NCBI GenBank assembly: GCA_965261425.1 | Contig: OZ253452.1 | Location: 673,160-737,159, forward strand | Reading direction: 5' to 3' | DNA length: 64,000 nt | From: Candidatus Spongiihabitans sp. | GTDB taxonomy: Bacteria; Pseudomonadota; Gammaproteobacteria; Arenicellales; Poriferihabitantaceae | Part shown: positions 1-64,000 of the stretch, one piece after another | Position numbering within the stretch: position 1 is the first letter of the stretch | Layout: every line of letters begins with the position of its first letter | Notes under the pieces: model-generated | Database searches by the model: none | What the model was told of the DNA's origin: nothing | The model's input: the letters and a program-made list of their open reading frames with translations, nothing else | Position numbers and translations under genes: made by a program

Positions 1-372
1 GCGCTGAATAGTTCCGGGCTGGACATCAAGGATTCGCCGATAAACAGTGCGCGTCTGGCTAGTTTACTCGAGCGTGTCGCTGACCACACTATTTCGGGTA
101 AAATAGCCAAACAAGTCTTTGCCCTGATTTGGGAAAGTGAAGAGACCGTTGATCAAATCATCGCCGACAAGGGACTCATGCAAATCACCGATAGCGGCGA
201 GATTGAAGCAATTGTTGACAAAATACTGTTGCAGAATACCGACCAGATTAAACAATATAAAGACGGCAATCAAAAAGTATTCGGTTTTTTTGTTGGTCAG
301 GTGATGAAACAAACCGCCGGCAAAGCGAATCCCAAAGAAGTGAATAAATTATTGCATAATAAACTCGACTAA
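1..372 (+). CDS. gatB: Asp-tRNA(Asn)/Glu-tRNA(Gln) amidotransferase subunit B, C-terminal part (5' end outside window)
   Basis: Frame 1 is open from base 1 to the stop at 370-372. The translation ...ISGKIAKQVFALIWESEETVDQIIADKGLMQITDSGEIEAIVDKIL...GFFVGQVMKQTAGKANPKEVNKLL matches the conserved GatB/YqeY tail domain. Confidence 0.85.
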   Translation, partial: ALNSSGLDIKDSPINSARLASLLERVADHTISGKIAKQVFALIWESEETVDQIIADKGLMQITDSGEIEAIVDKILLQNTDQIKQYKDGNQKVFGFFVGQVMKQTAGKANPKEVNKLLHNKLD

Positions 373-405
373 CGAGTGAAAATAAAGTAAAACGCATTAT
401 AAATT

Positions 406-482
406 GGGCCCGTAGCTCAGCTGGATAGAGTACCTGGCTTCGAACTAGGTGGTCGGGGGTTCGAATCCCTCCGGGCCCGCCA
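406..482 (+). tRNA. tRNA-Arg (anticodon UCG), encoded CCA end
   Basis: Hand-folded cloverleaf. Acceptor GGGCCCG/CGGGCCC; D arm GCTC..GAGT; anticodon stem CCTGG/CTAGG with loop CTTCGAA (TCG at positions 34-36); T arm GGGGG-TTCGAAT-CCCTC; discriminator G followed by CCA. Confidence 0.8.
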
Positions 483-491
483 TATTGTTGA

Positions 492-2510
492 TTATATTTT
501 CATCACATCGCTGTCTAAAATCTGAGCTTTTCGGATTCGGTTGATGCGGTCTCGAAGGGTGGCTGCGGCTTCAAATTCCAGATTTTTGGCGCAGGCATAC
601 ATGTCCTTTTCGAGTTTTGTGAGCAATTTTCCGAGTGCTTTGGGTGAGCGCGGATAATATTCTTCAGTCTGCTCGGCATCTAGCATGTCATTCCACGAAG
701 AATCATTTGCCGCCCCGTCTATAATGTCCTTAACCGGTTTGATGATGGATTTTGGTTCAATCTGATGTCGTATATTGTAGGCATGTTGTTTATCTCGGCG
801 GCGGTTGGTTTCTTGCACCGCTTGACGGATAGAATTGGTTTCTTTGTCGGCATATAAAATAACCCTGCCGTTGATATTTCTGGCAGCCCGACCGATGGTC
901 TGAATCAGCGAACGTGTTGAGCGCAGAAACCCTTCCTTATCGGCATCAAGGATTGCCACCAGCGAAACTTCGGGCAAGTCCAGTCCTTCCCGCAGTAAAT
1001 TGATGCCGACCAACACATCGAAGACACCCTTCCTTAAATCCCGAAGAATCTCGACCCGTTCTACGGTGTCAATATCCGAGTGTAAATAACGCACTCGGAC
1101 ATTATGTTCGTGATAATACTCGGTTAAATCTTCAGCCATGCGCTTGGTCAGGGTGGTGACCAAAACCCGTTCATTGACCGCAACCCGTTTATTGATTTCA
1201 GAAAGCAAATCATCGACCTGCGATTCGACCGGTCGTATTTCTAGTTGCGGTTCAAGTAAACCGGTCGGGCGCACGAGCTGCTCTACCACGTCCGCGCAAC
1301 GACTCGCTTCATAGTGTCCGGGGGTCGCAGAAACAAAGACCACCTGTGGCATTAAGGTTTCAAACTCATCAAATCTCAGCGGTCGATTATCCAATGCGGA
1401 TGGCAACCGAAAACCATATTCAATCAAGTTTTCTTTGCGCGAACGGTCGCCCTTATACATCGCCCCAAGCTGGGGAACGGTCGCATGACTCTCATCGATG
1501 AACAAGATGGCATTATCCGGCAGGTAATCCATCAAGGTCGGTGGCGGACTTCCAGCACTGCGCCCCGACAGATAACGCGAATAATTTTCGATGCCATTGC
1601 AATAGCCCAGCTCGCGCATCATTTCGAGGTCGTATAAAGTACGTTGCTCAAGGCGTTGCGCTTCAACCAGTTTTCCGCACTCGCGCAACTGTGCCAGCCG
1701 CTCTTGCAACTCTAGTTTGATGTCATCAAGCATCGCGAGGATGGTTTCACGCGCAGTCACATAATGACTCTTTGGATAAACCGTGACCCGATTAAGATGC
1801 TCTTCCACCTCGCCGGTCAGCGGGTCGAATTTGGAGAGTTGCTCAATTTCATCGCCAAATAACCCAATACGAATTGCCAGCCGTTCCGATTCTGCTGGAT
1901 AAACATCAATCACATCACCACGCACCCGAAAAGTGCTACGCCTCAGCTCCAAATCATTACGAATATATTGCAATTCGGCGAGTCGCCGTAATATTGCTCG
2001 CTGGTCAATCTGATCGCCCTTTTTTAAGTGCAGAATCATCTCATGGTAGGCGGTCGGATCGCCCAAACCATAAATCGCCGACACCGTCCCGACAATCACA
2101 ACATCGCGTCTTTCCAATAATGCCTTAGTCGCAGAAAGCCGCATCTGATCAATATGCTCGTTGACGGAAGCATCCTTTTCGATATAGGTATCTGAACTCG
2201 GCACATAGGCTTCGGGCTGATAATAATCGTAGTACGAGACAAAGTATTCAACCGAATTGTGCGGGAAGAAATCACGCATTTCCGAATACAGTTGGGCAGC
2301 CAGCGTTTTATTATGTGCCAAAATCAGTGCCGGACGACCAGTGGTAGCAATGATATTCGCCATGGTGAAGGTCTTGCCCGAACCGGTTACGCCCAGCAAA
2401 GTTTGAAATGATTCACCATTTTCAACGCCGTCAATCAACCCATTGATCGCCTGCGGCTGGTCGCCCGCCGGCTTAAACGCACTGACTAGCTGGTAATTTT
2501 TAGAACTCAT
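492..2510 (-). CDS. uvrB: excinuclease ABC subunit B
   Basis: 672-aa ORF. Walker [16 protein letters not shown], helicase motifs, and a C-terminal UVR domain ([15 protein letters not shown]). Confidence 0.97.
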
Positions 2511-2595
2511 ACTATGAATAATGACGAATTACGAAAAACATGGACATGGATGGACAGGAATCAAATTGCGCTTTTTACATTTAGAGACCGCTGCA

Positions 2596-2690
2596 CTTGT
2601 GCCCTGCGGGTGCTTGTGCCCTGCGGGTGCTTGTGCCCTGCGGGTGCTTGTGCCCTGCGGGTGCTTGTGCCCTGCGGGTGCTTGTGCCCT
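2596..2690. repeat. Tandem array of the 17-nt unit CTTGTGCCCTGCGGGTG (5 full copies plus a 10-nt partial)
   Basis: Direct reading: units at 2596, 2613, 2630, 2647 and 2664, with a partial at 2681-2690. All full units are identical and nothing separates them. Confidence 0.95.
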
Positions 2691-2727
2691 GATACTGTGC
2701 AAAAATCTAATATTCGTAGCTCCGTAG

Positions 2728-2758
2728 ATTGAAAATTGAAAATTGAAAATTGAAAATT
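2728..2758. repeat. Heptamer tandem repeat (ATTGAAA) x4
   Basis: Direct reading of attgaaaattgaaaattgaaaattgaaaatt. Confidence 0.9.
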
Positions 2759-2767
2759 ATTGCCCAT

Positions 2768-2794
2768 GGCGAATTCAACCCATAAGTGCAACAC
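2768..2794 (+). mobile_element. Solo IS30-family terminal inverted-repeat remnant (27 nt)
   Basis: GGCGAATTCAACCCATAAGTGCAACAC is identical to 27535-27561, where it forms the end of an IS30 transposase fragment. Here it is followed by unrelated sequence. Confidence 0.7.
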
Positions 2795-2805
2795 TCGGGT
2801 TTATA

Positions 2806-3123
2806 TTATGATCTATTCCCATTGCGTGGGAAAATAACTCTGGGGGTTTTCCCGGTTGGCGATATTAGGGTGTGTTTTGTCGTGTCTATCTGGTTGTAAT
2901 CTATATTTTTACTTTCGGTTAGCTCGGATGTTTTAAATAAAATCACCCTGCCGTTCTTGTCAAAATTACCATCACAGGCAAAGAATAAAGCGATATGTAG
3001 GTCTTTGCTAAAATCAAGCAAGGCGGTTTTACCGCCGTAGTGTTGCAATTCGGTCAGGACTTCTATATTGAGCGCGTTGGGGCCGATGTGTTTCTTTACC
3101 TTTTCAACAATCTCCTTTTCCAC
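2806..3123 (-). pseudogene. FRG-domain protein, N-terminal fragment (truncated)
   Basis: The motif ELQHYGGKTALLDFSKDLHIALFFAC resembles the FRG-domain core. The ORF is only 105 aa and ends about 10 nt from the IS30 end remnant. Confidence 0.55.
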
Positions 3124-3191
3124 GCTGGAAACAAAAAAATGCTCGTTATCAATTAAGGGGTCATTAGCAGTGGGGTTGTCATTATTTTATT

Positions 3192-3253
3192 GGCTATATT
3201 ACTGGGTTCCCGCTTTCGCGGGAACGACAAATATTGGTTTTTTGCACAGTCTC
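3192..3253. repeat. Mosaic intergenic repeat (TTACTGGGTTCC-hairpin module plus reverse GAGACTGTGCAAAAA module)
   Basis: The same modules recur at 11377, 15026, 18005, 29368, 44734, 58951 and 63133. Confidence 0.85.
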
Positions 3254-3323
3254 TCATGTCGGTAAAATGTAATTAGGGCACCCACTGTATTCTTCATAGA
3301 CCCGATCCTTTTTATGTTTAGCG

Positions 3324-4937
3324 TTAGCGCGTAAAAACCAAGTCGGCGGGAATGGCAAAGCCGATGCCCTCTACATTCTCATCAACGAACTTAAAAGTCG
3401 TAATTCCGACCAAATTACCGTCGCTGTCAAACAAGCCGCCGCCAGATGAACCCGGGGATATGGCGGCATCGGTTTGCACAACCTGATAACCGTCTATTTT
3501 CCGCAGTTGCGAAACAAGCCCAGCGGACAAGGATAAATCTAACCCTTGCGGCGCGCCCAAACTATACACATTCTCGCCCACCCTGAGGGTCTCGTATTTT
3601 CGCATTGTTGCAGGAACACCCCATAAACCATCAACCTCCAACAAGCAAAAATCCTGCTCGGTATCGCTGTGGCGGATAACCGCCGTCAAGGGCGTTGTCG
3701 TATCGACTCGACGATTGTTGGCTTTATACACGCTAATATCGCCACCCTCATCCACCACATGGCAGTTGGTTGCCACCACATTAGGGCGCACAATCACACC
3801 GCTACCCTGGCTGTCGTTGTTCACAATCACAACCACCGACCGCCAGGATTTTTCAAAAACCTGCTCGGCAATATTGGTGCTTTTAGATGGCTCCGCCAAG
3901 GCAAAGTTGTGATCCAAGCCGGCGTTTGTAGCAGAATCTGCTTTGCCTTGTTCGATATCTTGCTCAATGGCTCGTAATCGCCGTGCCGCTTCACGGCGGG
4001 CTGATTTTATTTCTGCGGCATCCAGATGCCAGTTATTCTCACGCAAACTATTCGTCGCTAATTCATTGCCGTTTGCCTTGGCAATGGAAAACCAGATAAA
4101 TGCCTCACGCTCATCGGTAATAAATCCTTCACCATTCCAATACATCACGCCCAAATTATATTGTGCGCTCGCATCCCCCTGCTCTGCCGCCAGCCGATAC
4201 CAGCGTACTGCCTCACTAGCATCCTGAGTAACCCCTCTGCCATTAGCGTACATCAGGCCCAAATTAAATTGTGCATCCGCAACCCCCTGCTCTGCCGCCT
4301 TGCGATACCAGCGTACTGCCTCACTAGCATCCTGAGTAACCCCTTCGCCTTTCCTGTACATCCCGCCCAAATTATATTGTGCGCTCGCATCCCCCTGCTC
4401 TGCCGCCTTGCGAGTCCAGCGTACTGCCTCGCTATAATCCTGAATAACCCCTTCGCCATTAGCGTACATCAGGCCCAAACCATATTGCGCGTTCGCATAC
4501 CCCTGCTCTGCCGCCTTTTGATACCAGCGTACCGCTTCGCGCTCATCTTCGATAACCCCGTAGCCATTCCAATACGCAACGCCCAAATTATATTGTGCGC
4601 TCGCATCCCCCTGCTCTGCCGCTTTTTGATACCAGCGTACTGCCTCGCTAGCATCCTCAATAACCCCTTTGCCATTAGCGTACATCACGCCCAAATTATA
4701 TTGTGCCTCCGCATACCCCTGCTCTGCCGCCTTGCGAGTCCAGCGTACTGCCTCACTAGCATCCTGAGTAACTCCTATGCCTTCATGGTACATCACGCCC
4801 AAATTATATTGTGCATCCGCATCCCCCTGCTCTGCCGATTCGTATTGCGAACAGAAATATGTATTATCAGACGGGCATTCGGCATGGGCAGTGTTAAACA
4901 CCATAGCAATCAGCAGTATTAACAGACTTTTTTTCAT
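3324..4937 (-). CDS. Secreted Sel1-repeat protein fused to a trypsin-like (S1/HtrA-type) serine peptidase domain
   Basis: Signal peptide MKKSLLILLIAMVFNTAHA. Seven 36-aa Sel1 units (AEQGxxxAQYNLGxMYxxGxGVxQDxSEAVRWYRKA). The C-terminal domain carries the triad contexts TNCHVV, DFCLLEV and GSSGGGLF. Confidence 0.85.
   Translation of the reverse strand: MKKSLLILLIAMVFNTAHAECPSDNTYFCSQYESAEQGDADAQYNLGVMYHEGIGVTQDASEAVRWTRKAAEQGYAEAQYNLGVMYANGKGVIEDASEAVRWYQKAAEQGDASAQYNLGVAYWNGYGVIEDEREAVRWYQKAAEQGYANAQYGLGLMYANGEGVIQDYSEAVRWTRKAAEQGDASAQYNLGGMYRKGEGVTQDASEAVRWYRKAAEQGVADAQFNLGLMYANGRGVTQDASEAVRWYRLAAEQGDASAQYNLGVMYWNGEGFITDEREAFIWFSIAKANGNELATNSLRENNWHLDAAEIKSARREAARRLRAIEQDIEQGKADSATNAGLDHNFALAEPSKSTNIAEQVFEKSWRSVVVIVNNDSQGSGVIVRPNVVATNCHVVDEGGDISVYKANNRRVDTTTPLTAVIRHSDTEQDFCLLEVDGLWGVPATMRKYETLRVGENVYSLGAPQGLDLSLSAGLVSQLRKIDGYQVVQTDAAISPGSSGGGLFDSDGNLVGITTFKFVDENVEGIGFAIPADLVFTR
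4067..4840. repeat. Intragenic ~108-bp tandem DNA repeats encoding the Sel1 units
   Basis: Blocks such as gcccaaattatattgtgcgctcgcatccccctgctctgccgc recur at about 108/216-bp spacing with near identity. Confidence 0.85.
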
Positions 4938-4986
4938 GGTTTCCTCGTTATGGGCGGTAAATATGCGTTTTATTGTAACAAATATT

Positions 4987-5063
4987 TGATAATTGAAAAT
5001 TGAGAATTGAAAATGGACGGTAAATTGATAATTGATAATTGATAATTGATAATTGAAAATGAT
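4987..5063. repeat. Heptamer-periodic tandem repeats (ATTGAAA / ATTGATA variants)
   Basis: Direct reading: aattgaaaattgagaattgaaaat...aattgataattgataattgataattgataattgaaaat. Confidence 0.9.
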
Positions 5064-5160
5064 AGTTAGATTTTGAAAAGAATATTTGACTGATTTCCTG
5101 CTTCCGTGTGGTGACTACCGAAAGTGTGGCTTTGGCCGCGCCACAAACAAGCCGGACTTA

Positions 5161-5255
5161 TGTACAGGATGTACGGGCAAATAATTGCTCCTGCATTATT
5201 TGCACTTCCGCCATCCATGGCGGTCGTATGCCGATTTTGCAGGAGCAAAAATCGG
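5161..5255 (+). mobile_element. Hairpin-module miniature element, 95-nt form (45-nt core plus 50-nt module B at 5177-5226)
   Basis: Identical to the 45-nt copy at 20855-20899 except for a 50-nt block inserted between GTACGG and TATGCC. TA lies on both sides (5159-5160 and 5256-5257). Confidence 0.8.
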
Positions 5256-5429
5256 TAAAGTCCCGCTTCCGAGATTATGCGAGAATCCAACATTCGTAGC
5301 TCCGTAGGAGCGGTATCTTTCTTTTGTGTCGCTCCTACGGAGCTTTGGCTGTCTCATTTATTTGTGCTACAAAGGTGTCATCCCTACGGGATTTTACTCA
5401 ATTCTTAATTTTCAATTATCAATTAAATC

Positions 5430-5517
5430 GAGACTGTGTAAAAATCCAATATTAGTCATTCCTAACCCCCCTTGCCCCCCTTATCAGGGGGGAATTGAGT
5501 GGAAAGTCCCTCTGATA
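5430..5517. repeat. GAGACTGTG module plus the intact arm of a long palindromic repeat (CCTTGCCCCCCTTATCAGGGGGG...)
   Basis: 5463-5517 is the reverse complement of the sequence flanking the IS110 left end at 6868-6890. It contains the uninterrupted IS110 target string. Confidence 0.75.
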
Positions 5518-5607
5518 AGATACTGTGTTAAAAATCCACTTATTTTCAACTTTTTTTCGGCTCATTGTTAGAATGACTTTGCCGGCTGGGATTCCACCAC
5601 AAACGCG

Positions 5608-6602
5608 CTATCTGCAAGCATAATTGACATCAAAAGGCTGTTCTGATTTTAATACCCCATAAGATATAACCAGTAGTTTCCGCATCACCGCGCACACTGC
5701 CACTTGTTTAGGTTTGCCTTTATCAAGTAGCCTATTGTATAAATTCTGCGTGACTGGATTGTGTCGCGTTGCCGTCAGTGCTGGCATATAGAGAGACTTT
5801 CTCAGGCGTTTGTGCCCTATTTTTGACAGACTACTCTTGTTGATACTACTGCCAGACTGGGTTATCTTCGGATTCAACCCAGCAAAACTGGCCACTTGCT
5901 TGGCGTTATCAAATGACGATATATCCCCCATATAGGCGAGGATAGCCCAAGCCGTTTTGTTGCCAATCCCGCCAATGCTGGTCAATAACCGTACTTGTTG
6001 ACGCAACACAGAATCGCCTACAACCAAGTCCTTGATTTCCTGTTCAACAATCACTATTTGCCGACAGATGTACCGAATCATCGCTTTGATTGATTTGCTG
6101 GCGGTCTTATTCAAACTCACTGGCAAACGATTCTTCTCTTGGGTTGATTGTTTGTTTAACTGCTCCAAGCGCGTCATCAGGCATTGTAACGCAACACTGG
6201 CTTCGCTTTTGGGCTTGAACAGATTTTTCTCTAACTCACCTTTGGCCACAATATGTTGACAATAACGCGCAATGCTGCCAGCACTTGTGCCCTGTGGGTA
6301 TCGGATTTATCCGTTTTATTACGCAACATTTCCATCTTGACAAACGCATGGGTTCTCATTGGGTTCGCCACAATCACCTGGTCGCCTGAGCGATGTAAAT
6401 AATACGCCAAAGCAACCCCATAAACGCTGGTGGCTTCCATACAAAACACCCGCTCTTGCGCTGCGTCCAATGATTTTAGCCATTTGGACAAGGCTTTGAA
6501 GCCTTTATGATCATTAGCAAAAGACGGGTTGTGGTCAACACCCTCAACGCACACAGCACCATCAAAACGTGCTTTAGATATATCAATACCGATACATAAC
6601 AT
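5608..6602 (-). pseudogene. IS110-family DEDD recombinase/transposase split by a 17-nt insertion
   Basis: The N-terminal ORF (MLCIGIDISKARFD...RNKTDKSD) and the C-terminal ORF (...LLTSIGGIGNKTAWAILAYMGD..FAGLNP, Transposase_20-like) are in different frames. Deleting 6283-6299 fuses them into about 325 codons. Confidence 0.9.
6283..6299. repeat. 17-nt cassette ACTTGTGCCCTGTGGGT (equivalently CTTGTGCCCTGTGGGTA at 6284-6300) inserted in the IS110 transposase gene
   Basis: It matches the tandem unit at 2596-2690 and the copies at 44113 and 44282. Removing it gives ...KTDKSD|AGSIARYCQ... in frame. Confidence 0.85.
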
Positions 6603-6867
6603 AACATTCTCCGGTTATAATTGTAGATAGGTTGGATCATTTAACTTCGGTGCATCCTCGTACTATTCGTGCTCAGATTTTTGGTCTTGCACCAGATACT
6701 GTCCGCACTTGATGAAGTTAAAGCGGGTAGTAGGTGCGATACCTTGTCAACAAGTTTAAAAACTTACTGGGGGCTACTGCATCACTACTACCCATCCAAC
6801 CGCCGTTGGATAGGGTCCATTAAAAACCACTAAACGAGTTGATAATTTACCCGATTGGGATCATACG
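6603..6867 (-). ncRNA. Putative IS110 guide (bridge-type) RNA region in the non-coding left end
   Basis: A 265-nt non-coding segment lies upstream of the recombinase, as in IS110-subgroup elements. A long-range stem (6725-6736 paired with 6783-6793) encloses a hairpin and loops. This call comes from the family architecture, not from a covariance model. Confidence 0.35.
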
Positions 6868-6888
6868 AGGGGGGCAAGGGGGTTGGGT

Positions 6889-6915
6889 TTTCAATTCTCA
6901 ATTCTCAATTCTCAA
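6889..6915. repeat. Heptamer tandem repeat (TTCTCAA) x3, overlapping the cobS stop codon
   Basis: Direct reading: ttcaattctcaattctcaattctcaa. Confidence 0.85.
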
Positions 6916-7640
6916 CTTGCAACAACCAATCCAAGCAACACAAAAGTTTCGGTGGTTTCGACTAGCGCACCGTAAATATCACCAGTCGTACCATGAAGTG
7001 GCTTTATAAAATAGAGATAAATAGCTGAAAACGCTATCGTACTTGCAATGACGGCAACCATAAACGCCGATAGCGAGAGCATCCCAAGCACGACCGATAA
7101 AAGCAGTGCCGATATGCCAATCGCCTTGTGTGATAAGCCGGTTTGCAACCCAGCACCACTGCCATTATGACGGATATAGGGGATGGTGCAAATAACCAGA
7201 CTCAAAACGATACGCGCCGCCACCGGTGCGAATACCAACCACATCCAATGCCCCTGTTGCAACAAGATGGACAGGGCGGCAAACTTTGCCAGCAATACCA
7301 ACACCACGACCACAATCGCGCCGACCCCGCAGGCGGTATCTTTCATAATCTCCAGCATGCGCTCCGGCGTATGTCCGCCCATCCAAGCATCGCCACAATC
7401 TGCTAAGCCATCTAAATGCAGTGCGCCGGTTATGCCGCTCCAGACGCTCAACAGGATAATCGCAGTGATGGCTGGGGACAGCCAATGCCCCAAACCCCAA
7501 GCAATCGTGGCAAGAATAACCCCGATAAGCATCCCCACCGGCGCATACCAGCACACCGCATCGCCAGATAAACCCGATTGCCGTTTTTTGCCAAGCGGCA
7601 ATCGGGTCAAGAATTGAATGGCATACAGGAATGAATTCAT
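6912..7640 (-). CDS. cobS: adenosylcobinamide-GDP ribazoletransferase (cobalamin synthase)
   Basis: 242-aa polytopic membrane ORF. N-terminal FLTRLPLG and the HLDGLADCGDA motif are typical of CobS. Confidence 0.9.
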   Translation of the reverse strand: MNSFLYAIQFLTRLPLGKKRQSGLSGDAVCWYAPVGMLIGVILATIAWGLGHWLSPAITAIILLSVWSGITGALHLDGLADCGDAWMGGHTPERMLEIMKDTACGVGAIVVVVLVLLAKFAALSILLQQGHWMWLVFAPVAARIVLSLVICTIPYIRHNGSGAGLQTGLSHKAIGISALLLSVVLGMLSLSAFMVAVIASTIAFSAIYLYFIKPLHGTTGDIYGALVETTETFVLLGLVVAS

Positions 7641-7651
7641 CGCTAACGGTA

Positions 7652-8302
7652 TTATGAAAGGACGCGGCTCGAATTATGGCTGTCGAGTTGAAACCAGTCG
7701 GCACTATTTTCCTGATGATAGGCGATGATGCGACTATGACAGGCATACGGGACGCTAAAACTAAAAAGCACACTCGGATCGAGCTTAAAAATGCTGGCAA
7801 AAATCGCTCTTATCACGCCACCGTGAACAATCAATAATATTCGCTTGCTTTTGTGTTGATTGATTAACTCGCACCATGATTGGGTAATACGATGTAGAAA
7901 GTCGCCATATTGATCGCCGCCATGCGGGGCAGGAGAATCGGGTTGGGTCAGCCATGCCTGCCATTGTCCGGGATATAGAGTGGTAATTTCATCAAATGAG
8001 CGACCTTCCCATTGTCCAAAATCGACTTCCGCGAAGCCGTTTTCAATGACGCATTCAATCGATAAACGCCGACTCAGGTGTTGGGCGAATTCGGCACAGC
8101 GTTTGCGCGGCGAAGCGATACACACATCCCACTGCGCTCCCTGCTGCAACAGGTGGTCACATTGACCCTCTAGATGACTCCATCCGCTTGCCGATAGCGG
8201 CGGGTCGGTAACCCCACAAATCACATTACCCAGAACATGCTCGCCATGTCGTAATAAATCAACTTCGGTGCGGCTTGTGGTTGCCGGCTCAGTATCGGGC
8301 AT
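7652..8302 (-). CDS. cobC: alpha-ribazole phosphatase (histidine phosphatase family)
   Basis: The RHGE catalytic motif (VDLLRHGEH), its size and its position between cobT and cobS. Confidence 0.75.
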   Translation of the reverse strand: MPDTEPATTSRTEVDLLRHGEHVLGNVICGVTDPPLSASGWSHLEGQCDHLLQQGAQWDVCIASPRKRCAEFAQHLSRRLSIECVIENGFAEVDFGQWEGRSFDEITTLYPGQWQAWLTQPDSPAPHGGDQYGDFLHRITQSWCELINQHKSKRILLIVHGGVIRAIFASIFKLDPSVLFSFSVPYACHSRIIAYHQENSADWFQLDSHNSSRVLS

Positions 8303-8310
8303 TCTTCGCC

Positions 8311-9402
8311 CTACCCTTCAGAAACACCCGCTTCCTCAAAGGTTGCCATACCGTTGTGCAAGGCACAGGCAGTTCTCAATATGTTGACTGCCACTGCCGC
8401 ACCACTGCCCTCGCCCAACCGCATGCCCAATGACAGCAAGGGCTGTGCGGACAGGGTCTGTAATAGTAACTGGTGTCCGGGCTCGGCAGAACTATGGGCA
8501 AAAAGCATCCACTGCCGCACCGTCGAATTCAGTTGACAAGCGATAAAGGCGGCACTGGTGGAGATGAAACCATCAACCAGTATGGGCATACCGCGCTGGG
8601 CGGCAGCAATATAAAATCCAACCAACGCAACAATCTCAAAGCCACCTAACTCGGCTAACAATGCCAGCGACTGTTGAGCATGTGCCGATTCTTTCGTCAC
8701 GCCTTGCGCCAGAGCTTGCGACTGTTGCGCCTGCGACAATCTCGACAAGGCTTTTTCGATGATGGCTAATTTCTGTGCAACACCCTGCTCATCCAATCCA
8801 GTTCCGGGTCCAACCAATTCTGCCGCCGTAGCCACTCCGAAAGCGGCAGCAAGTGCGGTTGCCGAAGTGGTGTTACCAATGCCCATTTCACCGCCAATCA
8901 CCAGATCAATATCATCGGTATATTCATCAACAATACTTTTCCCCAATGCCAATGCTGCCACGCACTGTTGGGCGGTCATTGCCGCTTGTTTTACAATGTT
9001 TTCGGTGCCACGCGCAATCGGTTGGTCAACGACTGGTGCGGCAAACCTTTGTTCGCTGATAGTGCCGGCATTAATGACCGTTAAGCCAGCACCAATCTGT
9101 TGTGCAAGAACGCTAATCGCAGCCCCGCCGCGAACAAAGTTTTTAACCATTTCGCCGGTAACAACCTGCGGGAATGCGCTGACACCCTCATTGGCTACGC
9201 CGTGGTCACCTGCAAATACAGCAATTTCAACATCATCTACGGTCGGCGCGATACGCGACTGCATCGCAGATAACGTTACTGCCACCTGCTCCAAACAACC
9301 CAAAGAGCCGGGCGGCTTGGTCAGTTGCCGTTGCCGTTGTTGTGCGGTTTGTGCCATATCCTCATCGGGTAGCGGGCAATGTTCTAAAAACCATTCATTC
9401 AT
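8311..9402 (-). CDS. cobT: nicotinate-nucleotide--dimethylbenzimidazole phosphoribosyltransferase
   Basis: TKPPGSLGCLE and GEMGIGNTT motifs. The start is placed at the internal MNEWF... (ATG at 9402-9400), which leaves 14 nt between the cobU stop and the cobT start instead of the ~80-nt overlap implied by the longest ORF. Confidence 0.9.
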   Translation of the reverse strand: MNEWFLEHCPLPDEDMAQTAQQRQRQLTKPPGSLGCLEQVAVTLSAMQSRIAPTVDDVEIAVFAGDHGVANEGVSAFPQVVTGEMVKNFVRGGAAISVLAQQIGAGLTVINAGTISEQRFAAPVVDQPIARGTENIVKQAAMTAQQCVAALALGKSIVDEYTDDIDLVIGGEMGIGNTTSATALAAAFGVATAAELVGPGTGLDEQGVAQKLAIIEKALSRLSQAQQSQALAQGVTKESAHAQQSLALLAELGGFEIVALVGFYIAAAQRGMPILVDGFISTSAAFIACQLNSTVRQWMLFAHSSAEPGHQLLLQTLSAQPLLSLGMRLGEGSGAAVAVNILRTACALHNGMATFEEAGVSEG

Positions 9403-9416
9403 ATTCGTTGTCGTTA

Positions 9417-9950
9417 CTATTTCAATACTTGGGGAATCCCATATTTCACTACGGTTACACGGTCGGCAATTTGTGCAAACTGCTGGTGTAACCACCCACT
9501 TTCATCAATAAACTGCCGACTGAGACGGTTTGTCGGGGTAATGCCCATGCCGACATCATTGCTAACCAGCAACCAGTGTGCCGGAGATTGTTGCAAACCA
9601 CGCTGAAAACTCTGTTTTTCTACTTGCCATTGCTCATGCCATTTAGGCATATCAGAACAGAGCCAGTTTGACAGCCATAGGGTCAGACAATCCACTAACA
9701 ACACATCATCTGCGGTGAAATTTTCAGTCATCGGCGATAAATATCGCCCCTCTTCGAGCAAATGCCAACCCGCGCCACGCTCGCGCTGATGTTGTTTAAT
9801 ACGCTCACTCATTTCATCATCACCCGCTTGTGCGGTGGCAATAAAATGCAGGCTCGCATCCAAATTGGTAGCGATGGCTTCGGCAGCCGACACCGCATAA
9901 CCACTTTTTCCGCTACGCGCCCCACCGATAATCAGTTCAATCATAACCAC
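9417..9950 (-). CDS. cobU: bifunctional adenosylcobinamide kinase / adenosylcobinamide-phosphate guanylyltransferase
   Basis: P-loop GGARSGKS at the N-terminus; 177 aa; operon context. Confidence 0.9.
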   Translation of the reverse strand: MVMIELIIGGARSGKSGYAVSAAEAIATNLDASLHFIATAQAGDDEMSERIKQHQRERGAGWHLLEEGRYLSPMTENFTADDVLLVDCLTLWLSNWLCSDMPKWHEQWQVEKQSFQRGLQQSPAHWLLVSNDVGMGITPTNRLSRQFIDESGWLHQQFAQIADRVTVVKYGIPQVLK

Positions 9951-9979
9951 TTCCCGAAAAATAAAATAGAATGATTACG

Positions 9980-11179
9980 CTATTTTTGTGTTTGACACTG
10001 CGGTATTCGCGTATCGGCGCAGGATGTCGGCAAACTGGAGTCGGACTGTTTTTCTTGTAACCTTTTTCTCTCCTCCTTGATAACCGACTCGGGAAACTGA
10101 CTCATAAAACAACAACAAACATTGTCATCAATCATGCTTCTTGGACCATGCGGATGGGCAATATGACGATAACGCGCATGGGTATGGGCATGGGCATGAC
10201 TGTGGCTGTGATTGTGGTCATGGCTATGCGGGTGGTTATGGTCTGGCTCGGGCTGATATTCGGCATGATGATGATGAACCGTAACCGCTCCGGCTGCCAG
10301 CCGTGCCTGAAAATCCTCCATAAGCCCGTCATAGTGCGCCGGTTGGGAGATGGTTTCCGCAATACGGATGACAAAGGTGTCAATCACATGCGTCTGATCA
10401 CGCAAATAATCTGCCAACATGAATGTTATATGCGGATTTTCTGCCGCGACTTTTTCAACATAAGCGTTGATGCGCCCAATCAACCGACCCGAAAAAAGAA
10501 AATACGGCGCCACGACAACGCGCTTAAATCCAAGTTTGACTGCCATTTCCAAACCACGTCCGACCGATGGAAAAGTAACCCCAGAATAAACCGTTTCACA
10601 CCAGCCAAACCCCATATTCTCAGCCACAATGCGGGTCAGTTTAGCCGCCTCGGCATTGGCTGTAGCGACTGAAGTCCCGCGCCCAACAACAACCAACAGG
10701 GTGTCATATAACGCCCCTGCCTCATGTTCACAATCCGGCATGTCATCCAACCCCACTGCTGCCATAATACGGTGTTGAAATGCCGCAATCATTTGCTCAT
10801 GCAAACCCAACTCTTTGCCATATTTGATGGTCAATCCGGCATGTTTCTGCCGATAAGTCGTCAACACCGAAGGAATATCGTTTTGTGCATGAGTCGCGCT
10901 AAACAACATGCCCGGGACCGCAAATATAGTCCTAACCCCCTGCGCCAACAGCCGATCCAGTGCCATGTGAATATTTGGCGAAGAGTATTCTAAAAAACCA
11001 TATTCAATCGGAATATCCGGATATCGGGCGCGCAACGCCAGAACAATCGAAGCAAATTCCTGCTCGGCAATTTTTGCCCGACTGCCATGCCCACAGATGA
11101 TGATTCCCGTATCTTTAGGGCGTGCATTCAAGGTAGCCAATACATCGTGTTTAGAGTGTAAATTATCGTTGTATTTCAT
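9980..11179 (-). CDS. cbiX: sirohydrochlorin cobaltochelatase, long two-domain CbiX form with a His-rich, Cys-containing tail
   Basis: Two CbiX/SirB-like halves (IICGHGSR... and LLVVVGRGTS...). The tail reads HHHHAEYQPEPDHNHPHSHDHNHSHSHAHAHTHARYRHIAHPH followed by NVCCCFM. Confidence 0.8.
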   Translation of the reverse strand: MKYNDNLHSKHDVLATLNARPKDTGIIICGHGSRAKIAEQEFASIVLALRARYPDIPIEYGFLEYSSPNIHMALDRLLAQGVRTIFAVPGMLFSATHAQNDIPSVLTTYRQKHAGLTIKYGKELGLHEQMIAAFQHRIMAAVGLDDMPDCEHEAGALYDTLLVVVGRGTSVATANAEAAKLTRIVAENMGFGWCETVYSGVTFPSVGRGLEMAVKLGFKRVVVAPYFLFSGRLIGRINAYVEKVAAENPHITFMLADYLRDQTHVIDTFVIRIAETISQPAHYDGLMEDFQARLAAGAVTVHHHHAEYQPEPDHNHPHSHDHNHSHSHAHAHTHARYRHIAHPHGPRSMIDDNVCCCFMSQFPESVIKEERKRLQEKQSDSSLPTSCADTRIPQCQTQK

Positions 11180-11376
11180 AGTGTTATTTTTAACTTAAAG
11201 AATAAGCTTTAATTATAGAAACTGAAAACAGACGGGATTATACCCGCCAAACCCAAAGCAGTGTTAAAAATACTGGAATCGGTCGATTCGTTCAATACTC
11301 TTAGTCGTTTTATTTATATAAATCAATGTGTTTAGATGTTTTTAATGGCTGACTAATTACGCATTACGAGTCGTTT

Positions 11377-11506
11377 GAGACTGTGCAAGAACCCAAATTC
11401 CGTCATTCCCGCGCAGGAGACTGTGCAAAAAACCAACATCCGTCATTCCTGCACCGACCCCGTCTTTCCTGCGAAAGCAGGAATCCAGTAAAATAGCCAA
11501 ACCTGC
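11377..11506. repeat. Mosaic intergenic repeat (two GAGACTGTGCAA modules plus CCTGCGAAAGCAGGAATCCAGTAAAATAGCC module)
   Basis: The modules are shared with 15026-15149, 58951-59074 and others. Confidence 0.85.
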
Positions 11507-11601
11507 ACTTCCGAAATTCCCCTGCCCCCGATAGATTAAGAAAGAACGATGTGTTATTGTTCTTATTAAATCTATCATCGTTTATGTGAGGAAAATTTAT
11601 A

Positions 11602-11934
11602 GTGGCGTGGGCTGTTTTGACTGTTGCGGGGCTGTTCGAAATTGTATGGGCAGTTGGTCTTAAATATACGGAGGGGTTTACCAAACTAATCCCCTCTATT
11701 ATTACACTAGTCGCAATGTGGGTTAGCTTTGGATTCTTGTCCTATGCCTTAAAAACCATTCCCATCGGCAGTGCTTATGCAATTTGGACTGGGATTGGTG
11801 CTGTGGGTGTCGCAATTGTAGGAATGGTTTGGTTTAATGAAGCGGCCAATTTCAGCCGCATCGCTTGTATCGGCTTGATTGTAATCGGTATTGTTGGTCT
11901 TAACGTACTAGATTCCGGGTCGAACATGGGATAA
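11602..11934 (+). CDS. sugE: SMR-family exporter (SugE/Gdx type)
   Basis: GTG start preceded by [32 protein letters not shown] is the canonical SugE N-terminus, including the membrane Glu. 110 aa with 4 TM segments. Confidence 0.9.
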
Positions 11935-13220
11935 TGCCCAACACTGCCCATCCCGCCATCGACTATCCGCAAAAGTTCGTCAAAATTGTAACCCAAACCC
12001 AGTTTGGTTTATTGCCGACATCTGAACAGGTGTTTCTCAAGCAAAAAGCCTGTGAGTTGCGCTTTACCCAACAGGAATTACGGCTGACCAGCGAGATGGC
12101 TTTGCAGCGCGTTCGCTGGAAAGAATTACCATTATCAGGAGACTGGCCTACGGGTATCAATGGCAATGTCGGGGGCAATGTCGGGTCGAAAAAACAGGTC
12201 TTTGCGCTGTTGCGAGAAAAACAAGCGGTATTGCGGGATAGGGAAAATGACTACGGCGATTTATCGCTGAAGGATAAGCCCAAGACGCAAAAGCCGTTAC
12301 TAAAAACCACCGTGCAACCAAAATTGGGGCTGGGTCGTTGTCCGGTGGCTTCTGAACGTACCCGCTGTTGCAATTTACTGACTCTCGATGCGGTGGAGAA
12401 GTGTGGATTCGATTGCAGTTATTGCAGTATTCAATCGTTCTATCACGGCAACCAAGTCAAATTCGATCGCGGCTTCGCGGATAAATTATCGAAGCTCGAA
12501 CTCGACCCACAACAAACCTATCATATCGGCACCGGACAATCTTCGGACTCGCTCATGTGGGGCAATCATCAGGGCGTGTTGGAGGCGTTATGCGATTTTG
12601 CCGAAAGCCATCCCAATGTCATTCTTGAACTAAAAACCAAGTCCAAAAACATCGGCTGGCTGTTGAAAAACAAAATCCCACGCAACGTAGTCTGCACTTG
12701 GTCGCTCAATCCGCAAACCATTATTGACCATGAGGAACATTTATCAGCGAGTCTTGCCCACAGGCTGGATTCGGCAAAAGCACTGGCGGATAAAGGCTGT
12801 GTGGTTGGTTTTCACTTTCACCCTATCATTCATTACCGCGGCTGGGCGGCTGATTATCAAGCAATATGTCAAAATATTGTTGCCGAATTTGCCACCGAGC
12901 AGGTTGCGTTGGTGTCCATGGGGACGCTTACTTTTACCAAGTCGGTTATGAAAACCATCCAGCAAAGACCGCTCACCAGCAAAATATTGCAAATGCCGAT
13001 GCAACAATCTGCCGGAAAATTTTCTTATCCGACTGACATCAAACTCGACTTGTTTAAGCAGGTCTATGATTCGCTATCGGCGTGGCATAACAAAGTATTC
13101 TTTTATCTTTGCATGGAGCCGCAAGAATTATGGCAACCGGTTTTTGGATTCGACTATGCCAACAATGCTGCCTTTGAAACGGCGATGAAAAACGCCTATT
13201 TTGATAAGATAAATTCATAG
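11934..13220 (+). CDS. spore-photoproduct-lyase-like radical SAM protein with an N-terminal extension of roughly 150 aa before the radical-SAM Cys cluster
   Basis: CX3CX2C cluster (CGFDCSYCSIQ) preceded by GRCPVASERTRCCNLLTLD. The ATG overlaps the sugE stop (TAATG). Confidence 0.6.
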   Translation: MPNTAHPAIDYPQKFVKIVTQTQFGLLPTSEQVFLKQKACELRFTQQELRLTSEMALQRVRWKELPLSGDWPTGINGNVGGNVGSKKQVFALLREKQAVLRDRENDYGDLSLKDKPKTQKPLLKTTVQPKLGLGRCPVASERTRCCNLLTLDAVEKCGFDCSYCSIQSFYHGNQVKFDRGFADKLSKLELDPQQTYHIGTGQSSDSLMWGNHQGVLEALCDFAESHPNVILELKTKSKNIGWLLKNKIPRNVVCTWSLNPQTIIDHEEHLSASLAHRLDSAKALADKGCVVGFHFHPIIHYRGWAADYQAICQNIVAEFATEQVALVSMGTLTFTKSVMKTIQQRPLTSKILQMPMQQSAGKFSYPTDIKLDLFKQVYDSLSAWHNKVFFYLCMEPQELWQPVFGFDYANNAAFETAMKNAYFDKINS

Positions 13221-13223
13221 ACC

Positions 13224-13258
13224 TTTGGCATTTGGCAGTTATCAGTTGGCAGTTTACC
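13224..13258. repeat. Heptamer-periodic repeat (TTTGGCA TTTGGCA GTTATCA GTTGGCA GTTTACC)
   Basis: Direct reading. Its 3' part, GGCAGTTTACCAACAC, recurs in reverse at 20916-20945. Confidence 0.85.
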
Positions 13259-13358
13259 AACACCAGAATCGGGGCTTCAGTTATGTACAGTTTGATTTAT
13301 ACAAAAACCTCTCATAATTAAGCATACTTTATATCAATAATTCAATAAACTTTATGTT

Positions 13359-14978
13359 ATGAACAAAAACACAGAACTAATCGGCGTGGAACTGTTGCAT
13401 AACGCCGCCCTGAATAAATCGACTGCCTTCACCGAGCAAGAACGGGAGCGCCTAAAATTACGCGGGCTACTGCCGGCAGCGATCGGTAGCATGGAGACTC
13501 AACTACAGCGCGTGTTGGAAAATATGCGCCGTAAGCAAAGCGACATCGAAAAATATATTTTTCTTTCGGCGTTACAGGAGCGTAACGAGCGTTTGTTTTA
13601 TCATCTGATTATTGAAAACATTCAGGAAATCATGCCACTGATTTATACCCCGACAGTGGGGCAGGCATGCAAAGAATTTGCCAATATTTTTCGGCAGGAA
13701 AAAGGGTTTTATATCACTGCCAGAGATCGTGGCAAGATAAGGGGAATACTCGATAACTGGCCCCACAAAGATATTCGCATCATCGTTATCACCGATGGCG
13801 GGCGCATTCTCGGCTTGGGTGATTTAGGTGCCAATGGCATGGGCATTTCCATCGGCAAACTCAGCCTGTACTGTGCCTGTGCCGGCATTGCGCCACAGCA
13901 AACCTTGCCGGTTATGTTTGATATCGGCACCAACAACGAAGAATTGCTGGCCGATCCGGTTTATCTGGGAAGCCGTCAAAAAAGACTGCAAGGAGATGAT
14001 TATTTTAGTTTGATGGATGAGTTTATTGTCGCCGTAACCGATGCCTATCCGGGGGTGCTTATCCAGTTTGAAGATTTTGCCGCCGACAATGCGTTTACGC
14101 TATTGCATCAATATCGGCACAACACATTTTGTTTTAACGATGATATTCAAGGCACCGCTGCGGTGGTACTCGCCGGCGTTTATGCGTCCACTAGAATCTC
14201 TAAAAAAGACTTCAAAGATTTGAAATTTATTTTTCTAGGTGCTGGCTCGGCAGCTTCAGGTGTGGGGGCTATGATTGTTCAGGCTTTAATGGCAGCAGGG
14301 TTAAGCAACGACCAAGCGCATCAACGATTATGGTTTTTTAACAGCCACGGACTGATTACCCAATCGCGTCAAAATCTGCCCCAACATATCCAGAAATTTG
14401 CCCATGATTTACCCGATTATGGCTTTTTAGAAGCCATCGATATTCATCAACCCGACATACTCATTGGCGCGACCGGTTCACCCGGAGCTTTTACCGAAGA
14501 AATGATAACCCGTATGGCAAATATGAAAGAACGTCCGGGTATCTTTGCCCTCTCCAATCCAACCAGCCGTGCCGAATGCACTCCAGAGCAGGCATATAAA
14601 TGGAGCGATGGACGTGCTATTTTTGCCAGCGGCAGCCCTTTCGATGAGGTCGTCATTAACGGTCAACGATTGCGACCGGGACAAGGCAATAACGCCTATA
14701 TTTTCCCCGGCGTAGGCTTGGGAATGATCACCTGCCAAGCAAAAACCATTCCCGATACCATCTTTTTAGAATCTGCCAAAGTATTAGCGGAATCGGTCAG
14801 CGAAACAGATTTAGCCTTAGGCGCGATTTACCCAAGAATCAACAAGATTCGCTCGGTCTCCCTGAACATTGCCACCGCAGTCGCAAAATACGCCTATGCC
14901 AATGGCTTAACCGATCAATCCGAACCCAAACATCTTGCACAAGTCATTGAAGCATCGATGTACAATCCTAAATACTGA
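13359..14978 (+). CDS. NAD(P)-dependent malic enzyme
   Basis: 539 aa. Motifs: LLHNAALNKSTAFTEQERE..., IYTPTVGQAC, VITDGGRILGLGDLG and FNDDIQGTAAV. Confidence 0.93.
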   Translation: MNKNTELIGVELLHNAALNKSTAFTEQERERLKLRGLLPAAIGSMETQLQRVLENMRRKQSDIEKYIFLSALQERNERLFYHLIIENIQEIMPLIYTPTVGQACKEFANIFRQEKGFYITARDRGKIRGILDNWPHKDIRIIVITDGGRILGLGDLGANGMGISIGKLSLYCACAGIAPQQTLPVMFDIGTNNEELLADPVYLGSRQKRLQGDDYFSLMDEFIVAVTDAYPGVLIQFEDFAADNAFTLLHQYRHNTFCFNDDIQGTAAVVLAGVYASTRISKKDFKDLKFIFLGAGSAASGVGAMIVQALMAAGLSNDQAHQRLWFFNSHGLITQSRQNLPQHIQKFAHDLPDYGFLEAIDIHQPDILIGATGSPGAFTEEMITRMANMKERPGIFALSNPTSRAECTPEQAYKWSDGRAIFASGSPFDEVVINGQRLRPGQGNNAYIFPGVGLGMITCQAKTIPDTIFLESAKVLAESVSETDLALGAIYPRINKIRSVSLNIATAVAKYAYANGLTDQSEPKHLAQVIEASMYNPKY

Positions 14979-15025
14979 GACGATTGTTATCATACGAGAC
15001 ATTCCAGTGGTCGGGAAAGCCACCA

Positions 15026-15149
15026 GAGACCGTGCAAAAATCCAACATCCGTCTTTCCTGCACCGACCTCGTCTTTCCTGCGAAAGCAGGAATCCAGTAA
15101 AATACGCAAACCCGCAAGGGTTTTCGGTTTCAATTTTCAATTTTCAATT
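15026..15149. repeat. Mosaic intergenic repeat ending in a heptamer run (TTCAATT x3)
   Basis: Shared modules. It contains the hairpin AAACCCGCAAGGGTTT between the convergent malic-enzyme and iolE genes, which could act as a bidirectional terminator. Confidence 0.8.
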
Positions 15150-15160
15150 AAATATCGCCC

Positions 15161-16051
15161 TCATAGTTGGGCTTGTTTCATACATTTTTGTAAATGCTGA
15201 TAGCCCATTGTCACATAAGTCAGGGGATGCGCTATGACCGGGTCTTGCTCTGCTTCAATTACCAGCCAGCCTTGATATTGGTTTTTTTTCAAACCTTGCA
15301 GAATTTGAACATAATCAATCAGGCCATCTCCCGGAACCGTGAATACCCCATTTAGCACCGCATCTAAAAAAGACAAGTCGCGATTTCTGGCATCCAACAG
15401 CACAGATTCGCGGACATCTTTACAATGAACATGATTGATACGATGTCCCCAGCGGTCAATTATATTACGCCAATGACCGCCCGCATAAACCAAATGCCCA
15501 GTATCTAATAACAAGCCCACGGCTTGCGTGTGCTCCATTAAGCCATCAATATCCTGTTCAGATTCAATAACGCTACCCATGTGATGGTGATACGCCATTT
15601 GCACCTTATTATCTTCAAGATAACAGGCAAATTCATCGATTTTTTTATAAAAATTGGCACCCTGATTTTTTAACAGATTGGGTTTTCGGCTTAACGCCAT
15701 GTGTTGATGACAATGGATTGCGCCGCTGGTTTCACAGCAAACCATCACTGTCGCACCTAATTCCCGCAATAAGGCTAAGTGTGCTTGCACCGATTTTATT
15801 TCCTCATCAACAGTGCGTTGCAACAGTTGCATGCTATACCAACCGGAAGCCAATGCCAGATTATGTTTTTTTAAGATGGGCTCAAGCAACATCGCTTGGC
15901 GGGGAAATTTATTACCCAACTCGACCCCAACAAACCCCGCCTGACGGCTTTCGGTTAAGCAGGTTTCAAGCGAAGTATCCGCTCCCAACGCTGGCAAGTC
16001 ATCGTTACTCCAAGTAATCGGATTAATTCCCAGCCTGACACGGCTACTCAA
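15161..16051 (-). CDS. iolE: myo-inosose-2 dehydratase
   Basis: GINPITWSNDDLPALG N-terminus; a xylose-isomerase-like TIM barrel of 296 aa; adjacent to iolD and iolC. Confidence 0.88.
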   Translation of the reverse strand: MSSRVRLGINPITWSNDDLPALGADTSLETCLTESRQAGFVGVELGNKFPRQAMLLEPILKKHNLALASGWYSMQLLQRTVDEEIKSVQAHLALLRELGATVMVCCETSGAIHCHQHMALSRKPNLLKNQGANFYKKIDEFACYLEDNKVQMAYHHHMGSVIESEQDIDGLMEHTQAVGLLLDTGHLVYAGGHWRNIIDRWGHRINHVHCKDVRESVLLDARNRDLSFLDAVLNGVFTVPGDGLIDYVQILQGLKKNQYQGWLVIEAEQDPVIAHPLTYVTMGYQHLQKCMKQAQL

Positions 16052-16056
16052 CGTGG

Positions 16057-17937
16057 CTACCCATCATTATTGCCCATAAGTTGTTTTTGTTTGGCAGTTT
16101 GGTATTTTTTACGCGCTTGTTGAACCTCATCGCGGCTGGATACTTCCGCAACTGCCACATCCCACCACGCCCCGCCTTGCTCGGTCGCATTGGTGGGGTC
16201 GGTATCAATGACAATCACAAAGGTATTTTTGCTTTTTCGTGCTGTTTGCAATGCTTTTTCTAATTGCGCTATGGTTTGTACTGGTTTTGCTTCGGCTCCC
16301 AGTGATTGTGCATGGGCGGCGAAATCAATCTGTTTTGTAGATTTTTGCATGGCTTTTTGATAAGCTGGACTGTCTTTCCATAAATTATTAAAAGAAGAAC
16401 TGCCACAGGAAATCTGCAACCGATTGATGCAGGCAAAACCGCGATTATTCAATACCACAATGGTTATTTTATGCCCCGACATAACCGCAGTCGCAATTTC
16501 GGAATTGAGCATTAAATAACTGCCATCACCAACCATCACAATCACCTCACGAGCGGGAGTAGCCATTTTCACCCCCAAACCACCCGCAATCTCGTAGCCC
16601 ATGCAGGAATACCCATATTCCAAATGGTATCCTAAATGATGACGCACTTGCCATAGTTTATGCAGCTCTGCCGGTAAGCCCCCCGCCGCACAAACCACCG
16701 TGGTCTGTTCATCACTGTTGCGTTGCACCGCGCCAATCACTTCGGCATCCTTCGGCAAATAACGCTGGCTGTCATCTTTGGGTTGTGCGGTGAGTTGACA
16801 AACTGTTTGCTGCCAATTTTGATAATCTGCTTGACCGTCATGCAGCCATTTCTCTGCTGCCTGCCAATCTTGCAAAGCCGATTGCAGGCTTAAAAGTGCT
16901 TGTTGGGCATCTGCTTGCAATGAGTAAGAATTATGTTTGAAAGAATCAAATGAATTGACATTAATGTTGAGGATGGGTTTGTTGAATAAAGTTCGAGAAG
17001 CGGTGGTGAAATCTTGTAGTCGGGTGCCAATGGCAATAATTAAATCCGCATTCAAGACTGCATGATTCGCACTTGATGAACCGGTAACCCCGATTGCGCC
17101 TAGTTGATTGGGGTGATCGAATGTCAGCGCACCCTTTCCGGCTTGGGTTTCTGCCACTGGAATGTTTGATTTTTCGACAAAATGTTGCAGTGTTTGCGTG
17201 GCTAAAGAATAATGCACCCCGCCACCCACAATAATTACTGGTTTGCTACTTTTCCTTATTAAATCACAAGCCACATCCAATTGATGCAAATCAACACCGG
17301 GACGAATAATTTGATGGGTCATTACTTCAAAAAAATGACTTGGATAATCAAACGCCATAGTTTGCACATCCTGCGGCAGGCAAATTGTCGCTGGTCCACA
17401 CTCGGCCGGGTCTAGCAAAACCCGCAAGGCAGCGGGGAGGGCTGTAAGCAGCTGCTCGGGACGATTGATGCGATCAAAATATCTGGAAACTGGTCTAAAA
17501 CAATCGTTGACGGTGATAGTGGGGTCACCGAAATGTTCGATTTGCTGTAATACCGGATCGGAAGTGCGTGCCGCAAATGTATCTCCGGGTAACAACAACA
17601 CCGGCAATCGATTAACAAACGCCAAGGCTGCCGCAGTCACCATATTGCTTGCCCCCGGCCCAATAGAGCTGGTACAAGCCATCATCCGGCAGCGGCGATG
17701 TTGTTTGGCAAATGCGATTGCTGCCAAAGCCATGCTTTGTTCGTTGTGGGCGCGAAAAGTGGGAAATGTGTCCTGTACCTGTTCTAGTGCCTCACCCAAT
17801 CCGGCGACATTACCATGACCAAAAATAGCCCAACATCCGGCAAATAAGGTTTCAGTTTGATTGTTTTGGGTTGCAATACGTTGGTTTTGTAAAAATTTTA
17901 TCAGTGCCTGCGCCATCGTTAAGCGAATTGTTTTCAT
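16057..17937 (-). CDS. iolD: 3D-(3,5/4)-trihydroxycyclohexane-1,2-dione acylhydrolase (ThDP enzyme)
   Basis: MKTIRLTMAQALIKFLQNQ... plus the ThDP-binding GDGSYLMLNSE motif. The start is moved to the internal ATG (17937) because the upstream 20 codons read through a heptamer repeat. Confidence 0.88.
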   Translation of the reverse strand: MKTIRLTMAQALIKFLQNQRIATQNNQTETLFAGCWAIFGHGNVAGLGEALEQVQDTFPTFRAHNEQSMALAAIAFAKQHRRCRMMACTSSIGPGASNMVTAAALAFVNRLPVLLLPGDTFAARTSDPVLQQIEHFGDPTITVNDCFRPVSRYFDRINRPEQLLTALPAALRVLLDPAECGPATICLPQDVQTMAFDYPSHFFEVMTHQIIRPGVDLHQLDVACDLIRKSSKPVIIVGGGVHYSLATQTLQHFVEKSNIPVAETQAGKGALTFDHPNQLGAIGVTGSSSANHAVLNADLIIAIGTRLQDFTTASRTLFNKPILNINVNSFDSFKHNSYSLQADAQQALLSLQSALQDWQAAEKWLHDGQADYQNWQQTVCQLTAQPKDDSQRYLPKDAEVIGAVQRNSDEQTTVVCAAGGLPAELHKLWQVRHHLGYHLEYGYSCMGYEIAGGLGVKMATPAREVIVMVGDGSYLMLNSEIATAVMSGHKITIVVLNNRGFACINRLQISCGSSSFNNLWKDSPAYQKAMQKSTKQIDFAAHAQSLGAEAKPVQTIAQLEKALQTARKSKNTFVIVIDTDPTNATEQGGAWWDVAVAEVSSRDEVQQARKKYQTAKQKQLMGNNDG

Positions 17938-17960
17938 GTGTTTTTCGACCTTTACATATC

Positions 17961-18071
17961 GATTGATAATTGATAATTGATAACTGTCCACTGACAACTA
18001 TCTTTTTTTACTGGATTCCTGCTTTCGCAGGAAAGACAGAGGTTCGGTTCTTGCACAATCTCAAACGACTC
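17961..18071. repeat. Heptamer repeat (ATTGATA x3, then ACTGTCC ACTGACA) followed by mosaic repeat modules
   Basis: Direct reading, followed by the shared TTACTGGATTCCTGCTTTCGCAGGAAAGAC module. Confidence 0.85.
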
Positions 18072-18084
18072 TCGTAATTCGTAA

Positions 18085-20004
18085 TTATGACGCTTTGCAT
18101 TGCCAACAACAGCCCATCAGCCGCTGATAACTATCGGCTATTTCATCAACCAATTGAGTATCATCAATCATTCCACCCAACCAAGCCTTTGTCGATTGTG
18201 CAAAAACAGTGCTATCCATCATAAATCCTTTCACTAATGGGAAATTGGCTACGTCATTAAAACTTTGCGCCAAAGATTGCTCAAGTGGAGCCAATCCTGA
18301 AACAATAATTCCTCTGCAATAAGAATCATACCGAGCGATGATTTTTGTTACGTCATCCAAAATCACTTTGTTTTGCAAAGGTATCGTCCACCAATCAGGA
18401 TAAACCCCCAGATGATAGAAACGACTGATTGTGCGGGCTAAAACCGACTGATTGATTGTGCGATTTTCTGGGGTGATGATGTCCAGCAATAATTCATGTT
18501 CCGTTTGAATGCAGGCATCATAAATTTGTTTTGCCCTGCGCTCTTGGGTCAAGCGCAATTCGATTGCATCGTCTGGATGATAAAATATCTGACATTTGAC
18601 CACATGCTCGTGTGCCCAAGTGGCTAAATGTGCGGCAACATTATCACCCGCTTCAAACTCTAATGGGCGGCTACCCGACTGCTCAACCGGACGTGTAATC
18701 CACAAACCGCTACCGGTGGCTTCATTGAGTACATTCTGACCATATTTATCATCGCACAATATGCCCGCAGTAATGTCGCCAGAGGGATGCCGCGCAACTT
18801 GTTTGACGGCTTCAAAAATCAATCGTTTCAAGCGAGGAATCTGCGCATCGTTACCTTGTATTTTCATCGCTAAATCGAATAATTGCTGATCATCAAATGC
18901 AATCACGCCTAAATTTGCACCACACGGCGGATGTTTTTTCCGAGTGGTCACTTTGTGCAGGCGGTTCAAATATAGGCTTTGTGCAGGTTGCTTGATTTCG
19001 TCAGCATGTTGGATGTAATAATCAAGCTCCTGCCAGCTCGGCATTGCCGGCGCACAACCATGCCTCGAAACCACCAGCGCCCCACACGCATTGGCATAGG
19101 TGCAGCATTTTTCATCGCTTTCTGAATAAATCCAGCCACGCAAGAAGCCGCTAAAAAAAGCATCGCCAGCACCAAGCACGTTCAACACTGGCACATCAAA
19201 CCCGCCAAAATTCAATCCATCATCAAGACAATCGCCAATATCTTCGTTAAATACCGCACATCCTGAAGCCCCTCTTTTGACGACCAGAGTTGCTTTAGTC
19301 ATGTTGCGAATATGTTTTAGGCATTTTGTAATATCACTGAAACCGCCAGCAATGCAGAACTCCTCTTCGGTGCCAACAATCAAATCAAACAATGGCAAAA
19401 TACCTTGCAAATGCGTGCTAACAGTCGCGCTGGAAACATAGCGATTTTCACCCGCACCTTTTTTAGTTAAGCCCCAAAGCACGGGGCGATAATCAATATC
19501 AAGTACCGTTTTTGTTCCATTTTTCTTGGCGAGATCAATCGCATAACGACACACTTCAGAGGAATGCGCCGATGAAAAATGGGTGCCGGTAATCGCCAAC
19601 ACTTTCGACGAAGCAATAAATTTTTCATCAATAAAAGCGGTATCAATCGCCATATCCGCTACTTGTTCGCGATAAAACAGCAACGGAAAAGTGTCTATAT
19701 CCTTAATCCCCAACAACACCAAACCGGTCAATCGTTGATTATCAAATTGAATGTGACTCACATCCACACCAGCATCTGCTAATTCCTGTTTAACAAAATG
19801 ACCCATTTGTTCATCACCAACGCATGTCAGCATGGCCGATTTCAACCCCAATCGTGCTGTGCCAAAAGCAACATTGCCCGATGAACCACCTAAATACTTG
19901 GCAAAAGAATGAACATCCTCTAGTTTACTGCCAATTTGCTGGGCATATAAATCAACCCCAGCACGACCCAGACAAATGATATCTAATGTTTTATTCATAT
20001 CCAT
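18085..20004 (-). CDS. iolC: 5-dehydro-2-deoxygluconokinase fused to a DUF2090/IolJ-like C-terminal domain
   Basis: The N-terminal half is a PfkB kinase (DIICLGRAGVDLY..., GAGDAF). At 639 aa its length fits the bifunctional IolC form. Adjacent to iolD and iolE. Confidence 0.8.
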   Translation of the reverse strand: MDMNKTLDIICLGRAGVDLYAQQIGSKLEDVHSFAKYLGGSSGNVAFGTARLGLKSAMLTCVGDEQMGHFVKQELADAGVDVSHIQFDNQRLTGLVLLGIKDIDTFPLLFYREQVADMAIDTAFIDEKFIASSKVLAITGTHFSSAHSSEVCRYAIDLAKKNGTKTVLDIDYRPVLWGLTKKGAGENRYVSSATVSTHLQGILPLFDLIVGTEEEFCIAGGFSDITKCLKHIRNMTKATLVVKRGASGCAVFNEDIGDCLDDGLNFGGFDVPVLNVLGAGDAFFSGFLRGWIYSESDEKCCTYANACGALVVSRHGCAPAMPSWQELDYYIQHADEIKQPAQSLYLNRLHKVTTRKKHPPCGANLGVIAFDDQQLFDLAMKIQGNDAQIPRLKRLIFEAVKQVARHPSGDITAGILCDDKYGQNVLNEATGSGLWITRPVEQSGSRPLEFEAGDNVAAHLATWAHEHVVKCQIFYHPDDAIELRLTQERRAKQIYDACIQTEHELLLDIITPENRTINQSVLARTISRFYHLGVYPDWWTIPLQNKVILDDVTKIIARYDSYCRGIIVSGLAPLEQSLAQSFNDVANFPLVKGFMMDSTVFAQSTKAWLGGMIDDTQLVDEIADSYQRLMGCCWQCKAS

Positions 20005-20060
20005 GATGCGTTAATTTTGCGCGCCAATTTTACCGTCAATTTTTCAAGAGGCGGCTCCCG

Positions 20061-20429
20061 TTATTGCAAAGTACGCAGATATCGCGCCAACTCTATTTCG
20101 TCCATTATGCCTTGTGCAACCTTGATAATGACCGCTCCGATTGTTTCAAAATCGAACTCTATGATGATGCCATTTTTCCGCAAACAAGTATCCATAGCAA
20201 CAAAAGATGTTCTTTTATTTGTATCATTGAATACATGACCTATGCCAATAACCACCGCATAGGTGGCAGCTAAATCGTATTCATCTTTGATGATTCCATA
20301 ATGAATGCGATTCTCGACACGATTGATGACCGCATCGAGTGACTTATTGCCTGCAAGACCTTGTAGCTCATTGGGGTTGATAACCTTTCCATGGATGCTA
20401 AAAATATCCTCACTACTTAACAATTCCAT
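20061..20429 (-). CDS. doc: type II toxin, death-on-curing (Doc/Fic family)
   Basis: Doc motif HVFNDTNKRTS (HxFxDxNKR); 122 aa; the start lies 3 nt after the stop of the upstream antitoxin gene. Confidence 0.88.
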   Translation of the reverse strand: MELLSSEDIFSIHGKVINPNELQGLAGNKSLDAVINRVENRIHYGIIKDEYDLAATYAVVIGIGHVFNDTNKRTSFVAMDTCLRKNGIIIEFDFETIGAVIIKVAQGIMDEIELARYLRTLQ

Positions 20430-20432
20430 TGT

Positions 20433-20687
20433 TTATTTATCCTTTAGATAGTCCAGCACCGCTTGGTTTTGTGCAATAGATTCCTCGGCAGCCTTTTGTA
20501 CTTCCGCACTATCAGCATACTTAAAACTCACCTGATCAACCGCAGATTTAGGCACAATGTACCCGACCACATTGTTACGATTCAGCACCGCTACCGGCGA
20601 ATCCCCCGCATTTGCGAGTACTTTGGCAGGATCTCGCAACTCCGTTAGCGATACGGTTTTATGGGAAAGTATTCTTTCCATCTGCAT
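20433..20687 (-). CDS. phd: type II antitoxin, Phd/YefM family
   Basis: 84 aa. SLTELRDPAKVL...PVAVLNRNNVVGYIV is a typical Phd/YefM N-terminal fold. Operon with doc. Confidence 0.85.
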   Translation of the reverse strand: MQMERILSHKTVSLTELRDPAKVLANAGDSPVAVLNRNNVVGYIVPKSAVDQVSFKYADSAEVQKAAEESIAQNQAVLDYLKDK

Positions 20688-20854
20688 GCTCCACTAATTA
20701 ACGATTAAATAAATATTAAAATGTACATTTCGTATTTTAGCGCCTATCTGGCTTTTGTCAAACATCGGAATCAGAAAATACTTGAGCAAAGACTTTTGCA
20801 TCATTCTCGGGAGTGCGTAGCCGTGCAAAGTCCGTGCTAGAACGGCGGGACTTA

Positions 20855-20899
20855 TGTACAGGATGTACGGTATGCCGATTTTGCAAGAGCAAAAATCGG
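20855..20899 (+). mobile_element. Hairpin-module miniature element, minimal 45-nt form
   Basis: TGTACAGGATGTACGGTATGCCGATTTTGCAAGAGCAAAAATCGG, flanked by TA on both sides and by GGGACTTA...TAAAGTCCC. It corresponds to the core of 5161-5255. Confidence 0.75.
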
Positions 20900-20998
20900 T
20901 AAAGTCCCACTTCCAGTGTTGGTAAACTGCCCACTGACAACTGAAATAAAGACGCGCATCAGTTACAATCGGGACTTTAATTCTTATCCATTTTTATT

Positions 20999-22087
20999 GT
21001 GTCTGGCAACAGTTTCGGAAAATTATTTACCATGACGACTTTCGGCGAAAGTCATGGTGTTGCTCTCGGCGGCATTGTTGATGGCTGCCCGCCGGGATTG
21101 GCATTATGTGAAGCGGATTTGCAAATTGATTTGGATCGCCGAAAGCCGGGCGCATCAAAATATACCAGCCAGCGAAAGGAAGCCGATCAAGTTGAGATTC
21201 TCTCGGGTGTTTTTGAAGGCAAGACGACCGGTACACCGATTGGGTTGCTCATCCGCAATCATGATCAACGCACCCGCGATTATGACAAAATTAAAGATCG
21301 GTTTCGCCCCGGCCATGCGGATTTTACCTATACCAAAAAATATGGTTTCCGCGATTACCGTGGCGGCGGACGTTCTTCGGCACGCGAAACCGCGATACGG
21401 GTGGCAGCAGGTGGCATCGCAAAAAAGTATTTGCGCGATTATTATGGCGTGGAGATTCGTGGCTGTGTCTGCCAAATCGGTGATATAAAAATTGCTCTTA
21501 AAGACTGGGATGATGTCAGCCAAAATCCCTTTTTCATTGCCGACAAAACCGCAGTGGGACAACTGGAGGCGTTAATTAAACGAGTCAGGAAAGACGGGGA
21601 TTCTATTGGTGCGGGTGTCTTGATTGAAGCGTCCGGCTTGCCGGTTGGGTGGGGGGAACCGGTGTTTGACCGACTGGATGCCGACATTGCCAAAGCGATG
21701 ATGAGCATCAACGCTGCCAAAGGGGTTGAAATTGGCGCAGGATTTGAGGTTATCGCTCAACGCGGTTCGGAACATCGAGACGAAATAACTCCAGATGGGT
21801 TTAAGTCCAATCATGCCGGTGGCATACTCGGTGGCATCTCCAGCGGACAGGATATTCAGGTCAAGGTTGCGTTTAAGCCGACATCAAGTATTCAGGTCGT
21901 TGCCGACACGGTTAATCTGGAAAATCAACCGGTTGATGTGGTAACGACTGGACGGCATGACCCCTGTGTGGGTATTCGGGCGGTTCCCATTGCTGAGGCG
22001 ATGCTGGCGTTGGTGTGCATCGATCATGCTTTGAGAAATCGCGCTCAAAATCCGCATGGCATTGCAGAAAGCGGTAATATAGGTTGA
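20999..22087 (+). CDS. aroC: chorismate synthase
   Basis: [16 protein letters not shown]-terminus and RPGHADFTY motif; 362 aa. Confidence 0.96.
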
Positions 22088-22157
22088 TATTGACATTCCC
22101 GAGCAAAACGATTTGCCAACATTGTGATACTATCAGCCGTTCTCGGCAATCTGTTAG

Positions 22158-23597
22158 ATGAATATGTCCCCACAAACGCTCTACGACAAACTTTGGCAAC
22201 AACATGTTGTGCCTTGCACGGAAGATAATGCTGCGGAAGATAGTACAACACTCATTTATATTGATCGCCATCTGATTCATGAGGTTACCTCGCCACAGGC
22301 ATTTGAAGGCTTGCACCTCGCGAAACGCAAGCCTTGGCGGGTTGACTCGATGCTTGCGGTGCCGGATCATAATGTCCCGACCACAGTGGATCATGCCGAG
22401 GTTGATGACCCAATATCCCGTCTCCAAATAACCACCTTAGATCAAAACTGCCAACATTTTGGCATCACCGAATTTAGCATATCGGATCCTCGACAAGGGA
22501 TTGTGCATGTCATCGGTCCAGAACAAGGGGCAACATTGCCGGGCATGACGATTGTCTGTGGCGACTCGCATACATCCACCCACGGTGCATTTGGTGCGCT
22601 GGCGTTTGGTATTGGCACCTCCGAAGTGGAGCATGTCATGGCGACTCAATGCCTGATTCTGCATAAATCAAAAAATATGCGAATCTGGCTACAGGGCGCA
22701 TTGCCGCTCGGGGTAAGTGCCAAAGATTTGGTGCTCTCTGTGATTGGTGAAATCGGCACTGCTGGCGGCAGCGGTCATGCGATTGAATTTGCCGGACCGG
22801 TGATTGACTCGTTAAGCATGGAAGGGCGAATGACGGTCTGTAATATGGCAATCGAAGCAGGAGCGCGTTCAGGAATGATTGCGGTTGATCAGGTTACCAT
22901 AGATTATTTGCATGGCAGACCGTATGCTCCGAGTGGCGAATTATGGGATCGGGCGGTACAAAGTTGGCAACAATTGCACAGCGATGAAGGGGCAAATTTT
23001 GATCGTGAAATCACCATTGATGTCAGCACCCTGCTGCCACAAGTCACTTGGGGAACATCGCCGCAGATGGTGGTTGGCATTGATGACGTGGTGCCAAACC
23101 CGGGACACGAGCCCGACCCGATTATCCGCGAAGGCATGGAACGTGCGCTGGCGTACATGGCACTTAAGGCGGGCACACCGATAAAGGAAATTGATCTGGA
23201 TTTGATATTTATTGGCTCCTGTACCAATGGTCGGATTGAGGATTTACGCGCTGCCGCAGCAGTTGCCCGTGGCAAGCAGATTGCCGACAATATAAAGCAA
23301 GCACTGGTTGTGCCCGGCTCCGGTTTGGTCAAGCGACAAGCAGAGTCGGAAGGGCTGCATCAAATATTTATTGATGCCGGATTTGAATGGCGCAATCCCG
23401 GATGTTCCATGTGCCTTGCCATGAATGCCGACCGATTACAACCCGGCGAACGCTGTGCCTCAACATCAAACAGAAACTTTGAAGGTCGGCAAGGACAAGG
23501 TGGGCGCAGTCATTTGGTTTCCCCTGCTATGGCAGCTGCCGCCGCGATTGCCGGTCATTTTGCCGACCCGAGCAAAATGGAGCGAGCAGATGGATAA
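22158..23597 (+). CDS. leuC: 3-isopropylmalate dehydratase large subunit
   Basis: [12 protein letters not shown]..., [14 protein letters not shown] and [12 protein letters not shown] motifs; 479 aa. Confidence 0.96.
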
Positions 23598-24249
23598 ATT
23601 CACCCTATTAGAAGGCATCGTAGCCCCATTGGATCGCGCCAATGTGGATACCGATGCGATCATCCCGAAACAGTTTCTTAAATCAATTAAACGCACTGGG
23701 TTTGGGGTGAATTTATTTGATGAATGGCGTTATCTCGATCATGGCGAACCGGGCATGGATAACTCTGCGCGTCCGCTCAATCCTGATTTTGTACTCAATT
23801 TCCCGCGCTACAACAATGCCCAGATTTTGCTTGCCAGAGATAATTTTGGCTGTGGCTCATCCCGAGAACACGCCCCTTGGGCACTGCATGGCTATGGATT
23901 TCGCTGTATCATTGCCCCCAGCTATGCAGATATTTTCCTCAATAATTGCTTCAAAAATGCTATCTTGCCCATCGTTTTGAACGGCGAGACGGTAACCGAT
24001 TTATTTATTCAGACTGCCAAACACAGCGGATACACCCTGAAGGTAGACCTGCCAAACCAGATCATCACATTGCCGAACAAAACCAACATTTCTTTTTCGA
24101 TAGACGGCTTCCGAAAACACGCCCTCTTAAACGGGTTGGACGAAATTGGATTGACGCTTGAAAAAACGGCAATGATTAAACAGTACGAGCAACAACGTAA
24201 AGGTGAAGCCCCTTGGCTGTTTAATCAAGGGCACCCTCAATCTCGTTAA
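23590..24249 (+). CDS. leuD: 3-isopropylmalate dehydratase small subunit
   Basis: The start is taken as [31 protein letters not shown], whose ATG at 23590 overlaps the leuC stop. [13 protein letters not shown] motif. Confidence 0.93.
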
Positions 24250-25082
24250 GATCGATTGGTTCCTGATGCGAGTTCTGTTACAAATTGATGGAGATTATTG
24301 ACGATTTGATCGCGGTCGATATTTTGCTCAATGCCTGTTGCGATAACGTCTATGAGAGCCGATCCGACCACAGCAGCATCAGCAATAGAGGCAATTTCCC
24401 TGACTTGTTGTTTGGTTTTTATGCCGAAGCCGACGGCTATTGGCAATGAGGTTTGATTTCGTATGCGCGCAAGAGCGGTGTTTATGTCGGCTTGTTGTGC
24501 CGAACGGGTTCCGGTTATTCCAGTGATGGAAACATGATATACGAATCCGGAGCTATTTTTTAACACGGTGGCGAGTCTGTCCTCGTTGCTGGTTGGGGTG
24601 GTCAGTCGAATCCAGTTTAATCCAGCAGTGAGACACGCATGGCAGAGCTCATCATCTTCTTCGGGCGGGAGGTCAACAATAATCAATCCGTCCACTCCCG
24701 CGCTAATGGCATCGCTCAGAAATCGCTCATTACCGTAATGATAAATCGGATTGTAGTAACCCATTAACACGATGGGCGTTTGCTCATCGAGTTGTCGAAA
24801 CTGAACGACCATATCCAGCGTTTTAGCCAAAGTTATGCCGTTTTTTAGAGCGCGCAGGCTGGCTAATTGAATCGCAGGTCCGTCTGCCATCGGGTCGGAA
24901 AACGGCATACCCAATTCGATAATATCGGCACCTGCTTTGGGCAGCCCGTTAAGAATTTTTTGCGCGCTATCCGCATCTGGGTCGCCAGCGGTGGTGAAGG
25001 TGATTAACCCTGCCCGTCCGGCAGATTTCAGTTTTGCGAAACGCTTGCTCAGACGTTGACTGCCACTTATATGAACACTCAC
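24246..25082 (-). CDS. trpA: tryptophan synthase alpha chain
   Basis: [17 protein letters not shown] motif; 278 aa; 4-nt overlap with trpB. Confidence 0.95.
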
Positions 25083-26338
25083 GGGGCGGCTCCCATGTCG
25101 AACCCTAGTGCTTCCGCTACGGTGAATACATCTTTATCGCCGCGACCACACAGATTCATAATAATAATTTGATTCGGCGACATGGTGGGCGCAATTTTGG
25201 CAACATGTGCGAGCGCATGAGCCGGCTCCAATGCTGGAATGATACCTTCGGCACGACAACATAATTGGAACGCATTGAGTGCTTCCTGATCAGTAGCAGA
25301 GACATATTGCACACGACCAGTTTCATATAGCCATGAATGCTCAGGTCCAATGCCCGGATAATCCAGTCCAGCAGAAATAGAATGGGCATCGCAAATCTGA
25401 CCATCGTCATCTTGCAACAAATAGGTTCTGTTGCCGTGTAACACTCCCGGCTGACCGCCACTCAGCGAGGCGGCATGTTTTCCGCTCTCCATTCCCTTCC
25501 CCGCCGCTTCCACCCCAATCATGGATACTGATTCGTCATCCAAAAAAGGATGAAACAGCCCAATGGCATTCGAGCCGCCGCCAATGCAAGCAATCAGGGT
25601 GTCGGGCAAGCGATTTTCTTTTTCAAGAATTTGCTGTTTCGCTTCCCTACCGATGATACATTGAAAATCACGCACCATTTGCGGATAGGGATGCGGTCCG
25701 GCAGCAGTACCGATAATATAAAAAGTATCCTCAACATTAGAGACCCAATCGCGTAGAGCATCATTCATGGCATCTTTCAAAGTCGCTGTTCCGCTGGTTA
25801 CCGGTATGACTTCGGCGCCGAGGAGTTTCATCCGAAATATATTCGGTGCCTGACGTTTAATATCTGTTTCCCCCATATACACCACACAAGGCAGGTCGAA
25901 CAAGGCACACACTGTCGCCGTGGCAACCCCATGTTGACCGGCACCGGTCTCGGCAATGATACGCCGTTTACCCATGCGTTTTGCCAATAAAATTTGCCCG
26001 AGAGTATTATTGATTTTATGTGCTCCAGTGTGATTCAGTTCATCCCGTTTGAAATAAATCTTCGCACCGCCTAGCTCGCGGGTCAGGCTTTCGGCAAAAT
26101 AAAGTGGGCTGGGTCTGCCAATATAGTCTTTGGCGTAATAATCAAATTCTTGCATGAAGCCCGCATCGGTTTTATATTTGTTATAGGCTTTCTCCACATC
26201 GAGAACAAGCGGCATCAAGGTTTCAGCAGCAAATCTGCCCCCAAAAATCCCGAAGTACCCACGCTCGTCCGGGGCCGAGCGAAATGATTCTGGATTAGGG
26301 CAATCTGTCCGATTTTTGCTTGCGTTTGTCATATCCAA
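25079..26338 (-). CDS. trpB: tryptophan synthase beta chain
   Basis: The PLP-lysine context [11 protein letters not shown] and GGGSNAIG. Confidence 0.96.
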
Positions 26339-26615
26339 TTGTTTATAGCGAAAACTAGATTATACCGTTTCAAACAGGTTCGGCAAGCATTTTGAATATT
26401 CGTTTGGAGTTACTCGGCACAGAATAATCAACCCTAAACAGTATTCGTGCCAAGCGTATCGCCAAACAGATAAAAACAAAAAAGAAAACCGCGCTGGTAT
26501 TCGCCACCCATAAGTTTATCGGGCAAAAGAGGCTGACCAGTATGGGGATTACGTTTTGTGGCTTGTCGTATGGTACACTTATCACTAATGCGATTTTATT
26601 CGGGGAGGATAAACG

Positions 26616-26822
26616 ATGAAATTCAATGTAACAATGATGCAAGACGAAGATGGCGTATGGGTTACTGAATGCCCTGCTATACCGGGTTGTGTAAGCCAGG
26701 GAGAGACGCGACAACGGGCACTTGACAGTATTCAGGAAGCCATTGCGCTTTGTCTTGAGGTGCGCTCCGAAAAAGGATTCCCGCTGACTGTTGAAACGCG
26801 GCAAGTCGATGTCGTGATGTAA
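26616..26822 (+). CDS. hicB: type II antitoxin, HicB family (short form)
   Basis: MKFNVTMMQDEDGVWVTECPAIPGCVSQGETRQRALDSIQEAIALCLE matches the HicB/UPF0150 N-terminal domain. Confidence 0.85.
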   Translation: MKFNVTMMQDEDGVWVTECPAIPGCVSQGETRQRALDSIQEAIALCLEVRSEKGFPLTVETRQVDVVM

Positions 26823-27043
26823 TGCCGGTCTTGCCCTCTTTGAGCGGAAAGGAAGTAACACGGGGTTTTGGAAAATTGGGCTGGATTGTGGTGCGCCGCA
26901 AAGGTAGTCACATTATTCTGACAAAGGAAGGAGAGATGGCTACGCTCTCCGTGCCGAATCATCGGGAAGTTGCCAAAGGAACGCTGAGAAGTTTAATTCG
27001 TTCAGCCGGGCTGACTGTGGATGAGTTTTTAGCAGTGCTATAA
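26822..27043 (+). CDS. hicA: type II toxin, HicA mRNA interferase
   Basis: LSGKEVTRGFGKLGWIVVRRKGSHIILTKEG...HREVAKGTLRSLIRSAGLTVDEFL matches the HicA/YcfA fold. It overlaps the hicB stop. Confidence 0.88.
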   Translation: MPVLPSLSGKEVTRGFGKLGWIVVRRKGSHIILTKEGEMATLSVPNHREVAKGTLRSLIRSAGLTVDEFLAVL

Positions 27044-27291
27044 GGAAGCGACAAGGATGTATTATAAAAAAACTACAAAGGCTCACACTGACGAAGCGGA
27101 CAAATGTCTAAGTCCATGCTGGTGGCATGGGCAAACTATATTCTTCGGTTGCGGGATGTTCTTTTTGATTGCTTGGGTTGTAACTGATTTTTGACCACCG
27201 GGGAATCCACAGGGTTGTTTAGTAATAACGTAATTCGACAGTAATTTCATATATACTCCAATTTTTTCGGCAACTGTGATTATCCGGTACA

Positions 27292-27552
27292 ATGTACTTG
27301 TTAATTCAGACCGTTATGTTTTCAAAAGACAAAGCCACTAGGAATAAAATGTGTGAAAATACAATTGATCGCCTGAATGAGCTTCTTGATTATGTGCGTT
27401 GCGTTGGAAAGCTTAATCAAAAACCAGTGTTCAGAGTAGAAGACTACAAGCAACTACATATTTGGGAGCATGCGTTAAAGGGGAAAATCGGAATCCATCA
27501 TAATATTGTTGATAACGATGGTGTTTCTATCTGGGGCGAATTCAACCCATAA
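27292..27552 (+). pseudogene. 5' fragment of an unknown larger gene, truncated by an IS30 end
   Basis: The ORF (…RLNELLDYVRCVGKLNQKPVFRVEDYKQLHIWEHALKGKIGIHHNI…) runs directly into the IS30 terminal repeat. Its last codons, W-G-E-F-N-P-stop, are IS sequence. Confidence 0.6.
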
Positions 27553-27826
27553 GTGCAACACGGTGGTTAAAGAAATAGTCTTTGCCCATCATTTCAGCAA
27601 AGACCTCGAAAGGGGTCTTAAATCCCAGACATTTTCTGGGACGATTATTCATTAAATCTGTTGCTGTTTTCACCGCATTGTCAGTGATTTTATCAAGTTT
27701 CATCTTTTTCGGGAAGAACTGTCTCAATAGCCCGTTATGGTTTTCATTCGATCCACGCTCCCAGCTATGATACGGCTTGGCAAAGTAAGTGTTGCAATTT
27801 AATTGTTTGGCAATTTCATTACACAA
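27535..27826 (-). mobile_element. IS30-family element, right-end fragment (transposase C-terminus only)
   Basis: …YFAKPYHSWERGSNENHNGLLRQFFPKK…LNNRPRKCLGFKTPFEVF is the conserved IS30 DDE C-terminal region. The N-terminal roughly 250 aa are missing. The ORF ends inside the terminal repeat. Confidence 0.88.
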
Positions 27827-27988
27827 TAAATCCTGAGGAATGTATCAATGACTTGGTGGGTGTGCTGGAGAATATGAAAATATTTCCATGCGAAGGCAGT
27901 AGTAGTGCAAATATTCATACCGAAACACGAGTATATGAAGAAGAGATTGAAGTCGAAAATGATAGATTGCCTTTGAATTGATAGAGAA

Positions 27989-28288
27989 TTGAATAAAAAA
28001 ACACAACATTGCAGGGAGTGTTGGGCTGATTTCAAGAAAGGCAAAAAGAAAATTTTAACATTCCGACAGGCTTGTAATTCCATCATTCATGCCAAAGAGA
28101 TACTGCCGTACAAAGTTCCGCAACATGACTTAAAAAGAACCATCGAACTGGTTTATTCTGATCGAATCACTGTGCGCGGCACCCACAAAGAAAAGACAAC
28201 CCGCACATATCTTGATATAATCAAGTTTGTGCAGATAGCCGATATTTTGATTACCTATTTTCAGGAGCAGGACAATGCCAACAGATGA
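27989..28288 (+). CDS. hypothetical protein (99 aa), overlaps the next ORF by 14 nt
   Basis: ORF only; no recognisable motif. Confidence 0.35.
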   Translation: MNKKTQHCRECWADFKKGKKKILTFRQACNSIIHAKEILPYKVPQHDLKRTIELVYSDRITVRGTHKEKTTRTYLDIIKFVQIADILITYFQEQDNANR

Positions 28289-28501
28289 CAACACTTACCG
28301 ATACCATTTTAAGAAAGGCAATAAAATTATCCATACCGGCATTACCAACGATATAGACAGACGCGAGGCAGAACACCAAAGAAAATGGGGCTGGGGCAAA
28401 AAGGGCATATCAAGCAGGTTGGTCTCCGCACGACATATACAAATTCCCGTGAGTGGGAGCTGGAACAAGGGAAACAGGGCAAACCCATTAGGCAGGAATA
28501 A
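28275..28501 (+). pseudogene. small GIY-YIG-like protein gene with a frameshift at an A-run
   Basis: YRYHFKKGNKIIHTGITNDIDRREAEH resembles a GIY...YIG...R...E core. After GGCAAAAAGGG (about 28396-28406) the sensible reading, GHIKQVGLRTTYTNSREWELEQGKQGKPIRQE, continues in another frame to the stop at 28499-28501. Confidence 0.4.
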
Positions 28502-28528
28502 CATCTGAAACTGCTTCGTTTATACCGA

Positions 28529-29338
28529 TTGGAGAATGATATGCAGTTATTACACAAAGCGAATCACGATCAAGCGCAAAAAATCAATATCACTCCGCAA
28601 ATTGCGAACTGGCAATATGTTGGGTTTTGCGCTTTAACCTTAAAAAAAGGGGCACTCTGGCACGATGAGTGTCAAGACAAAGAATGTTGTATCGTCATTT
28701 TAGCTGGCAAGGCGACGATTACGGTAGCCGACCACTGTTATAAAAACATTGGAGAACGAAAATCTCCCTTTGATGAAATCCCGCCCTATGCGGTTTATAT
28801 CCCGCCCAATACGCCGGTGCAGATTAAAGCGGAAACCGATTTAGAAGTCGGCATTGGTAGCTCAACATCGGTTACCGGACAATATCCCGCACACCTGATT
28901 GAGCCTGATCAAGTCAAGGTTTCTCACCGCGGTAAGGGCGGTAATGCGCGCCGAATTCACAATATCTTGATGTTAGACCAAGCGGCAGAACGGCTCTTAT
29001 TGACCGAAGTATTTACCTCCAGCGGGCATTGGTCAAGCTATCCGCCACATAAACATGATTTGGATCAATTGCCACAGGAATCATATCTTGAAGAAACCTA
29101 TTATCACAGAATTAACCCCGCACAAGGGTTTGTATTCCAAAGAGTTTATACCGATGACTTTTCTCTGGACGAAAGCATGGCAGTCTATGATAAAGATTGT
29201 GTGATTGTGCCTAAGGGGTATCACCCGGTGGGAGTGCCCTATGGTTATCAATCGTATTACTTGAATGTCATGGCAGGACCGGTGCGTGATTGGAAGTTTA
29301 GCAATGACCCAAACCATGAATGGATTTTAGCGGATTAA
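28529..29338 (+). CDS. iolB: 5-deoxy-glucuronate isomerase
   Basis: 269-aa cupin with GHWSSYPPHKHD and KGYHPV motifs typical of IolB. Confidence 0.88.
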   Translation: MENDMQLLHKANHDQAQKINITPQIANWQYVGFCALTLKKGALWHDECQDKECCIVILAGKATITVADHCYKNIGERKSPFDEIPPYAVYIPPNTPVQIKAETDLEVGIGSSTSVTGQYPAHLIEPDQVKVSHRGKGGNARRIHNILMLDQAAERLLLTEVFTSSGHWSSYPPHKHDLDQLPQESYLEETYYHRINPAQGFVFQRVYTDDFSLDESMAVYDKDCVIVPKGYHPVGVPYGYQSYYLNVMAGPVRDWKFSNDPNHEWILAD

Positions 29339-29367
29339 CAGGCAACCTGTTGCCATGCTCAGGACAA

Positions 29368-29485
29368 GATACTGTGTCAAATCTTTATGGGCAACCCTTG
29401 CGGGTTTGGCTATTTTACTGGATTCCTGCTTTCGAGACTGTGCAAAAAACCAATATTCGGCATTCCTAACCCCCCTTGCCCCCCT
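29368..29485. repeat. Mosaic intergenic repeat ending in the IS110 target string CCTTGCCCCCCT
   Basis: GATACTGTG.., CAACCCTTGCGGGTTTGGCTATTTTACTGGATTCCTGC, GAGACTGTGCAAAAAACCAATATTCGGCATTCCTAACCCCCCTTGCCCCCCT. The stem-loop followed by a T-run after iolB may terminate transcription. Confidence 0.8.
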
Positions 29486-29909
29486 CGTATGATCCCAATC
29501 GGGTAAATTATCAACTCGTTTAGTGGTTTTTAATGGACCCTATCCAACGGCGGTTGGATGGGTAGTCGTGATGCAGTAGCCCCCAGTAAGTTTTTAAACT
29601 TGTTGATAAGGTATCGCACCTACTACCCGCTTTACCGGTTTTTGCTCCTCGACAATTGCTCCTGCATTGTTCTAATAAGTTACATCCATGTAACGATACA
29701 AAACCGGCATACGACCGCCATGGATGGCGGAAGTGCAAATAATGCAGGAGCAATTATTTGCCCGTACATCCTTGTACATTAACATCATCAAGTGCGGACA
29801 GTATCTGGTGCAAGACCAAAAATCTGAGCACGAATAGTACGAGGATGCACCGAAGTTAAATGATCCAACCTATCTACAATTATAACCGGAGAATGTGATG
29901 TTATGTATC
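29486..29909 (+). mobile_element. Second IS110-family copy: left end plus the first 4 codons only (truncated)
   Basis: Apart from the 145-nt insertion it is nearly identical (a handful of mismatches) to the reverse complement of 6591-6867, including ATG TTA TGT ATC (MLCI). Homology stops at 29909. Confidence 0.9.
29635..29779 (-). mobile_element. Hairpin-module miniature element, 145-nt form (core plus modules B and C) inside the IS110 left end
   Basis: It is absent from the otherwise near-identical copy at 6603-6867. The filled site reads CCCGCTT-TA-[145 nt]-TA-ACATCATC and the empty site reads CCCGCTT-TA-ACTTCATC. Confidence 0.9.
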
Positions 29910-29935
29910 AGTAGTCATCATCATAGGAGGTATTA

Positions 29936-30442
29936 ATGACAGTAGAGATTATGCGAACGGACAAGTCGGCCTGCGATCTTCGGCGCGCCGCTGCGGCGTG
30001 CAGGGACGCGAAAGCGGCCCGACGGATGCTGGCGATTGCGTTGATTTTGGACGGCACTGACCGCAAGACGGCGGCCGCGAACTGCGGGATGGATCGCCAG
30101 ACGTTGCGTGACTGGGTACACCGTTACAATGACGCGGGGATTGAGGGTCTCTCGAACCGGCGTTCGCCAGGACGGCAGCCCCTGCTCAGCGTGGCACAGA
30201 AGGCGGAGTTGGCATCGCTTGTGCGTGAGGGGCCGGATCCCGAAACGGACGGCGTGGTGCGCTGGCGGCGCATTGACCTCAAGCGCAAGATTGAGGAGCG
30301 CTTTGGCGTTGTCATGCATGAGCGGACCGTTAGCAAACAACTGGTAAAACTTGGTTTTCGACGCTTGTCTGTGCGCCCGCAGCATCCGAAATCCGACCCG
30401 GATGCGCAGGATGCGTTTAAAAAAACTTCGCTGCAGAGGTAG
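29936..30442 (+). CDS. IS630-family transposase OrfA (HTH / DNA-binding part)
   Basis: Winged-helix/HTH region (…RQTLRDWVHRYNDAGIEGLSNRRSPGRQPLLS…) typical of IS630/Tc1 N-termini. It ends 17 nt after an A7 run. Confidence 0.85.
   Translation: MTVEIMRTDKSACDLRRAAAACRDAKAARRMLAIALILDGTDRKTAAANCGMDRQTLRDWVHRYNDAGIEGLSNRRSPGRQPLLSVAQKAELASLVREGPDPETDGVVRWRRIDLKRKIEERFGVVMHERTVSKQLVKLGFRRLSVRPQHPKSDPDAQDAFKKTSLQR
30419..30425 (+). promoter_or_regulatory. A7 slippery run: candidate -1 ribosomal frameshift or transcriptional slippage site joining OrfA and OrfB
   Basis: GCG TTT AAA AAA ACT in frame 0. Slipping back one base gives …KK-NFAAEV… and continues into the DDE domain. Confidence 0.6.
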
Positions 30443-30999
30443 CGGCCGTTCTGCCCAAAACGGCCTGCGGCAAACCATTGGAGATTTGGTTTCAGGACGA
30501 AGCTCGTGTGGGTCAGCAAGGGACGCTGACACGTATATGGGCCGAACGGGGAACCCGGCCGCGTGCGCCGCGTGATACACGTTATACGTCGGGCTATATC
30601 TTCGGCGCGGTTTGTCCCGAACGCGCCGAGGCTGCTGCGCTGATCATGCCGTATGCGGACACGTCCGCTATGAATGCACATCTGTGCGAGATCGCCAGGA
30701 CGGTCGCGGCTGGGGCCCATGCCTTGCTCATCCTCGACGGTGCAGGCTGGCACGGATCAGCAAAACGGGAAGTGCCAGACAACATCACCCTGCTCAAACT
30801 CCCGCCCTATGCGCCAGAACTCAACCCGATGGAAAACGTTTGGGCCTACCTGCGCGCCAACAAGCTGGCAATCTCTGTGTTTGAATCCTACGATGAGTTC
30901 GTCGACAAATGCTGCGATGCCTGGAATTTCTTCGCAGAGGACAAACAGGCAATCACATCAATTACATCACGTAATTGGGCCAAAACAGTCAATCAATAG
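30424..30999 (+). CDS. IS630-family transposase OrfB (DDE domain), -1 frame relative to OrfA
   Basis: From AAC at 30424 the -1 frame reads NFAAEVAAVLPKTACGKPLEIWFQDEARVGQQG…LILDGAGWH…PPYAPELNPMENVW, which carries the DDE triad contexts. An OrfA-OrfB fusion would be about 355 aa. Confidence 0.85.
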   Translation, partial: NFAAEVAAVLPKTACGKPLEIWFQDEARVGQQGTLTRIWAERGTRPRAPRDTRYTSGYIFGAVCPERAEAAALIMPYADTSAMNAHLCEIARTVAAGAHALLILDGAGWHGSAKREVPDNITLLKLPPYAPELNPMENVWAYLRANKLAISVFESYDEFVDKCCDAWNFFAEDKQAITSITSRNWAKTVNQ

Positions 31000-31194
31000 A
31001 GCCGTTGGACTAATAGGGTCGATAACGAACACTTGGCGACACCAATTACGATTGGACGTGTACGGATCGTGCCGATTGCTTAGCTAGGACAGATTAGATA
31101 TCTAAAACCGATTTTGTGAGCAGACTCTAATTAATGGGACAGTTAATTTACTCGTAACAACATTTGAGCTTTGGGTTGACAATTATGGTTTTGT

Positions 31195-32817
31195 TCATGC
31201 ACGTCGATCTTTTTTAATCATGTCAGATGCTTTTTCAGCGATCATAATCACGGGCGAATTGGTATTTCCTGAGATAATCGTAGGCATGACAGATGCGTCA
31301 ACAACCCTAAGGCACTGCAAGCCATGTACCCGTAGTCGCTCATCTACGACCGACAAGTCATCGCACCCCATTTTGCAGGTGCCGACTGGGTGAAAAATGG
31401 TTGTCGCAATATTACCAGCTTCGTGCACTAATTCTTCATCCGATTTTATGTGCTCACCCGGCAATAATTCCTCAGGTTCATAGTGGGATACCGCACTGGC
31501 TTTCATAATTTCTCGGGTCAACCTGATGGATTTAGCCGCAATATCGCGGTCGTTTTTTGTGGATAGATAATTCGTCCAAATTGCCGGTTGTTCCTTATTG
31601 TCCGTTGATTTAATATGTATTGTCCCTCGGCTTTCCGGACGTAAATTACAAACTGATGCCGTAATCGCTGGGTAAGGATGAAGCGGATCACCAAGCTTAT
31701 CCGTACTGAGCGGTTGAATATGATATTCCAAATCCGGTGTCGCAATACGCGGATCACTTTTGGCAAATAGCCCTAACTGACTGGGTGCCATTGATAACGG
31801 GCCGGATCTGAACAGAGCATATTCCATGCCCATGGCTATTTTACCAAGCAGGCTATTCGCTTTTTGATTTAAGGTAATAGCGTTCTTAATTTTAAATACG
31901 GTACGTATCTGCAAGTGATCCTGGAGATTTTCTCCAACGCCACCTAACTCGTGTATCATCGGAATTCCAAATTTGGATAAAACGTCACCACAGCCGATAC
32001 CGGATAGTTCCAAAATCTGGGGGCTATTCACTGCACCAGCAGCTAATATGACCTCGCCATCAGCCATCGCCGTTGCAGGTTTTCCCTTTAATTCAAAGTT
32101 TACTCCTACCGCTTTTTTACTCTCAATAATTAAGGAGGTGGTATGCGCGTGTGTCAGTACTTTCAGGTTTGGGCGTTTGAGGGCTGGCTTAAGAAAAGCC
32201 CGTGCCGTACTCATGCGCCACCCACCTTTTTGGTTTACCTCAAAATAACCTGAACCTTCGTTATTGCCACCATTGAAATCATCGGTTTTCGGTATACCAA
32301 CTTCTTCAGCAGCGTCTCTAAAAGCATCCAGAATATCCCAGGACAGGCGCTGTTTATCCACCTGCCACTCACCGCCGGATCCATGCATATCACTTTTTCC
32401 TAGATAGTGATTTTCGGACTTGATGAAAAAGGGCAGAATATCGTCCCATCCCCAACCTGTGTTACCCAGATGACACCAATGGTCATAATCTGCCGCCTGA
32501 CCACGCATATAGATCATACCGTTAATGGAAGAACATCCCCCAAGCACCTTGCCCCGAGGATAGTTCAATCTGCGCCCATTTAACCCGGCATCAGGTTCAG
32601 TCCTCATCATCCAGTCGGTGCGGGGGTTACCCATACAATAGAGATAACCGATTGGGATATGTATCCAGTGATAATTATCTTTGCCACCCGCCTCCAGTAA
32701 CAAGACTTTAATATCAGAGTCTTCACTAAGACGATTTGCGAGCACACAACCGGCAGAGCCAGCACCGATGATAATGTAGTCAAAGCTACCTGCTTCTATA
32801 TTTTTTACTTTTGACAC
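31195..32817 (-). CDS. GMC-family FAD oxidoreductase (choline/alcohol dehydrogenase-like)
   Basis: [20 protein letters not shown] dinucleotide fold, the [14 protein letters not shown] signature, and the C-terminal HPVGTCKMG. Confidence 0.88.
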
Positions 32818-32995
32818 CCTGCTCTACCTATTTGTTGTGTTCGCGATACTTAATATTGGTACTCGAGGTTTCAGTTCGACTAAAAGCTCATAGGCTCCAA
32901 GTGTCGATGTTGGGCTGCCAAATTCATAAAGGCTTTCGGCTTCATCGACCACGAGTGAGTAAATCCAATTGATTTCATTTCACTGTTCCCTGTTT

Positions 32996-34513
32996 TTAAT
33001 TATTGGAAAGGCTTTTTAGTTTGTCCCATGAAGGACCAAGGTCATCACAAAGCGCAGAGAATATCTCATACCGCTTCGCATAAACTTCCTGCTTTTCTGG
33101 GTTGGGTATGTAGTTCCGGTCTAGTTTTGTCATTTGCCTAACACCGGTCTCGTAGCCATCAAACACGCCCGCCCCGATCCCAGCTGTTATGGCAGCACCC
33201 AGCGCTCCTGTTTCATGACACTTTGCGATGGAAACCGGAACATTTAGGATGTCCGCAAACATTTGAGGCCAAATCGGGCTTCGAGATCCTCCGCCAGATA
33301 AAATTACTTTGTTAAAATCGGCTCCAACTGCACGTAGAGTTTCGACGTGTTTACGATGACTGAAAACCACCCCCTCATAGAGCGCGTACAGCATTTCAGA
33401 ACGTCCATGCCATCCGCCGATACCGTAGAACCCGGCTCGAGCTGCACCGTTAGTGCTCGACCCATAAAGAAACGGGTGATAGATCGGTAACCCAGCGTTT
33501 AATTCCACCCCCGCAACCAAATCATTGCATACATGAAAAGGGGATATCCCGTTGTCCTGATCCATGCATGGCTCTATAAACTCGCGGACGAACCATTCAA
33601 GATTGGCCGCAGAGGTGGCACTCGATTCCAGCTCCATATAACGATCTTCACGGAAAGTCGAAGTCATGAATATTGTGTCATCAACCAACGGCTTCTCGAC
33701 TATGACCTGATTGATGCACCAAGTTCCCGCAACAATAGAAGCCTCCCCCAGCTCAACAACACCAGAACCAAGCGCACTCGCAACCACATCAAATAAGCCA
33801 GCGACAACTGGGATGCCTTCAAGCAACCCTGTTTGAGATGCGGCAGTCGCATTTATAGTACCAACGACTTCATAGGGTTCGGCCAAGGGAGGGAGCTTGT
33901 CTTCACATTCGGCAACGCCAAAAAGGTCAAGTAATTCAATGTCGTATGTACGTTCTGGTAATTTCAAGAACGCACAACCACTCATATCTGAAAAATCGCT
34001 TCCAAGGACACCTGTCAGCTTGTAGGTGACAAAATCCTTGCATAAGAAAATAGTCCCGATATTTGCATAAAGCTCCGGGTCATTTTCTTTGACCCAAGCC
34101 AATAATGTGGGGGTTTGAGACGACCATGGCTTTTGTAAACATAAGCGGTAAAGGCTATCTGCGGTGCCGTCTTTTTGCCAGCGATCAACCAGCCCCATAG
34201 CCCGACTATCCAATGACTGTATACCAAGTAATGCCTCTTTATTTTTATCCAATAGGTAAAGACCATTCCCATGACCACTACAACCAACAGCCAAAATATC
34301 AGAAGTATCAATTTCGGTCTTGGCGATGCATCCGCTGATAGCCGCTTGCGCTTGGCTCCACAGTTCGTTCATGTCACGTTCGACATATCCAACCTGTGGA
34401 TAGGCCGATGTCCCATCTTTGGAGCAAACCGCGACTTCATTACCATCAAGATCGAATAATACTGCCTTGAGCATTGTGTTCCCCGCATCCAAGCCCAATA
34501 GATAAGATCCCAT
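32996..34513 (-). CDS. FGGY-family carbohydrate/polyol kinase
   Basis: LGLDAGNTMLKAVLFD phosphate-1 motif, 505 aa, and the C-terminal ILSGGGSRSPIWPQMFADIL motif. Confidence 0.85.
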   Translation of the reverse strand: MGSYLLGLDAGNTMLKAVLFDLDGNEVAVCSKDGTSAYPQVGYVERDMNELWSQAQAAISGCIAKTEIDTSDILAVGCSGHGNGLYLLDKNKEALLGIQSLDSRAMGLVDRWQKDGTADSLYRLCLQKPWSSQTPTLLAWVKENDPELYANIGTIFLCKDFVTYKLTGVLGSDFSDMSGCAFLKLPERTYDIELLDLFGVAECEDKLPPLAEPYEVVGTINATAASQTGLLEGIPVVAGLFDVVASALGSGVVELGEASIVAGTWCINQVIVEKPLVDDTIFMTSTFREDRYMELESSATSAANLEWFVREFIEPCMDQDNGISPFHVCNDLVAGVELNAGLPIYHPFLYGSSTNGAARAGFYGIGGWHGRSEMLYALYEGVVFSHRKHVETLRAVGADFNKVILSGGGSRSPIWPQMFADILNVPVSIAKCHETGALGAAITAGIGAGVFDGYETGVRQMTKLDRNYIPNPEKQEVYAKRYEIFSALCDDLGPSWDKLKSLSNN

Positions 34514-34540
34514 AGTGTTTCTCCGTCTTATCCTACTGCC

Positions 34541-35383
34541 TTACGCGCTTTTGTAGATATCCCAGGCTTGATCACTGGTCGCCCCATCATGGATCATTGC
34601 CATCAACCCCCTTACAACTTGCTTGGGGTTGTCATGTTGGTAGATATTGCGACCATAAACCATGCCTTGAGCCCCCTGTGCCATAAGGGCATAGGACTTG
34701 TCGAAAACGGTTTTCAAATCTTCTTTACCACCACCACGAACAAGAACTGGACAACGGGAAGCCTCAATAACTTTATGAAAGTCAGAAGAATCACTGGTAG
34801 GATCTGCTTTGATAATATCCGCCCCCATTTCACGTGCGAGACGTGCCAAAGTTACGATTTTTTCAGCATCGCCATCGACCATATACCCGCCACGATCACT
34901 GTTAGGCAACATGACCAAGGGTTCTATCATCAGTGGCATTCCGTACTTTTCACAATCGTTACGAACTCGGGCAATATTAGAGACGCATTGGCGGAATAGA
35001 TCAGGCTCATCCGGCAACATGAACAAATTCACAACCACACATGCCGCATCCAATTGTAAGGCAGCGAGAATAGGCTCTTCAGTATTTTGAAGTTCTGCCC
35101 ACATAATGCGATGTCGCGTAGCATTATAGGGATTCCCCATATCAATACGCATTACTAGCGCAGGTTTATCCTTACCTGGCTTGGTTTGGAGTAAATCACA
35201 TTCGCCATAATTCATTTGAATGGCATCGGGACCTGCATCCACTAATTGATCGACAACTTTTCCAATGTCTTCCAAGCCATTTAAAAAAGATGGCTCATTA
35301 CAAACCCCGTGATCTATCGCTACATCCAGACATTTTCCGTGTCCGAATAGACGATTCATTCGCATTTTTTTACTTATTAACAT
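34541..35383 (-). CDS. DhnA/FbaB/LsrF-type class I aldolase family protein
   Basis: 280-aa TIM-barrel ORF with LDVAIDHG…, …ADIIKADPT… and VLVRGGG… contexts typical of this family. Confidence 0.7.
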   Translation of the reverse strand: MLISKKMRMNRLFGHGKCLDVAIDHGVCNEPSFLNGLEDIGKVVDQLVDAGPDAIQMNYGECDLLQTKPGKDKPALVMRIDMGNPYNATRHRIMWAELQNTEEPILAALQLDAACVVVNLFMLPDEPDLFRQCVSNIARVRNDCEKYGMPLMIEPLVMLPNSDRGGYMVDGDAEKIVTLARLAREMGADIIKADPTSDSSDFHKVIEASRCPVLVRGGGKEDLKTVFDKSYALMAQGAQGMVYGRNIYQHDNPKQVVRGLMAMIHDGATSDQAWDIYKSA

Positions 35384-35392
35384 TGGTATTTC

Positions 35393-37132
35393 CTAATTTG
35401 ATTTTCTTTGACGTAGGACTTCTTCTGAAAGGCCGTGAAAATGATATAGAAGATTCAAAATCTCCTCCAACTCCAGATCCTTTAACTCTGAGGTCCAATT
35501 TTTCATTTTGGCCAGTATCCCGAGAATTTCATGGATAACCGCAAGCGATAAATCACCGCTGATTGCAATGGATGTGCGTCGACATATAATATCGCTAAGG
35601 TGTACGACGCGTTCGTTTTCAATAATAAATTCGATCTCTTGTTTTGAATAACTAGGTAAATTATTTAAGGGCTGATCTGATTTTTCAGTTATATACTCAA
35701 GAACTTGCGTGGCATTCGTGCCATAACGCTCAACGAGAGTGCTGATACGCTTTTTATCCAGATTGGATCTGCTGGCTAAATCGGAAACCCACTTTGAATG
35801 TTCCCCATGCATCTTGGGAAAGTTCCGTCCCCCACCGATTGCCAGATCACGCGTTGAAATTGCTCTTGGTATATCGAGCATTTCCAATATCTGGTTTGCA
35901 ACCTGTTCTCCAAAGGCACGGAAAGTCGTCCATTTCCCGCCAATCATGCATAAAACGGGGATCCTATAACCTTCATCTTTTGATACTATCTTACAATAGT
36001 AATCACGGCTTATCCGCCCCGTAACCGTACTATCGCTTTGGGGAAGAGAACGAACACCACTAAATGAATAGAGAATATCAGACGGATCAATCGCGATATT
36101 TGGGAACACAAATGCCAACGATTGCAGAATATAATCACGCTCAAAATCTTCGCAGCGGCTACCTTCTGGATTATCTAGTTTTAAATCCGTTGACCCGACC
36201 AACACGTTGCCAAAATAAGGAAATAGAATACACACCCGACCTTCTTGGTTTTCGTAATAAACCATTTGGTTTCCAGTTGCTTTTAATAAATCTTTATTGC
36301 GAATTACCAGGTGAGAACCTTTGGTACCTCCAACAATATTGGTTTTTTTATTTTCAGGGGACGACGATAACGCACCGTTTGTAAAATCCATCCATGCCCC
36401 GGTGGCATTGACTATAAGGTCTGGCTTAATTGTGATGCGCTCTCGTGTTTTTACATCCGTTATATGAACGACTTCACCATCAGACCCATCAACATTCATG
36501 TAATTAAGCGCGTTCGCTTTGGGATGGCTTTTTTCGATATCCCTAATCATTTCAAGACCAAGGCGTTCGGGGTAGGTGATCCAGGCATCATAATAGATGG
36601 CGCTACATTTCACATCAGGATGAAAATCAGGCAAAGCATCAAAGGTCTCTCGCTTACCACGAAACTTATGCTTCGGCATGACGCGATCTGACCTAGTAAA
36701 GAGGTCATAAAGGGCTAAGCCTATTTTTACGATTATGGCACCGCGGCGCGATGGTTTCTCAGACAGCCCTAAAAACCGCCGAGTTGCCCCCCAAACACCT
36801 GTGAAGTAATGAAAAACAGGGACAACTGTTGCCAGTGGAGTCACATAATGTGGTGCGTTTTTTAGAAGATTGTTGCGCTCGCGAAGAGCTTCTTTGACCA
36901 ATTGAAACTCACCATTTTCCATGTAGCGTAAACCACCATGTATCATTCGCGACAACGCCGTACTTGCCCCACTACAAAAATCATTGCGTTCGACCAAAAC
37001 CACATCAACACTCTGGAGTGCCAATTCACGGTAAAGACCAATGCCGTTGATGCCCCCACCCACAATCAAAACCGAAGGGTTTTGATTGTTACGAAGCGCA
37101 CTTAGCGTATGTTCTCGTGTCTGGTAGGACAT
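35393..37132 (-). CDS. FAD-dependent glycerol-3-phosphate-dehydrogenase-like (GlpD/EryB-like) oxidoreductase
   Basis: VLIVGGGINGIGLYRELA FAD fold, SRMIHGGLRYMENGEF signature, and a C-terminal alpha-helical domain; 579 aa. Confidence 0.82.
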   Translation of the reverse strand: MSYQTREHTLSALRNNQNPSVLIVGGGINGIGLYRELALQSVDVVLVERNDFCSGASTALSRMIHGGLRYMENGEFQLVKEALRERNNLLKNAPHYVTPLATVVPVFHYFTGVWGATRRFLGLSEKPSRRGAIIVKIGLALYDLFTRSDRVMPKHKFRGKRETFDALPDFHPDVKCSAIYYDAWITYPERLGLEMIRDIEKSHPKANALNYMNVDGSDGEVVHITDVKTRERITIKPDLIVNATGAWMDFTNGALSSSPENKKTNIVGGTKGSHLVIRNKDLLKATGNQMVYYENQEGRVCILFPYFGNVLVGSTDLKLDNPEGSRCEDFERDYILQSLAFVFPNIAIDPSDILYSFSGVRSLPQSDSTVTGRISRDYYCKIVSKDEGYRIPVLCMIGGKWTTFRAFGEQVANQILEMLDIPRAISTRDLAIGGGRNFPKMHGEHSKWVSDLASRSNLDKKRISTLVERYGTNATQVLEYITEKSDQPLNNLPSYSKQEIEFIIENERVVHLSDIICRRTSIAISGDLSLAVIHEILGILAKMKNWTSELKDLELEEILNLLYHFHGLSEEVLRQRKSN

Positions 37133-37178
37133 TTTGAAACTTTCTTATGGCGGAATACGGTCGAGATTTAAGGAAAAA

Positions 37179-38174
37179 TTAGACATCCATGTTCTGCAAA
37201 TACTTAAAGACCGTAGCACTAATTTGTGCAACATCGCCCTCCGCAAGAGAGATAGTGCCAGCGCGTGCGTTCTCAATGGCTTGAGCGAGATTTCTCGCTC
37301 CGCATAGCGCAAAAGTAATACCTGGTTGCTGTAGCGTCCAAGCGATTACCAATTGAACCGTCGTTATCCTGTAATCATTTGAAATCGGCTTGATTTCTTC
37401 AAATAGAGAGGAAATCTTCTCGCGGTTGGAAATACTGAAACGAGGATGATCTTTGCGCTGATCATCGCCATCGAACTGGCGGTCAGGACCAATCTTTCCA
37501 GACAATAAACCGAGTGCAAGAGAAGAGTAGCTTAAAATAGATACATTGTTGGATTGGCAAATAGGCAGGAGTTCCGCCTCTACCCCACGATCTAACATTG
37601 AATAACACTCTTGAATAGCATCAACGGTGCCTGTGGCAAGGTAGGCATTTAGGTCATCGGTTGTAATGTTACTAATACCAACGGACCTGATTTTGCCCTG
37701 TTCTTTAAGGATCTCCATCGCCTCCAGTGTTTCAGAGACAGGGGTCGTTGAATCTTGCCAGTGCGTAATGTAGTGATCGATATAATCCGTACCCAACCGC
37801 TTCAGGCTCTGCTCAACTTCATAAATAATTGATTCTTTGCCAAGGAAACGATGAATCGGTTTATCCTCTTGATCAAAAAAGTAGCTGCCGCTATTCGTGT
37901 GCCAAACCAGACCACATTTAGTTGCCAAAACAACCTTGTCACGGCGACCTTTAAGGGCGCGACCAACGAGTTCCTCGGATTTCCCCATCCCGTAAGCTGG
38001 CGCAGTATCGATTAAGGTAATTCCTTCCGCAATGGCCGCTTGGACGGCATTTACGGATTGATCTTCATCCGTGCCGCCCCACATCCAGCCACCCATAGCC
38101 CAAGTACCCAAACCAACAGCTGTAGCTTTGATACCAGACTTGCCAATTTCTCTCGTGATTACTGAACCAGTCAT
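37179..38174 (-). CDS. aldo/keto reductase
   Basis: The start is set at MTGSVITREIGKSG… (ATG at 38174, with AAAGG 10 nt upstream). GLGTWAMGG, IDTAPAYG and the DHYITHW motif. Confidence 0.85.
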   Translation of the reverse strand: MTGSVITREIGKSGIKATAVGLGTWAMGGWMWGGTDEDQSVNAVQAAIAEGITLIDTAPAYGMGKSEELVGRALKGRRDKVVLATKCGLVWHTNSGSYFFDQEDKPIHRFLGKESIIYEVEQSLKRLGTDYIDHYITHWQDSTTPVSETLEAMEILKEQGKIRSVGISNITTDDLNAYLATGTVDAIQECYSMLDRGVEAELLPICQSNNVSILSYSSLALGLLSGKIGPDRQFDGDDQRKDHPRFSISNREKISSLFEEIKPISNDYRITTVQLVIAWTLQQPGITFALCGARNLAQAIENARAGTISLAEGDVAQISATVFKYLQNMDV

Positions 38175-38202
38175 AATAATGTTACCTTTATAAGGTTGCC
38201 TT

Positions 38203-39168
38203 TCAAATACTCTCAAGGACGCCGAGGGCTGTTGCTTCATCAACGACCAGGGCTTTCACATGTTTTCCACGCAATATTGAACAAATAGGCGCGACTTTAT
38301 TTTCACCACTCGCGATGCCAATTGTCAGTGGTACCCTTGCTAATTCTTCAGGTCTTAAAGCCACCAACTTTGAATTCAGGGAATAGCTGCACAGACCACC
38401 CTTTTCATCGAGAAGATGAGCCAGGAGTTCACCAGAAGCACCTGCTTTTCGAATATCGTCCTGATCATCCTTGGGCATCGGATGCAGGTCGTAATAACTT
38501 GAATCCGCTGATAAGATTGAACCCACGCCAAAAACAGCGATATTCGCATTACGTGCACGATCCAAGATTTCTTCAACAGAACGCATCGTCATCAGCATGT
38601 CTTTTTGCTCATCACTTTCTGCAAACAAAGGGGCATGAATTTGATAGGCACGACCGCCAAGCTTTTCTGCCATCTGCGTCGCTACGTGATTGACATCAGT
38701 ATAATGTTTACCTTGCACGCATCCCGTCGCGGGGACGACTTCAACATCATAAGTACGTTCAGGATTGAGACCTTCAACAATCGCACTGACACCCTTGCCA
38801 CCTGTAATACAGATCGTGTCGCCATCTTTCAGATTTTCCAGCAACATGTTTGCCCCGGCCTCACCGACCGTTTGCAACACTACATCCGGGTTATCTGAAA
38901 GCGTGGGCGTCACCATTGCTTCTTGGATGCCACCAATTTTTTTAAGACTTGCTTCTACATCCAAAAGAGGCTGAAACGGCGACTTGATGATTATCTCGAC
39001 CATTCCTCTATCGCGGCCTTGTTTAATCAAACGATTGACCTTGGCAGTCGACAGGCCCATCGCCTGAGCAATATCTGACTGTTTCAAACCTTCGAGATAA
39101 TACATGACCAAAACACGATAAATTTGGCGGGCAGTCTCATAGCCCTGGATGTCATTCCCTAACGCCAT
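38203..39168 (-). CDS. SorC/DeoR(Bsu)/LsrR/EryD-type sugar-phosphate-binding transcriptional regulator
   Basis: N-terminal HTH (LKQSDIAQAMGLSTAKVNRLIKQGRDRGMVEI) followed by a sugar-binding domain; 321 aa. Confidence 0.85.
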   Translation of the reverse strand: MALGNDIQGYETARQIYRVLVMYYLEGLKQSDIAQAMGLSTAKVNRLIKQGRDRGMVEIIIKSPFQPLLDVEASLKKIGGIQEAMVTPTLSDNPDVVLQTVGEAGANMLLENLKDGDTICITGGKGVSAIVEGLNPERTYDVEVVPATGCVQGKHYTDVNHVATQMAEKLGGRAYQIHAPLFAESDEQKDMLMTMRSVEEILDRARNANIAVFGVGSILSADSSYYDLHPMPKDDQDDIRKAGASGELLAHLLDEKGGLCSYSLNSKLVALRPEELARVPLTIGIASGENKVAPICSILRGKHVKALVVDEATALGVLESI

Positions 39169-39199
39169 TTATAGTACCCCATCGACATCTTAATTTTAC

Positions 39200-40213
39200 T
39201 CATCCTGCTTTTTTCTTGTTCATATAGTGGTCAAAAATAATGGCAGCCAATAGGATCCCTCCCCTGATGATGTCCTGCCAGTAAACAGATACATCCAAAA
39301 GAGCCAGCGAACTGGTTACAACTGACAATAATACTGTTCCTAAAATCGCCCCAAAGATGGTCCCTGAACCACCCTTTAAACTTGCCCCACCAATCACGAC
39401 TGCAGCAATAACATTCAGTTCCATGCCAAGCCCAAAATATGGCGGGGCAGACGCAAAACGTGCCATAAAAATTATTCCGGCCACACCGCACAAAGTGGAA
39501 CAAAGTACCGTTGAGAGAAAAATCACCTTCTTGGTGCGGATACCCGCATAGGTAGCAGCCTTCTCATTACTTCCTGTGTAAAAAACTTTGCGAAACGCCG
39601 TGGAATTCCGAACTAAATAGTCAAAGACAAAAACAACGACGAGAAAGATAACGATTACAATAGGGATTGCACCAATTGATCCCTGACCAATAAACTTGAA
39701 TTCTGCGGGTAAGGCGTATAATCCAAACGGACGCCCCTGTGTTATAAGAAGGGCGACCCCACGGATGATAACCATAAATGCCAGAGAAACGATAAAGTGA
39801 TGCAATCCAATTTTTGTCACACAATAGCCCATTGCCACACCGACCAGTGAAGTGGCTAAAATCGCTATTACAGAAGCTACCCAAGGGTCAACACCGTTCA
39901 GAAATAACCAGCCTGCAACTACCATAGCGAGGGTCACGACAGAGCCAACAGACAAATCAATGCCGCCAGCTATCATCAATACACACATCCCAACCACGAC
40001 GATGCCTTCAACCGCAAATGCCATCCCCATCGCCCGCATGTTTAACCAGGTCAAAAAATAAGGTGATGTGAAAGACATCACGACAAACAGTATGACGATA
40101 ATAACAATCAACCCTGTTTCTCGCATGGCTGCCACACGGCGTAGCCTATCGATTAACCCGTTTTTCTGCGGCATTTCATTGTCAGTGCCCGTGAATGTAT
40201 CTGAACGGCTCAT
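39200..40213 (-). CDS. sugar ABC transporter permease (RbsC/AraH type)
   Basis: 337-aa polytopic ORF with the typical GGIDLSVGS motif. Confidence 0.88.
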   Translation of the reverse strand: MSRSDTFTGTDNEMPQKNGLIDRLRRVAAMRETGLIVIIVILFVVMSFTSPYFLTWLNMRAMGMAFAVEGIVVVGMCVLMIAGGIDLSVGSVVTLAMVVAGWLFLNGVDPWVASVIAILATSLVGVAMGYCVTKIGLHHFIVSLAFMVIIRGVALLITQGRPFGLYALPAEFKFIGQGSIGAIPIVIVIFLVVVFVFDYLVRNSTAFRKVFYTGSNEKAATYAGIRTKKVIFLSTVLCSTLCGVAGIIFMARFASAPPYFGLGMELNVIAAVVIGGASLKGGSGTIFGAILGTVLLSVVTSSLALLDVSVYWQDIIRGGILLAAIIFDHYMNKKKAG

Positions 40214-40223
40214 GCGCGCTTCC

Positions 40224-41753
<1,530 letters not shown>

Positions 41754-41892
41754 CGCCCTGCTTCACACTTTGAGATTTTTGAGGTTAAAGTTTGAATGAT
41801 TTTTTTTGGAGTGCCGTCCGTCGGGGAGAGAATTCATGGGAGATATCCCTCCTCGACGATACAGCATGTCCAAAGATAGATTTACGTTAGTC

Positions 41893-42897
41893 TCAACGAT
41901 CTTTCATATAAGCACCGAGATCAAAATCATCGGCATTATTTTTGGTAACGACAGCGAATCCGTTATCAATAAAAGGAACACCCATTGGGTTAAATCCTGT
42001 CCGTTTATAGTCATTGAACGGATCAATCAAGTTTGGGTGAGCCGCCATGAACGTTGCTATAAATCCCATATAACCCTGCATACCCTGGTTCGGGCTCAAA
42101 GCTTGATGAATGTTACCTGCTTTGATGTGTTCGCGGGTCACTGGACTGATATCGGCGTGCATAATGATAACTTTTGCCTTGGCTTCCAAAACTGCCTGAA
42201 CAGCACCCTCCGCTGAGCCAGCTTCTGGGATCCATAAAGCCCCGAGATCTGGGTTTGCCTGTAGCATGGAAGAAACCGCCGTATAGGCTTTAGATGCATC
42301 CTGGTTTGTCGCCTGACGACCGACTAACTCCATGTCAGGGTAGTTTTCCTCCATGTAGGCAATGAACGCAGTTACACGAAGATCATGATTGCTCTGACCT
42401 GGATTTTCCAAAACACCGAACTTGCCTTTCTCACCCATAATTTTGGCGATTTCATCCGCAGCATACTTAGCCTCAGCCAGATTGTCGGATGTAATATAGG
42501 AAACACGATTTGATTTTGGTGAATCCGCAGCAAAAGTAACAATGGTCGTGCCATTTTCAATTGAACGATTGATGGGCTCAATAAAGGGATCGGCGTTCAT
42601 TGGGTGTAGCAAAATACCGGCAGGTTTTTTAGCCAGATCCTGTTCGAAAGAAGCTATCTGCTTAGTAATGTCATATTCAGGTGTGCCTGAAAATTTTACC
42701 TCGCACCCCATGGCGGTCGCCGCTTGTTTAAAGCCTTCAAACACAGGAACCCAATAAGGATGGCCTGAAACCATCACGTTCATAATGTATGTCTCGCCCG
42801 GTGTGCAGACAAATTTACTGTCCGCCAAACTAGCTGTACTTGTTAATCCGGTCGAAAGAAACATGGCCATTACGGCCGTTATCAATAGTTTTTTCAT
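41893..42897 (-). CDS. periplasmic sugar-binding protein (type I PBP, RbsB/LsrB-like)
   Basis: Signal peptide MKKLLITAVMAMFLSTGLTSTASLA (start moved to 42897); about 334 aa; first gene of the transporter operon. Confidence 0.85.
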   Translation of the reverse strand: MKKLLITAVMAMFLSTGLTSTASLADSKFVCTPGETYIMNVMVSGHPYWVPVFEGFKQAATAMGCEVKFSGTPEYDITKQIASFEQDLAKKPAGILLHPMNADPFIEPINRSIENGTTIVTFAADSPKSNRVSYITSDNLAEAKYAADEIAKIMGEKGKFGVLENPGQSNHDLRVTAFIAYMEENYPDMELVGRQATNQDASKAYTAVSSMLQANPDLGALWIPEAGSAEGAVQAVLEAKAKVIIMHADISPVTREHIKAGNIHQALSPNQGMQGYMGFIATFMAAHPNLIDPFNDYKRTGFNPMGVPFIDNGFAVVTKNNADDFDLGAYMKDR

Positions 42898-43605
42898 TAC
42901 GCACTCCAATTGTTTAGGTTAAATTATATTTCACTTGATGATATTTATTTCACAAGCGGATTGTAGTTTAGGAGGCAAGTTGAGTCAAGCCCTTTTTCAA
43001 GAATGTTAGCCCAAAGCAGTAATGTCCCCTTTTGACTTCTTCAGGAGCGGTGCGGCGGGCTCACCGAGCGAGGGTTATGACAGAGGAGATAATTACATTG
43101 AGCCATGCAGATGAGCTGGGCAGAACTTGACCGAGTATCGGTTATTCATTCCATTATCGGGTGCCGGCGAGACCAGCACAGGCGGCGCGGCAACTACACT
43201 TAGGTCTCCGGCAGGTAAAACGCTTAACCCACGCTTATCGAGACTGTGGTGCGGCTGGACTTGCCTCCAAGCGGCGTGGGTGCCCGGCAACGCCATTGGT
43301 GATGAGTTGCGCCAACAGGCACTCGCCATCATCAAGACGCACTATGGTGATTTTGGGCCGACTTTCGCGCACGAGAAGCTCACCGAACTGCATGAGTGCC
43401 ATTTCTCGGTGGAGACATTACGAAAGTGGATGATTAAAGATGGGTTGTGGTTGGGGAAACAGCGTAAAAGAGTAGCCATCCACCAAAGCCGGTCTCGGCT
43501 GGGCGAGCTGGTACAGATTGATGGATCACCGCATGATTGGTTTGAGGGGCGCGCACCTAATTGCACTTTAATTGTCTTTATCGATGATGCGACCAGTCGG
43601 CTATA

Positions 43606-43748
43606 TGTACAGGATGTACGGGCAGATAGCTGCTCCTGCATTATCTGCACTTCCGTCTTCCATGACGGTCGTATGCCGGTTTTGCATCGCTACATGGATG
43701 TAACTTAGTAGGGCAATGCAGGAGCAATTGCCGAGAAGCAAAAACCGG
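43606..43748 (+). mobile_element. Hairpin-module miniature element, 143-nt form (core plus diverged modules B and C) inside the transposase ORF
   Basis: It has the same module order as 29635-29779. Removing exactly 43606-43748 rejoins …DDATSRLY|LALHFAPTETT… in frame. Confidence 0.85.
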
Positions 43749-44112
43749 CCTGGCTTTGCATTTTGCGCCCACAGAGACCACTCAATCGTATATGGAAACC
43801 CTCCATCAGAAACTTGAACAGCATGGCCGCACAGTCGCTATTTACAGCGATAAGCACAGTATCTTTCGGGTCAATCATCCCCAAAATAAAGAAATAGCAC
43901 GAGGGCGAATTAACCCAATTTACCCGCGCACTCAAAACCCTAGATATTGAGCCTATTCACACCAATACCACGCAGGACAAAGGGCGGGTAGAACGTGCCA
44001 ATAAAACGCTGCAAGACCGACCGGTTGTCGATCCGCGCTTACAGGGTATCAACTCTATTGAGCAAGCAGATGCCTTTTTGCCACAGTTTATTGACGACTA
44101 CAACCAGCGTTT

Positions 44113-44129
44113 TACCCGCAGGGCACAAG
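44113..44129 (-). repeat. 17-nt cassette (TACCCGCAGGGCACAAG, the reverse complement of CTTGTGCCCTGCGGGTA) inserted in the ISNCY-like ORF
   Basis: The upstream frame (…FIDDYNQRF) and the downstream frame (AVTAQHTDNAHRALL…) differ by exactly this 17-nt block. Confidence 0.8.
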
Positions 44130-44281
44130 TGCCGTTACCGCGCAACACACCGACAATGCACATCGTGCGCTATTGCACAGCGTCGAGGAGCTTAAACTGA
44201 TCCTCTGCCGGCACCATCAGCGTAAACTGTCTAAGAATTTAACCTTATCATTTTGTAACACCGAATATCAGCTGACTGGCT

Positions 44282-44298
44282 CTTGTGCCCTGCGGGTA
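44282..44298 (+). repeat. 17-nt cassette CTTGTGCCCTGCGGGTA inserted in the ISNCY-like ORF (opposite orientation to 44113)
   Basis: After …NTEYQLTG the frame breaks. Removing the block gives …LTG-YGKGYRLMR…. A separate 1-nt indel near 44325 then leads into ATITLCEDG…. Confidence 0.7.
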
Positions 44299-44733
44299 AC
44301 GGCAAGGGCTATCGTCTGATGAGGAGCGACCATCACGCTCTGCGAAGACGGTGCTACGGGTTTGGTTACATTGCTATACAAAGGCAAGGCATTGACTTAT
44401 CGAACGCTCCAAAAGGGAAAGGCCGCCGTTGTGATTGCCGATGATAAGACCGTTCATAACCACGTTGAGCCAAGCACTTCACCGACAACAAAAATTCACT
44501 TAGAAACCCGCACCAGATCATCCATGGCGGAGACCATTAACCCGTTATTCAACCAATACTGCCCCATAATGAATATAAAAAGGGGACATTACTGCTTTGG
44601 GTTGACACTATTTTGAAGTTGAAAATTACGACCCTTGTTTATGGTAAATCTGTTTTATTCTCCGTGTCCTCTGTGCCCTCGGTGTCGCATCTTTTAGAAA
44701 ATCTTGTTCATCCTGTTCATCCATGTAAATAGT

Positions 44734-44782
44734 GGAAAACCCTTGCGGGTTTGTTTGTTTTACTGGATTCCTGCTCCCCGCC
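44734..44782. repeat. Mosaic repeat module (GGAAAACCCTTGCGGGTTTG…TTTTACTGGATTCCTGC)
   Basis: The module is shared with 29391, 63175 and, in reverse, 15100 and 59055. Confidence 0.8.
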
Positions 44783-44808
44783 TATGCTTATAATCCATAT
44801 CATGTAAT

Positions 44809-45720
44809 CTAGGTCATGCCCGCTTGTGCCATGACCTCGGTCACAAAATCATCACTGCGTTTTTCAAGACCTTCGCCGACTTCAAAGCGCACCATCTCGG
44901 TTATGGTTGCGCCGGACTGTTTGAGCAAGTCGCCAACGGTTTGGTCTGGATTTTTGACGAAAGGTTGTCCAAGTAGCGTGTTTTCTTTCAAGAATTTCTT
45001 GATTTGACCCGCTACTATTTTCTCGATAATGTCCGCTGGTTTGCCACTTTCTTGTGCTTGGGCAATAAAAATTTCTTTTTCTTTGGTTAGAATATCCGGC
45101 TCCACGTCCTGTTCAGAAATACACAAAGGTTTGCTGGCAGCGATGTGCATGGCAATATCACGTCCTAATTCTTTCAACTTGTCCGGTGCGGTGCCTTTTA
45201 ATTTTGCCAGCACACCGATTCGAGAGCCATGTAAATAGCAACCAATAATGCCATCGTGTTCACCCTCGCTCGGGCTGGTCTCAAGGCGGGCAATCCGTCT
45301 GACACTGATATTTTCGCCGATTTTAGTAATCAATTCTTGTCGTGCTGTTTCGACAGAATGACCGTTTTCGAGGGTCATTGTAGCGAGCGCGTCAGGGTCG
45401 GTGCTGGCAGAGGCATTGTCTAACGCCGCCTGTGCAACACTTTGTGCAAATTGCACAAAAGACGCATCTTTGGCGACAAAATCGGTTTCACTATTGATCT
45501 CTGCCAATACGCATGTCGATTGATTCTGCGCCGCAATAATCACGCCCTCAGCGGCAATGCGACCAGCTTTTTTCTGTGCCGTAGCCGCGCCTTTTTTACG
45601 CAAATTTTCGATAGCCAAATCCAAGTTGCCATCGGCTTCGGTCAGGGCTTTTTTGCAATCCATCATGCCCGTGCCGGTGCGTTCACGAAGCTCTTTAATC
45701 ATTGCGGTTGTAATGGTCAT
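44809..45720 (-). CDS. tsf: translation elongation factor Ts
   Basis: ITTAMIKELRERTGTGMMDCKKALTEADGNLDLAIENLRKKG is the canonical UBA-like N-terminus; 303 aa; downstream of rpsB. Confidence 0.97.
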   Translation of the reverse strand: MTITTAMIKELRERTGTGMMDCKKALTEADGNLDLAIENLRKKGAATAQKKAGRIAAEGVIIAAQNQSTCVLAEINSETDFVAKDASFVQFAQSVAQAALDNASASTDPDALATMTLENGHSVETARQELITKIGENISVRRIARLETSPSEGEHDGIIGCYLHGSRIGVLAKLKGTAPDKLKELGRDIAMHIAASKPLCISEQDVEPDILTKEKEIFIAQAQESGKPADIIEKIVAGQIKKFLKENTLLGQPFVKNPDQTVGDLLKQSGATITEMVRFEVGEGLEKRSDDFVTEVMAQAGMT

Positions 45721-45962
45721 TTTTTTATGTTCATGGTAATGTGGTTAGTAGATGTTTTTGCACAAACCACTTTCGATGCCTTCATTTGATGTTTTGAATG
45801 CTGCAAAAGTCTCAAAATGTTCATTTTGTGGACGTGACCCGCAATCCAATCGTTAGGATGCGGGGGGAGATTACGAATCTTTTAGGTCGCGACAGTCCAC
45901 ATGCCACGTTTTTCTTCCCCCGATGATCATTCGTTGTTTACGAACTCTCAATGAATTTGTGA

Positions 45963-46862
45963 TTAAGACGTTTTCGTGGTTATTTTCTTTTTAGCCACAC
46001 GTTTTTTAACCACTTTTGGAGTGGGCTTTTCTACTGCGTCAGGCGTTGCACCCGCGCTGGATGTGTCGGTAGCAGGCTCTATCGCGATTTTTGCGGTATC
46101 GGTATCGGGCGCAACCGGACTCAATTCATCAACCTCAATGTATTCATCGCCGTTCGCCATGATTTCGATATTTTGCGCCGTGCGGGCTTCAATAATCGCA
46201 TCCGCCGCCGCTTGCAAATACAATATAATTGCGTTGGATGAGTCATCGTTTCCGGGGATGACATAGTCCACACCTTTCATCGAGCAGTTGGTATCAACCA
46301 CTGCCACCACCGGAATCCCCAGTTTATTGGCTTCAGCCACAGCAATAGATTCATGTTCAACATCAATCACAAACAAAGCGTCCGGCAAGCCGTTCATATC
46401 CTTTATGCCAGCCAGTGTTCGGTCTAGTTTGGTGCGTTCCCTCTCAAGCGACAGGGCTTCTTTTTTGCTCAATCGCAGGGTCGCGCCTGAGTCGATACGC
46501 TGCTCCAGTTCTTTGAGGCGAACAATCGAGTTCTTTACGGTCTTGAAGTTGGTCAACATGCCACCTAGCCAGCGATGATCCACATAAGGCGTGGAACAAC
46601 GTTGGGCTTGCTCTTTGACCGCTTTTCCTGCCGAGCGTTTCGTGCCGACAAAAAGCACCTTGCCACGTTGGGCGACAATGGAACCGATGTAGTTCACTGC
46701 CTCATTGAGCATCGGCAACGTTTTATCAAGATTGATGATATGAATTTTGTTGCGAGCACCAAAAATATAGGGAGCCATCGAAGGCGACCAGTAACGGGTC
46801 TGATGCCCGAAGTGTACGCCGGCTTTGAGTAGCTGGCGCATGGTAATTGTTGTCATATTCAA
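45963..46862 (-). CDS. rpsB: 30S ribosomal protein S2 (with a ~50-aa acidic/lysine-rich C-terminal extension)
   Basis: [40 protein letters not shown]. At 299 aa it is longer than the usual ~240-250 aa. Confidence 0.97.
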
Positions 46863-47102
46863 ATATTATAGTGTTGTGGGTTAAGCCTCCACGGTTACTG
46901 CTCTGCAACCGACAAATTACAGTAATCATGTGATTACGTTATTGTCAGCACCCGCAAGAGCATAATTGCCGTGTGCGAATTAATATCCAATACGCTATAC
47001 TCGCATATCGGCTAGGGGGTGGATTCTACCTAAAAACAATTGAATAAAAAAGTATATTTTGGGAGCAATAACGCTCTTTTTTGACAATATTGATGATAAA
47101 AA

Positions 47103-47876
47103 ATGCCTGTAACCATTAAAAACACAGAAGAAATTAAGAAAATGCGCGTTGCTGGGCGGCTTGCTGCTCAGGTGCTGGACATGATTGAAGCTGAAGTCAA
47201 GGCGGGGGTGTCCACCGACCAGCTCAATACCATCTGCCATGACTTTATTGTCAATCAGCAGAAAGCCATCCCGGCGCCACTGAATTACCGCGGCTTCCCA
47301 AAATCGATTTGCACCTCAGTCAATCATGTTATTTGTCATGGCATTCCGTCAGACAAAGTATTGAAAAATGGTGATATTATCAATATTGATGTGACCGTCA
47401 TCAAGGATGAGTTTCATGGCGACACCAGCCGGATGTTTTATGTTGGCGAGCCTTCTATTCGAGCGAAACGGTTGAGTGAAATCAGTTTTGAATGTATGCA
47501 CAAGGGTATTGAGTTGGTCAAACCCGGAGCGCGACTTGGTGATATTGGGCATGTAATTCAGTGTCATGCCGAAAGCAATGGTTTCTCGGTGGTGCGCGAA
47601 TACTGTGGGCATGGGATTGGTCGGGTGTTCCACGAAGACCCGCAAGTTTTACACTACGGAATTCCAGCAACAGGTATGGCACTAAAATCAGGCATGACAC
47701 TGACTATCGAGCCGATGCTCAATGCTGGAAAGAAAGAAACCCGATTGCTCAACGATAACTGGACGGTTGTGACCAGAGACCGTAGCCTCTCGGCACAATG
47801 GGAACATACCATTTTGGTGACCGATAACGGTCACGAAATTCTCACCCTTTCCGATACCACCCCCGATACCAGATGA
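47103..47876 (+). CDS. map: type I methionyl aminopeptidase
   Basis: Metal-ligand contexts (…DIINIDVTV…, GHGIG, …TIEPM…, …EHTILVT…); 257 aa. Confidence 0.96.
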   Translation: MPVTIKNTEEIKKMRVAGRLAAQVLDMIEAEVKAGVSTDQLNTICHDFIVNQQKAIPAPLNYRGFPKSICTSVNHVICHGIPSDKVLKNGDIINIDVTVIKDEFHGDTSRMFYVGEPSIRAKRLSEISFECMHKGIELVKPGARLGDIGHVIQCHAESNGFSVVREYCGHGIGRVFHEDPQVLHYGIPATGMALKSGMTLTIEPMLNAGKKETRLLNDNWTVVTRDRSLSAQWEHTILVTDNGHEILTLSDTTPDTR

Positions 47877-50518
47877 GTCGTCTAATTCGCACCGAGCTGT
47901 TTGATGGGTCTCGTTTTGTTGGGCTGGGTCTTGAGAGTCTGGATGAAGCGCAGAATAACACGCTTGGGATATTTCAATCGGTGCTGGAAAACGGCAAAAG
48001 TACGCTTGCCGAATACCACCTTGAAGGTGGCAATGCAACGACTTTGGGCAATCAACAAAGTTGGCTGATTGACCAAATCCTTAAACAGTGCTGGGTGCGT
48101 TTCTTTGCCGAACGCGCTCCGTCACTGGTTGCCACTGGCGGGTATGGGCGGCAGGTGTTGAATTTCGAATCGGATATTGACCTGCTTTTGCTATTGCCAG
48201 ATGGAATGAAAAAATCGCAACTGCAAGCGATTGGACCGTTTATTCGCTTTTGCTGGGATATTGGCTTAAAGGTCGGGCATAGTGTCGGCACGGTCTCCGA
48301 ATGTGTTCAATCGGCAGCTCAGGATTTGACCGTCATCAGCAATATGCTTGAAGGTCGTTTGATTGTGGGCGAGGTATCGTTATTTGAAAAACTGCAAACA
48401 AAATTAAGAGCAAAACAGGTCTGGCCCACGGACAAATATTTCAAAGCCAAGTTGCGCGAGCAACAGGCACGGCATCTGCATTTTGGCGATACCGCCTATA
48501 ATCTGGAGCCGAACCTGAAGGAGGGTCCGGGCGGGTTGCGTGATTTGCATATCATTAGCTGGGTTGCCAATCGTTATTTTGGCACCAGTGATTTCGCTGA
48601 ACTAGTGGAGCATGACTTTCTCACCGAGCAGGAACATCGGGCATTGATTAAGGGGCGGGATTTTCTATTGCGGCTCCGAAATGGCTTGCATTTGCTCGCC
48701 GGTCGTTGCGAGGACCGATTGTTATTTGATTACCAACGCGAACTTGCCAAACAGCTTGGCTATAAACAACGCGCCGGTCATCTTGATGTCGAACAGATGA
48801 TGAAGCGGTATTACCGCACCGTGAAAGAAATACAACTGCTCAATGAATTGCTATTACAGCATTTCCAAGAAACTATTCTGCAAACCAGAAAACCACGACC
48901 GCGCAAAATCAACAGCCGATTCAACGCAGTCGGCGACTTTCTCGAAATCGCTCATGCGGGCGTATTTGAACAACACCCGAATGCGATTCTTGAACTATTT
49001 TATTTGATGCAACAACATCCGAAATTAAGCGGCATCCGCGCCAGCACCCTTCGCCAATTACGCAACAACCTGCCACTCATTGACGGTGGCTATCGTAAAA
49101 ACTCGACCCATCAAGCGACTTTTCTGGATATGTTCAAATATCAGGACGGCTTGACCCACGCCTTACGGCGGATGAATGCCTATGGCGTACTCGGTGCCTT
49201 TTTTCCTGAATTCGGCAAAATTGTCGGGCAAATGCAGCATGATTTGTTTCATATCTTTACCGTGGATGCTCATTCATTGTTTGTCGTGGGGAATATCCTC
49301 AGTTTTATGTCGGATACGGGCAAAGAGACGATTCTGACTGCCATATTGAGTCAGTTAAACCGACGGGAACGCTTGTGTTTGGCAGCATTATGCCATGACA
49401 TCGGCAAAGGCAGCGGCAGCGATCACTCCATTGTCGGGGAAAAAATTGCATTGGTATTATGCAAGCGACTTGAGCTGTCTGAGTACGATGGTCAATTTGT
49501 CGCTTGGCTGGTCAGGCACCACCTGACCATGTCATGGACGGCACAACGTGAGGACACCTCCGACCCCAGAGTCATCGACCGATTTGCCGAAATTATCGGC
49601 GATCAGGAGCATCTTGATAACTTATACCTGCTGACCGTTGCCGATATTCGTGGCACCAGCCACAAGGTGTGGAACGAGTGGAAAGGACAGTTACTGTTCA
49701 ATTTATACACCGCAACCTCAAGACGATTACGCTCCGGAATCAGTGGCGCAGAAGCGATTCGCCAGCGTATTGATGATCGCAAACGAGCGATTAGAAAATT
49801 AGTTGGCGAATCCATTCCAGACAGCGTATTGACGCAGGTTTGGGAACAATTAGATCAGGAGTATTTTCTGCGTAATGGTCCAGAATCCTGTGCTTGGCAT
49901 GCACAGCAGATTGAAAACGCCAATTTACTGGCATTGCCTTTGGTGGCAATGCGCGACCGACCAGAAATCAAAGCGCGACAAATTCTGATTGTCGCGCCCG
50001 AATCGGATAAATTATTGCCCCAAAGCACTGGTGCTATCGACAATTTAAGGTTAAGCATTCTCGATGCACGAATCCATAAAACCAAATCAGGGTTAGCGAT
50101 ATTGGTGTTTGTTACCGTCAGTCAAGATGAAATTACCACGACCAAAAAACAGCGCGATTTTCAAACCGAACAAATACGCAAATTTTTATTATCACCACCA
50201 GCACATTATACGCCACCGTCTAAAAACCCGACTCGGGCATTCAAACAATTCAAAGTGTTGACTGCCGTTGCTTTCTCCGACAATCTGGAATTGGGGCATA
50301 CCACGATGGAAATTATTTCTCAGGATCGCCCCGGTCTGTTATACCATGTTGCTATCGCCTTGCTTGAATGCAAGGTGCGCTTAATCTCGGCAAAGGTTTC
50401 CACCGTAGGTGAAAAAGCCGAAGATACCTTTTTTATTACCGACCGAGACGGCAATCCAATCAGTTCACAGGAACAGCGACAGTGTCTGGAAGAAAAATTG
50501 AAGCATTATCTAAACTGA
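47873..50518 (+). CDS. glnD: [protein-PII] uridylyltransferase / uridylyl-removing enzyme
   Basis: 881 aa. Nucleotidyltransferase domain GGYGRQVLNFESDIDLLLL, an HD domain (LCHDIGKG) and two C-terminal ACT-like regions. Overlaps the map stop. Confidence 0.95.
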   Translation: MSRLIRTELFDGSRFVGLGLESLDEAQNNTLGIFQSVLENGKSTLAEYHLEGGNATTLGNQQSWLIDQILKQCWVRFFAERAPSLVATGGYGRQVLNFESDIDLLLLLPDGMKKSQLQAIGPFIRFCWDIGLKVGHSVGTVSECVQSAAQDLTVISNMLEGRLIVGEVSLFEKLQTKLRAKQVWPTDKYFKAKLREQQARHLHFGDTAYNLEPNLKEGPGGLRDLHIISWVANRYFGTSDFAELVEHDFLTEQEHRALIKGRDFLLRLRNGLHLLAGRCEDRLLFDYQRELAKQLGYKQRAGHLDVEQMMKRYYRTVKEIQLLNELLLQHFQETILQTRKPRPRKINSRFNAVGDFLEIAHAGVFEQHPNAILELFYLMQQHPKLSGIRASTLRQLRNNLPLIDGGYRKNSTHQATFLDMFKYQDGLTHALRRMNAYGVLGAFFPEFGKIVGQMQHDLFHIFTVDAHSLFVVGNILSFMSDTGKETILTAILSQLNRRERLCLAALCHDIGKGSGSDHSIVGEKIALVLCKRLELSEYDGQFVAWLVRHHLTMSWTAQREDTSDPRVIDRFAEIIGDQEHLDNLYLLTVADIRGTSHKVWNEWKGQLLFNLYTATSRRLRSGISGAEAIRQRIDDRKRAIRKLVGESIPDSVLTQVWEQLDQEYFLRNGPESCAWHAQQIENANLLALPLVAMRDRPEIKARQILIVAPESDKLLPQSTGAIDNLRLSILDARIHKTKSGLAILVFVTVSQDEITTTKKQRDFQTEQIRKFLLSPPAHYTPPSKNPTRAFKQFKVLTAVAFSDNLELGHTTMEIISQDRPGLLYHVAIALLECKVRLISAKVSTVGEKAEDTFFITDRDGNPISSQEQRQCLEEKLKHYLN

Positions 50519-50543
50519 TGCACAGCCTTATTCAGAAGCCGTC

Positions 50544-51512
50544 TTGATGACCAGCAGAGCGCGTTTAAGAGAGGCGTTTTTGAGCAAACACCAGTGGCGT
50601 GGCGCACACTCATTGCCACTGCCAGCAGATGCCTCGTTTCGGCAGTATTTCCGCTTGCTCAGAGTGGACAAGACGGGAGACAATACCGCAATACTGATGG
50701 ATGCCCCGCCCGAGCATGGCAATATTCAGCCCTTTTTGACAATCACCAACCACCTGCAACGACTCGGACTGCGCGTTCCACAGATATTTTTCCATGATGC
50801 CGACAATGGCTTTATTCTGCTGGAATATTTGGGTAGCGACACGTTTACCGCGTTGTTAAATACGGGTATGAAAGCGTTGCCCCTGTACGAAAAGGCAATC
50901 CATGTTTTAACCCGCTTGCAGGGCAGTCAACATGCCACAAACATAAACACGGCGACTTACGATTTTGAGCGATTGATTGATGAAGCCTGCTTGTTGACCA
51001 AATGGTATCTGCCGACAGTAACCGGCGAGCCGATTAAGCGGCAACAAGAAGCGGATTACATTGCCGCTTGGAGAACGATTTATGACAATTTGCCGAAAAT
51101 CAATCCCACATTGGTATTGCGTGATTACCATCTGGATAACCTGATGTTGGTCGATGGGCAGTGTGCATTACTCGATTATCAGGACGCGCTCATCGGCTCA
51201 CCGGCGTATGATGTTGTGTCCCTGCTCGAAGATGCGCGTAGAGATATTGACCATGACCTGAGTAGGAAAATGTTAGCGCTCTATTTACAGCAATGCCCGC
51301 AAATAAACCATCAGGCATTTGCCCATCACTATATCGTGTGGGGAGCCCAACGTCACTGTAAGGTCGCCGGGATATTTATCCGCCTGTGGTTGCGAGACAA
51401 CAAGCCAAGTTATCGGCAACACCTGCCGCGGGTGCTTGGATTATTGCAAAAACATCTGCATCATCCGCACTTAGCCCCCCTGAATGAATGGTTCAAGCAA
51501 ACGCTCGAATAA
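50544..51512 (+). CDS. aminoglycoside-phosphotransferase-fold kinase, AmgK-like (anomeric MurNAc/GlcNAc kinase family)
   Basis: RDYHLDNLML (catalytic loop) and LLDYQDALIGSPAYDVVSLLEDARRDI resemble the COG3178/AmgK family. Confidence 0.6.
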   Translation: MMTSRARLREAFLSKHQWRGAHSLPLPADASFRQYFRLLRVDKTGDNTAILMDAPPEHGNIQPFLTITNHLQRLGLRVPQIFFHDADNGFILLEYLGSDTFTALLNTGMKALPLYEKAIHVLTRLQGSQHATNINTATYDFERLIDEACLLTKWYLPTVTGEPIKRQQEADYIAAWRTIYDNLPKINPTLVLRDYHLDNLMLVDGQCALLDYQDALIGSPAYDVVSLLEDARRDIDHDLSRKMLALYLQQCPQINHQAFAHHYIVWGAQRHCKVAGIFIRLWLRDNKPSYRQHLPRVLGLLQKHLHHPHLAPLNEWFKQTLE

Positions 51513-51845
51513 ATGCGTAAAGCGTGCCTTCGAATCATCCATAAGCACTTTCAGGCTTTTGATTCCATGCCGTTTACAATGAATACGCGGAACCTGAGCG
51601 TCCCGATTTTTCTACCCATTGTAACAAGGCTTGGATTAATCCCCTTTGGTTTGGTGTATTGTTTATGATTACCGCACAAATGGCGATATTACACCGCCCT
51701 TTGGATAACGCTGTTCTACCTCAAAGGAGTATCAACCAAAGTAAATACCCGCACCTGATTACAGTTGATAAGTAGCAATGTTAATCACAAAAATATAAGG
51801 ACTCCGCCTTCGCCAATCCGGTGTCATAACGGCAACCCTTCTCCC

Positions 51846-53129
51846 TTAACGCACCACCGGCATGACCTCTTCGGTCGTGGTGGCATCTGATTCGTTGCCA
51901 TATTCCAGTAGCGTAATCTGCTGGGTGGTTGACTGATTGGTATCGATCATCGCCTGCACGCCTTTTTTAAGGTAGAACAATGCTTCATCCGTGTCGCCCA
52001 TATCCTCCAGCAAAGCACCCAAATCCATAAAGGCTTCATCACGCCCGCCGGCGGAAATGACGCGCTTAAAATGTTGCTTTGCTTTGTCATATTCTTGATT
52101 GCGCTGATATAGTCGCGCCAGAGTGAGCAATAAATCAGGATGATCTCGGTATTGCTTTTGCTTCTTGGCAATGGATTCCACCAATTGAATCTGATATTCG
52201 AGCAACGTACTCTCCACCATGCCGTATAGATAAATCAATTCGGCATCGAGCTTACGATTAAGTGCGCTACGCAGATGTTTTTCGGCAACTTGAAATTCTC
52301 TGGCTTCAATCAGGGAGCGCGCATAGCTGGCAGCCATTTTCGGGTCTTTCCTTCTTGCCGCAGGCAATGATTTCCAAGTTGTTGCTGGACGGTTGCCATC
52401 GGGCAATAACGCTGGGGAAGCAATCAAATGATCATACGCAAGTTGCTCCCTTTGATTCATTTCTTGTGCTGGGAAAGCGTTCAGTTTTTTCAACACGGGC
52501 ACCAAATCAACCAGCGAAGACCACGCGCCCACTCGTGCATAGGTATCCGCCAATAGCCTGACCACAGGAACATTTTTCGGGGCACTTGTACGCAAAATTT
52601 CGAGGCAGTGTCGTGATTCGGAAAATTCTCCCGCTTGATATAGCAAGCGTGCACGAGTAAGGTTTATAGCGAGTTGATGGGTCGGATGTCGCGCCAGCGC
52701 CTCATCAAAATACCGATTGCGTTGCAGCATATTCCCCTGTTGTTGAGCCGCATAGGCAGCCCCAAGATAATTCATCAACGGAGTTTTGTTGTATTCCAGT
52801 TTCTTTAACAAGACGCGCTCGGCTTTATACCAATCGCCCGCAATCAATCCGGCATAACCGGTCATGGTATATTTATGGGCATTATTTTCATTGCGTTGAT
52901 TGCGCCATTGTGCATATCGTTTTGGCAATCGAAATGCGCCGCCAATAGCGTTAAAGAGCAAATAAAGCAACACAAATCCGATAAAAAGCAACAACCCAAA
53001 CAGCAACAACGGCAGACGCACAACATAGGGGTCTTTGGCAAGCACCACATAGCCGGGATCATTCGCCGACATCAATGCCACGCCAACCGCTAAGCCGAGC
53101 GCGATAAGAATCGTGATAACTAACTTCAT
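51846..53129 (-). CDS. hemY: HemY-type TPR membrane protein (heme biosynthesis-associated)
   Basis: Two N-terminal TM helices followed by TPR repeats; last gene of the hemC-hemD-hemX-hemY block. Confidence 0.8.
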   Translation of the reverse strand: MKLVITILIALGLAVGVALMSANDPGYVVLAKDPYVVRLPLLLFGLLLFIGFVLLYLLFNAIGGAFRLPKRYAQWRNQRNENNAHKYTMTGYAGLIAGDWYKAERVLLKKLEYNKTPLMNYLGAAYAAQQQGNMLQRNRYFDEALARHPTHQLAINLTRARLLYQAGEFSESRHCLEILRTSAPKNVPVVRLLADTYARVGAWSSLVDLVPVLKKLNAFPAQEMNQREQLAYDHLIASPALLPDGNRPATTWKSLPAARRKDPKMAASYARSLIEAREFQVAEKHLRSALNRKLDAELIYLYGMVESTLLEYQIQLVESIAKKQKQYRDHPDLLLTLARLYQRNQEYDKAKQHFKRVISAGGRDEAFMDLGALLEDMGDTDEALFYLKKGVQAMIDTNQSTTQQITLLEYGNESDATTTEEVMPVVR

Positions 53130-53157
53130 CCTTATTCGGCCTGCTTATTCGACTTGC

Positions 53158-54603
53158 TTATTCGGCTTGATTCGGCTCAACGCCGACCTGTGAATTTCTG
53201 CTTTTAATGAGTACACGAAGCGCGTTTAATGATTCCGAAATATCTGGTATTTCGGCTTGCGGCGAGAGCAATCCGACCGCGTCAAGTCGTGCTAACCAAC
53301 GCACTGTTTGGTCCGCATCTTGGGTAAAATTTTCCGCAACCCAACTGCGGGTGGCGTGGATGCGATTTTGATACAGCTCGGGCTGTTGTCGAATGAAGGC
53401 AATTTGCGCTGAACTCAACAGCAATTGCGTTCTTTGATAGGTCATCTGTCTGACTGCCGCCGAGATAACCGGATTAACCGATTTGTCATTTTTTTCAACT
53501 TGAATCAGGTCACCCAAACCGGACAGAAACGATGCTACGGCATCGCTAATCGGCTGCACATAGCGATCCATAGACGACTCTTCAGAGGGTTCAGACGGTG
53601 TCGGTGCCGCTTGCTCTGAATCTGCCACAACACGATCAGGTTCCGCGATATCCCCAGCAAGCACGAGGTTTTCTGCCGTGCTTGATAACACCGATAATTT
53701 ATTTAACACACCGATAGTATCGATAACCTTGACCTCATCCAACGCGGTTATTTCTCTCGCTAATAACTGCCGAACCTGATTGAGTGCGGGATCCGCCAAC
53801 TTTTGCAACAGCGCGTCTGCATCTTGTAAAGCGCGACTGGCAAGGGAGCTCACGCCGGCAAATTGTCCGCCCAATTGCGCTTGTTGTTGTGCCATAAAAA
53901 TCAACTGCTCGACCTGTTCAAGCGTTCGGCCACCCAAATCACGTCCCTGCTCAGTGCGTAGTTTCACAATGGCATCGGATAACGTGTTCAACTGCTGGAG
54001 AAAGTCATCTGCCTGCGTATTTGCCGCCTGTTGCGAGTCGGATTGTCGCGCAACCATGTCATTTTGAATGGTTTTAAGCTGCTTGCTGAACCCCTCCTCC
54101 AACTGAGCAAACTGGTCTTTCAATCGACTTACTGTATTGTCATTATCCGACTGCATGGCATCGAAGCCATCAATACGCTGCTCTAACGCATTAAATCGGG
54201 ATTCCTGCTGCCCAACATTGCCAACCACCGCCAAATACCAGACCACTCCGCCAACCCCTAACGCCAAACCACTGAGCAACAATGCAATCCACGAAACAAC
54301 ATTGCGCCCGCCTGATCCATCCATTGTCGATCCCGAATCGGTTTGACCTGTCATTGGGCTCGACTGACCAGATTCGACCGAAGTACTGGCATGTGATGAT
54401 TGCGGGGATGATTCCTGAGACGACATTGAATGGTCAGGCATCGCATCAGACGTGTCGGAAACTTGTTTATTGTTGCGGGTTACTTTTGTTGCGCCGACTT
54501 TCGTGCTGACTCGCTTTTTTGCGCCTTTCTTTTTTACGCCTTTCTTTTTTGTAACGGTCTTTTTTGTAACGGTCTTTTTTGTAACGGTCTTTTTTTCTGC
54601 CAC
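53158..54603 (-). CDS. hemX: HemX-type membrane protein (annotated elsewhere as uroporphyrinogen-III C-methyltransferase-like)
   Basis: Position between hemD and hemY; one TM segment (VVSWIALLLSGLALGVGGVVWYLAVV); a coiled-coil Q-rich region; a Lys-rich repeat N-terminus. Confidence 0.7.
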   Translation of the reverse strand: MAEKKTVTKKTVTKKTVTKKKGVKKKGAKKRVSTKVGATKVTRNNKQVSDTSDAMPDHSMSSQESSPQSSHASTSVESGQSSPMTGQTDSGSTMDGSGGRNVVSWIALLLSGLALGVGGVVWYLAVVGNVGQQESRFNALEQRIDGFDAMQSDNDNTVSRLKDQFAQLEEGFSKQLKTIQNDMVARQSDSQQAANTQADDFLQQLNTLSDAIVKLRTEQGRDLGGRTLEQVEQLIFMAQQQAQLGGQFAGVSSLASRALQDADALLQKLADPALNQVRQLLAREITALDEVKVIDTIGVLNKLSVLSSTAENLVLAGDIAEPDRVVADSEQAAPTPSEPSEESSMDRYVQPISDAVASFLSGLGDLIQVEKNDKSVNPVISAAVRQMTYQRTQLLLSSAQIAFIRQQPELYQNRIHATRSWVAENFTQDADQTVRWLARLDAVGLLSPQAEIPDISESLNALRVLIKSRNSQVGVEPNQAE

Positions 54604-54675
54604 GTTTCTCCTCTCCGATGATTGATAGCCACATCCTACCCTAACCCGGGCTCATTGTCATAAATACTTTGTCCA

Positions 54676-55452
54676 TCAGTGATGACTCGGATAGACCAAT
54701 TTCTCCAACACGTTTTGATCGGAGGGACTGTCTGCGACTATGACATGGTTGATACCGACCTGTTTGCAGTGGCGTGCAATTCTTTGGCTAATGGTGATGA
54801 CGGTGGTTTTCTTTAGGAGTTTGAGGTTGGACTTGCCGAGCAACTCAATCAGGCTCTCTAGTATTGAAACACTGGTTATAAGAACCGTATTGATGTTGCC
54901 GCATACCCATTTTTCTATAATCGGCTGCATGGATTGGGCGGTGGTGCGTGTTCGATAACAGGCGACATGTTTGACCGTTGCGCCTAATTTTTGTAATTCT
55001 GTTTTTAACAACTCACGACCTGATTGACCGCGAAAAATGATGATTTGTTTGTCCATGACACTGAATTCATCGATACATTCTAGCAATCCTTCACTATTGA
55101 TGCGTTGGGTGGGGACAAAATCTACTCTGATTCCCAAGCCATGACAACAAGCGGCAGTTTTTGCGCCGACTGCGGCAACCTTTGTTTTTTCGGGCATCGC
55201 TATTGCCAATGTGCGTTGCCGTTCGACTACGCTATTTACTGCCGACACACTAACGAATATTATCAAATCTACTTCGCTCAATCGGGTCAGTGTTGCGTCC
55301 AATGACGCAAAACTATCTGGTGGTGTGATTTCGATGACTGGAAAACGGATTGCCGTGCCGCCATGAACTTCAATTAGGCTTGCGATATTCTCGCCCTGCG
55401 GATGTGGTCGTGGTAGCAGAATTTTTAAGCCGTGTAGTGCGTTCTGATTCAC
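54676..55452 (-). CDS. hemD: uroporphyrinogen-III synthase
   Basis: 258 aa with the two-lobe HEM4 pattern; immediately downstream of hemC. Confidence 0.85.
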   Translation of the reverse strand: MNQNALHGLKILLPRPHPQGENIASLIEVHGGTAIRFPVIEITPPDSFASLDATLTRLSEVDLIIFVSVSAVNSVVERQRTLAIAMPEKTKVAAVGAKTAACCHGLGIRVDFVPTQRINSEGLLECIDEFSVMDKQIIIFRGQSGRELLKTELQKLGATVKHVACYRTRTTAQSMQPIIEKWVCGNINTVLITSVSILESLIELLGKSNLKLLKKTTVITISQRIARHCKQVGINHVIVADSPSDQNVLEKLVYPSHH

Positions 55453-55461
55453 GGTGGTCGA

Positions 55462-56418
55462 TTAGTGCTGATAGATGGCTGCCAGAATATCGTTCGCGCC
55501 TTGAGCAATTAAATCATCGGCGATGGCAATGCCCAAGGACTCAGGGTCGGATGCCGAGCTTGTTATTTCACTACGCAGAATCCGCGAGCCATCCACTGTG
55601 CCGACTAATGCGCGTAACGTCAATTGACGAGAGGATTGTTGGTGAGAATCGCTCTGTTGCAACCGTTCTGCAAAGACCGCAATCGGAGCATGGCAACCAC
55701 CACCGAGTCGTTGGTTGGCAGCGCGTTCGGCTTGTACTTGTATAGCCGTATCGCTATCGTTCAAGGGTGCAATCAATTGATTGACGTTGCAGTCATCAAT
55801 CCGACATTCAATGCCGATGACCCCTTGCCCCGCTGCCGGCAAACAAATCGAAGGCGATATGGCATGGGTAATTCGGTTTTCAAGCTGCAAGCGTTTTAAG
55901 CCTGCGACCGCGAGTATGATTGCCGCATACTGCCCATCATCCAGCCGCGACAGACGGGTGTTCACATTGCCACGCAAGTTTTCCAGTCGCAAATGCGGAT
56001 AGCGATTGCGGATTTGGCATTGTCGCCGTAAACTGCAAGTGCCCACCACCGCACCCGCTGGTAATGTCGCCAAAGATTCAAAATTATTTGAAACAAACGC
56101 ATCGCGGGGATCTTCCCGCCTGCCCAACACCGGGATATGCAGTCCATCGGGCAGGGTTACGGTCACATCTTTCATTGAATGCACTGCCAGATCAACCTGC
56201 CCATCCAGCAATGCCGATTCCAACTCTTTCAAAAACAGTCCTTTGCCACCGACCTGAGACAAAGGAACATCCAGCGTTTTATCTCCAGCGGTGACAATTT
56301 CTACCAGTTCAATGTCAATATCCCGATGCGCCACCAGCAAGGCATCGCGCACATGGTTTGCCTGCCATAATGCCAACGGACTTTTTCGGCTGCCAATACG
56401 CACTGTTTTCATGGTCAA
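55462..56418 (-). CDS. hemC: hydroxymethylbilane synthase (porphobilinogen deaminase)
   Basis: RIGSRKSPLALWQANHV, GGKGLFLKELE and GNVNTRL motifs, plus the cofactor Cys context GGCHAPIA. Confidence 0.96.
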   Translation of the reverse strand: MTMKTVRIGSRKSPLALWQANHVRDALLVAHRDIDIELVEIVTAGDKTLDVPLSQVGGKGLFLKELESALLDGQVDLAVHSMKDVTVTLPDGLHIPVLGRREDPRDAFVSNNFESLATLPAGAVVGTCSLRRQCQIRNRYPHLRLENLRGNVNTRLSRLDDGQYAAIILAVAGLKRLQLENRITHAISPSICLPAAGQGVIGIECRIDDCNVNQLIAPLNDSDTAIQVQAERAANQRLGGGCHAPIAVFAERLQQSDSHQQSSRQLTLRALVGTVDGSRILRSEITSSASDPESLGIAIADDLIAQGANDILAAIYQH

Positions 56419-56452
56419 CTATTTTCCCTCGATCTTTGCCCGCAAGAAACCG

Positions 56453-57070
56453 TTATCCTCCTTTTGAAATTTTCAAACGCAAGGATTTGATGCCCTGTTG
56501 CCCGATTTTCTGGTCTGCGCTCACCATTTCGTCATAACTGGTGTATGGACCCAATCTGACCCGATAGAAATCGCCCCGATCCTGAATGCTGATTTTTTGA
56601 ATTGCCGCGACCAACCCCTGAAATGCCAGTTTTGCTTTCAGGCGGTCGGCATCGGCTCTGTTTTTATAGGAGCCCGCCTGCAACATGTAGGTACTGCTGC
56701 TATTGCTATCGGTAGTCTTGTCGACAGTTTTTGATTGTGGTGTGGGCGGAGAATCTGGCGCAGGGGTCGGCACCACCACTTCGATTGCGGGTAGCACGGT
56801 ATAAAAAGAAAACGGGGTTTTCTGTTCAGCAGGTTTGTTTTCCTCGCGCACCTGAGTCGTGCTTTGCTGACCCTGTTGTTCAGATTGTGTCATCATCTGG
56901 CGAATTCCCGCTCCAATGCCATCGTCTGTGGCTTGCATTCCTTGCCAGAGCAAGGTCGCAAGCGATCCGATTACCATCCCTGCCAACAACACCCCCAAGC
57001 CCTGAAAAGACGGACGGTGATTAGTCACTGATTTTGGTTTGGATTTTCGCTTCGCCTGTGCCATAGTCAT
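56453..57070 (-). CDS. SPOR-domain (peptidoglycan-binding, division-site) protein
   Basis: N-terminal TM anchor, a Pro/Thr/Gln-rich linker, and a C-terminal SPOR fold (YMLQAGSYKNRADADRLKAKLAFQGL…FYRVRLGPYTSYDE). Confidence 0.85.
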   Translation of the reverse strand: MTMAQAKRKSKPKSVTNHRPSFQGLGVLLAGMVIGSLATLLWQGMQATDDGIGAGIRQMMTQSEQQGQQSTTQVREENKPAEQKTPFSFYTVLPAIEVVVPTPAPDSPPTPQSKTVDKTTDSNSSSTYMLQAGSYKNRADADRLKAKLAFQGLVAAIQKISIQDRGDFYRVRLGPYTSYDEMVSADQKIGQQGIKSLRLKISKGG

Positions 57071-57110
57071 CTATGTCGATTATGAATGAATACTTCGATA
57101 CCGCATTCCG

Positions 57111-58850
57111 TTACATCCTTTCAGGTGCGCTGACACCCAGCATTGCTAGCCCATTGGCAATGACAATACGGGTCGCGTCAATCAGTCCAAGACGGGCAAG
57201 GCGAACCTCATCTTCGCTGGATAGAAAAGGGTGTGCATTGTAGTAAGCATGGAATGAATTTGCTAACTCGCGCAAATAATACGCCACCCGATGCGGTTCA
57301 AAATGACGCGCTGCCGCTGCCACCACTTCGGGAAACTGTGCCAACGACTTTAATAATTCCAGCTCCTGAGGCTCTTTTAATAATTCATTTTTCGGCGTGA
57401 CAGTCCGCAGCGTTTGCATGCCCCTCTCTTCAATCTGGCGGAATACACTGCAAATTCGGGCGTGGGCGTACTGAATATAGTACACCGGATTATCTGAAGA
57501 TTGGGATTTTGCCAGCTCCAAATCAAAATCCAGATGCTGGTCGGGCTTTCTGAGCACATAAAAATATCGCGCCGCATCATTGCCAATTTCGGTGCGTAAA
57601 TCCCGTAACGTAACAAATTCGCCACTGCGCGTTGACATGGATATTTTTTCTGCGCCACGATACAAAATCGCAAACTGGACAATCAGAAATTGCAGTCTTT
57701 GCGGCGCGTTTCCAAGCGCCTCAAAAGACGCGCAAAGGCGTTTTATGTAGCCATGATGGTCTGCCCCAAAGATATTGATAATTTTGTCAAAGCCCCGCTG
57801 CGCCTTATTATGATGATAGGCGATATCTGAAGCAAAATAAGTGTATGCGCCATTGGCACGAACCACGACACGGTCTTTATCATCACCAAAATCGGTTGCC
57901 TTGAACCACTTTGCACCGGCGTGCTCAAAAATATGACCATTTTCAGCTAAGCGTTCAATCGCCTGTGCAATGTCTCCATTTGTCAACAGGCTACGCTCGG
58001 AGAACCATTCCTGAAACACCACCCCAAATTCTGTCAAATCCTGACGAATATCCTCCACCATTGCATCGCAACCCAAATCAAACAACACCCTGAAATTCGC
58101 CTCCCCCAAAGACTGCTTACAACGACAAATCAACACATCAATGGCAGCTTCTTGGTCTACTGGCAACTGCTCAAATAATGCGCCCTCATCGGCACAATAG
58201 CCACCACCCTCCCTTTGTTTGAGTTGTTTTGCCAACCCACGCACATAGTCCCCCTGATAGGCATTCTGTGGAAATTGAATTTTTTTGTCGCATAATTCCA
58301 AATAGCGTAACCATACGCTGATTGCCAAAATCTCCATCTGCCGACCGCCATCATTCACATAATATTCGCTATGCGTCTCATAACCGATTGCCTGCAATAC
58401 CCGCGCAAGAGCATCGCCATAAGCCGCCCCACGACCATGACCAACATGCAATGGCCCGGTCGGATTGGTGGAGACAAACTCCAACATGATACGCTGCCCA
58501 TTCCCGATTTCACTGTTGCCAAAATGGACCCCTTGCTGCCGAATTTCATCAATAAGCGACCAGTACGCCGTTTTTTTAAGATAAAAATTGATGAATCCCG
58601 GGCCGGCAATATCCGCTTTGTCAAGCGTGTCCGACTGTGGCAAATTGGTCCGTATTTTCTCTGCCAGTTCGCGCGGATTAGTGTGCATCTGTTGTGCCAA
58701 CCGCATTGCCAGATTGCTGGAAAAGTCGCCATGAGCAGGGTCTTTGGTGCGCTCAACCCCAATCAACTGCACTGCGGATTCATCCACCACCCCTTGCGCG
58801 TGTAATGCTTCCACTGCCTGAGTGAGCAGGTCAATAACGGTGTCTTTCAT
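57111..58850 (-). CDS. argS: arginine--tRNA ligase
   Basis: 579 aa. HIGH-type motif (PTGPLHVGHGRGAAYGD) and the MSTRSG (KMSKS-like) motif. Confidence 0.96.
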   Translation of the reverse strand: MKDTVIDLLTQAVEALHAQGVVDESAVQLIGVERTKDPAHGDFSSNLAMRLAQQMHTNPRELAEKIRTNLPQSDTLDKADIAGPGFINFYLKKTAYWSLIDEIRQQGVHFGNSEIGNGQRIMLEFVSTNPTGPLHVGHGRGAAYGDALARVLQAIGYETHSEYYVNDGGRQMEILAISVWLRYLELCDKKIQFPQNAYQGDYVRGLAKQLKQREGGGYCADEGALFEQLPVDQEAAIDVLICRCKQSLGEANFRVLFDLGCDAMVEDIRQDLTEFGVVFQEWFSERSLLTNGDIAQAIERLAENGHIFEHAGAKWFKATDFGDDKDRVVVRANGAYTYFASDIAYHHNKAQRGFDKIINIFGADHHGYIKRLCASFEALGNAPQRLQFLIVQFAILYRGAEKISMSTRSGEFVTLRDLRTEIGNDAARYFYVLRKPDQHLDFDLELAKSQSSDNPVYYIQYAHARICSVFRQIEERGMQTLRTVTPKNELLKEPQELELLKSLAQFPEVVAAAARHFEPHRVAYYLRELANSFHAYYNAHPFLSSEDEVRLARLGLIDATRIVIANGLAMLGVSAPERM

Positions 58851-58950
58851 GTTTGAATAGGCTTGAATGGGTCTCCGAAAGTAGGGCGCGATTGTACCTG
58901 TTGAGCGTGCGAAGTTGAACTAAAACCGCTTAATTGTCGGATAAACAAAC

Positions 58951-59074
58951 ACCCGTCTTCCCCGCGTAGGAGACTGTGCAAAAAACCAACATCCGTCATT
59001 CCTGCGAAGCCTGTCCCCGCGCAGGCGGGGAGCAGGAATCCAGTGAAACACACAAACCCGCAAGGGTTTTCCGC
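58951..59074. repeat. Mosaic intergenic repeat (GAGACTGTGCAAAAAACCAACATCCGTCATTCCTGC, GC hairpin, GGAATCCAGTGAAAC…AAACCCGCAAGGGTTTTC)
   Basis: Modules shared with the other mosaic repeats. Located between the divergent argS and fbpA genes. Confidence 0.85.
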
Positions 59075-59150
59075 ATGGAACGCGCCCTATGGGTTCTTCT
59101 ACAGTCTTGCCACACTTCCGACAATGACGCAAAGGTTTAACAATATAATT

Positions 59151-59180
59151 GATAAATACTATTGCGAATCATTCTTATTT
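59151..59180. promoter_or_regulatory. Possible Fur box overlapping the fbpA promoter
   Basis: In GATAAATACTATTGCGAATCATTCTTATTT, the stretch TTGCGAATCATTCTT matches ATGATAATCATTATC at 10 of 15 positions. A TATAAT hexamer follows at about 59185-59190. Judged by eye only. Confidence 0.3.
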
Positions 59181-59239
59181 ACATTATAATTACGATTCTT
59201 TTATATTACTTTATTAAACTATCACCAATTAAACACATC

Positions 59240-60274
59240 ATGCAAACACATCTATCACGATTTAGAAATCTAGTTACCTTGATATTCTCCATCACATTGC
59301 TCCTATCTGCATCGCATTTTGCTTATGCCGATGAGGTAATCAATGTCTATTCCTATCGCAAACCACAGCTCATTCAGCCGATGTTTGATGAGTTCACTGC
59401 CGCCAGCGGAATCGTGGTCAATGTGGTATACGCCAAAAAAGGTATGCTGGAAAAGCTGCAAAGCGAGGGCATCAATAGTCCGGCTGATTTGGTATTTACC
59501 GTTGATATTGGGCGCTTATCGGATATTAAAAATGCCGCTTTAACGCAACCGACTCAATCCTCCGTGTTGAACGACAACATTCCTGCAAATATGCGTGATG
59601 ATGAAAATCACTGGTTTGGATTAACTTCCAGAGCGCGTATTATCGTTGTCTCAAAGGACCGTGTTGCTGATTCGGCACTCGCCTACGAAGACCTTATCAA
59701 CCCAAAATTCAAGGGGAAAATCTGCACCCGCTCGGGGAAACACGCCTACATGGTGGCACTCACGTCTGCTATGATAGCCCATCACGGGGTAGCGGAAGCG
59801 GAGAAGTGGCTCGGTGGCTTGAAAGCTAATCTGGCTCGGACACCCGAAGGCAATGATCGTGCTCAGGTAAAAGCCATCAAAGAAGGTGTTTGTGATGTTG
59901 CGATAATCAACCATTATTACATGTATAAAATGCTCAGCGACCCGAAACAAAAGCCTTGGGCTGATGCGGTGAATGTCATTTTCCCGAATCAGAATAACCG
60001 CGGCACTCACATGAACATCAGCGGTATGGCGATGACAAAACACGCGCCGAATAAACAGAACGCAGTAAAACTCATGGAATTCCTTGCTGGCAAAAAAGCA
60101 CAGGGGATGTATGCCCAGCTCAATGGTGAATACACGGTCAGAACCGACATCCCGATGAGCGATTTGGTCAAAAACTGGGGGATGTTTAAGCGTGATGATC
60201 TGGGGCTAACCGAAGTGGCAGCACATCGGCGGGAAGCATCGAAAATGGCAGATCGTGTCGGTTACAACGACTAA
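59240..60274 (+). CDS. fbpA: Fe(3+) ABC transporter periplasmic binding protein
   Basis: The start is set at MQTHLSRFRNLVTLIFSITLLLSASHFAYA (signal peptide). The mature part, DEVINVYSYRKPQLIQPMFDEF…, is typical of FbpA/AfuA-type proteins. Confidence 0.85.
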   Translation: MQTHLSRFRNLVTLIFSITLLLSASHFAYADEVINVYSYRKPQLIQPMFDEFTAASGIVVNVVYAKKGMLEKLQSEGINSPADLVFTVDIGRLSDIKNAALTQPTQSSVLNDNIPANMRDDENHWFGLTSRARIIVVSKDRVADSALAYEDLINPKFKGKICTRSGKHAYMVALTSAMIAHHGVAEAEKWLGGLKANLARTPEGNDRAQVKAIKEGVCDVAIINHYYMYKMLSDPKQKPWADAVNVIFPNQNNRGTHMNISGMAMTKHAPNKQNAVKLMEFLAGKKAQGMYAQLNGEYTVRTDIPMSDLVKNWGMFKRDDLGLTEVAAHRREASKMADRVGYND

Positions 60275-60342
60275 TGCACGACAACATCGGTAATAACCTA
60301 TCGTCGATAACACATCGCCGATAGGTTTCCGATAACGAATAG

Positions 60343-62082
60343 ATGCGCCGATTAGAGGGAGGCACTCTAATTTTTAAACCATATACGTTCAGGCGCGTAC
60401 AATACAACCCTTGGCGAATCGGCACGACTGTCATCGTCTTGCTGGCAATATTGCCGGTTCTTGCCATTGTGTGGCTGGCGTTTTTTCCTGTTGAAAACAT
60501 CTGGCCCCATTTAATCAGTACCGTTTTACCGCGCTACCTTGCCAACACGATGATTCTGATGCTCGGGGTCGGCATCTCGGTTTTCCTTATCGGCGTATCG
60601 ACCGCGTATCTGGTCAGCACCTATGCCTTTCCATTGTGCCGATATTTTGAATGGCTGTTAATTCTCCCACTTGCGGTTCCGGCTTACGTCATCGCCTATC
60701 TATACACCGACCTGCTGGAATTTTCCGGTCCGCTTCAAGCAACGATACGCCACCTATTTGACTGGCAGGCTGGCGACTACTGGCTCCCTAAAGTGCGTAG
60801 CATGGGTGGTGCCATCACGTTGATGGGACTGGTTTTATACCCGTATGTCTATCTCATGGCACGCGCCTCATTTCTGGAGCAATCGCCACATCTGCTTGAT
60901 GTCAGCCGCCTGATGGGGCGGTCACGGTTCAACACCTTCCTGTTTGTGTCTTTACCGATTGCCCGACCCGGCATTGCCATTGGCGTCGCCTTAGCCCTGA
61001 TGGAGACCCTGAATGATTTTGGCACGGTGGATTATTTTGCCATACACACTTTAACCGCCGGCATATTCGATGTTTGGCTTAACATGAATAATCTGGGCGG
61101 GGCAGCACAAATCGCGCTGGTGATGTTGGGCTTTGTGTTGTTGCTCATCGGTCTGGAATATATCGGGCGAAAACGAACCGCCTTTTACCAAAACGTGGGC
61201 AGATTCACGCATCCGGACAAGATTCAGTTGAGCGGTGTTGCGAAATGGACTGCATTCATTATTTGTTTCGCGCCGGTTGTGGCTGGATTTTTTATTCCAA
61301 CTGGCTTGCTGATCAATTATGGCATTCTCTATTTTGAACAATCATGGACGGCTCAATTTCGCGGATACGCGCTTAACAGCCTTTCCGTTTCCGCGATTGC
61401 GGCATTGTGTTGTGTGCTCATAGCGATATTGGTCGGCTACACAAAACGCCTTGAAGGGAATCGGTTCATTGCCGCCGCAAAGCTCGCATCAATGGGTTAT
61501 GCCGTTCCCGGTGCGGTGCTTGCTGTGGGCATCATCATTCCGCTGGCAGCCTTTGACAATGCGGTGGATGGCTTTTTTCGCGCCAATTTCAACGTCTCCA
61601 CCGGTTTGCTTTTAAGCGGCACCACCTTCGCGCTGATACTCGCCTATATAATCCGCTTTCTGGCAATATCCATCGGCAGTATCGAATCCAGTTTCTCCAA
61701 AATTTCAACCTCGGTGGATATGGCAGCGCGTACCCTCGGGCATCCCCCATCGAGAACCTTGCTGCGGTATCATTTGCCGTTAATTAAGGGCGGTATTTTC
61801 ACTGCTGCCCTGATTGTCTTTGTCGATTGTATGAAAGAATTACCCGCGACACTGTTGCTACGCCCATTCAATTTTGAGACCCTAGCAACCCATGTTTATC
61901 TGTTTGCCTCAGATGAGATGATTGAGCAAAGTGCCCTCGGGGCATTATTGATTATCTTGGCTGGATTGATTCCGGTGATTGTATTAAGCCGAACAATTTC
62001 GTATTCTCAAGTTTTACCCTATCAACCCAAGTCAACCACGTCTCAATTGATGCCATCGCAATCTGCCAATGCCAATCCTTAA
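60343..62082 (+). CDS. fbpB: Fe(3+) ABC transporter permease (duplicated, 12-TM type)
   Basis: 579-aa polytopic ORF with two MalFG-type halves, lying between the binding-protein and ATPase genes. The exact start is uncertain. Confidence 0.85.
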   Translation: MRRLEGGTLIFKPYTFRRVQYNPWRIGTTVIVLLAILPVLAIVWLAFFPVENIWPHLISTVLPRYLANTMILMLGVGISVFLIGVSTAYLVSTYAFPLCRYFEWLLILPLAVPAYVIAYLYTDLLEFSGPLQATIRHLFDWQAGDYWLPKVRSMGGAITLMGLVLYPYVYLMARASFLEQSPHLLDVSRLMGRSRFNTFLFVSLPIARPGIAIGVALALMETLNDFGTVDYFAIHTLTAGIFDVWLNMNNLGGAAQIALVMLGFVLLLIGLEYIGRKRTAFYQNVGRFTHPDKIQLSGVAKWTAFIICFAPVVAGFFIPTGLLINYGILYFEQSWTAQFRGYALNSLSVSAIAALCCVLIAILVGYTKRLEGNRFIAAAKLASMGYAVPGAVLAVGIIIPLAAFDNAVDGFFRANFNVSTGLLLSGTTFALILAYIIRFLAISIGSIESSFSKISTSVDMAARTLGHPPSRTLLRYHLPLIKGGIFTAALIVFVDCMKELPATLLLRPFNFETLATHVYLFASDEMIEQSALGALLIILAGLIPVIVLSRTISYSQVLPYQPKSTTSQLMPSQSANANP

Positions 62083-63112
62083 AGTAGAAAACATCAGTTG
62101 CGACTACCAAAACCAAAGCGCGGTCAAATCAGTATCCTTTGAACTCGAAGAAGGTAGCCTCGCCTGTTTGTTGGGTCCCAGCGGTTGCGGAAAAACGACT
62201 ATATTGCGTGCCATTGCTGGATTCCACGACCTTCTCAACGGCGCAATCACCCTGAACAACATCTGCATTTCCAGCCCCAAGTACAATATCCCGCCGGAAC
62301 AACGTAATATCAGCATGGTGTTTCAGGACTTCGCTTTGTTTCCGCACCTAACGGTAGAAAAAAATATCGCCGCTGGCTTATATGGTCATGCTAAAAGCAC
62401 CATCAACAACACCGTGTCAGAAATGCTCGACTATGTGCGTTTAACCGGCTTGAGCAAACGCTATCCGCATGAATTATCGGGTGGACAACAACAACGAGTC
62501 GCCTTAGCGCGTGCCTTAGCACCAAAACCACGATTGTTGTTGATGGACGAACCGTTTTCCAACCTAGACCTAGAGCTACGCGAAAAACTCGGCGGAGAGG
62601 TGCGGGATTTATTAAAAAATATCGGCACCACCTGTCTTTTAGTCACCCACGATCAACAAGATGCGTTCACGTTTAGCGATGAAGTCGGGGTAATGAAAGA
62701 GGGAAAATTTGAGCAATGGGACACTCCGTATGACCTGTATCACAAACCTGCCACCCGCTTTGTTGCCGATTTTATCGGTGATGGCGTATTCCTTGATGCC
62801 ACGATTTTGAGCCCAACCACCATCCGCTCCGAACTGGCAGTGCTTAGCGGCAAACTTGCCGATGGGGTCTGCCAAGGGCAAGCCATCCAATTGCTGGTTC
62901 GCCCCGATGACATCATCCACGATGATGACAGCACAATGACTGCTAAAATCAAGAAAAAAACATTTCGTGGCGAAAGCTATCTATACACACTGGAACTACC
63001 CAGCGGCAACGAAATTCTATCGCTCGTGCCCTCCCACCACAACCACGCCATCGGCGAAAATCTCGGCATAAAACTGGAAATAAATCACCTGATTTATTTT
63101 GATGATGCCTGA
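62069..63112 (+). CDS. fbpC: Fe(3+)/spermidine-type ABC transporter ATP-binding protein
   Basis: Walker A GPSGCGKTT, signature LSGGQQQRVALARAL, Walker B LLLMDEP, and a C-terminal TOBE-like domain. Confidence 0.92.
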   Translation: MPILKVENISCDYQNQSAVKSVSFELEEGSLACLLGPSGCGKTTILRAIAGFHDLLNGAITLNNICISSPKYNIPPEQRNISMVFQDFALFPHLTVEKNIAAGLYGHAKSTINNTVSEMLDYVRLTGLSKRYPHELSGGQQQRVALARALAPKPRLLLMDEPFSNLDLELREKLGGEVRDLLKNIGTTCLLVTHDQQDAFTFSDEVGVMKEGKFEQWDTPYDLYHKPATRFVADFIGDGVFLDATILSPTTIRSELAVLSGKLADGVCQGQAIQLLVRPDDIIHDDDSTMTAKIKKKTFRGESYLYTLELPSGNEILSLVPSHHNHAIGENLGIKLEINHLIYFDDA

Positions 63113-63132
63113 TGGGATATTTTTCTGCCTGT

Positions 63133-63328
63133 GCGACTGTGCAAGAAACCCACGCTAAGCATGTGTTACATGCGGAAAACCCTTGCGGGTTTGGCTATTT
63201 TACTGGGTTCCTGCTTTCGCAGGAATGACGCATATTGGATTTTTGCACAGTCTCTTCCGCAGGAATGACGGACTAGGTTGCTTCTCAATTATCAATTATC
63301 AATTTTCCATTTTCAATTTTCAATTTCC
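63133..63328. repeat. Mosaic intergenic repeat plus heptamer runs (CAATTAT x2, TTTCAAT variants)
   Basis: GCGACTGTGCAAGAAACCC…GGAAAACCCTTGCGGGTTTGGCTATTTTACTGGGTTCCTGCTTTCGCAGGAATGACG…TTTTTGCACAGTCTC…, followed by ctcaattatcaattatcaattttccattttcaattttcaatttcc. The hairpin and T-run just after fbpC could terminate transcription. Confidence 0.85.
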
Positions 63329-63653
63329 AATAAGTTATGCTACAGTAACACCGTCAGTGAGGTGTTTACACTCCGCAAATAAGTCGCACAAATAACCCAT
63401 TTAACTGGAGGAGATTCCGAATGAAATCATTGTTTACCATAAAAACCCTTAATAATCATATAGTTGCCCCCCCGACATTATGGCAGTCTTTAGCCAATCT
63501 TTGTAATTACAAAAACACTCTCTCTCTCCTTTCAACAAAGATAGTAAAAAAAATAAAAACACATTGCTGACAAGCAGAGTAGCTTCCAACCTCCAACCTC
63601 CATTCTCAATTAAATAAACTATCTTTGGAGCAATAATTTTCAATTCCAAGACG

Positions 63654-63884
63654 ATGAAAACTCAAACAGCATTTAGAATCAATACCGATTTATTAGAAAA
63701 ATTAAAAGAAAAAGCTTTGTCTCAAAAAAGAAGTCTGAACGATTATGTTGAGTATTTATTCTATAAAGATGTTAGGGATATCCCAAACAAAACAACGAGA
63801 AAATCAATAGATGACGCTAGGAAAGGGGTTGATTTAAAAACAATTACAGATTTAGAAGAGTATAAAAAATCTTTTATTGAATAG
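63654..63884 (+). CDS. ribbon-helix-helix (CopG/Arc-like) antitoxin-like protein
   Basis: TAFRINTDLLEKLKEKALSQKRSLNDYVEYLF is a typical RHH beta-strand plus helix pattern. The C-terminal IPNKTTRKSIDDARKG…TDLEEYKKSF resembles antitoxin tails. No toxin partner was identified. Confidence 0.45.
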   Translation: MKTQTAFRINTDLLEKLKEKALSQKRSLNDYVEYLFYKDVRDIPNKTTRKSIDDARKGVDLKTITDLEEYKKSFIE

Positions 63885-64000
63885 TAGTTAATGTTTTAAA
63901 AAAATAAACTATCTTTGGCAAATAATTTAAACCAATTAAACACCCATACTTATGAAACCCATTATACACCCACCCAAAGAAACACCTATGACTGACAAAA

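What the first reader, a model, noticed from the sequence alone, without database searches (positions are those of the whole stretch)
29635..29779. Empty-site versus filled-site pair shows the hairpin element inserted at a TA, duplicating it, inside the IS110 non-coding left end
The two IS110 left ends (6603-6867, minus strand, and 29486-29909, plus strand) are almost identical. The reverse complement of copy 1 reads …CTACTACCCGCTT-TA-ACTTCATCAAGTGCGG…. Copy 2 reads …CTACTACCCGCTT-TA-[145 nt]-TA-ACATCATCAAGTGCGG…. TA also flanks both sides of the copies at 5161 and 20855. TA duplication is the hallmark of IS630/Tc1-mariner transposition, and an IS630-family element lies 130 nt away. However, I cannot find terminal inverted repeats on the hairpin element, so who mobilises it remains open. 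The insertion lands immediately 3' of the long-range stem of the presumed IS110 guide RNA and should disrupt it.
Basis: seen in the sequence. Interest (0 to 1): 0.6.

Follow-up and report, generated by a model that had tools for sequence, protein, structure and literature searches.

The report
Nested hairpin repeat riding in IS110
The 145-base insert in one IS110 end is real. It is a three-layer composite of a small hairpin repeat that occurs in over a hundred gammaproteobacterial genome records, normally inserts without duplicating its target, and shows no link to the neighbouring IS630 remnant.

Summary
The sequence observation holds. Two IS110 left ends are 98-99% identical, and one carries 147 extra bases (the 145-nt element plus TA). 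The junction repeat is really 3 nt (TTA).

The interpretation as an IS630-type TA duplication does not hold, for these reasons:
- The element ends are not inverted repeats and do not resemble the IS630 terminus.
- The IS630 here is a foreign (alphaproteobacterial-type), split copy with no recognisable left end.
- Copy B adds exactly 146 nt to an ISNCY transposase gene with no duplication.
- Eight further filled/empty pairs of the same repeat family in other genomes show 0-1 nt of junction repeat.
- The TAs beside copies C and D lie inside a longer shared repeat.

The element is a nested composite of ~50-nt two-hairpin units. Their 17-mer CCGTACATCCTGTACAT turned up in 119 genome records, mostly marine Gammaproteobacteria. 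The stems covary and the loops are conserved.

A full-length IS110 at another locus (same metagenome) carries the identical insert. So there was one insertion event, and the IS110 then moved with its passenger.

The mobilising enzyme is unknown. A strand-specific, hairpin-guided insertion without duplication is the best guess. On one strand the loops match the CsrA-binding consensus.

The parts
29635..29779 (+).
   Evidence: DNA fold -29.1 kcal/mol, z = -4.5.
29632..29634 (+). Left junction TTA. It is present once in the empty site (6722-6719 reads TTTA).
29779..29781 (+). Right junction TTA. The T at 29779 is also the last base of GTACAT. TA/AA/AT follows GTACAT in most family members.
29635..29707 (+). 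Outer hairpin 1. Stem arms CCGGTTTT (29635-42) and AAAACCGG (29700-07). Its TGCTCC(TGC) loop is split by a nested unit.
   Evidence: The same architecture with different, compensating stems occurs in L021 and L125-L128. L040 versus L021 shows a unit inserted at TGCTCC|TGC.
29649..29698 (+). Nested direct unit: TCGACAAT-TGCTCCTGC-ATTGTTCTA, then GTTACATCCATGTAAC, then GATA
29712..29761 (+). Nested inverted unit: CGACCGCCATGGATGGCGG .. GCAAATAAT-GCAGGAGCA-ATTATTTGC. It sits between the CATA linker (29708-11) and hairpin 2.
   Evidence: Copy D lacks it and copy C has it. It is 82-92% identical to segments in L071, L114, L037, L024 and others.
29762..29779 (+). Hairpin 2, CCGTACATCCTTGTACAT. Its reverse complement GTACAAGGATGT equals the CsrA SELEX consensus RUACARGGAUGU.
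   Evidence: Consensus taken from PMC4347634.
29471..29913 (+). IS110 copy 2: a left-end fragment only, filled with the element and broken at about 29910-29913
5428..6885 (-). IS110 copy 1 (ends approximate). Transposase split into two ORFs, 6602-6231 and 6249-5608. The empty site is at 6722-6719.
   Evidence: Pfam DEDD_Tnp_IS110 and Transposase_20.
29914..31010 (+). IS630-family remnant. ORFs 29936-30442 (HTH) and 30478-30999 (DDE_3). Right inverted repeat ..AGAGCCGTTGGAC followed by TA (31011-12). No recognisable left inverted repeat.
43605..43750 (-). Copy B: 144-nt composite plus a 5' GG, 146 nt in all, 90% identical to A
   Evidence: GG precedes CCGGTTTTT at the metagenome sites too.
43127..44560 (+). 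ISNCY-family transposase pseudogene interrupted by copy B. Removing 146 nt restores ..DDATSRL|LALHFAP.., colinear with a Klebsiella ISNCY transposase.
5151..5270 (-). Copy C: unit with nested inverted unit (5160-5255), flanked by arms GGAAGCGGGACTTTA (5270-5256) and AAGTCCGGC (5159-5151)
20845..20914 (-). Copy D: minimal 46-nt unit CCGATTTTTGCTCTTGCAAAATCGGCATACCGTACATCCTGTACAT (20899-20854), with the same outer arms
   Evidence: It is 96-98% identical to units in L103, L095 and L005.

Best explanation
SHOWN: the 145-nt element is not a simple MITE. It is a three-layer composite of one family of ~50-nt units. Each unit is a hairpin with a TGCTCCTGC-type loop, a short linker (CATA), and a second hairpin with a CATCC(A)TG loop. 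In copy A one unit sits in the loop of the outer unit's first hairpin. Another unit, in inverted orientation, sits between the linker and the second hairpin.

SHOWN: the family is widespread in chromosomes of (mostly marine) Gammaproteobacteria. There it forms solo units, head-to-tail arrays and nested composites.

SHOWN: one such composite inserted once into the non-coding left end of an IS110. That IS110 then transposed at least once with the passenger. This produced the full-length filled copy seen in a metagenome contig and the copy in this window. The window copy was later truncated next to a foreign IS630 remnant.

SHOWN at family level, INFERRED for this event: the TA (TTA) on both sides is most likely a coincidence. 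The target ended in TTTA, and the unit carries its own terminal (T)TA.

INFERRED: the units are inserted precisely, without target duplication, by a trans-acting enzyme that reads strand-specific hairpins. An HUH/Y1 enzyme of the RAYT or IS200/IS605 type acting on single-stranded DNA is the leading candidate. The neighbouring IS630 is not the mobiliser.
For: Composite anatomy and modularity.

Most are in Nitrincola, Marinobacterium, Solemya symbionts, Sedimenticola, Colwellia, Halioglobus and gammaproteobacterial MAGs. Window modules are 82-98% identical to these. The only coding match between the window and those loci (within uvrB, against L007) is 70%.

Structure under selection: both stems of hairpin 1 covary, for example GC 23/TA 12 and CG 19/GC 11/TA 5 at single pairs. 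In addition, 62% of predicted loops contain TCC, against 20% in shuffles.

No target duplication: junction repeat is 3 nt for A, 0 nt for B and 0-1 nt in eight other filled/empty pairs. An unrelated TIR-MITE control shows 6 nt.

No inverted repeats and no similarity to the IS630 end.

IS630 foreign, with a split ORF and no recognisable left inverted repeat.

Single event followed by hitch-hiking: L131 is a full-length IS110 at another locus with the identical insert, identical junctions and three substitutions shared with copy 2.

Strand polarity and placement: units insert into hairpin loops or palindrome centres (L040/L021, long hairpin 1, copies C and D, L128). 49 of 150 units abut an A5-8 run plus a GC hairpin. 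The gene on that side converges on the unit in 55 of 66 cases.
Against: No HUH/Y1 transposase was found, either in the 64-kb window (Pfam on 50 ORFs) or in about 1 Mb around units elsewhere. ORF clustering also found no recurrent neighbouring protein.

IS200/IS605 elements insert 3' of a fixed 4-5-nt target. Here TTTA precedes copy A, C, D and one event in another genome, but the other events have different left flanks.

For event A itself, a 3-nt junction repeat has only a few per cent chance under a no-duplication model. A real TA/TTA duplication in this one case therefore cannot be excluded.

REP elements typically carry a GTAG or CGTC tag. Only some of the units here start with CGTC/CGCC.
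Confidence: 0.55

Rival explanations
1. One reading: the element is a MITE moved by an IS630/Tc1-mariner-type DDE transposase that cuts at TA and duplicates it.
For: TA (TTA) lies on both sides of copy A against a known empty site. An IS630-family gene lies 130 nt away. In one other genome (CAXMRQ01 bin.27) hairpin modules lie inside a 210-320-nt MITE with 18-22-bp terminal inverted repeats flanked by CTAG, the classic IS630 target.
Against: The element has no terminal inverted repeats and no similarity to the IS630 end. The IS630 here lacks a recognisable left end, has a split ORF and is of foreign composition. Copy B and eight other events show no duplication. In bin.27 the hairpin modules are cargo that varies between MITE copies by precise insertions without duplication. 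The family occurs in 119 genome records from many genera. It was not checked whether those genomes carry this IS630.
Confidence: 0.07
2. There is no dedicated transposase. Units are copied into new sites by replication template-switching or break repair at extruded hairpins, using 0-3 nt of microhomology. Arrays grow by slippage or unequal exchange.
For: Junctions have 0-3 nt of microhomology and targets have no consensus. Insertions are often in hairpin loops or next to terminator hairpins. Exact head-to-tail arrays of 51-52 nt occur. No linked protein gene was found.
Against: Inserted segments have sharply defined, recurrent ends: the same unit boundaries appear in unrelated sites and genomes. 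Orientation relative to terminators is strongly biased, 55 to 11. Both features are easier to explain with a sequence- and strand-specific enzyme.
Confidence: 0.2
3. The units are moved by an IS110-type DEDD recombinase. That type of recombinase inserts without inverted repeats and leaves only a 2-nt core repeat, so TA would be the core.
For: The insert lies in an IS110 left end. IS110-family elements lack inverted repeats and large duplications (established knowledge of the family). Two IS110 copies are in the window.
Against: Other events show 0-1 nt of junction repeat, not a constant dinucleotide. The unit ends bear no evident resemblance to the IS110 ends when read side by side (no formal comparison was run). 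The family is present in many genera, and no IS110 was seen beside the units in the neighbourhood screen.
Confidence: 0.05

Closest known systems
REP / BIME / REPIN elements mobilised by RAYT (IS200/IS605-related Y1 transposases)
   Same: Short extragenic imperfect palindromes in high copy number. They occur in direct and inverted arrangements and mosaics, often at gene 3' ends, with no terminal inverted repeats and no target duplication, and they are non-autonomous (PMC3733652).
   Different: Here the loops are the conserved part and the stems covary. In REPs the stem and the 5' GTAG/CGTC tag are conserved. The units nest inside one another's loops. The same 17-mer is shared across orders, whereas REP families are usually species-specific. 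No RAYT gene was found.
IS630/Tc1-mariner-derived MITEs and Correia elements (TA duplication)
   Same: Small size, intergenic location, and TA on both sides of copy A.
   Different: No terminal inverted repeats, and no TA duplication in the other nine informative events.
IS200/IS605-derived palindrome-associated elements (single-strand 'peel and paste')
   Same: Hairpins of one polarity at both ends, no inverted repeats, no duplication, and a preference for single-stranded or hairpin DNA.
   Different: No fixed 4-5-nt left-flank target across events (TTTA in 4 sites, others differ). The units are far smaller, and no TnpA or TnpB was seen.
CsrB/RsmY/RsmZ-type CsrA-sequestering RNAs
   Same: On one strand the units have about one GGA per 17 nt, displayed in hairpin loops. 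GUACA(A)GGAUGUAC matches RUACARGGAUGU. GCAUGGAUGC fits CANGGANG (the latter consensus is recalled from memory).
   Different: The units are dispersed and mobile, not one discrete sRNA gene. Arrays lie just downstream of a convergent gene's terminator rather than upstream of their own. No match to Rfam Csr/Rsm models or to any other family.

Membership tests
IS630/Tc1-mariner-derived MITE | Terminal inverted repeats matching the ends of a partner IS630-family element | tested here: not met
   The element's own ends align no better than shuffles (p 0.13-0.88). The IS630 right end against all element ends and arms gives p >= 0.22.
IS630/Tc1-mariner-derived MITE | TA target duplication at every insertion | tested here: not met
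   TA/TTA is seen only at event A. Copy B shows 0 nt. Eight other family events show 0-1 nt.
IS630/Tc1-mariner-derived MITE | A functional partner transposase in the genome | tested here: inconclusive
   The only IS630 in the window has no recognisable left inverted repeat and a split ORF. Its exact ORF was not found elsewhere. The rest of the genome was not available.
REP/REPIN (RAYT-mobilised) | Short extragenic imperfect palindromes, repeated, in direct and inverted arrangements | tested here: met
REP/REPIN (RAYT-mobilised) | Conserved GTAG (or CGTC) tetranucleotide at one end | tested here: inconclusive
   No GTAG. Many hairpin-1 sequences start CGTCGC/CGCCGC, but D-type units start CCGATT.
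REP/REPIN (RAYT-mobilised) | A RAYT (Y1/HUH) gene flanked by the repeats | tested here: not met
   None in the window and none in about 1 Mb around units. Whole genomes could not be searched.
IS200/IS605-type single-strand transposon derivative | Insertion without duplication, 3' of a fixed 4-5-nt target | tested here: inconclusive
   The absence of duplication is met. TTTA precedes A, C, D and bin.27 event 1, but other events have GAGT, TGGG, CTCC, ATCT or GCCA.
CsrB/Rsm-type CsrA sponge RNA | Multiple GGA motifs in hairpin loops | tested here: met
   On the strand complementary to the 'canonical' one: (62% of loops carry TCC against 20% in shuffles).
CsrB/Rsm-type CsrA sponge RNA | Match to a curated Csr/Rsm RNA family, or a discrete sRNA gene with its own promoter and terminator | tested here: not met
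   No Rfam match. Arrays lie downstream of a convergent gene's terminator.
CsrB/Rsm-type CsrA sponge RNA | Binding of CsrA; transcription of the GGA strand | not testable with these tools
   Needs EMSA or CLIP and RNA-seq.
IS110 family (host element of the insert) | DEDD transposase (PF01548 + PF02371), a long non-coding left end, and no long terminal inverted repeats | tested here: met
   A guide/bridge RNA in the left end is inferred only; there is no Rfam hit.

The most novel reading that the evidence does not exclude
The element belongs to an undescribed, order-spanning family of self-nesting hairpin cassettes whose conserved loops are high-affinity CsrA/RsmA sites. On the GGA strand these read GUACA(A)GGAUGUAC, CAUGGAUG and GCAGGAGC, about one per 17 nt. 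The cassettes would spread through genomes and settle just downstream of terminators. That amounts to mobile CsrA-binding modules that could titrate CsrA or put read-through transcripts under Csr control. Constraint by the highly conserved CsrA protein would explain why the loops are identical across orders while the stems covary.
Probability: 0.2. Interest if true: 0.85.

Novelty: new variant of a known kind. Interest (0 to 1): 0.5.

Why it matters
Taken narrowly, the finding corrects a tempting inference. One filled/empty pair with TA on both sides does not make an IS630-type MITE. The case also shows an IS110 that kept moving with a 147-bp passenger in its non-coding (presumed guide-RNA) end. 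That bears on how much of this region is dispensable or can be supplied in trans.

Taken broadly, it exposes a small repeat family I could not find by sequence in the searchable literature or in Rfam. The family has unusual properties: units insert precisely into one another's loops, stems covary while loops are fixed, a 17-mer is shared across orders of Gammaproteobacteria, and placement and orientation are stereotyped next to intrinsic terminators. If the loop conservation reflects CsrA binding, or a new hairpin-specific recombinase, either would be a worthwhile discovery.

Tried and rejected
1. Cyanobacterial Nezha-type MITE. This was my first guess, prompted by the heptamer repeats. I dropped it once the 17-mer scan returned Gammaproteobacteria and the gene order rpsB-tsf/map-glnD and hemCDXY fitted a gammaproteobacterium.

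2. Rfam. Nothing at gathering threshold except a tRNA. Nothing meaningful at E <= 10 on the element or E <= 1 on the IS110.

3. Literature searches by sequence strings and by CsrA plus REP or MITE. Only primer coincidences came back.

4. Plasmid collection. The element and a typical array give essentially no hits.

5. Search for a recurrent neighbouring protein within 1.5 kb of units in 119 loci. Only pseudo-ORFs across the repeats themselves and chance coding hits in Actinobacteria were found.

Nothing below E = 0.4.

7. Using G-U wobble to pick the transcribed strand. The result was not decisive: GT+TG 10 against AC+CA 5. RNAfold favours the GGA strand, 87 to 43, but that may reflect loop-energy parameters.

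8. An apparent resemblance between the arms of copies C/D and the IS630 end. It is not significant.

9. Recovering more of the source genome by exact-protein look-ups. UvrB and the IS110 ORFs worked (L129-L132). AroC, an ABC ATPase, the IS630 ORF and two sugar-metabolism genes were not on record.

10. The loop statistic (TCC in 36 of 37) was selected on loop sequence and is therefore circular. I replaced it with the unselected count.

Full report
OBSERVATION. I read both IS110 left ends and aligned them. Outside one 147-nt gap they are 98.8% (164 nt) and 97.8% (135 nt) identical. Copy 1 (minus strand) reads CCCGCTT-TA-ACTTCATC. Copy 2 reads CCCGCTT-TA-[29635-29779]-TA-ACATCATC. The gap can slide by three bases, so the junction repeat is TTA, not just TA. 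Pfam confirms IS110 (DEDD_Tnp_IS110 and Transposase_20, in two overlapping ORFs) and IS630 (HTH domains and DDE_3, two ORFs). Copy 2 is only a ~300-nt left-end relic, because nothing downstream matches the IS110 transposase.

WHAT THE INSERT IS. BLAST of the element against the window finds four copies:
- A (29635-29779, +).
- B (43605-43748, -, 90% identical).
- C (5160-5255, -), which lacks A's inner left module.
- D (20854-20899, -), a 46-nt minimal unit: CCGATTTTTGCTCTTGCAAAATCGGCATACCGTACATCCTGTACAT.

Comparing D, C and A shows a modular, nested build. A unit is a hairpin with a TGCTCCTGC loop, then CATA, then a hairpin with an ATCC(T/AT) loop. C is D plus a second unit in inverted orientation, placed between CATA and hairpin 2. 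A and B are C plus a third unit inside the loop of hairpin 1.

DISTRIBUTION. The 17-mer of hairpin 2 was scanned against one genome per species. About a dozen hits are chance coding matches, mostly in Actinobacteria. The rest are intergenic repeats in Nitrincola, Marinobacterium, Solemya symbionts, Sedimenticola, Colwellia, Halioglobus, many gammaproteobacterial MAGs and a few Bdellovibrionota. They are often in 51-52-nt head-to-tail arrays. Window modules are 82-98% identical to these, whereas the only coding match between the window and those loci (within uvrB, against L007) is 70%.

STRUCTURE. In an alignment of 37 distinct hairpin-1 sequences, both stems covary heavily while the loops stay constant. 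In an unselected set, 62% of predicted loops contain TCC against 20% in shuffles, and a further 16% contain GGA, which marks inverted units. Rfam has no matching family. Sequence-string and topic searches of the paper library found nothing relevant. The plasmid collection has essentially no copies.

IS TA A TARGET DUPLICATION?

Event B. Copy B interrupts an ISNCY-family transposase pseudogene. tblastn against a Klebsiella homologue shows the reading frame resumes exactly when 146 nt are removed (..DDATSRL|LALHFAP.. against ..DDATSALMALRFAP..). A metagenome scan for the long hairpin-1 form returned four loci at three sites, all with GG directly 5' of CCGGTTTTT, as in B. B's insert is therefore GG plus 144 nt, with no junction repeat under any placement.

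Other events. In one MAG (CAXMRQ01, bin.27), seven copies of a TIR-bearing MITE differ by precise presence or absence of hairpin modules. An all-against-all screen of the fetched loci gave further filled/empty pairs in Haliea, Solemya symbionts and two MAGs. Measured uniformly, the junction repeat is 3 nt for A and 0-1 nt for eight other events. An unrelated TIR-MITE picked up by the same screen shows a clean 6-nt duplication, so the method does detect duplications.

Copies C and D. They share 15 nt to the left and 9 nt to the right of the unit. The TAs beside them are therefore internal to a longer repeat. No 'empty' version of that longer repeat exists in the window.

Unit terminus. The sequence after GTACA is TA, TAA or TTA in most family members. 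TTTA precedes the unit in A, C, D and one bin.27 event. The simplest reading is that A's 'duplicated' TA is the target's TTTA meeting the unit's own terminal (T)TA. With about ten events, one 3-nt coincidence is not surprising. For A alone, a real duplication cannot be excluded.

IS THE IS630 THE MOBILISER? The evidence is against it.
- Its G+C is 58-65%, against a window mean of 47% and about 44% just upstream.
- Its nearest DNA relatives in the plasmid collection are alphaproteobacterial plasmid IS630 copies, at about 72% identity.
- Paracoccus copies define the inverted repeat as TA|CCAACRGCCCTAAGC. The window has the matching right end (..GCCGTTGGAC|TA at 31010/31011), but IS110 sequence runs up to 22 nt before the ATG where the left repeat should be.
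- Its terminus shows no similarity to any end of A-D, and the element's own ends are not inverted repeats.

In its favour, the bin.27 MITE has IS630-like CTAG flanks. There, however, the hairpin modules are variable cargo.

A NEW FACT ABOUT THE EVENT. Exact-protein look-ups showed that the organism occurs in ENA metagenome ERZ26051151 (L129 is 99.96% identical to window 1-12510). They also returned a third IS110 (L131) on another contig. It is full length, with the same two ORFs and different flanking genes. Its left end carries the identical element at the identical site, with the same junctions and three substitutions shared with window copy 2. So there was one insertion event, after which the filled IS110 moved at least once. 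The insert lies directly 3' of the predicted long-range stem in the left end (z = -1.9, so the fold itself is weakly supported). It evidently did not abolish mobility, unless function was supplied in trans by empty copies.

MECHANISM. Shown:
- Precise insertion without duplication.
- No inverted repeats.
- Hairpins of one polarity.
- Frequent insertion into loops or palindrome centres.
- 49 of 150 units abut an A5-8 run plus a GC hairpin.
- The gene on that side converges on the unit in 55 of 66 cases, whereas the other side is unbiased at 36 to 37.

Inferred: a trans-acting, strand- and hairpin-specific enzyme, most plausibly of the HUH/Y1 type as for REP/RAYT or IS200/IS605. Against this inference, no such gene was found in the window or near units elsewhere, and there is no single left-flank target. 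Template-switch or repair copying is the main rival.

THE MOST NOVEL READING. On the strand that is sense to the convergent upstream gene, the conserved loops read as follows.
- GUACAGGAUGUAC, and in copy A GUACAAGGAUGU. The latter is a 12/12 match to the CsrA SELEX consensus RUACARGGAUGU, the only such match in the window against 0.01 expected.
- CAUGGAUG.
- GCAGGAGC.

That is about one GGA per 17 nt, in hairpin loops. This could explain why loops are fixed while stems covary across orders. It is untested, and the arrays do not look like discrete sRNA genes.

VERDICT. The sequence observation is confirmed. The TA-duplication and IS630 interpretation is not supported. The element is a nested member of a widespread, apparently undescribed hairpin-repeat family, carried along by an IS110.

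Noticed in passing
L131:9530-11300 (ENA ERZ26051151 ctg163573); window 5608-6602: Both full-length IS110 copies (window copy 1 and L131) encode the identical 123-aa and 213-aa ORFs, overlapping by 19 nt. The split transposase is therefore shared by copies at different loci. It may be a programmed frameshift, or a defect inherited and complemented in trans.
   Followed up: partly
window 2728-2758, 4982-5064, 5398-5424, 6891-6915, 15128-15149, 17962-17983, 63285-63331: Many intergenic arrays of heptamer tandem repeats (TCAATTN / GAGAATT type). IS110 copy 1 has such arrays on both sides.
   Followed up: no
window 29386-29470, 44733-44787, 63164-63255, 5428-5466; L131:11170-11271: A second repeat family: GGAAAACCCTTGCGGGTTTGGCTATTTTACTGGRTTCCTGC.. 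followed by AGGAATGAC..ATATTGGATTTTTGCACAGTCTC. IS110 ends abut it in all three copies, through the right end in copy 1 and the left end in copy 2. It is probably the IS110 target. At 29430 the second half is inverted relative to 63210.
   Followed up: partly
window 29914-31012: The IS630-family element has 58-65% G+C and about 72% DNA identity to Paracoccus plasmid copies. Its right inverted repeat plus TA is intact, and its left inverted repeat is not recognisable. The junction with the IS110 fragment reads CAG-TA-GTC, so an internal deletion of the left end after a TA insertion is possible. The IS110 sequence does not resume after the right end.
   Followed up: partly
window 43127-44560: The ISNCY-family transposase pseudogene carries several further frameshifts and stops besides the copy B insertion.
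   Followed up: partly
window 26600-28510: A stretch without long ORFs between trpB and iolB holds a HicB-like ORF (26616-26822), a HicA-like ORF (26822-27043), an IS30-like C-terminal fragment (27542-27826, -) and a GIY-YIG-like fragment (28275-28508). These are judged from the ORF translations only.
   Followed up: no
window 2596-2691: A perfect 17-nt tandem repeat, 5.6 copies (CTTGTGCCCTGCGGGTG), between the uvrB start and the next gene upstream.
   Followed up: no
L008, L018, L053, L068, L080, L109, L119: A 22-23-nt mini-module, CGCCTAAAGCGCCTACTGTTGG (a small hairpin plus a tail), is present or absent at precise positions inside hairpin units and MITE copies, with 0 nt of junction repeat. 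This is an even smaller layer of the same nesting behaviour.
   Followed up: partly
L008, L011, L018, L053, L056, L068, L080 (MAG CAXMRQ01 bin.27): A 210-320-nt MITE with terminal inverted repeats GAGTCTGTCGGACTTAGG, mostly flanked by CTAG, carries the hairpin modules as internal cargo.
   Followed up: partly
L047:5678-5817 vs L019:7059-7064: An unrelated 140-nt MITE in Marinobacterium zhoushanense has inverted repeats GGCACCTC.AAAAACC and a 6-bp duplication CTGGAG. It is absent from the orthologous site in M. lacunae.
   Followed up: no
L131:9905-9917: The filled IS110 left end in L131 has an extra 13 nt (ACCAAAAACCTGA, a near-duplication of the adjacent ACCAAAAATCTGA) compared with both window copies.
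   Followed up: no

Follow-up and report, generated by a model that had tools for sequence, protein, structure and literature searches.

What does the row of sugar-related genes lying between insertion sequences (IS) in the window (the whole 64,000-nt stretch of DNA analyzed here) encode, and is it a new pathway? The original prediction described nine co-oriented genes that combine ery-like and lsr-like families in an unfamiliar arrangement, and proposed a route from polyol through polyol phosphate and ketose-1-phosphate to dihydroxyacetone phosphate (DHAP) plus an aldehyde. All nine minus-strand ORFs were found where predicted, each with a strong Pfam match to the family assigned to it (Table 1). 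A chance grouping is ruled out, because the gene order is common to at least 13 distinct loci, and all nine genes have dN/dS values of 0.05–0.25 relative to the copy in a related metagenomic contig (L008), which is indicative of purifying selection. The predicted absence of the EryC/TpiA2/RpiB isomerases, LsrG and a second permease was also correct: tblastn (E ≤ 1) identified no homologs of EryC, TpiB, RpiB or LsrG anywhere in the 64,000 nt, and only one BPD_transp_2 protein is encoded. None of the cluster proteins reaches the NCBIfam cut-off of a characterized equivalog.

Table 1. Features of the operon and its flanks in the window.
Feature	Position	Strand	Evidence or remark
IS630-family element, transposase in two ORFs	29936..30999	+	Pfam HTH_33 + DDE_3; NCBIfam transpos_IS630
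Remnant resembling ISNCY terminal repeat	31160..31181	+	direct repeat, 86% identical to 44586-44607
Mobile module, 11.9 kb	31189..43033	-	nucleotide match to L008 2173-14027
Nine-gene cluster, 5' to 3'	42909->31195	-	SBP, ATPase, permease, SorC, AKR, GlpD-like, aldolase, FGGY, GMC
GMC flavoprotein oxidoreductase, choline-dehydrogenase/alcohol-oxidase type	31195..32817	-	GMC_oxred_N + GMC_oxred_C
Stub of deleted Zn-dependent alcohol dehydrogenase (Zn-ADH) gene	32818..32995	-	tblastn E=9e-5 to L013 Zn-ADH
FGGY carbohydrate/polyol kinase	32996..34513	-	FGGY_N + FGGY_C
DhnA/archaeal-type class I (Schiff-base) aldolase, distinct subfamily	34541..35383	-	DeoC/LacD 1.7e-54
Long-form (579 aa) GlpD-like FAD dehydrogenase, predicted alditol-phosphate 2-dehydrogenase	35393..37132	-	DAO + DAO_C
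Aldo/keto reductase (AKR), AKR11-like	37179..38243	-	Pfam Aldo_ket_red 1.1e-66
SorC/DeoR-type regulator, predicted sugar-phosphate sensing	38203..39168	-	Pfam Sugar-bind 1.4e-58 + N-terminal HTH
Single permease	39200..40213	-	BPD_transp_2
Fused double ATPase of ABC importer	40224..41753	-	two ABC_tran domains
Periplasmic substrate-binding protein (SBP) of CUT2 (ribose-type) ABC importer	41893..42909	-	Pfam Peripla_BP_4, 1.5e-52
Best sigma-70-like promoter candidate, 5' of SBP gene	42960..42988	-	TTGACT-17-TACAAT
Degraded ISNCY-family IS	42999..44612	+	35-nt terminal inverted repeats; transpos_ISNCY_2 on three ORF fragments (NCBIfam)

Two of the mechanical ORF starts in Table 1 are probably too early: the SBP likely begins at ATG 42897 (334 aa) and the AKR at ATG 38174 (331 aa), as these starts match the orthologs. 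The promoter candidate, recognized by consensus match alone, agrees at 10 of 12 consensus positions and lies in a region conserved in L008.

The arrangement proved far from unfamiliar. The same gene order is found in Sinorhizobium meliloti pSymB, S. medicae, Aminobacter, Rhodobacterales plasmids and alphaproteobacterial metagenome-assembled genomes (MAGs), and many Rhizobium plasmids carry the cluster. The S. meliloti/Rhizobiales cluster matches in all nine genes and in their order and orientation, from SBP, ATPase and one permease through to FGGY and GMC, and the S. medicae proteins are 52–73% identical to those of the window. In S. meliloti 1021, the copy corresponds to SMb20504–SMb20496, numbers that we inferred from the flanking tfxG (SMb20505) and SMb20495 and did not read from the annotation. 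Quan and Bentley (2012; PMC3420918) listed this cluster as a “putative Lsr system in Rhizobiales” without assigning it a function. The literature that we searched contained no experimental work on what the operon degrades and no reported function for any ortholog, so the match to the Rhizobiales cluster names the operon without explaining it, and no orthology to a characterized pathway emerged. The AKR, GlpD-like, aldolase and FGGY genes keep this order in all 15 loci compared (13 of them distinct). Around this core, Zn-ADH, an SGL-type lactonase, GMC and the kind of transporter vary, with one or two permeases and unrelated SBPs; GMC is missing in a third of the loci, and AKR is present in all. 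The window copy is an intact, IS-mobilized version of an operon, widespread in Alphaproteobacteria, for taking up and degrading a sugar or sugar alcohol; for pathway discovery it is a good target, though no surprise.

By contrast with the Rhizobiales copies, the window copy is gammaproteobacterial and flanked by IS elements, as had been predicted. On one side lies the ISNCY element, whose transposase is split over at least three frames and interrupted by a MITE-like repeat of about 145 nt (43605-43748); on the other are the terminal-repeat remnant, just 3' of the GMC stop codon, and the IS630 element. Over 11,878 nt, the mobile module is 95.7% identical at the nucleotide level to L008, where it adjoins rpsF-rpsR-rplI-dnaB, not tsf as in the window, and an IS-end fragment is also present downstream of the GMC gene. 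Because this nearly identical copy occupies a different chromosomal site in a related contig, the module was apparently acquired by an uncultured gammaproteobacterium through IS activity. Tsf of the window has no match above 77% identity, its named relatives being gammaproteobacterial MAGs, and the cluster proteins are 72–91% identical to alphaproteobacterial ones. The operon probably passed from an alphaproteobacterial source to the uncultured gammaproteobacterial host, with the copy moving together with ISNCY elements.

The operon is not an ery locus, nor is it an lsr locus: its proteins are only 23–37% identical to true Ery and Lsr proteins, a likeness at the family level, and so constitute an orthologous group of their own. 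In Brucella and Rhizobium, EryA and EryB, a kinase followed by a GlpD-type dehydrogenase, constitute an established polyol route. The cluster shares with the Ery pathway (EryA, EryB, EryC, EryD, TpiA2/EryH, RpiB/EryI and EryEFG; 25–37% identity) this order, a regulator of the SorC family and a CUT2 importer with one permease, but it has a class I aldolase in place of the three isomerases and AKR and GMC as extra enzymes, and true EryB is a short form of about 503 aa. Specifically, the kinase is 26% identical to EryA, the dehydrogenase 30% to R. johnstonii EryB (65% of the length) and the regulator 29% to EryD, and identity to EryG is 25%. Like the Lsr system (LsrACDB, LsrK, LsrR, LsrF, and LsrG), it encodes together a CUT2 importer, an FGGY kinase, a SorC repressor, and an enzyme of DhnA fold that has a Schiff-base Lys, at 23–37% identity (kinase to LsrK and regulator to LsrR, 28% each); however, it lacks LsrG, has one permease, and adds AKR, GlpD-like and GMC enzymes. 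The original reading holds for the gene families, the absences and the IS bracketing, but not for the unfamiliar arrangement or for any ery/lsr likeness beyond the family level. Of the importer proteins, the SBP, whose signal peptide ends in SLA/DS, reaches no NCBIfam equivalog cut-off, and the ATPase scores below those of XylG, RbsA, AraG, and LsrA. The best PDB relatives of the SBP are the arabinofuranose-binding protein 6sw4 and CbpA 7x0g (about 140 bits); it is 98% identical to its L008 counterpart and 87% to that of a Rhodospirillales MAG (L003), and the permease is 99% identical to that of L008.

The most coherent reading is still the predicted polyol-phosphate chemistry. We infer the enzymatic steps, the sequence of AKR and GMC action, and the substrate, and give a probability of about 0.5 to the operon being a self-contained catabolic route for a sugar or sugar alcohol that is small, neutral, and probably C4–C6, via alditol phosphate and 2-ketose-1-phosphate to DHAP and an aldehyde. 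The CUT2 system would import the substrate, and AKR would reduce an imported aldose to the alditol or, alternatively, the aldehyde released later. The FGGY kinase would then phosphorylate a terminal CH2OH, and the long GlpD-like flavoenzyme would oxidize the CHOH beside the CH2O-P, its electrons probably going to quinone. The aldolase would form a Schiff base with the resulting ketone and cleave it, releasing DHAP together with a short aldehyde that, according to the substrate, would be formaldehyde, glycolaldehyde, lactaldehyde, or glyceraldehyde. GMC, plus Zn-ADH in some relatives, may deal with the alcohol or aldehyde side product, and a phosphorylated intermediate is probably the signal to which the SorC repressor responds.

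This chemistry is supported by conserved GlpD and aldolase residues, the invariant AKR-GlpD-aldolase-FGGY core, and the repeated pairing of FGGY and long GlpD-like genes. The dehydrogenase scores 266 bits against GlpD models (cut-off 360) and is only 26% identical to E. coli GlpD, but it keeps the equivalents of R54, H233, R317, R332, and K354, which we take to be the catalytic and phosphate-binding residues. In at least five other cluster architectures, long GlpD-like genes adjoin FGGY kinases, one with a class II fructose-bisphosphate (FBP) aldolase and others with aldehyde dehydrogenases. The kinase scores 252 bits against XylB (cut-off 380) and 219 against LsrK (cut-off 528). In the aldolase (PDB matches: MJ0400, 91 bits; LsrF, 61; T. 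tenax FBPA, 59), the equivalents of Lys203, Asp57, His58, Gly226/227, and Gly253-Arg254 are invariant in 126 orthologs, corresponding to the Schiff-base Lys, general-base Asp, phosphate-binding His, Gly-Gly, and Gly-Arg (PMC2728841). However, the catalytic Tyr of its nearest characterized relatives, T. tenax FBPA and MJ0400, is missing (Leu takes its place), so the reaction could differ from simple retro-aldol cleavage. The AKR (284 bits against YdjG, cut-off 550) is nearest in the PDB to B. subtilis GSP69 (1pz1) and IolS, and GMC (597 bits against PRK02106, cut-off 605) to the chloramphenicol-oxidizing CmO 8b7s and choline dehydrogenase 9lq0; the closest GMC relatives oxidize primary alcohols and aldehyde hydrates. 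Roles for these two enzymes are assigned solely from their fit to the proposed chemistry. The three redox enzymes exceed the needs of a simple polyol route, which counts against the proposed pathway.

Similar logic (kinase, long GlpD-like enzyme and aldolase) occurs in an uncharacterized R. johnstonii 3841 pRL12 cluster, DUF2291-ABC-DeoR-FGGY-long GlpD beside a class II FBP aldolase, which holds the closest paralogs of the kinase (FGGY2, 38%) and dehydrogenase (42%); it differs in its metal-dependent aldolase, DeoR in place of SorC, another transporter, and the lack of AKR and GMC. The predicted end chemistry also resembles that of the fucose, rhamnose, and DHAP-shunt pathways (isomerase, 1-kinase, and aldolase), in which ketose-1-phosphate yields DHAP and a short aldehyde that is then oxidized or reduced. 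The operon, however, has no isomerase, and its aldolase is of class I DhnA type rather than class II; its ketose-1-phosphate would arise via reduction, phosphorylation, and flavin-dependent oxidation, with reductase, kinase, and flavoprotein dehydrogenase standing in for isomerase and 1-kinase.

A special case of the proposed pathway would be a variant erythritol/tetritol (or L-threitol) route, in which the tetritol undergoes phosphorylation and oxidation in the manner of EryA and EryB and the erythrulose-1-phosphate is cleaved to DHAP and formaldehyde without EryC/TpiA2/RpiB isomerization. The missing isomerases, the aldolase, and the family-level match to EryA, EryB, EryD, and EryEFG fit this, but we consider it unlikely given the low identities to Ery proteins, the short form of true EryB, the dedicated ery locus already in S. 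meliloti (eryB = SMc01620), the many Rhizobium plasmids with the cluster, whose strains may have an ery locus as well, and the lack of a formaldehyde-detoxifying gene in the cluster. Triose and glycerol salvage, with AKR reducing glyceraldehyde or dihydroxyacetone to glycerol, FGGY as glycerol kinase, the GlpD-like enzyme as a true glycerol-3-phosphate (G3P) dehydrogenase, and the aldolase cleaving or building a hexose phosphate that supplies trioses, appears distinctly improbable. The glyceraldehyde-glycerol-G3P-DHAP route is established in liver fructose metabolism and matches AKR, kinase, and GlpD; the GlpD catalytic residues are conserved, and a relative with about 50% identity stands alone in Terriglobia, like a housekeeping glpD, beside PfkB and Eda genes. 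This relative also tells against the proposed pathway, as long-form enzymes need not all use polyol phosphates. On the other hand, GlpK models give only 108–125 bits (cut-offs 498–590), GlpD models also fall below cut-off, true glpD genes are only 26–28% identical, glycerol would not need a ribose-type SBP, and a second kinase for ketose-1-phosphate is absent.

A route for AI-2 (DPD), or for a 1-deoxy-dicarbonyl like it, that dispenses with LsrG would fit the 2012 listing as a putative Lsr system. Here, FGGY would phosphorylate DPD, AKR would reduce the C3 ketone and the GlpD-like enzyme would oxidize the C4-OH, equivalent to the P-DPD to P-HPD isomerization of LsrG, and the aldolase homolog would act as an LsrF-type thiolase yielding DHAP and acetyl-CoA. 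This reduction and oxidation would yield precisely P-HPD, and at C4 (S)-DPD presumably has the configuration of sn-glycerol-3-phosphate. LsrK (5ya0, 160 bits) is the best solved relative of the kinase, LsrF ranks second for the aldolase and, like it, has no FBPA catalytic Tyr, the regulator resembles LsrR, and two variants (L013 and L016) have an Lsr-like two-permease transporter. Even so, this route is a poor prospect: of the six LsrB residues that contact AI-2, the window SBP keeps just two and the SBP of the alternative type none, the distinctive LsrF Asp251 is Val in 126/126 orthologs, LsrK, LsrR, and LsrF models score far under their cut-offs (28% identity), and GMC is left unexplained. 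We also count against it that S. meliloti presumably already has a true Lsr/Ait system (SMb21016-22). Most improbable is an oxidative aldonate route, in which GMC converts an aldose via lactone to aldonate, a gluconokinase-like FGGY phosphorylates it, the GlpD-like enzyme forms 5-keto-aldonate-6-phosphate, and the aldolase releases DHAP and tartronate semialdehyde for reduction to glycerate by AKR. Gluconokinases belong to the FGGY family (173 bits), AKRs include keto-acid reductases, and in L016 an SGL-type lactonase follows the kinase at the usual place of GMC; but the GMC enzyme is nearest to primary-alcohol/choline-type enzymes rather than sugar-C1 oxidases, is missing in a third of the loci, AKR being invariant, and no lactonase is encoded in the window.

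The predicted 180-nt gap between FGGY and GMC is real, measuring 178 nt. It opens with an ATG and MKSIGFTHS, compared to MKSIGFTRS at the N-terminus of the intact Zn-ADH that sits between FGGY and GMC in L013, and is the remnant of a deleted Zn-ADH gene; in the Rhizobiales copies, FGGY and GMC instead overlap by 4 nt.

The nine-gene cluster on the minus strand (31195-42909) is, judged by gene content, gene order, and protein similarity, orthologous to an operon that is widespread in Alphaproteobacteria, and not a unique hybrid. All nine ORFs of the original prediction are present, each with a strong Pfam match to the family claimed for it (see table), and the Pfam assignments of the substrate-binding protein (SBP), the fused double ATPase, and the permease are together those of a CUT2 (ribose-type) ABC importer. 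Comparison with orthologues places the likely starts of the SBP and the aldo/keto reductase (AKR) at ATG 42897 and ATG 38174, respectively. None of the nine proteins reached an NCBIfam equivalog cut-off; the models tested included XylB, LsrK, GlpK, GlpD, LsrF, LsrR, LsrB, RbsB, AlsB, YdjG, and BetA. Two further 579-aa ORFs in the window, considered as GlpD paralogues, proved to be ArgRS and an ABC permease.

The arrangement, which had been described as unfamiliar, turned out to be common. A related metagenomic contig (L008) carries all nine genes in unchanged order at 89-99% amino-acid identity to the window, including a GlpD-like protein that is 92% identical. The same order is shared with Rhodospirillales, Hyphomicrobiales, and other alphaproteobacterial MAGs, with Sinorhizobium medicae and Aminobacter aminovorans, with Rhodobacterales plasmids (Qingshengfaniella, Parasedimentitalea, Alloyangia), and with many S. 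meliloti strains, where it lies on pSymB (in strain 1021 at NC_003078.1, 515180-526964). The window cluster matches this SMb20496-SMb20504-type operon gene for gene and in the same order, and for each of the nine genes the similarity is high in both directions. The S. meliloti copy is flanked by tfxG (SMb20505) on one side and by SMb20495, which encodes a TPR protein, on the other, from which we infer that the cluster in strain 1021 runs from SMb20504 to SMb20496. Among the plasmid records searched, the aldolase was found on about 190 (rhizobial and roseobacter), with 180 at 60-80% identity. The first part of pRL12 in R. johnstonii 3841 has no orthologous cluster, and a search for near-identical DNA in plasmids and E. 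coli genomes returned nothing useful.

The operon had already been noticed in 2012, when exactly this gene set was named a "putative Lsr system in Rhizobiales" and further research was urged (Quan and Bentley, 2012; PMC3420918). The only other mention that turned up in the literature searched is one entry for SMb20504 in a proteomics table. Full-text searches, S. meliloti locus tags included, returned no functional study of the operon and no assigned substrate, and diCenzo et al. (2016) do not mention the cluster genes (SMb20496-SMb20504) in their supplements. The presence of the operon in the genetically tractable model symbiont S. meliloti 1021 makes a direct experimental test possible.

In a census of 15 loci, 13 of them distinct, the AKR, the GlpD-like dehydrogenase, the aldolase, and the FGGY kinase form an invariant core, and the SorC-type regulator is present in 14. 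Two unrelated transporter modules are associated with this core: the window type with one permease (10 loci), and a type with two permeases and an unrelated SBP of about 21% identity (four loci). The GMC oxidoreductase gene occurs in 10 of the 15 loci and is fragmented in an eleventh (L030). A Zn-dependent alcohol dehydrogenase (Zn-ADH) gene directly follows the kinase gene in five loci, and precedes the GMC gene wherever the latter exists. In the operon variant on Parasedimentitalea marina pW43B, a Dabb-family gene (15126-15437 of locus L029) lies after the GMC gene; Dabb proteins are dimeric alpha/beta barrels, the same fold class as LsrG.

The GlpD-like protein belongs to the GlpD/GlpO family, with both expected domains and with equivalents of E. 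coli GlpD R54, H233, R317, R332, and K354, which we take to be the catalytic and phosphate-binding residues. It falls outside GlpD proper, scoring 266 bits against a cut-off of 360 and 221 against 352 with the NCBIfam equivalog models, and shares only 26% identity with E. coli GlpD. Instead, it lies within a clade of long forms (570-580 aa), and five or more other cluster architectures place a member of this clade next to an FGGY kinase. For example, in R. johnstonii 3841 (pRL12, 203836-212513), genes for DeoR, another FGGY kinase, and a long GlpD-like protein lie directly downstream of the erythritol transporter genes; this DUF2291-ABC-DeoR-FGGY-GlpD set adjoins a class II FBP aldolase, and is apparently a second, uncharacterised kinase/long-GlpD/aldolase architecture. 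A Burkholderia set includes a TpiA-like gene, and sets in Agrobacterium, R. daejeonense, and Vibrio contain CUT1 transporters and aldehyde dehydrogenases. In two Terriglobia loci, a long GlpD-like homologue (~50% identity) stands alone beside genes for a PfkB kinase and a KDPG aldolase, FGGY kinase being absent, and kinase linkage is thus not universal among long-form GlpD-like enzymes. The AKR is AKR11-like, with B. subtilis GSP69 and IolS as its nearest relatives. A link to the iol genes of the window was also considered, given the IolS-like AKR and a weak Cgl0159-like match of the aldolase, and nothing more than family resemblance turned up in its favour. The relatives nearest to the GMC protein are the chloramphenicol-oxidising CmO, choline dehydrogenase, and alcohol oxidases, which points to a primary alcohol or aldehyde hydrate rather than a sugar C1 as its substrate.

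Residue conservation in the aldolase was assessed over 126 members of its orthologous group. The Schiff-base Lys, the general-base Asp, and the phosphate-binding His, Gly-Gly, and Gly-Arg are invariant, as expected of a PF01791 class I aldolase. The catalytic Tyr of FBPA (T. tenax Tyr146, MJ0400 Tyr153), whose counterpart in E. coli FbaB was taken from the alignment to be the Tyr in 'LWAY', is Leu in all 126 sequences, and two other Tyr, in GGY and VYGRN, are invariant and group-specific. In the structure of LsrF, which likewise lacks the Tyr that is catalytic in T. tenax FBPA and MJ0400, Lys203, Asp57, and an LsrF-specific Asp251 were identified as active-site residues (PMC2728841). The Lys and Asp57 are kept in the aldolase, and Asp251 is replaced by Val in 126 of 126 orthologues. 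Given the uniform Val and Leu at the Asp251 and FBPA Tyr positions and the group's own invariant Tyr pair, we assign the aldolase to a distinct DhnA subfamily on the strength of its sequence. It is also unusually conserved, at 73-91% identity across orders, compared with 45-72% for the dehydrogenase.

Our main reading, to which we give a probability of about 0.5, is that the operon breaks down a C4-C6 aldose or alditol to DHAP, with an alditol phosphate and then a ketose-1-phosphate as intermediates. The chemistry from polyol phosphate through ketose-1-phosphate to DHAP in the original prediction seems reasonable. EryA and EryB provide the established precedent, in which a kinase step is followed by GlpD-type oxidation next to the phosphate. 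A GlpD-like enzyme of this type would yield a 2-ketose-1-phosphate, which would be the natural substrate of a DHAP-forming Schiff-base aldolase, and the AKR could either convert an incoming aldose to the alditol or dispose of the aldehyde product. The order AKR, kinase, GlpD-like enzyme, aldolase, and then GMC or Zn-ADH would give every enzyme a role, and the scheme would represent a redox bypass of the isomerase-plus-1-kinase steps in fucose/rhamnose-type pathways. Enzymes that take sn-glycerol-3-phosphate and D-erythritol-1-phosphate would be expected to take the alditol-1-phosphates from D-glucose, D-galactose, D-xylose, D-ribose, D-allose, L-arabinose, and L-rhamnose; the same stereochemistry would exclude those from L-fucose or D-mannose. 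If this chemistry is true, it would constitute a general isomerase-free route (reduce, phosphorylate, flavin-oxidise, cleave) from aldoses and alditols to DHAP, DhnA aldolases would gain a new catalytic subtype, and the long GlpD-like enzymes paired with FGGY kinases would be alditol-phosphate dehydrogenases.

Compared with the E. coli lsr locus, the kinase, regulator, and aldolase each share 28% identity with LsrK, LsrR, and LsrF and score far below the respective model cut-offs (219 bits vs. 528, 139 vs. 486, and 102 vs. 297), while the SBP, ATPase, and permease share 23, 37, and 33% identity with LsrB, LsrA, and LsrC. The GlpD-like protein has no Lsr counterpart, and no homologue of the LsrG isomerase was found anywhere in the window (tblastn, E ≤ 1). 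Work by Pereira and colleagues in 2009 is said to have identified K35, D116, D166, Q167, P220, and A222 as the LsrB residues in contact with AI-2, and all six are found at these positions in E. coli LsrB. In an alignment that is approximate at 23% identity, the window SBP has M, A, N, H, P, and A there, keeping two of the six, and the SBP of the two-permease transporter keeps none. On these comparisons the cluster is not an lsr locus. The operon might still act on the signal by another route, namely an LsrG-independent destruction of AI-2 (DPD) or a related 1-deoxy-dicarbonyl, in which an NAD(P)H-dependent reductase and the respiratory GlpD-type flavoenzyme would together convert P-DPD to P-HPD and the new DhnA-subfamily enzyme would free DHAP; we consider this improbable. 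If it were true, the scavenging of quorum signals would be common among rhizobia and marine Alphaproteobacteria, and IS elements could disseminate it.

For the comparison with the erythritol locus, the reference was R. johnstonii 3841 pRL12, which encodes EryA, a 503-aa EryB, EryC, EryD, DeoR, TpiB, and RpiB, with the EryEFG transporter adjoining. The kinase is 26% identical to EryA, and the GlpD-like protein, a 579-aa long form in contrast to the short form EryB, is 30% identical to the latter over 65% of its length; neither qualifies as an orthologue. The regulator, SBP, ATPase, and permease share 29, 25, 37, and 32% identity with EryD, EryG, EryE, and EryF, respectively, and the aldolase has no Ery counterpart. 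The isomerases of that pathway, EryC, TpiA2 (EryH), and RpiB (EryI), are absent as well: with R. johnstonii EryC, TpiB, and RpiB as queries, no homologue was found anywhere in the window (tblastn, E ≤ 1). We therefore do not regard the cluster as an ery locus.

The cluster lies on an IS-bounded, composite-transposon-like mobile module, as the same module is present at different sites with ends from one IS family. Positions 31189-43033 of the window and 2173-14027 of L008 share 95.7% nucleotide identity; the neighbouring genes are tsf-rpsB-map-glnD in the window vs. rpsF-rpsR-rplI-dnaB in L008. The ISNCY family is found at the same SBP-end junction in L008 in opposite orientation, and an IS-end fragment likewise lies downstream of the GMC gene there. 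The outer ends of the module are degraded and overlain by IS630, and one copy of a MITE-like repeat, which is also present in the L008 genome, breaks the ISNCY transposase gene. Island att sites and a target duplication were two possible readings of the 43-nt direct repeats at positions 29388 and 44733; both were ruled out, as the repeats belong to a genome-wide REP-like element. This element has five copies in the window, where chance would give none, and at least two of the copies follow shortly after genes (iolB, tsf); it also occurs in L008.

The nine genes are all intact, and dN/dS between the window and L008 ranges from 0.05 to 0.25. Over the same comparison, dS is 0.02-0.08 in the transporter genes, rises to 0.22-0.27 across SorC-AKR-GlpD, and falls back to 0.08-0.09 in aldolase-FGGY-GMC, a mosaic that hints at recombination within the module with another allele. 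The gap between the kinase and GMC genes opens with the first codons of a Zn-ADH gene (MKSIGFTHS...) and is therefore a deletion scar holding a 5' stub of that gene; in the closest alphaproteobacterial relatives, the complete gene occupies the same place. The host Tsf shares no more than 77% identity with any other database protein, its named relatives being gammaproteobacterial MAGs, and the cluster proteins are 72-91% identical to alphaproteobacterial ones. Acquisition of the module from Alphaproteobacteria is the simplest reading. The G+C content of the module (45.3%) lies close to that of the host (47.1%) and of the closest donor-like MAGs (45.7-46.0%). The window copy shows a whole pathway moving between chromosomal sites and, on this reading, bacterial classes as an IS-bounded cassette.

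Features of the cluster and its surroundings (window coordinates unless L008 is named)
Feature	Position	Description
SBP		Pfam Peripla_BP_4
Importer ATPase		Pfam ABC_tran, two copies
Permease, single		Pfam BPD_transp_2
SorC-type regulator		Pfam Sugar-bind and HTH
AKR		aldo/keto reductase family by Pfam
GlpD-like protein		579 aa; Pfam DAO and DAO_C
DhnA-type class I aldolase		Pfam DeoC/LacD
FGGY kinase		Pfam FGGY_N and FGGY_C
GMC oxidoreductase		Pfam GMC_oxred_N and GMC_oxred_C
FGGY-GMC gap	32818-32995	178 nt
ISNCY element, degraded	42999-44612	abuts SBP end; 35-nt inverted repeats, split transposase
IS-terminal-repeat-like remnant	31160-31181	after GMC stop
IS630 element	29936-30999	
IS110	5608-6249	
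IS30 fragment	27542-27826	
MITE-like repeat	29635-29779, 43605-43748, 5159-5241; L008 935-1007	~145 nt
REP-like repeat	15085-15122, 29393-29430, 44738-44775, 59031-59068, 63178-63215	38-43 nt; AACCCTTGCGGGTTTG..TTTTACTGGATTCCTGCT, hairpin and tail
HicB/HicA toxin-antitoxin pair	26616-27043	
IolE-like, IolD-like, IolC-DUF2090 fusion	15161-20004	
iolB	28529-29338	

At least four IS families (IS110, IS30, IS630, and ISNCY), mostly degraded, are found within 64 kb of housekeeping genes, an IS load in keeping with a genome of about 2.9 Mb that has undergone IS expansion and may be host-associated. The HicB/HicA pair adjoins the IS30 fragment. In addition, the myo-inositol genes are scattered, and a lone iolB adjoins the IS-rich island.

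Follow-up and report, generated by a model that had tools for sequence, protein, structure and literature searches.

A composite hairpin element within a degenerate ISNCY transposase gene and the covarying stems of its family in marine Gammaproteobacteria

Small palindromic repeats are usually viewed as species-specific genomic clutter. Among them, BOX of Streptococcus pneumoniae and the Correia or NEMIS elements of Neisseria are small and modular, lie between genes, form structures and can influence the transcripts next to them; Correia elements are bounded by terminal inverted repeats and a TA duplication, and nesting within hairpin loops is not known for BOX modules. A different kind of insertion, the bacterial class C group II introns, which are about 2 kb long, catalytic and reverse transcriptase-encoding, prefers sites just downstream of intrinsic terminator stem-loops. 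Concerning the REP sequences and their BIME and REPIN assemblies, REPINs and single-strand HUH transposition have been described in PMC3337134 and PMC6006769.

The element considered here, named copy D, is one of four related copies (A to D) found in the 64,000-nt stretch of DNA analyzed (the window). Among known systems, copy D most resembles mosaics of the REP/BIME/REPIN type and, likewise, IS200/IS605 derivatives that end in hairpins. With the former it shares short imperfect palindromes, repeated, mostly extragenic and near gene 3′ ends, as well as the mosaics and inverted pairs (H2-H3 versus M5-M6), the covariation of stems between lineages and the lack of terminal inverted repeats and of target duplication. 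As to the many extragenic palindrome copies that characterize REP sequences, there are four in the 64 kb and about 100 array loci in all, copy D itself lying inside a dead gene. The family differs from REP, BIME and REPIN in that no RAYT was found near the copies searched (by motif regex and tblastn), its loops and H1 hairpin are shared across orders and are not species-specific, its units nest recursively in each other's loops, its arrays start exactly at a terminator T-tract and in one polarity, and a CsrA consensus occurs in the loops of all its hairpin types. The likeness to IS200/IS605 derivatives resides in the hairpins at both ends, without terminal inverted repeats or target duplication, in an insertion that looks polar, its left end joined after T or a T-run as the short target, and in single-strand folding as the likely substrate; unlike them, the loci searched gave no TnpA/TnpB with matching ends, and the target looks like a T-rich tail after a hairpin, with no fixed word of 4–5 nt evident. 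BOX and Correia/NEMIS are unrelated in sequence to the hairpin family. The placement of class C group II introns is alike, but there is no catalytic or reverse transcriptase counterpart here.

The nested-hairpin block occupies positions 43603–43750 of the window (Table 1), and the transposase gene around it contains several frameshifts and is a dead gene. The protein rejoined after removal of the block corresponds to NCBIfam NF033594, the ISNCY family (252.7 bits versus a cut-off of 250), and the site falls between the first and the second catalytic Asp of the transposase; the initial annotation placed the element inside the DDE domain of an ISNCY-like gene. The same annotation proposed a precise insertion of 143 nt (43606–43748), the removal of which rejoins SRLY/LALHF in frame (the slash marks the junction). 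The insertion at this place and the in-frame rejoining were right, but not the length, nor the rejoined sequence as that of a true empty site. Uninterrupted relatives of the host gene read DDATSRL/LALHF, none of them having the extra Tyr, and they set the length at 146 nt (43604–43749 or 43603–43748, the one-base ambiguity coming from the third base of the Leu codon). Since 143 and 146 alike are 2 mod 3, the extra Tyr can be put down as an artefact. Being 2 mod 3, the 146 nt also break the host ORF and, not being a multiple of three, do not match the Rickettsia-type in-frame palindromic elements.

The closest of these relatives, P0077, is 96% identical and belongs to the same genome (contig of 2,917,534 bp, which also encodes P0131, 100% identical to the EF-Ts of the window); its empty site reads ...FIDDATSRLLALHFAPTETTQSYMETL... 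/ DDATSRLLALHF. Four others (P0001, P0003, P0126 and P0129) continue, as P0077 does, from SRL directly to L-A/S-L, and eight more distant ISNCY-like genes, found with a 20-base IS pattern, are uninterrupted through DDATSRL. A 31-base empty-site pattern had no match in metagenomes. Comparison of the flanks with the empty-site proteins showed no target duplication at copy D, terminal inverted repeats are absent from copies D and C, and no promoter-like or terminator-like site belonging to copy D was seen there.

Table 1. Coordinates of copy D, its hairpins, its host, the other copies of the window and three stem pairs compared among copies (positions of the window).
Feature	Position	Strand	Description
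Degenerate ISNCY-family IS hosting copy D	43010..44601	+	terminal inverted repeats CCCAAAGCAGTAATGTCCCCTTTT, 43010-43033 and 44578-44601
Copy D	43604..43749	+	146-nt composite hairpin element within the ISNCY transposase gene; boundaries possibly 1 base leftward
H1 hairpin, GTACA-GGA-TGTAC	43607..43619	+	5-bp stem, GGA in loop
H2 hairpin, Q-type module reversed	43622..43648	+	loop TGCTCCTGC; 7 Watson-Crick pairs, then 43629/43641 G.T and 43630/43640 C.A
H3 hairpin, P-type module reversed (complement of CANGGANG)	43653..43668	+	T.T mismatch 43658/43663
H4, Q-type hairpin	43676..43748	+	outer stem CCGGTTTTGC/GCAAAAACCGG, 43676-43685 with 43738-43748, around the nested M5-M6 unit
M5 hairpin, GCTACAT-GG-ATGTAAC, P-type	43689..43704	+	loop core CAUGGAUG; C.A mismatch 43690/43703
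GTAG (43708-43711), then M6 hairpin GGCAAT-GCAGGAGCA-ATTGCC, Q-type, REP-like	43708..43732	+	compensated pair 43713/43731
Copy A	5159..5255	+	H1 H2 H3 H4 without nested M5-M6 unit; outer inverted repeat GGGACTT...TAAAGTCCC
Copy B	20853..20899	+	short form, basic unit alone (H1 + H4); outer inverted repeat as in A; about 100 nt upstream of aroC, same strand
Copy C	29635..29779	-	full-length, three-unit architecture as D; intergenic, antisense to both flanking genes
H3 pair	43656/43665		copy C, C-G (also copy A); D, T-A; L121/P0039, C-G
M5 pair	43690/43703		copy C, T-A; D, C.A; L121/P0039, C-G
H2 tip pair	43630/43640		copy C, T-A; D, C.A; L121/P0039, C-G

The four copies of the window are built from two types of hairpin, P with loop CATGGATG (CA-N-GGA-N-G) and Q with loop GCAGGAGC, H1 being a variant of the P hairpin. 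One P plus one Q make up the basic unit of about 50 nt. Copy B is one such unit; copy A, which is antisense to its neighbouring genes, has in addition a second unit, reversed, between its P and Q hairpins at ACGG^TATG; and in copies C and D the Q loop has furthermore taken up a nested third unit, at GCA^GGAGC, the H4 loop being merely AGGA or AAGA in the short copies A and B. H2-H3 is the inverted counterpart of M5-M6, and complementarity between the loops of H2 and M6 extends to 12 nt in D and to 15 nt in C. The outer inverted repeat GGGACTT...AAGTCCC is confined to A and B, being absent from C, D and other genomes. Nested reverse units also occur in other genomes (L010, L024 and L100), and a metagenome-assembled genome (L009) holds two copies of one MITE, of which a single one carries a 48-nt P+Q unit. 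The nesting, together with this polymorphism, indicates that units move alone and composites as blocks. When the 148-nt stretch of copy D was folded, the energy was −32.4 kcal/mol as DNA (z −4.9) and −54.5 kcal/mol as RNA (z −3.3), in both cases better than all shuffles.

Copies D and C differ by 14 substitutions and one indel. Six of the substitutions form three compensated pairs: 43625/43645 in H2 (A-T to G-C), 43656/43665 in H3 (C-G to T-A) and 43713/43731 in M6 (A-T to G-C). Concerning the others that bear on pairing, those at 43685 and 43712 give Watson-Crick pairing in place of a wobble or mismatch, that at 43629 produces a G.T wobble and those at 43630, 43658 and 43690 produce mismatches. 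When the 14 substitutions were placed at random, three or more compensated pairs arose in 0.1% of 200,000 trials (P≈0.001). The three compensatory stem pairs listed in the initial annotation are thereby all confirmed.

The initial annotation went further and held that the hairpins are constrained and not decaying junk, proposing covariation analysis of the copies as the means of checking it. Copies were drawn for this purpose from many genomes and genera, the source genome being represented by the 64-kb window, and two covariance-model alignments were made, one of H1-H2-H3 with 43 copies and another of the M5-M6 unit with 35 copies. The outcome was strongly positive in both, with some 92% pairing versus 73–74% in shuffled alignments. 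In the H1-H2-H3 model, 92.0% of the cells were paired versus 73.6% in the shuffles (0 of 500 reached the observed value) and 30–45% in slid controls, and double-sided cells numbered 141 versus 41 in the shuffles. In the M5-M6 model, 92.1% of the cells were paired versus 72.6%, with 62 double-sided cells versus 13.6. Both models taken together, the slid controls gave 18–45% pairing and double-sided changes were 3–5 fold above the shuffles. A structure-blind MAFFT alignment behaved in the same way (91% paired versus 80% shuffled; double-sided 26 versus 7.8), and RNAalifold independently recovered the same three hairpins, H1, H2 and H3. The pairs named in the initial annotation alternate between A-T and G-C throughout the family (e.g., AU 16, GC 13, unpaired 2). 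Column entropy was near zero in the loops and reached 1.0–1.8 bits in the stems. The constraint on the hairpins, as opposed to decay, is therefore supported family-wide. G.T and A.C mispairs were equally common (18 versus 24), a parity from which neither RNA versus DNA nor the strand that folds can be inferred. A caveat to constraint is that three mismatches and one wobble are present in the stems of copy D.

The distribution of the family was studied by scanning one genome per species with a 17-mer of H1. At least 119 loci were found, about 14 of which were chance or coding matches and were left out of the statistics. The remaining loci, among the matches listed, bear P/Q modules and come from dozens of gammaproteobacterial genera, such as Nitrincola, Marinobacterium, Amphritea, Motiliproteus, Colwellia, Rheinheimera, Halioglobus and Sedimenticola; the family is also present in Solemya symbionts, Thiotrichaceae and a few Bdellovibrionales, on Pseudoalteromonas chromids and on one viral contig (four of five viral matches were due to chance). 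The same 17-mer and the same loops recur across Oceanospirillales, Alteromonadales, Chromatiales, Cellvibrionales and Bdellovibrionales. Searches of Rfam with the window, the D region and 18 array loci gave no family match, the hits being one tRNA and sub-threshold miRNA-like noise, and the literature yielded no paper matching the element sequences. This hairpin-repeat family of marine Gammaproteobacteria is apparently previously undescribed.

The modules form arrays of up to 13 hairpins (L069, the longest among the listed loci), which run in one polarity and co-directionally with the upstream gene. An alternative account of the arrays as an in-frame tandem ORF (MYRMYGMP...) was rejected, as their periods vary between 50, 51 and 52 nt. 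Among the matches listed, the base preceding the array-initial H1 is T in 93 of 105 cases, and a run of four or more T directly adjoins 56 of the 105 array starts versus 3% of random positions. In almost all cases the abutting T-run is the tail of an intrinsic terminator with a GC-rich hairpin. A terminator-like hairpin was found upstream of 34 of 83 arrays and a terminator-like site downstream of eight on the same strand and four on the opposite strand, again among the matches listed; nothing comparable to the 5′ T-run was seen at the 3′ ends of the arrays. This polar and exact association with terminators suggests target choice rather than mere tolerance. What sets the family apart from the usual picture of small palindromic repeats is thus the conservation of the loops and the lead hairpin across orders, the recursive nesting, the single-base, one-polarity targeting of intrinsic terminator ends and a textbook covariation of stems.

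Copy D and its relatives very probably constitute a mobile, modular element with stems constrained to pair. On balance, we favour for copy D the interpretation of a REP/BIME-like, non-autonomous mobile element acting via folded single strands. In this interpretation the units insert, whichever way round, within one another, at ACGG^TATG and at GCA^GGAGC, giving rise to the three-unit composite of 146 nt; this entered the ISNCY gene in one piece, with the H1 end joined after T and without target duplication, and the IS with its passenger was copied afterwards to further sites. The movement may go through a folded single strand recognized in trans, and the candidate enzyme would be a Y1/HUH transposase (RAYT- or IS200-like), encoded elsewhere in the genome, that would read the conserved loops and need the stems merely paired. 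A loop-reading enzyme would explain the free covariation of the stems, the fixed loops and the one-polarity arrays after the terminator T-tract. An HUH-type single-strand mechanism is put forward because there is no duplication, the ends are unlike and formed by hairpins, and the joining after a T-rich target is polar; it can be considered a plausible mechanism, although not yet a probable one. If a transposase does read the loops, the family would be a compact system for structure-guided single-strand transposition with safe-haven targeting.

A crude search by regex and tblastn gave no Y1/HUH gene near about 100 arrays (121 loci, about 0.9 Mb) or in the window. The sole Y1 gene seen, at 11578–12006 of L120, has hairpins CCGTCTAAAGACGG, unlike the family ends, and the IS200-type element beside the IS in L120 was discarded as the mobiliser, its hairpins being unrelated. 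Some observations run against the favoured interpretation: conservation of the loops and of H1 extends across orders, unlike the normally species-specific REP families; none of the four copies of the window adjoins a terminator; and pairing-preserving changes occur in the copies carried as passengers of the IS.

With respect to these passengers, the same degenerate IS with the same insert at the same site was found at other genomic places, namely L120, L121 and P0039, which implies joint copying of the IS and its passenger once the insertion had taken place. L121 was considered as an ortholog of the window locus and rejected, as the blastn match covered only the IS, so that it is another copy of the IS. 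In its M5 and H2-tip pairs, D has the appearance of an intermediate between the states of copy C and of L121/P0039 (Table 1). Between D and L121 the element differs at 7 of 111 positions versus 12 of 600 in the IS flank (P=0.019). The L120 copy, on a contig at 3x coverage, has small deletions. Since the stem-preserving changes separate IS passengers from one another (D and L120 versus L121 and P0039), a filter acting on propagation cannot explain them; the remaining explanations for the paired changes of the passengers are local selection, correction by template switching, conversion between copies and repeated site-specific insertion. The IS-borne copies are in this sense a natural experiment on the need for selection behind paired substitutions in DNA hairpins. 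Transposase genes have been struck repeatedly: besides the ISNCY gene of the window, an IS91-like gene of Sedimenticola is interrupted by a 53-nt unit in two metagenome-assembled genomes. Identity is 49 of 51 positions between the two Sedimenticola units and 78% between their flanks, and the two positions that differ in the unit pair with each other.

Several explanations other than the mobile single-strand element have to be weighed against these data. That the block is just a palindrome-rich stretch arisen by chance, or an unconstrained decaying remnant, would agree with the imperfect pairs of copy D and the deletions of L120, but the fold z-scores of −4.9 and −3.3 and the three compensated pairs (simulated P about 0.001) speak against it, and the family-wide covariation, to which none of the 500 shuffles came up, refutes it; this explanation deserves practically no credit. 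An ordinary MITE of a DDE-type IS, moved by cut-and-paste via terminal inverted repeats, would be in line with a short, repeated, non-coding element in a genome rich in IS, and with the outer inverted repeat of copies A and B. This repeat is, however, missing from C, D and other genomes, terminal inverted repeats are lacking altogether in D as in C, D has no target duplication, the ends are unlike (H1 at one and a Q hairpin at the other) and the insertion is polar, all of which makes a DDE MITE very improbable. A more serious objection is that the paired changes could be an unselected by-product of mutation, produced either by conversion from other copies or by quasipalindrome template switching, the intramolecular correction of imperfect inverted repeats in the course of replication, which is an established process of E. 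coli (PMC7202029); the stems would remain complementary as their sequence drifts. In agreement with this, the stems still change pairwise when they are IS passengers (H3 has C-G in L121 and T-A in D, and the M5 and H2-tip pairs run from T-A in C through C.A in D to C-G in L121/P0039), all these IS-borne stem changes are transitions, the element diverges more than the IS flank, the symmetry of G.T and A.C fits a process on double-stranded DNA palindromes, and conflicting characters among the IS copies suggest recombination between them. On the other hand, template switching leaves unexplained the loops and spacers conserved order-wide beside variable stems, the polar placement at terminators and the contrast between the Sedimenticola unit and its flanks, and mismatched intermediates persist in D and L120. 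We consider an origin of the paired changes in mutation alone unlikely, albeit far from negligible.

Another reading concerns the RNA level. The modules could be hairpins that bind CsrA/Rsm proteins, such that read-through or host transcripts would bind or titrate CsrA; judged from the sequences, this seems to us somewhat unlikely. Selection on binding would keep GGA in the loops and the stems paired, which would be compatible with mobility of the DNA, and the stems would covary because CsrA reads only a loop presented by a stem. The likeness is to the Csr/Rsm sponge RNAs (CsrB, CsrC, RsmX/Y/Z), which are also made of many short GGA-loop hairpins, and the core of H1 (CAGGAUG) and the loop of the P hairpins (CANGGANG) both fit the published CsrA/RsmE consensus, the sequences used for comparison being those of PMC4347634 and PMC6849547. 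H1 corresponds to GUACA(R)GGAUGUAC, with GGA in the hairpin loop; the SELEX consensus RUACARGGAUGU is matched at 12 of 12 positions by copy C and several loci, and at 11 of 12 by the common form, in which R is missing. The P loops, which read CA(N)GGA(N)G, coincide with the RsmE/CsrA consensus (A/U)CANGGANG(U/A), and their entropy is near 0 at C, A, G, G, A and G and 1.1–1.6 bits at the two N positions. Among the matches listed, 235 of the 344 perfect hairpins in 98 arrays have GGA loops on the H1 strand versus 39 with TCC, and as many as 13 such hairpins follow one another in an array with the polarity of the upstream gene. The order-wide conservation of the loops would also fit a conserved host protein better than fast-evolving transposases. 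A CsrA consensus common to three different hairpin types is, moreover, not predicted by the model of recognition by a transposase.

Against CsrA binding, the family differs from the sponge RNAs in lacking a dedicated promoter or terminator and in being made of dispersed, multicopy and mobile modules, in both orientations and sometimes intragenic. No Rfam match to CsrB, CsrC or RsmX/Y/Z was obtained at the gathering threshold or at E up to 5–10, and TwoAYGGAY (RF01731) was unmatched at E up to 10 for D and up to 5 for the L069 array, even though the P loops are AUGGAU. The arrays begin after a terminator and, among the matches listed, just 8 of 83 have a terminator of their own, and there is no promoter-like site at D. 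About one fourth of the modules other than H1 are reversed, with UCC loops, including H2 and H3 of copy D; G.U is not in excess over A.C among the mispairs; copies A and C of the window are antisense to adjacent genes; and the literature contains no link between CsrA and dispersed repeats such as REP or MITE. Neither the window nor the loci contain a csrA gene, an absence that says nothing either way. The two readings can be combined in that mobile hairpin modules with high-affinity CsrA/RsmE loop sites might be spreading through Gammaproteobacteria, seeding these sites downstream of terminators and occasionally in genes; on the basis of the loop motifs, we hold this combination to be rather improbable. 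If it were true, the CsrA regulon, or its titration capacity, would be written in part by a transposable element, and if CsrA reads the loops, a mobile element that distributes sites of a global post-transcriptional regulator would be something previously undescribed.

REP palindromes have a conserved tetranucleotide of GTAG type at their 5′ foot, with which the bases that precede the Q hairpins can be compared. H2 has neither of the two motifs seen there, H4-type stems are preceded by GTAT, and (TAG)TAG stands directly 5′ of M6-type stems in 34 regex matches, a few of them by chance.

The fate of the hairpin element in other copies of the same ISNCY IS was considered at two loci, L120 and L121, which were compared with the window copy (carrying the element copy D) and with two further transposase copies, namely P0077, which is uninterrupted and comes from the source genome, and P0039, which carries a hairpin insert. 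The L121 copy of the IS ends within M6, a Q-type module, immediately 3′ of GTAGGGC; beyond this point lies unrelated DNA, in which there is an orn-like gene. Here, therefore, the hairpin element served as a rearrangement breakpoint. The five copies fall into different groups according to the character considered. By a 9-nt indel (SRPRRSRL versus SRSRL), L120 and P0077 stand together against D, L121 and P0039, whereas by the hairpin insert D, L120, L121 and P0039 stand together against P0077. This conflict suggests that IS copies have recombined with one another, that the indel arose more than once, or that the element was excised precisely. In L120, a complete IS200-type element, with a Y1 TnpA of 142 aa and end hairpins CCGTCTAAAGACGG, directly adjoins the ISNCY copy at its right end.

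Smaller units of the hairpin family were found at other loci. An IS91-like transposase gene is broken in two Sedimenticola genomes by a 53-nt unit composed of H1 (a variant of module P) and Q, downstream of which the ORF is still open in both. The two units agree at 49 of 51 positions, both differences constituting one compensated pair; identity in the flanks is 78%. L005, L009 (two copies), L013, L109 and L117 carry a MITE, about 230 nt long, which has the terminal inverted repeats AGGGCGCCTCTAAAAAT... and, in its GGA-rich interior, an H1+Q unit. One of the L009 copies has in addition a 48-nt P+Q unit, and L117 has a similar one at the same site, which in the remaining MITE copies reads GCGCG^GAGAACC, with the unit missing. 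Finally, a single H1+P/Q unit lies immediately after a terminator in the predicted viral contig IMGVR_UViG_3300017698_000063 (L135), a possible vehicle for the spread of the family between lineages.

Short dispersed repeats are unusually abundant in the source genome. Two transposase genes, one of the IS110 family and the other ISNCY, are interrupted precisely by single copies of a 17-nt unit, CTTGTGCCCTG(C/T)GGGTA. In the former, its removal joins the ORFs into a single one of about 325 aa; in the latter, it restores ...DDYNQRFAVTAQH... and ...QLTGYGKGYRL... Both ISNCY insertions are also present in the L120 copy, and L038 has one copy of the unit. Like the 146-nt and 53-nt insertions, the unit has a length of 2 mod 3. 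The unit also forms an array, adjoined just 5′ of the uvrB start by the GGA-rich sequence ACATGGACATGGATGGACAGGAAT.

Element copies A and B have in common an outer inverted repeat, GGGACTT...TAAAGTCCC(G/A)CTTCC, which was found neither at C or D nor elsewhere within the 64-kb window. A tandem repeat with a period of 108 nt (7 copies) codes for Sel1-like AEQG...AQYNLG repeats, to which a trypsin-like domain is fused; it is therefore a repeat of coding sequence and not a DNA element. Further small repeat families in the window are represented by ACTGGATTCCTGCTTTCGCAGGAATGAC..., GAGACTGTGCAAAAA...CCGTCATTCCTGC and AACCCTTGCGGGTTT.

Table. Location of the repeats, insertions and related features.
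Feature	Location	Remarks
Outer inverted repeat, copy A	window 5150-5159/5256-5270	
Outer inverted repeat, copy B	window 20845-20853/20900-20914	
17-nt unit, single copies	window 6284-6300(+), 44113-44129(-), 44282-44298(+)	
17-nt unit, array	window 2596-2691	head-to-tail, 5-6 units, upstream of uvrB
GGA-rich sequence	window 2540-2562	
108-nt tandem repeat	window 3983-4930	within ORF 3324-4937
Other small repeat families	window 3177-3254, 5413-5465, 11360-11516, 15009-15125, 17986-18063, 29393-29469, 44738-44779, 58953-59071, 63178-63255	
9-nt indel	window 43487; L120 10365-10373; P0077	
ISNCY IS copy ending in M6	L121 10479-10947	
IS200-type element	L120 11480-12070	
53-nt H1+Q unit	L018 ~3230-3285; L081 1667-1720	minus strand in L018
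H1+P/Q unit	L135 575-640

Follow-up and report, generated by a model that had tools for sequence, protein, structure and literature searches.

A 17-nucleotide cassette in bacterial transposase genes: a putative mobile DNA element of very small size

Introduction

The transposase gene of an ISNCY-family insertion sequence (IS) in a sponge symbiont is interrupted twice by the same 17-nt block. The locus raises the question whether a block of this size enters DNA as a unit and, if so, by which means. Homologous loci were compared within the window, i.e. the whole 64-kb stretch of DNA that was analysed, and in public genomes. Transposase genes of at least eight IS families, spread over a number of bacterial lineages, are interrupted by the cassette, which accordingly acts like a mobile DNA element that ranks among the smallest on record.

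Cassette copies in the window

A scan of the window detected the exact 17-mer TACCCGCAGGGCACAAG at 44113-44129 on the plus strand and its reverse complement at 44282-44298. Five more 17-mers with one mismatch lie in tandem at 2596-2680, and a further one is borne by an IS110-family element. Eight matches were seen versus 0.14 expected, and none of 100 shuffles reached eight. The features are, in order of position:

2596..2691, plus strand: intergenic tandem array, five full CTTGTGCCCTGCGGGTG units and an 11-nt partial unit
5511..6853, minus strand: IS110-family element, delimited as high-identity block versus L115
6284..6300, plus strand: IS110-borne cassette, CTTGTGCCCTGTGGGTA, one mismatch, antisense to the IS110-family transposase gene
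43003..44608, plus strand: ISNCY-family IS, now a pseudogene, delimited by protein homology and terminal inverted repeats
43605..43750, no strand: MITE-like insertion of 146 nt within the ISNCY gene, inverted ends TTGCTCCTGCATT ... AATGCAGGAGCA
44113..44129, minus strand: cassette copy 1, minus-strand reading CTTGTGCCCTGCGGGTA, exact match, antisense to the ISNCY gene
44282..44298, plus strand: cassette copy 2, CTTGTGCCCTGCGGGTA, exact match, sense to the ISNCY gene

The consensus is YTTRTGCCCTKYGGGTA with the core TGCCC-NNN-GGGTA. The four cassette sites of the window are of mixed orientation. Three of them sit on mobile IS copies, and all coding-sequence matches in the window are IS genes. 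An earlier note on this DNA had found no intergenic copy, which is wrong in view of the 5.6-unit array at 2596-2691.

Empty sites in homologous insertion sequences

The ISNCY element ends in imperfect inverted repeats of about 27 bp (43003-29 and 44582-608, read from the sequence). Its reconstructed protein shares 79% identity at 100% coverage with intact transposases of 421-431 aa. These homologues carry the Pfam domains PF13518, PF13565 and PF13683, and several are named ISNCY family transposase by NCBI. Transposase homology, a helix-turn-helix (HTH) and an rve-type integrase core place the element in this family. Judged from its sequence, the gene is a heavily decayed pseudogene: in comparison with an intact copy of about 80% DNA identity (L116), the reading frame is broken by two cassettes, the 146-nt MITE-like insertion and several further indels. 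The MITE-like insertion is missing from L116 and has relatives at window positions 29633-29712 and in L014.

Both 17-nt blocks correspond to exact 17-nt gaps in the DNA alignment with L116, at CGTTT|17|TGCCG for copy 1 and GGCT|17|ACGG for copy 2. Six intact ISNCY transposases are contiguous over both sites (YNxRFA at copy 1, YQLxGYGKGYRL at copy 2). The blocks are therefore true insertions in opposite orientations, each shifting the frame, as the earlier note had proposed. Its suggested alignment to homologues shows them missing from intact relatives, not as native coding sequence. A separate 1-nt indel, predicted near 44325, was located at about 44321 (window CTGATGAGG versus CTG-CGCGG in L116).

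The boundary of copy 2, GGCT|...|ACGG, is unambiguous, and this copy is absent from both L116 and L054. Copy 1 and the IS110 copy have a 1-nt ambiguity only, [A]CTTGTGCCCTGYGGGT[A]. A 23-nt block, considered earlier as an alternative for copy 1, is unsupported by the alignment with L116, which leaves that single nucleotide in doubt. L054, from another sponge-symbiont genome, holds a 75%-identical ISNCY remnant at a non-orthologous locus with a cassette at the site of copy 1. Copy 1 could be common to L054 by inheritance rather than by a new event.

Microhomology at the insertion sites had been suspected from the hexamer TGCCGT/ACGGCA. It is native coding sequence in the intact homologues, and the two copies have it on opposite flanks, so that the suspicion did not hold. 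A local template-switch origin of copy 2 was rejected on the same grounds; it cannot explain identical cassettes in other phyla either.

The IS110 transposase gene is split by its cassette into open reading frames at 5608-6249 and 6231-6602. An intact 98%-identical copy (P0121/L115) lacks exactly these 17 nt. Removal of positions 6284-6300 restores a 325-aa DEDD transposase frame including the motif NKTDKSDAGSIARY. P0121 and homologues of the frame contain PF01548 and PF02371. With the 17 nt removed, the window frame is 98% identical to P0121 and has the KTDxxDA motif, in keeping with a DEDD transposase of the IS110 family. The third exact insertion claimed for the window is thus borne out. 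Of the claim of three independent events, the three exact insertions stand, while independence is uncertain for copy 1 because L054 is filled at the same site.

An origin by coincidental resemblance, by ordinary indels or through faulty assembly has a negligible probability. In its favour the ISNCY gene contains ordinary indels too, and nothing further. The excess of matches over expectation and the homologue gaps of exactly 17 nt contradict it. The tandem array recurs unchanged in another, independent assembly of the same organism (L117), and the cassette occurs in isolate genomes as well as in metagenome-assembled genomes (MAGs) from many projects with differing assembler naming styles.

Insertion site and hairpin

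Insertion adds a block of exactly 17 nt to the DNA and leaves no duplicated target site. Relative to the gene, the cassette may face either way, and units can follow one another head to tail in short arrays. Within a coding sequence, the insert moves the frame by +2. The earlier note had advised a flank logo for a target motif. For 17 high-confidence events, A was found at position -1 in 13 and C at position -2 in 12; CA stood directly 5' of the insert in 10-11 of the 17, and no flank was duplicated. The same trend appeared across 87 unique contexts among the matches listed. The cassette thus lands preferentially just 3' of CA. A short fixed sequence on the 5' side of the insert and the lack of a target duplication are features of IS200/IS605-type elements. 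No inverted repeat is formed by the cassette ends (CTTGT... and ...GGGTA), and flank duplication never exceeds 1 nt; a MITE, defined by terminal inverted repeats and a target-site duplication, is of another kind. By-eye inspection of the 17 events for a target hairpin in the left flank gave no consistent pattern.

The 3' 13 nt of the cassette can fold into a hairpin with a 5-bp stem (TGCCC/GGGTA), one pair of which is G.T or G.U. The hairpin is weak, with -1.3 kcal/mol as DNA and -4.4 kcal/mol as RNA, only marginally more stable than shuffles. The stem is preserved in a TTTATG... variant and in loop variants.

Distribution in other genomes

A search of 596 Gb of public genomes has about 550 expected chance matches by own arithmetic, so that isolated matches in unrelated taxa are uninformative. 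All counts below refer to the matches listed. Five lineages hold 68 of 114 loci: Methylococcaceae (32 of the 68), sponge symbionts related to the organism of the window, Gallionellaceae, halophilic Bacillaceae and Kroppenstedtia. The hosts span Gammaproteobacteria, Betaproteobacteria and Firmicutes. Viral contigs contributed 10 loci, mostly native coding sequence or chance; an IS5 transposase (L126/L128) alone looks real.

Transposase coding sequences harbour at least 17 of the insertions. Deletion of the 17 nt restores transposase frames in at least eight IS families: IS110 and ISNCY as above and the following, which were assigned to families by eye from conserved motifs.

IS3: L004, L017/L074, L086
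IS4-like: L027, L076, L102
IS5: L012, L095, L126
IS1595: L016
ISL3: L078
IS200/IS605 (tnpA): L053

Among the matches listed, every recognisable coding match is a transposase gene. At least 11 IS copies carry two or three insertions, and a second copy was found within 750 nt of the first in 15 of 20 cases among the matches listed. This pattern is what an IS-inactivating system would produce, in which a host- or element-encoded activity writes the cassette specifically into transposase genes. Such a system is nevertheless highly improbable. No recognisable open reading frame is present at 56 of 95 unique contexts (among the matches listed), and the target is merely CA. A rough estimate of one copy per 2.5 kb of dispensable DNA already predicts frequent double insertions. 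Insertions into host genes would be purged by selection, and no associated gene was found.

One IS5-like family has a site empty in L019 and filled in L095, L104 and L112, and one cassette-bearing element of the IS5-like type occupies six loci in three MAGs. Multiplication of interrupted elements would be expected if the cassette were functional, either neutralised at expression by -1 frameshifting, translational bypass or RNA excision, or regulating transposase synthesis. A -1 frameshift would turn the 17 nt into an in-frame insertion of six codons, and in L086 the cassette stands directly 5' of the slippery site AAAAAAG of an IS3 orfA. The cassette-bearing IS5-like copies are, however, decayed otherwise, with stops and frameshifts that differ from copy to copy, and hence give no sign of retained function in a test for bypass or splicing. 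The cassette itself contains no slippery heptamer, is found in both orientations relative to the mRNA and also occupies intergenic DNA and non-coding repeats. A functional role is accordingly given very little credence.

In some lineages the 17-mer belongs to longer repeats. Gallionellaceae hold a 30-nt relative of the cassette, which occupies the loops of REP-like hairpins whose stems differ. In Alkalibacillus, the 17-mer forms a conserved hairpin within a repeat of about 200 nt. A terminator-like hairpin closes this repeat, which from its sequence looks like a non-coding RNA. Rfam at gathering thresholds, applied to the window and 18 cassette loci, revealed no family over any 17-mer context. 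A literature search for the cassette sequence found no report, a shorter string matching human p53 primers only, and one on the smallest mobile elements returned nothing relevant.

A short fixed sequence in regions rich in mobile DNA, partly within longer repeats, might also be a footprint or solo remnant left by the excision of a larger transposon or site-specific integrating element. This origin is improbable. The same 17 nt are present at any target, with neither a flanking duplication nor terminal inverted symmetry, and excision is not expected to yield head-to-tail arrays. The flanks of the longer contexts vary by lineage, and no larger element that has these ends and could be the parent came to light.

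Tandem arrays

Tandem Repeats Finder reports 5.6 copies at 100% match for the array at 2596-2691. GCA stands just before its first unit, in phase, and the array ends in a partial unit. A dispersed repeat and then (ATTGAAA)4 follow on the 3' side. Tandem heptamer repeats are numerous in the window, and one directly adjoins the array. Copy number did not vary between the two assemblies of this organism, hence there is no sign of recent activity in it. Head-to-tail arrays were seen at no fewer than four unrelated loci, namely in the window and in L060, L118 and L119. The genes adjoining the L060 array are unrelated. A metagenome scan for tandem junctions yielded only two arrays, with inconsistently phased ends: the L119 array has exactly two units, and the L118 array is degenerate in both end units. 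A plasmid collection gave no match to a 3-unit query.

Arrays are an expected product of a reverse transcriptase that adds templated sequence in a telomerase-like or target-primed manner. A nick or DNA end 3' of CA would be extended along a small RNA that codes for the 17-mer; one round would leave a single cassette and repeated rounds an array. The phased start after GCA and the terminal partial unit of the window array agree with this process, as do the fixed insert length and the lack of a target duplication. The G.U-compatible stem pair exists on one strand only, and C-to-T variants of the stem keep wobble pairing there. The ncRNA-like Alkalibacillus repeat, with the 17-mer as conserved hairpin, points in the same direction. 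Even so, templated addition is unlikely. Arrays are rare and their ends inconsistently phased. The target ends in CA and the unit in TA or TG, so that no primer alignment is obvious, and no reverse transcriptase was among the inspected open reading frames beside arrays or copies.

Proposed mechanism

The best explanation, and a rather probable one, is an ultra-short non-autonomous mobile hairpin element that survives at costless sites. Copies would persist only where disruption is costless, i.e. in IS transposase genes, other repeats and intergenic DNA, and would hitch-hike when the host insertion sequences or repeats are multiplied. Both processes would explain why coding matches in the window are all IS genes and why single IS copies bear two insertions. 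Restriction to IS would need no special targeting, since it fits survival in dispensable DNA and hitch-hiking on multicopy elements.

A unit of 17 nt has no coding capacity and could not close into a double-stranded circle, which suggests, with low confidence, movement in trans and in single-stranded form. A HUH nuclease of the IS200/IS605, REP/RAYT or IS91 type may cut and join the cassette as a single strand. A HUH-type mechanism is weakly favoured by analogy, on account of the missing duplication, the short one-strand target, the terminal hairpin and the head-to-tail arrays. The hairpin is far shorter than those of known HUH substrates, and this was counted against the HUH reading. The occurrence of the same sequence in distant phyla, hard to achieve for a lineage-specific enzyme, was counted against the mobile hairpin element as best explanation.

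A Pfam scan of 20 window proteins revealed housekeeping functions only and no candidate enzyme. A GIY-YIG nuclease gene between inverted copies was present in L067 only, among the matches listed. Y1 and RAYT queries, applied by tblastn to 8-kb pieces of the loci, retrieved a disrupted IS200 tnpA (L053) and a RAYT-like match (L096). L053 is the sole Y1 transposase adjoining a 17-mer copy and is itself broken by two copies; the RAYT-like match in L096 is separated by about 2 kb from the cassette copy at that locus.

The 17-mer may also be the substrate of an unrecognised, horizontally spread enzyme system that writes a 17-nt hairpin 3' of CA, which is a possible but doubtful reading. The system would consist of either a nuclease/ligase that acts on single strands or a reverse transcriptase that copies a very small template.

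Significance

If 17 nt are moved as a unit, the lower bound on the size of mobile DNA shifts, and an enzyme is implied that recognises a very short hairpin and joins it to DNA at CA. This enzyme would be of interest for the biology of genome parasites and a possible tool for writing short DNA. The cassette would be a parasite surviving mostly inside other parasites. Under the enzyme-system reading, it would be the smallest mobile element described and might act as a parasite or inactivator of IS across bacterial phyla.

To annotation pipelines, cassette frameshifts look like ordinary pseudogenisation. Recognition of cassettes allows the reconstruction of transposase genes and the dating of insertion events in symbiont genomes. 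Sequenced isolates exist for Methylomonas and Methylobacter, in which the mechanism would be open to experiment if they are genetically tractable.

Comparison with known systems

Short mobile inserts inside protein-coding genes are reportedly known from Magnusiomyces mitochondria, where Lang and coworkers are said to have described in 2014 byp inserts of 27-55 nt that ribosomes skip, leaving the genes functional. Genes interrupted by the cassette are decayed instead, and both orientations occur.

Like the cassette, IS91/ISCR elements and Helitrons insert at a target that is short and fixed and do not duplicate it, carry a subterminal 3' hairpin and tend to form head-to-tail arrays. They are kilobase elements with a Y2 HUH Rep/helicase and ori and ter ends, none of which is associated with the cassette. 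MITEs, including the Rickettsia palindromic elements, are likewise non-autonomous, amplifiable and able to land within genes. However, they measure 50-500 bp and have terminal inverted repeats and DDE-made duplications; the cassette has neither and is 3-30 times shorter. The Rickettsia palindromic elements insert in frame, whereas the cassette shifts it.

REP/REPIN-RAYT systems, IS200/IS605 and PATEs resemble the cassette as short hairpin repeats with a short specific target and no target duplication. Their non-autonomous copies are mobilised in trans, and their single-strand chemistry could handle a very short substrate. REPs comprise about 20-40 nt with a stem of at least 8 bp and a 5' GTAG, in contrast to 17 nt, a 5-bp stem and no GTAG. 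REPs are extragenic, while the cassette lies inside transposase genes. They are usually species-specific and flank a RAYT gene; the cassette is common to several phyla. No RAYT flanked by cassettes was found, and the IS200-type tnpA (L053) is a victim of the cassette.

By analogy, the closest precedent is probably the small dispersed repeats (SDR) of cyanobacteria. SDR1-8 of Nostocaceae, reportedly presented by Elhai and coworkers in 2008 (Genome Res 18:1484), are said to have a small predicted hairpin and were proposed as the smallest mobile elements. They are reported to be inserted in other repeats, in minitransposons and in themselves, often beside tandem heptamers. PMC5861425 describes SDRs as confined to Nostocaceae. 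The cassette, too, is a very short dispersed repeat with a small hairpin near tandem heptamers, and a repeat of less than 30 nt with filled and empty sites. SDRs differ by their length of 21-27 nt versus 17 nt and probably in sequence. The cassette is hosted by Proteobacteria and Firmicutes instead of Nostocaceae, and it is distinguished by exact filled and empty sites in transposase genes and a CA target.

Cassette copies in the window

A 17-mer search of the window, allowing up to three mismatches, gave 8 matches, where dinucleotide-preserving shuffles predict 0.14. Core-only searches of the window yielded no additional convincing copies. The copies and the borders of the interrupted ISNCY element are:

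2596-2680: five tandem cassettes (17-mer search), extended to 2596-2691 by Tandem Repeats Finder
6284-6300: cassette CTTGTGCCCTGTGGGTA inside an IS110-type gene
43003-43029 and 44582-44608: imperfect inverted repeats of about 27 bp bounding the ISNCY IS, read from the sequence
44113-44129, plus-strand reading: copy 1, exact match to the 17-mer TACCCGCAGGGCACAAG
44282-44298: copy 2, reverse complement CTTGTGCCCTGCGGGTA, exact match

The array at 2596-2691 comprises 5.6 units with 100% identity among units (Tandem Repeats Finder). It is intergenic, with uvrB (492-2510, minus strand) on one side and a short ORF on the other, which corrects the earlier note's statement that the window holds no intergenic copy. 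An assembly artefact is excluded, since an identical array is present in L117, an independent second assembly of this organism.

A 21-nt dispersed motif, ACTGTGYAAAAAWCYAATATT, occurs eight times in the window (0 expected; at 2694, 3230, 5433, 11420, 15029, 29437, 58973 and 63231) and frequently adjoins heptamer repeats in tandem. One copy comes immediately after the 17-mer array; others lie on either side of the IS110 element. Many short, A/T-rich, intergenic heptamer arrays (ATTGAAA, TCAATTC, ATAATTG and others) are present, e.g. at 2728-2758, 4982-5064, 5398-5425, 6891-6915, 15128-15149, 17962-17983 and 63285-63331, reminiscent of cyanobacterial and Beggiatoaceae heptamer repeats. Tandem repeats of 108 nt and 216 nt (82% match) at 4126-4837 lie inside a gene (3324-4937). 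They are coding repeats, because the identical gene in L117 carries Sel1-repeat and trypsin-like protease domains.

Over 4.5 kb that include tsf and rpsB, the window shares 79% identity and gene order with a Candidatus Spongiihabitans chromosome (L030). A number of small repeats, as well as an IS copy at 98% identity, are common to the window and other sponge-symbiont MAGs. The window thus derives from a sponge symbiont of the Gammaproteobacteria or from something closely related to it. A 1.1-kb segment (29887-31008), whose ORFs had no Pfam match, is 98% identical to part of CBDHCL010000005 (L104) from a different sponge-symbiont MAG. It is probably a recently exchanged mobile element, as the two genomes are otherwise far more diverged.

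Filled and empty sites

All three genic copies are insertions. Deletion of 6284-6300 fuses two ORFs into one 325-aa IS110 protein with the NKTDKSDAGSIARY motif. An intact, 98%-identical protein exists for this product, from a cluster of 127 member sequences. The DNA encoding this intact protein (L115) matches almost perfectly across 1.3 kb, except that precisely the 17 nt are missing. The ISNCY protein was rebuilt from its frames and used in a database search. The best matches were intact transposases of 421-431 aa with at most 79% identity over the whole query, several of them named ISNCY family by NCBI. In a DNA alignment with an intact ISNCY copy (L116, protein P0002), copies 1 and 2 appear as exact 17-nt gaps in L116, with the junctions CGTTT/17 nt/TGCCG and GGCT/17 nt/ACGG. 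Six intact ISNCY proteins are contiguous across both sites (YNxRFA and YQLxGYGKGYRL). The observation is real, the proposal of a mobile 17-nt cassette breaking IS genes holds, and the suggested alignment to intact ISNCY transposases identifies both blocks as insertions. A 23-nt boundary, considered earlier as an alternative for copy 1, is unsupported: in the L116 alignment copy 1 slides by one base only ([A]CTTG...GGGT[A]), and copy 2 is unambiguous. No target-site duplication of more than one ambiguous base was found at the three genic sites.

The ISNCY gene (IS at 43003-44608, plus strand) is a badly decayed pseudogene, broken by more than the cassettes. Compared with L116, it shows small indels close to the start, a deletion of 9 nt and insertions of 13 nt, of 1 nt near 44321 (an extra indel had been predicted near 44325) and of 146 nt at 43605-43750. 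The 146-nt piece is MITE-like, as it has inverted ends (TTGCTCCTGCATT...AATGCAGGAGCA) and recurs at 29633-29712 of the window and in a related sponge-symbiont genome (L014, 3337-3416). The intact copy in L116, from a 2.4-Mb metagenomic contig, adjoins a Cas9-like gene (L116 1-2587; 1119 aa, HNH_4 and RuvC_III).

Another sponge-symbiont MAG (L054) holds an ISNCY remnant of 75% identity with a cassette, the G-ending variant, exactly at the copy-1 site and an empty copy-2 site. The remnant occupies a non-orthologous locus. Either copy 1 is therefore old and was inherited together with an IS lineage that is still mobilised, or its site is a hot spot. Copy 2 is younger. In an IS5-like family from sponge symbionts, one cassette is common to six of six copies examined; three copies have a second one, which a fourth lacks. 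This family shows stepwise cassette gain, followed by the spread of already broken copies.

Interrupted genes and target sites

Frame restoration was checked by deleting the 17 nt at each site, and IS families were assigned by eye from conserved motifs. Among the matches listed, deletion restored the frame in 26 of 95 unique contexts. Recognisable transposases account for 15 of these 26 by our own reading, recognisable host genes for none. Another 13 contexts resemble native coding sequence, fitting chance matches, and 56 lie outside any recognisable ORF. By these by-eye calls, at least eight IS families are interrupted, counting IS110 and ISNCY of the window.

IS families interrupted in other genomes (L-numbers are DNA pieces of about 8 kb)
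IS3: L004; L017 and L074; L086 (three insertions, two 17 nt apart in orfA)
IS5-like: L012 and relatives; L126
IS4-like: L027, L076, L102
IS1595: L016
ISL3: L078
IS200/IS605 Y1 transposase, two cassettes: L053

In the Y1 gene of L053 (7127-7490, Methyloglobulus MAG; IS200/IS605 type, with the motifs HVHVLVS and RGYF), the two disrupting cassettes, one per sequence variant, are separated by 102 nt. No targeting is needed to explain why the cassettes seem restricted to IS genes, because insertions in working genes are lost and IS copies are both dispensable and copied. The copies cluster: among the matches listed, eleven IS copies carry two or three cassettes, and in 15 of 20 cases (8-kb loci) a second copy is no more than 750 nt away from the first. 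At a density of about one cassette for every few kb of dispensable DNA, a rough estimate, frequent double hits are already expected.

The base at -1 is A in 13 and that at -2 is C in 12 of 17 high-confidence events; the favoured site is thus directly after CA, often GCA. This trend was repeated over 87 unique contexts among the matches listed. The empty sites in L115 and L116 place GCA in the native target, outside the insert. While the comparison of flanks revealed this preference, the microhomology hinted at in the earlier note was not upheld. The hexamer TGCCGT/ACGGCA is native, occurs also in intact homologues, and lies left of one copy and right of the other; we do not think that its sharing has a meaning. 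Sense and antisense orientations relative to the interrupted gene are about equally frequent, which argues against insertion into mRNA.

Distribution in other genomes

A 17-mer scan with CTTGTGCCCTGYGGGT, using one genome per GTDB species, gave at least 114 loci. Some 550 matches are expected by chance in 596 Gb on both strands (our own arithmetic), so lone matches in unrelated taxa, among them Streptomyces and Gordonia, are uninformative; many of these fall within intact ORFs. Five lineages hold 68 of the 114 loci among the matches listed.

Loci per lineage among the matches listed
Methylococcaceae: 32
Halophilic Bacillaceae (Alkalibacillus, Virgibacillus, Salsuginibacillus): 15
Sponge-associated Gammaproteobacteria: 10
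Gallionella/Nitrosomonadales: 6
Kroppenstedtia: 5

The base after CTTGTGCCCTGYGGGT is A in 84 of 126 matches counted (among the matches listed, the window's own copies included), hence the match extends to the full 17-mer. Among the matches listed, each Methylococcaceae site has flanks of its own, so the whole unit is 17 nt. A second variant, TTTATGCCCTGYGGGTA, and the loop variants TGT, TGC, TTT and TAT give the core TGCCC-NNN-GGGTA.

Gallionellaceae harbor a 30-nt relative (CCTCGAAGAGGTT plus the 17-mer) with two hairpins, located after TTA in REP-like hairpin loops (L009, L084, L096, L100, L101 and L103; Gallionella/Nitrosomonadales). These are separate events, since the REP-like stems differ from locus to locus. 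The 30-nt copy in L096 has a RAYT-like ORF at a distance of about 2 kb. In Kroppenstedtia and Alkalibacillus, the 17-mer is a conserved hairpin within a lineage-specific repeat of about 200 nt. The Alkalibacillus repeat (L035, L036, L069, L087, L099, L008, L044) is multicopy and about 200-250 nt long, with a terminator-like hairpin at its end, and the 17-mer within it folds into an extended, conserved hairpin. The repeat resembles a non-coding RNA or a MITE. One copy in L035, beside a Bacillaceae-1 RNA, lacks a segment of about 65 nt containing the 17-mer. Rfam holds no family for any of these contexts, the Alkalibacillus repeat included, and a literature search found no paper containing the 17-mer sequence.

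Mechanism

The cassette is a fixed 17-nt block with a small hairpin. It inserts without target duplication, preferentially after CA and in both orientations, and it occasionally occurs in head-to-tail arrays. As RNA, the hairpin has -4.4 kcal/mol on the CUUG strand versus -2.3 kcal/mol; as DNA it is weak (-1.3). The 17-nt unit can neither encode a protein nor, at this length, form a double-stranded circle, and would thus be moved in trans as single-stranded DNA or RNA. Among known chemistries, HUH single-strand nucleases (IS200/IS605, REP/RAYT, IS91/Helitron) may fit best, if weakly, because they use a short fixed target and a terminal hairpin, cause no duplication and, among rolling-circle elements, yield tandem arrays. 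Against them stands the cassette stem, much shorter than known HUH substrates. The main rival is a reverse-transcriptase-templated addition of the 17-mer, with which the window array agrees in beginning in phase after GCA and ending in a partial unit; however, only two further arrays were found in metagenomes, with inconsistent phasing. No candidate enzyme for movement in trans was found among 20 scanned window proteins, all from ordinary metabolic genes, or in gene searches at cassette loci. In L067 (6812-7572, Methyloglobulus MAG), two cassettes in inverted orientation lie on either side of a gene for a 128-aa GIY-YIG nuclease, which is embedded in 'VRPELVEG'-type repeats; near the cassettes of the other loci, no GIY-YIG gene was found.

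Neutralization of the cassette during expression was also considered, and no sign of it was found. Cassette-bearing IS copies are otherwise decayed, with many other stops and frameshifts that differ between copies. The cassette has no slippery heptamer, and it occurs in both orientations and also within non-coding DNA.

Comparison with known elements

Assignment as a REP was rejected (no GTAG, short stem, intragenic copies), as was that as a MITE (ends not inverted, no duplication made). The small dispersed repeats of Nostocaceae are reportedly 21-27-nt hairpins within other repeats, beside heptamer arrays, and are said to have been proposed as the smallest mobile elements. They are the closest precedent. 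Such repeats are mentioned in PMC5861425. The present cassette differs from them in being shorter and apparently of different sequence, in occurring in Proteobacteria and Firmicutes, and in being documented within coding genes by filled and empty sites that are exact, with a defined target.
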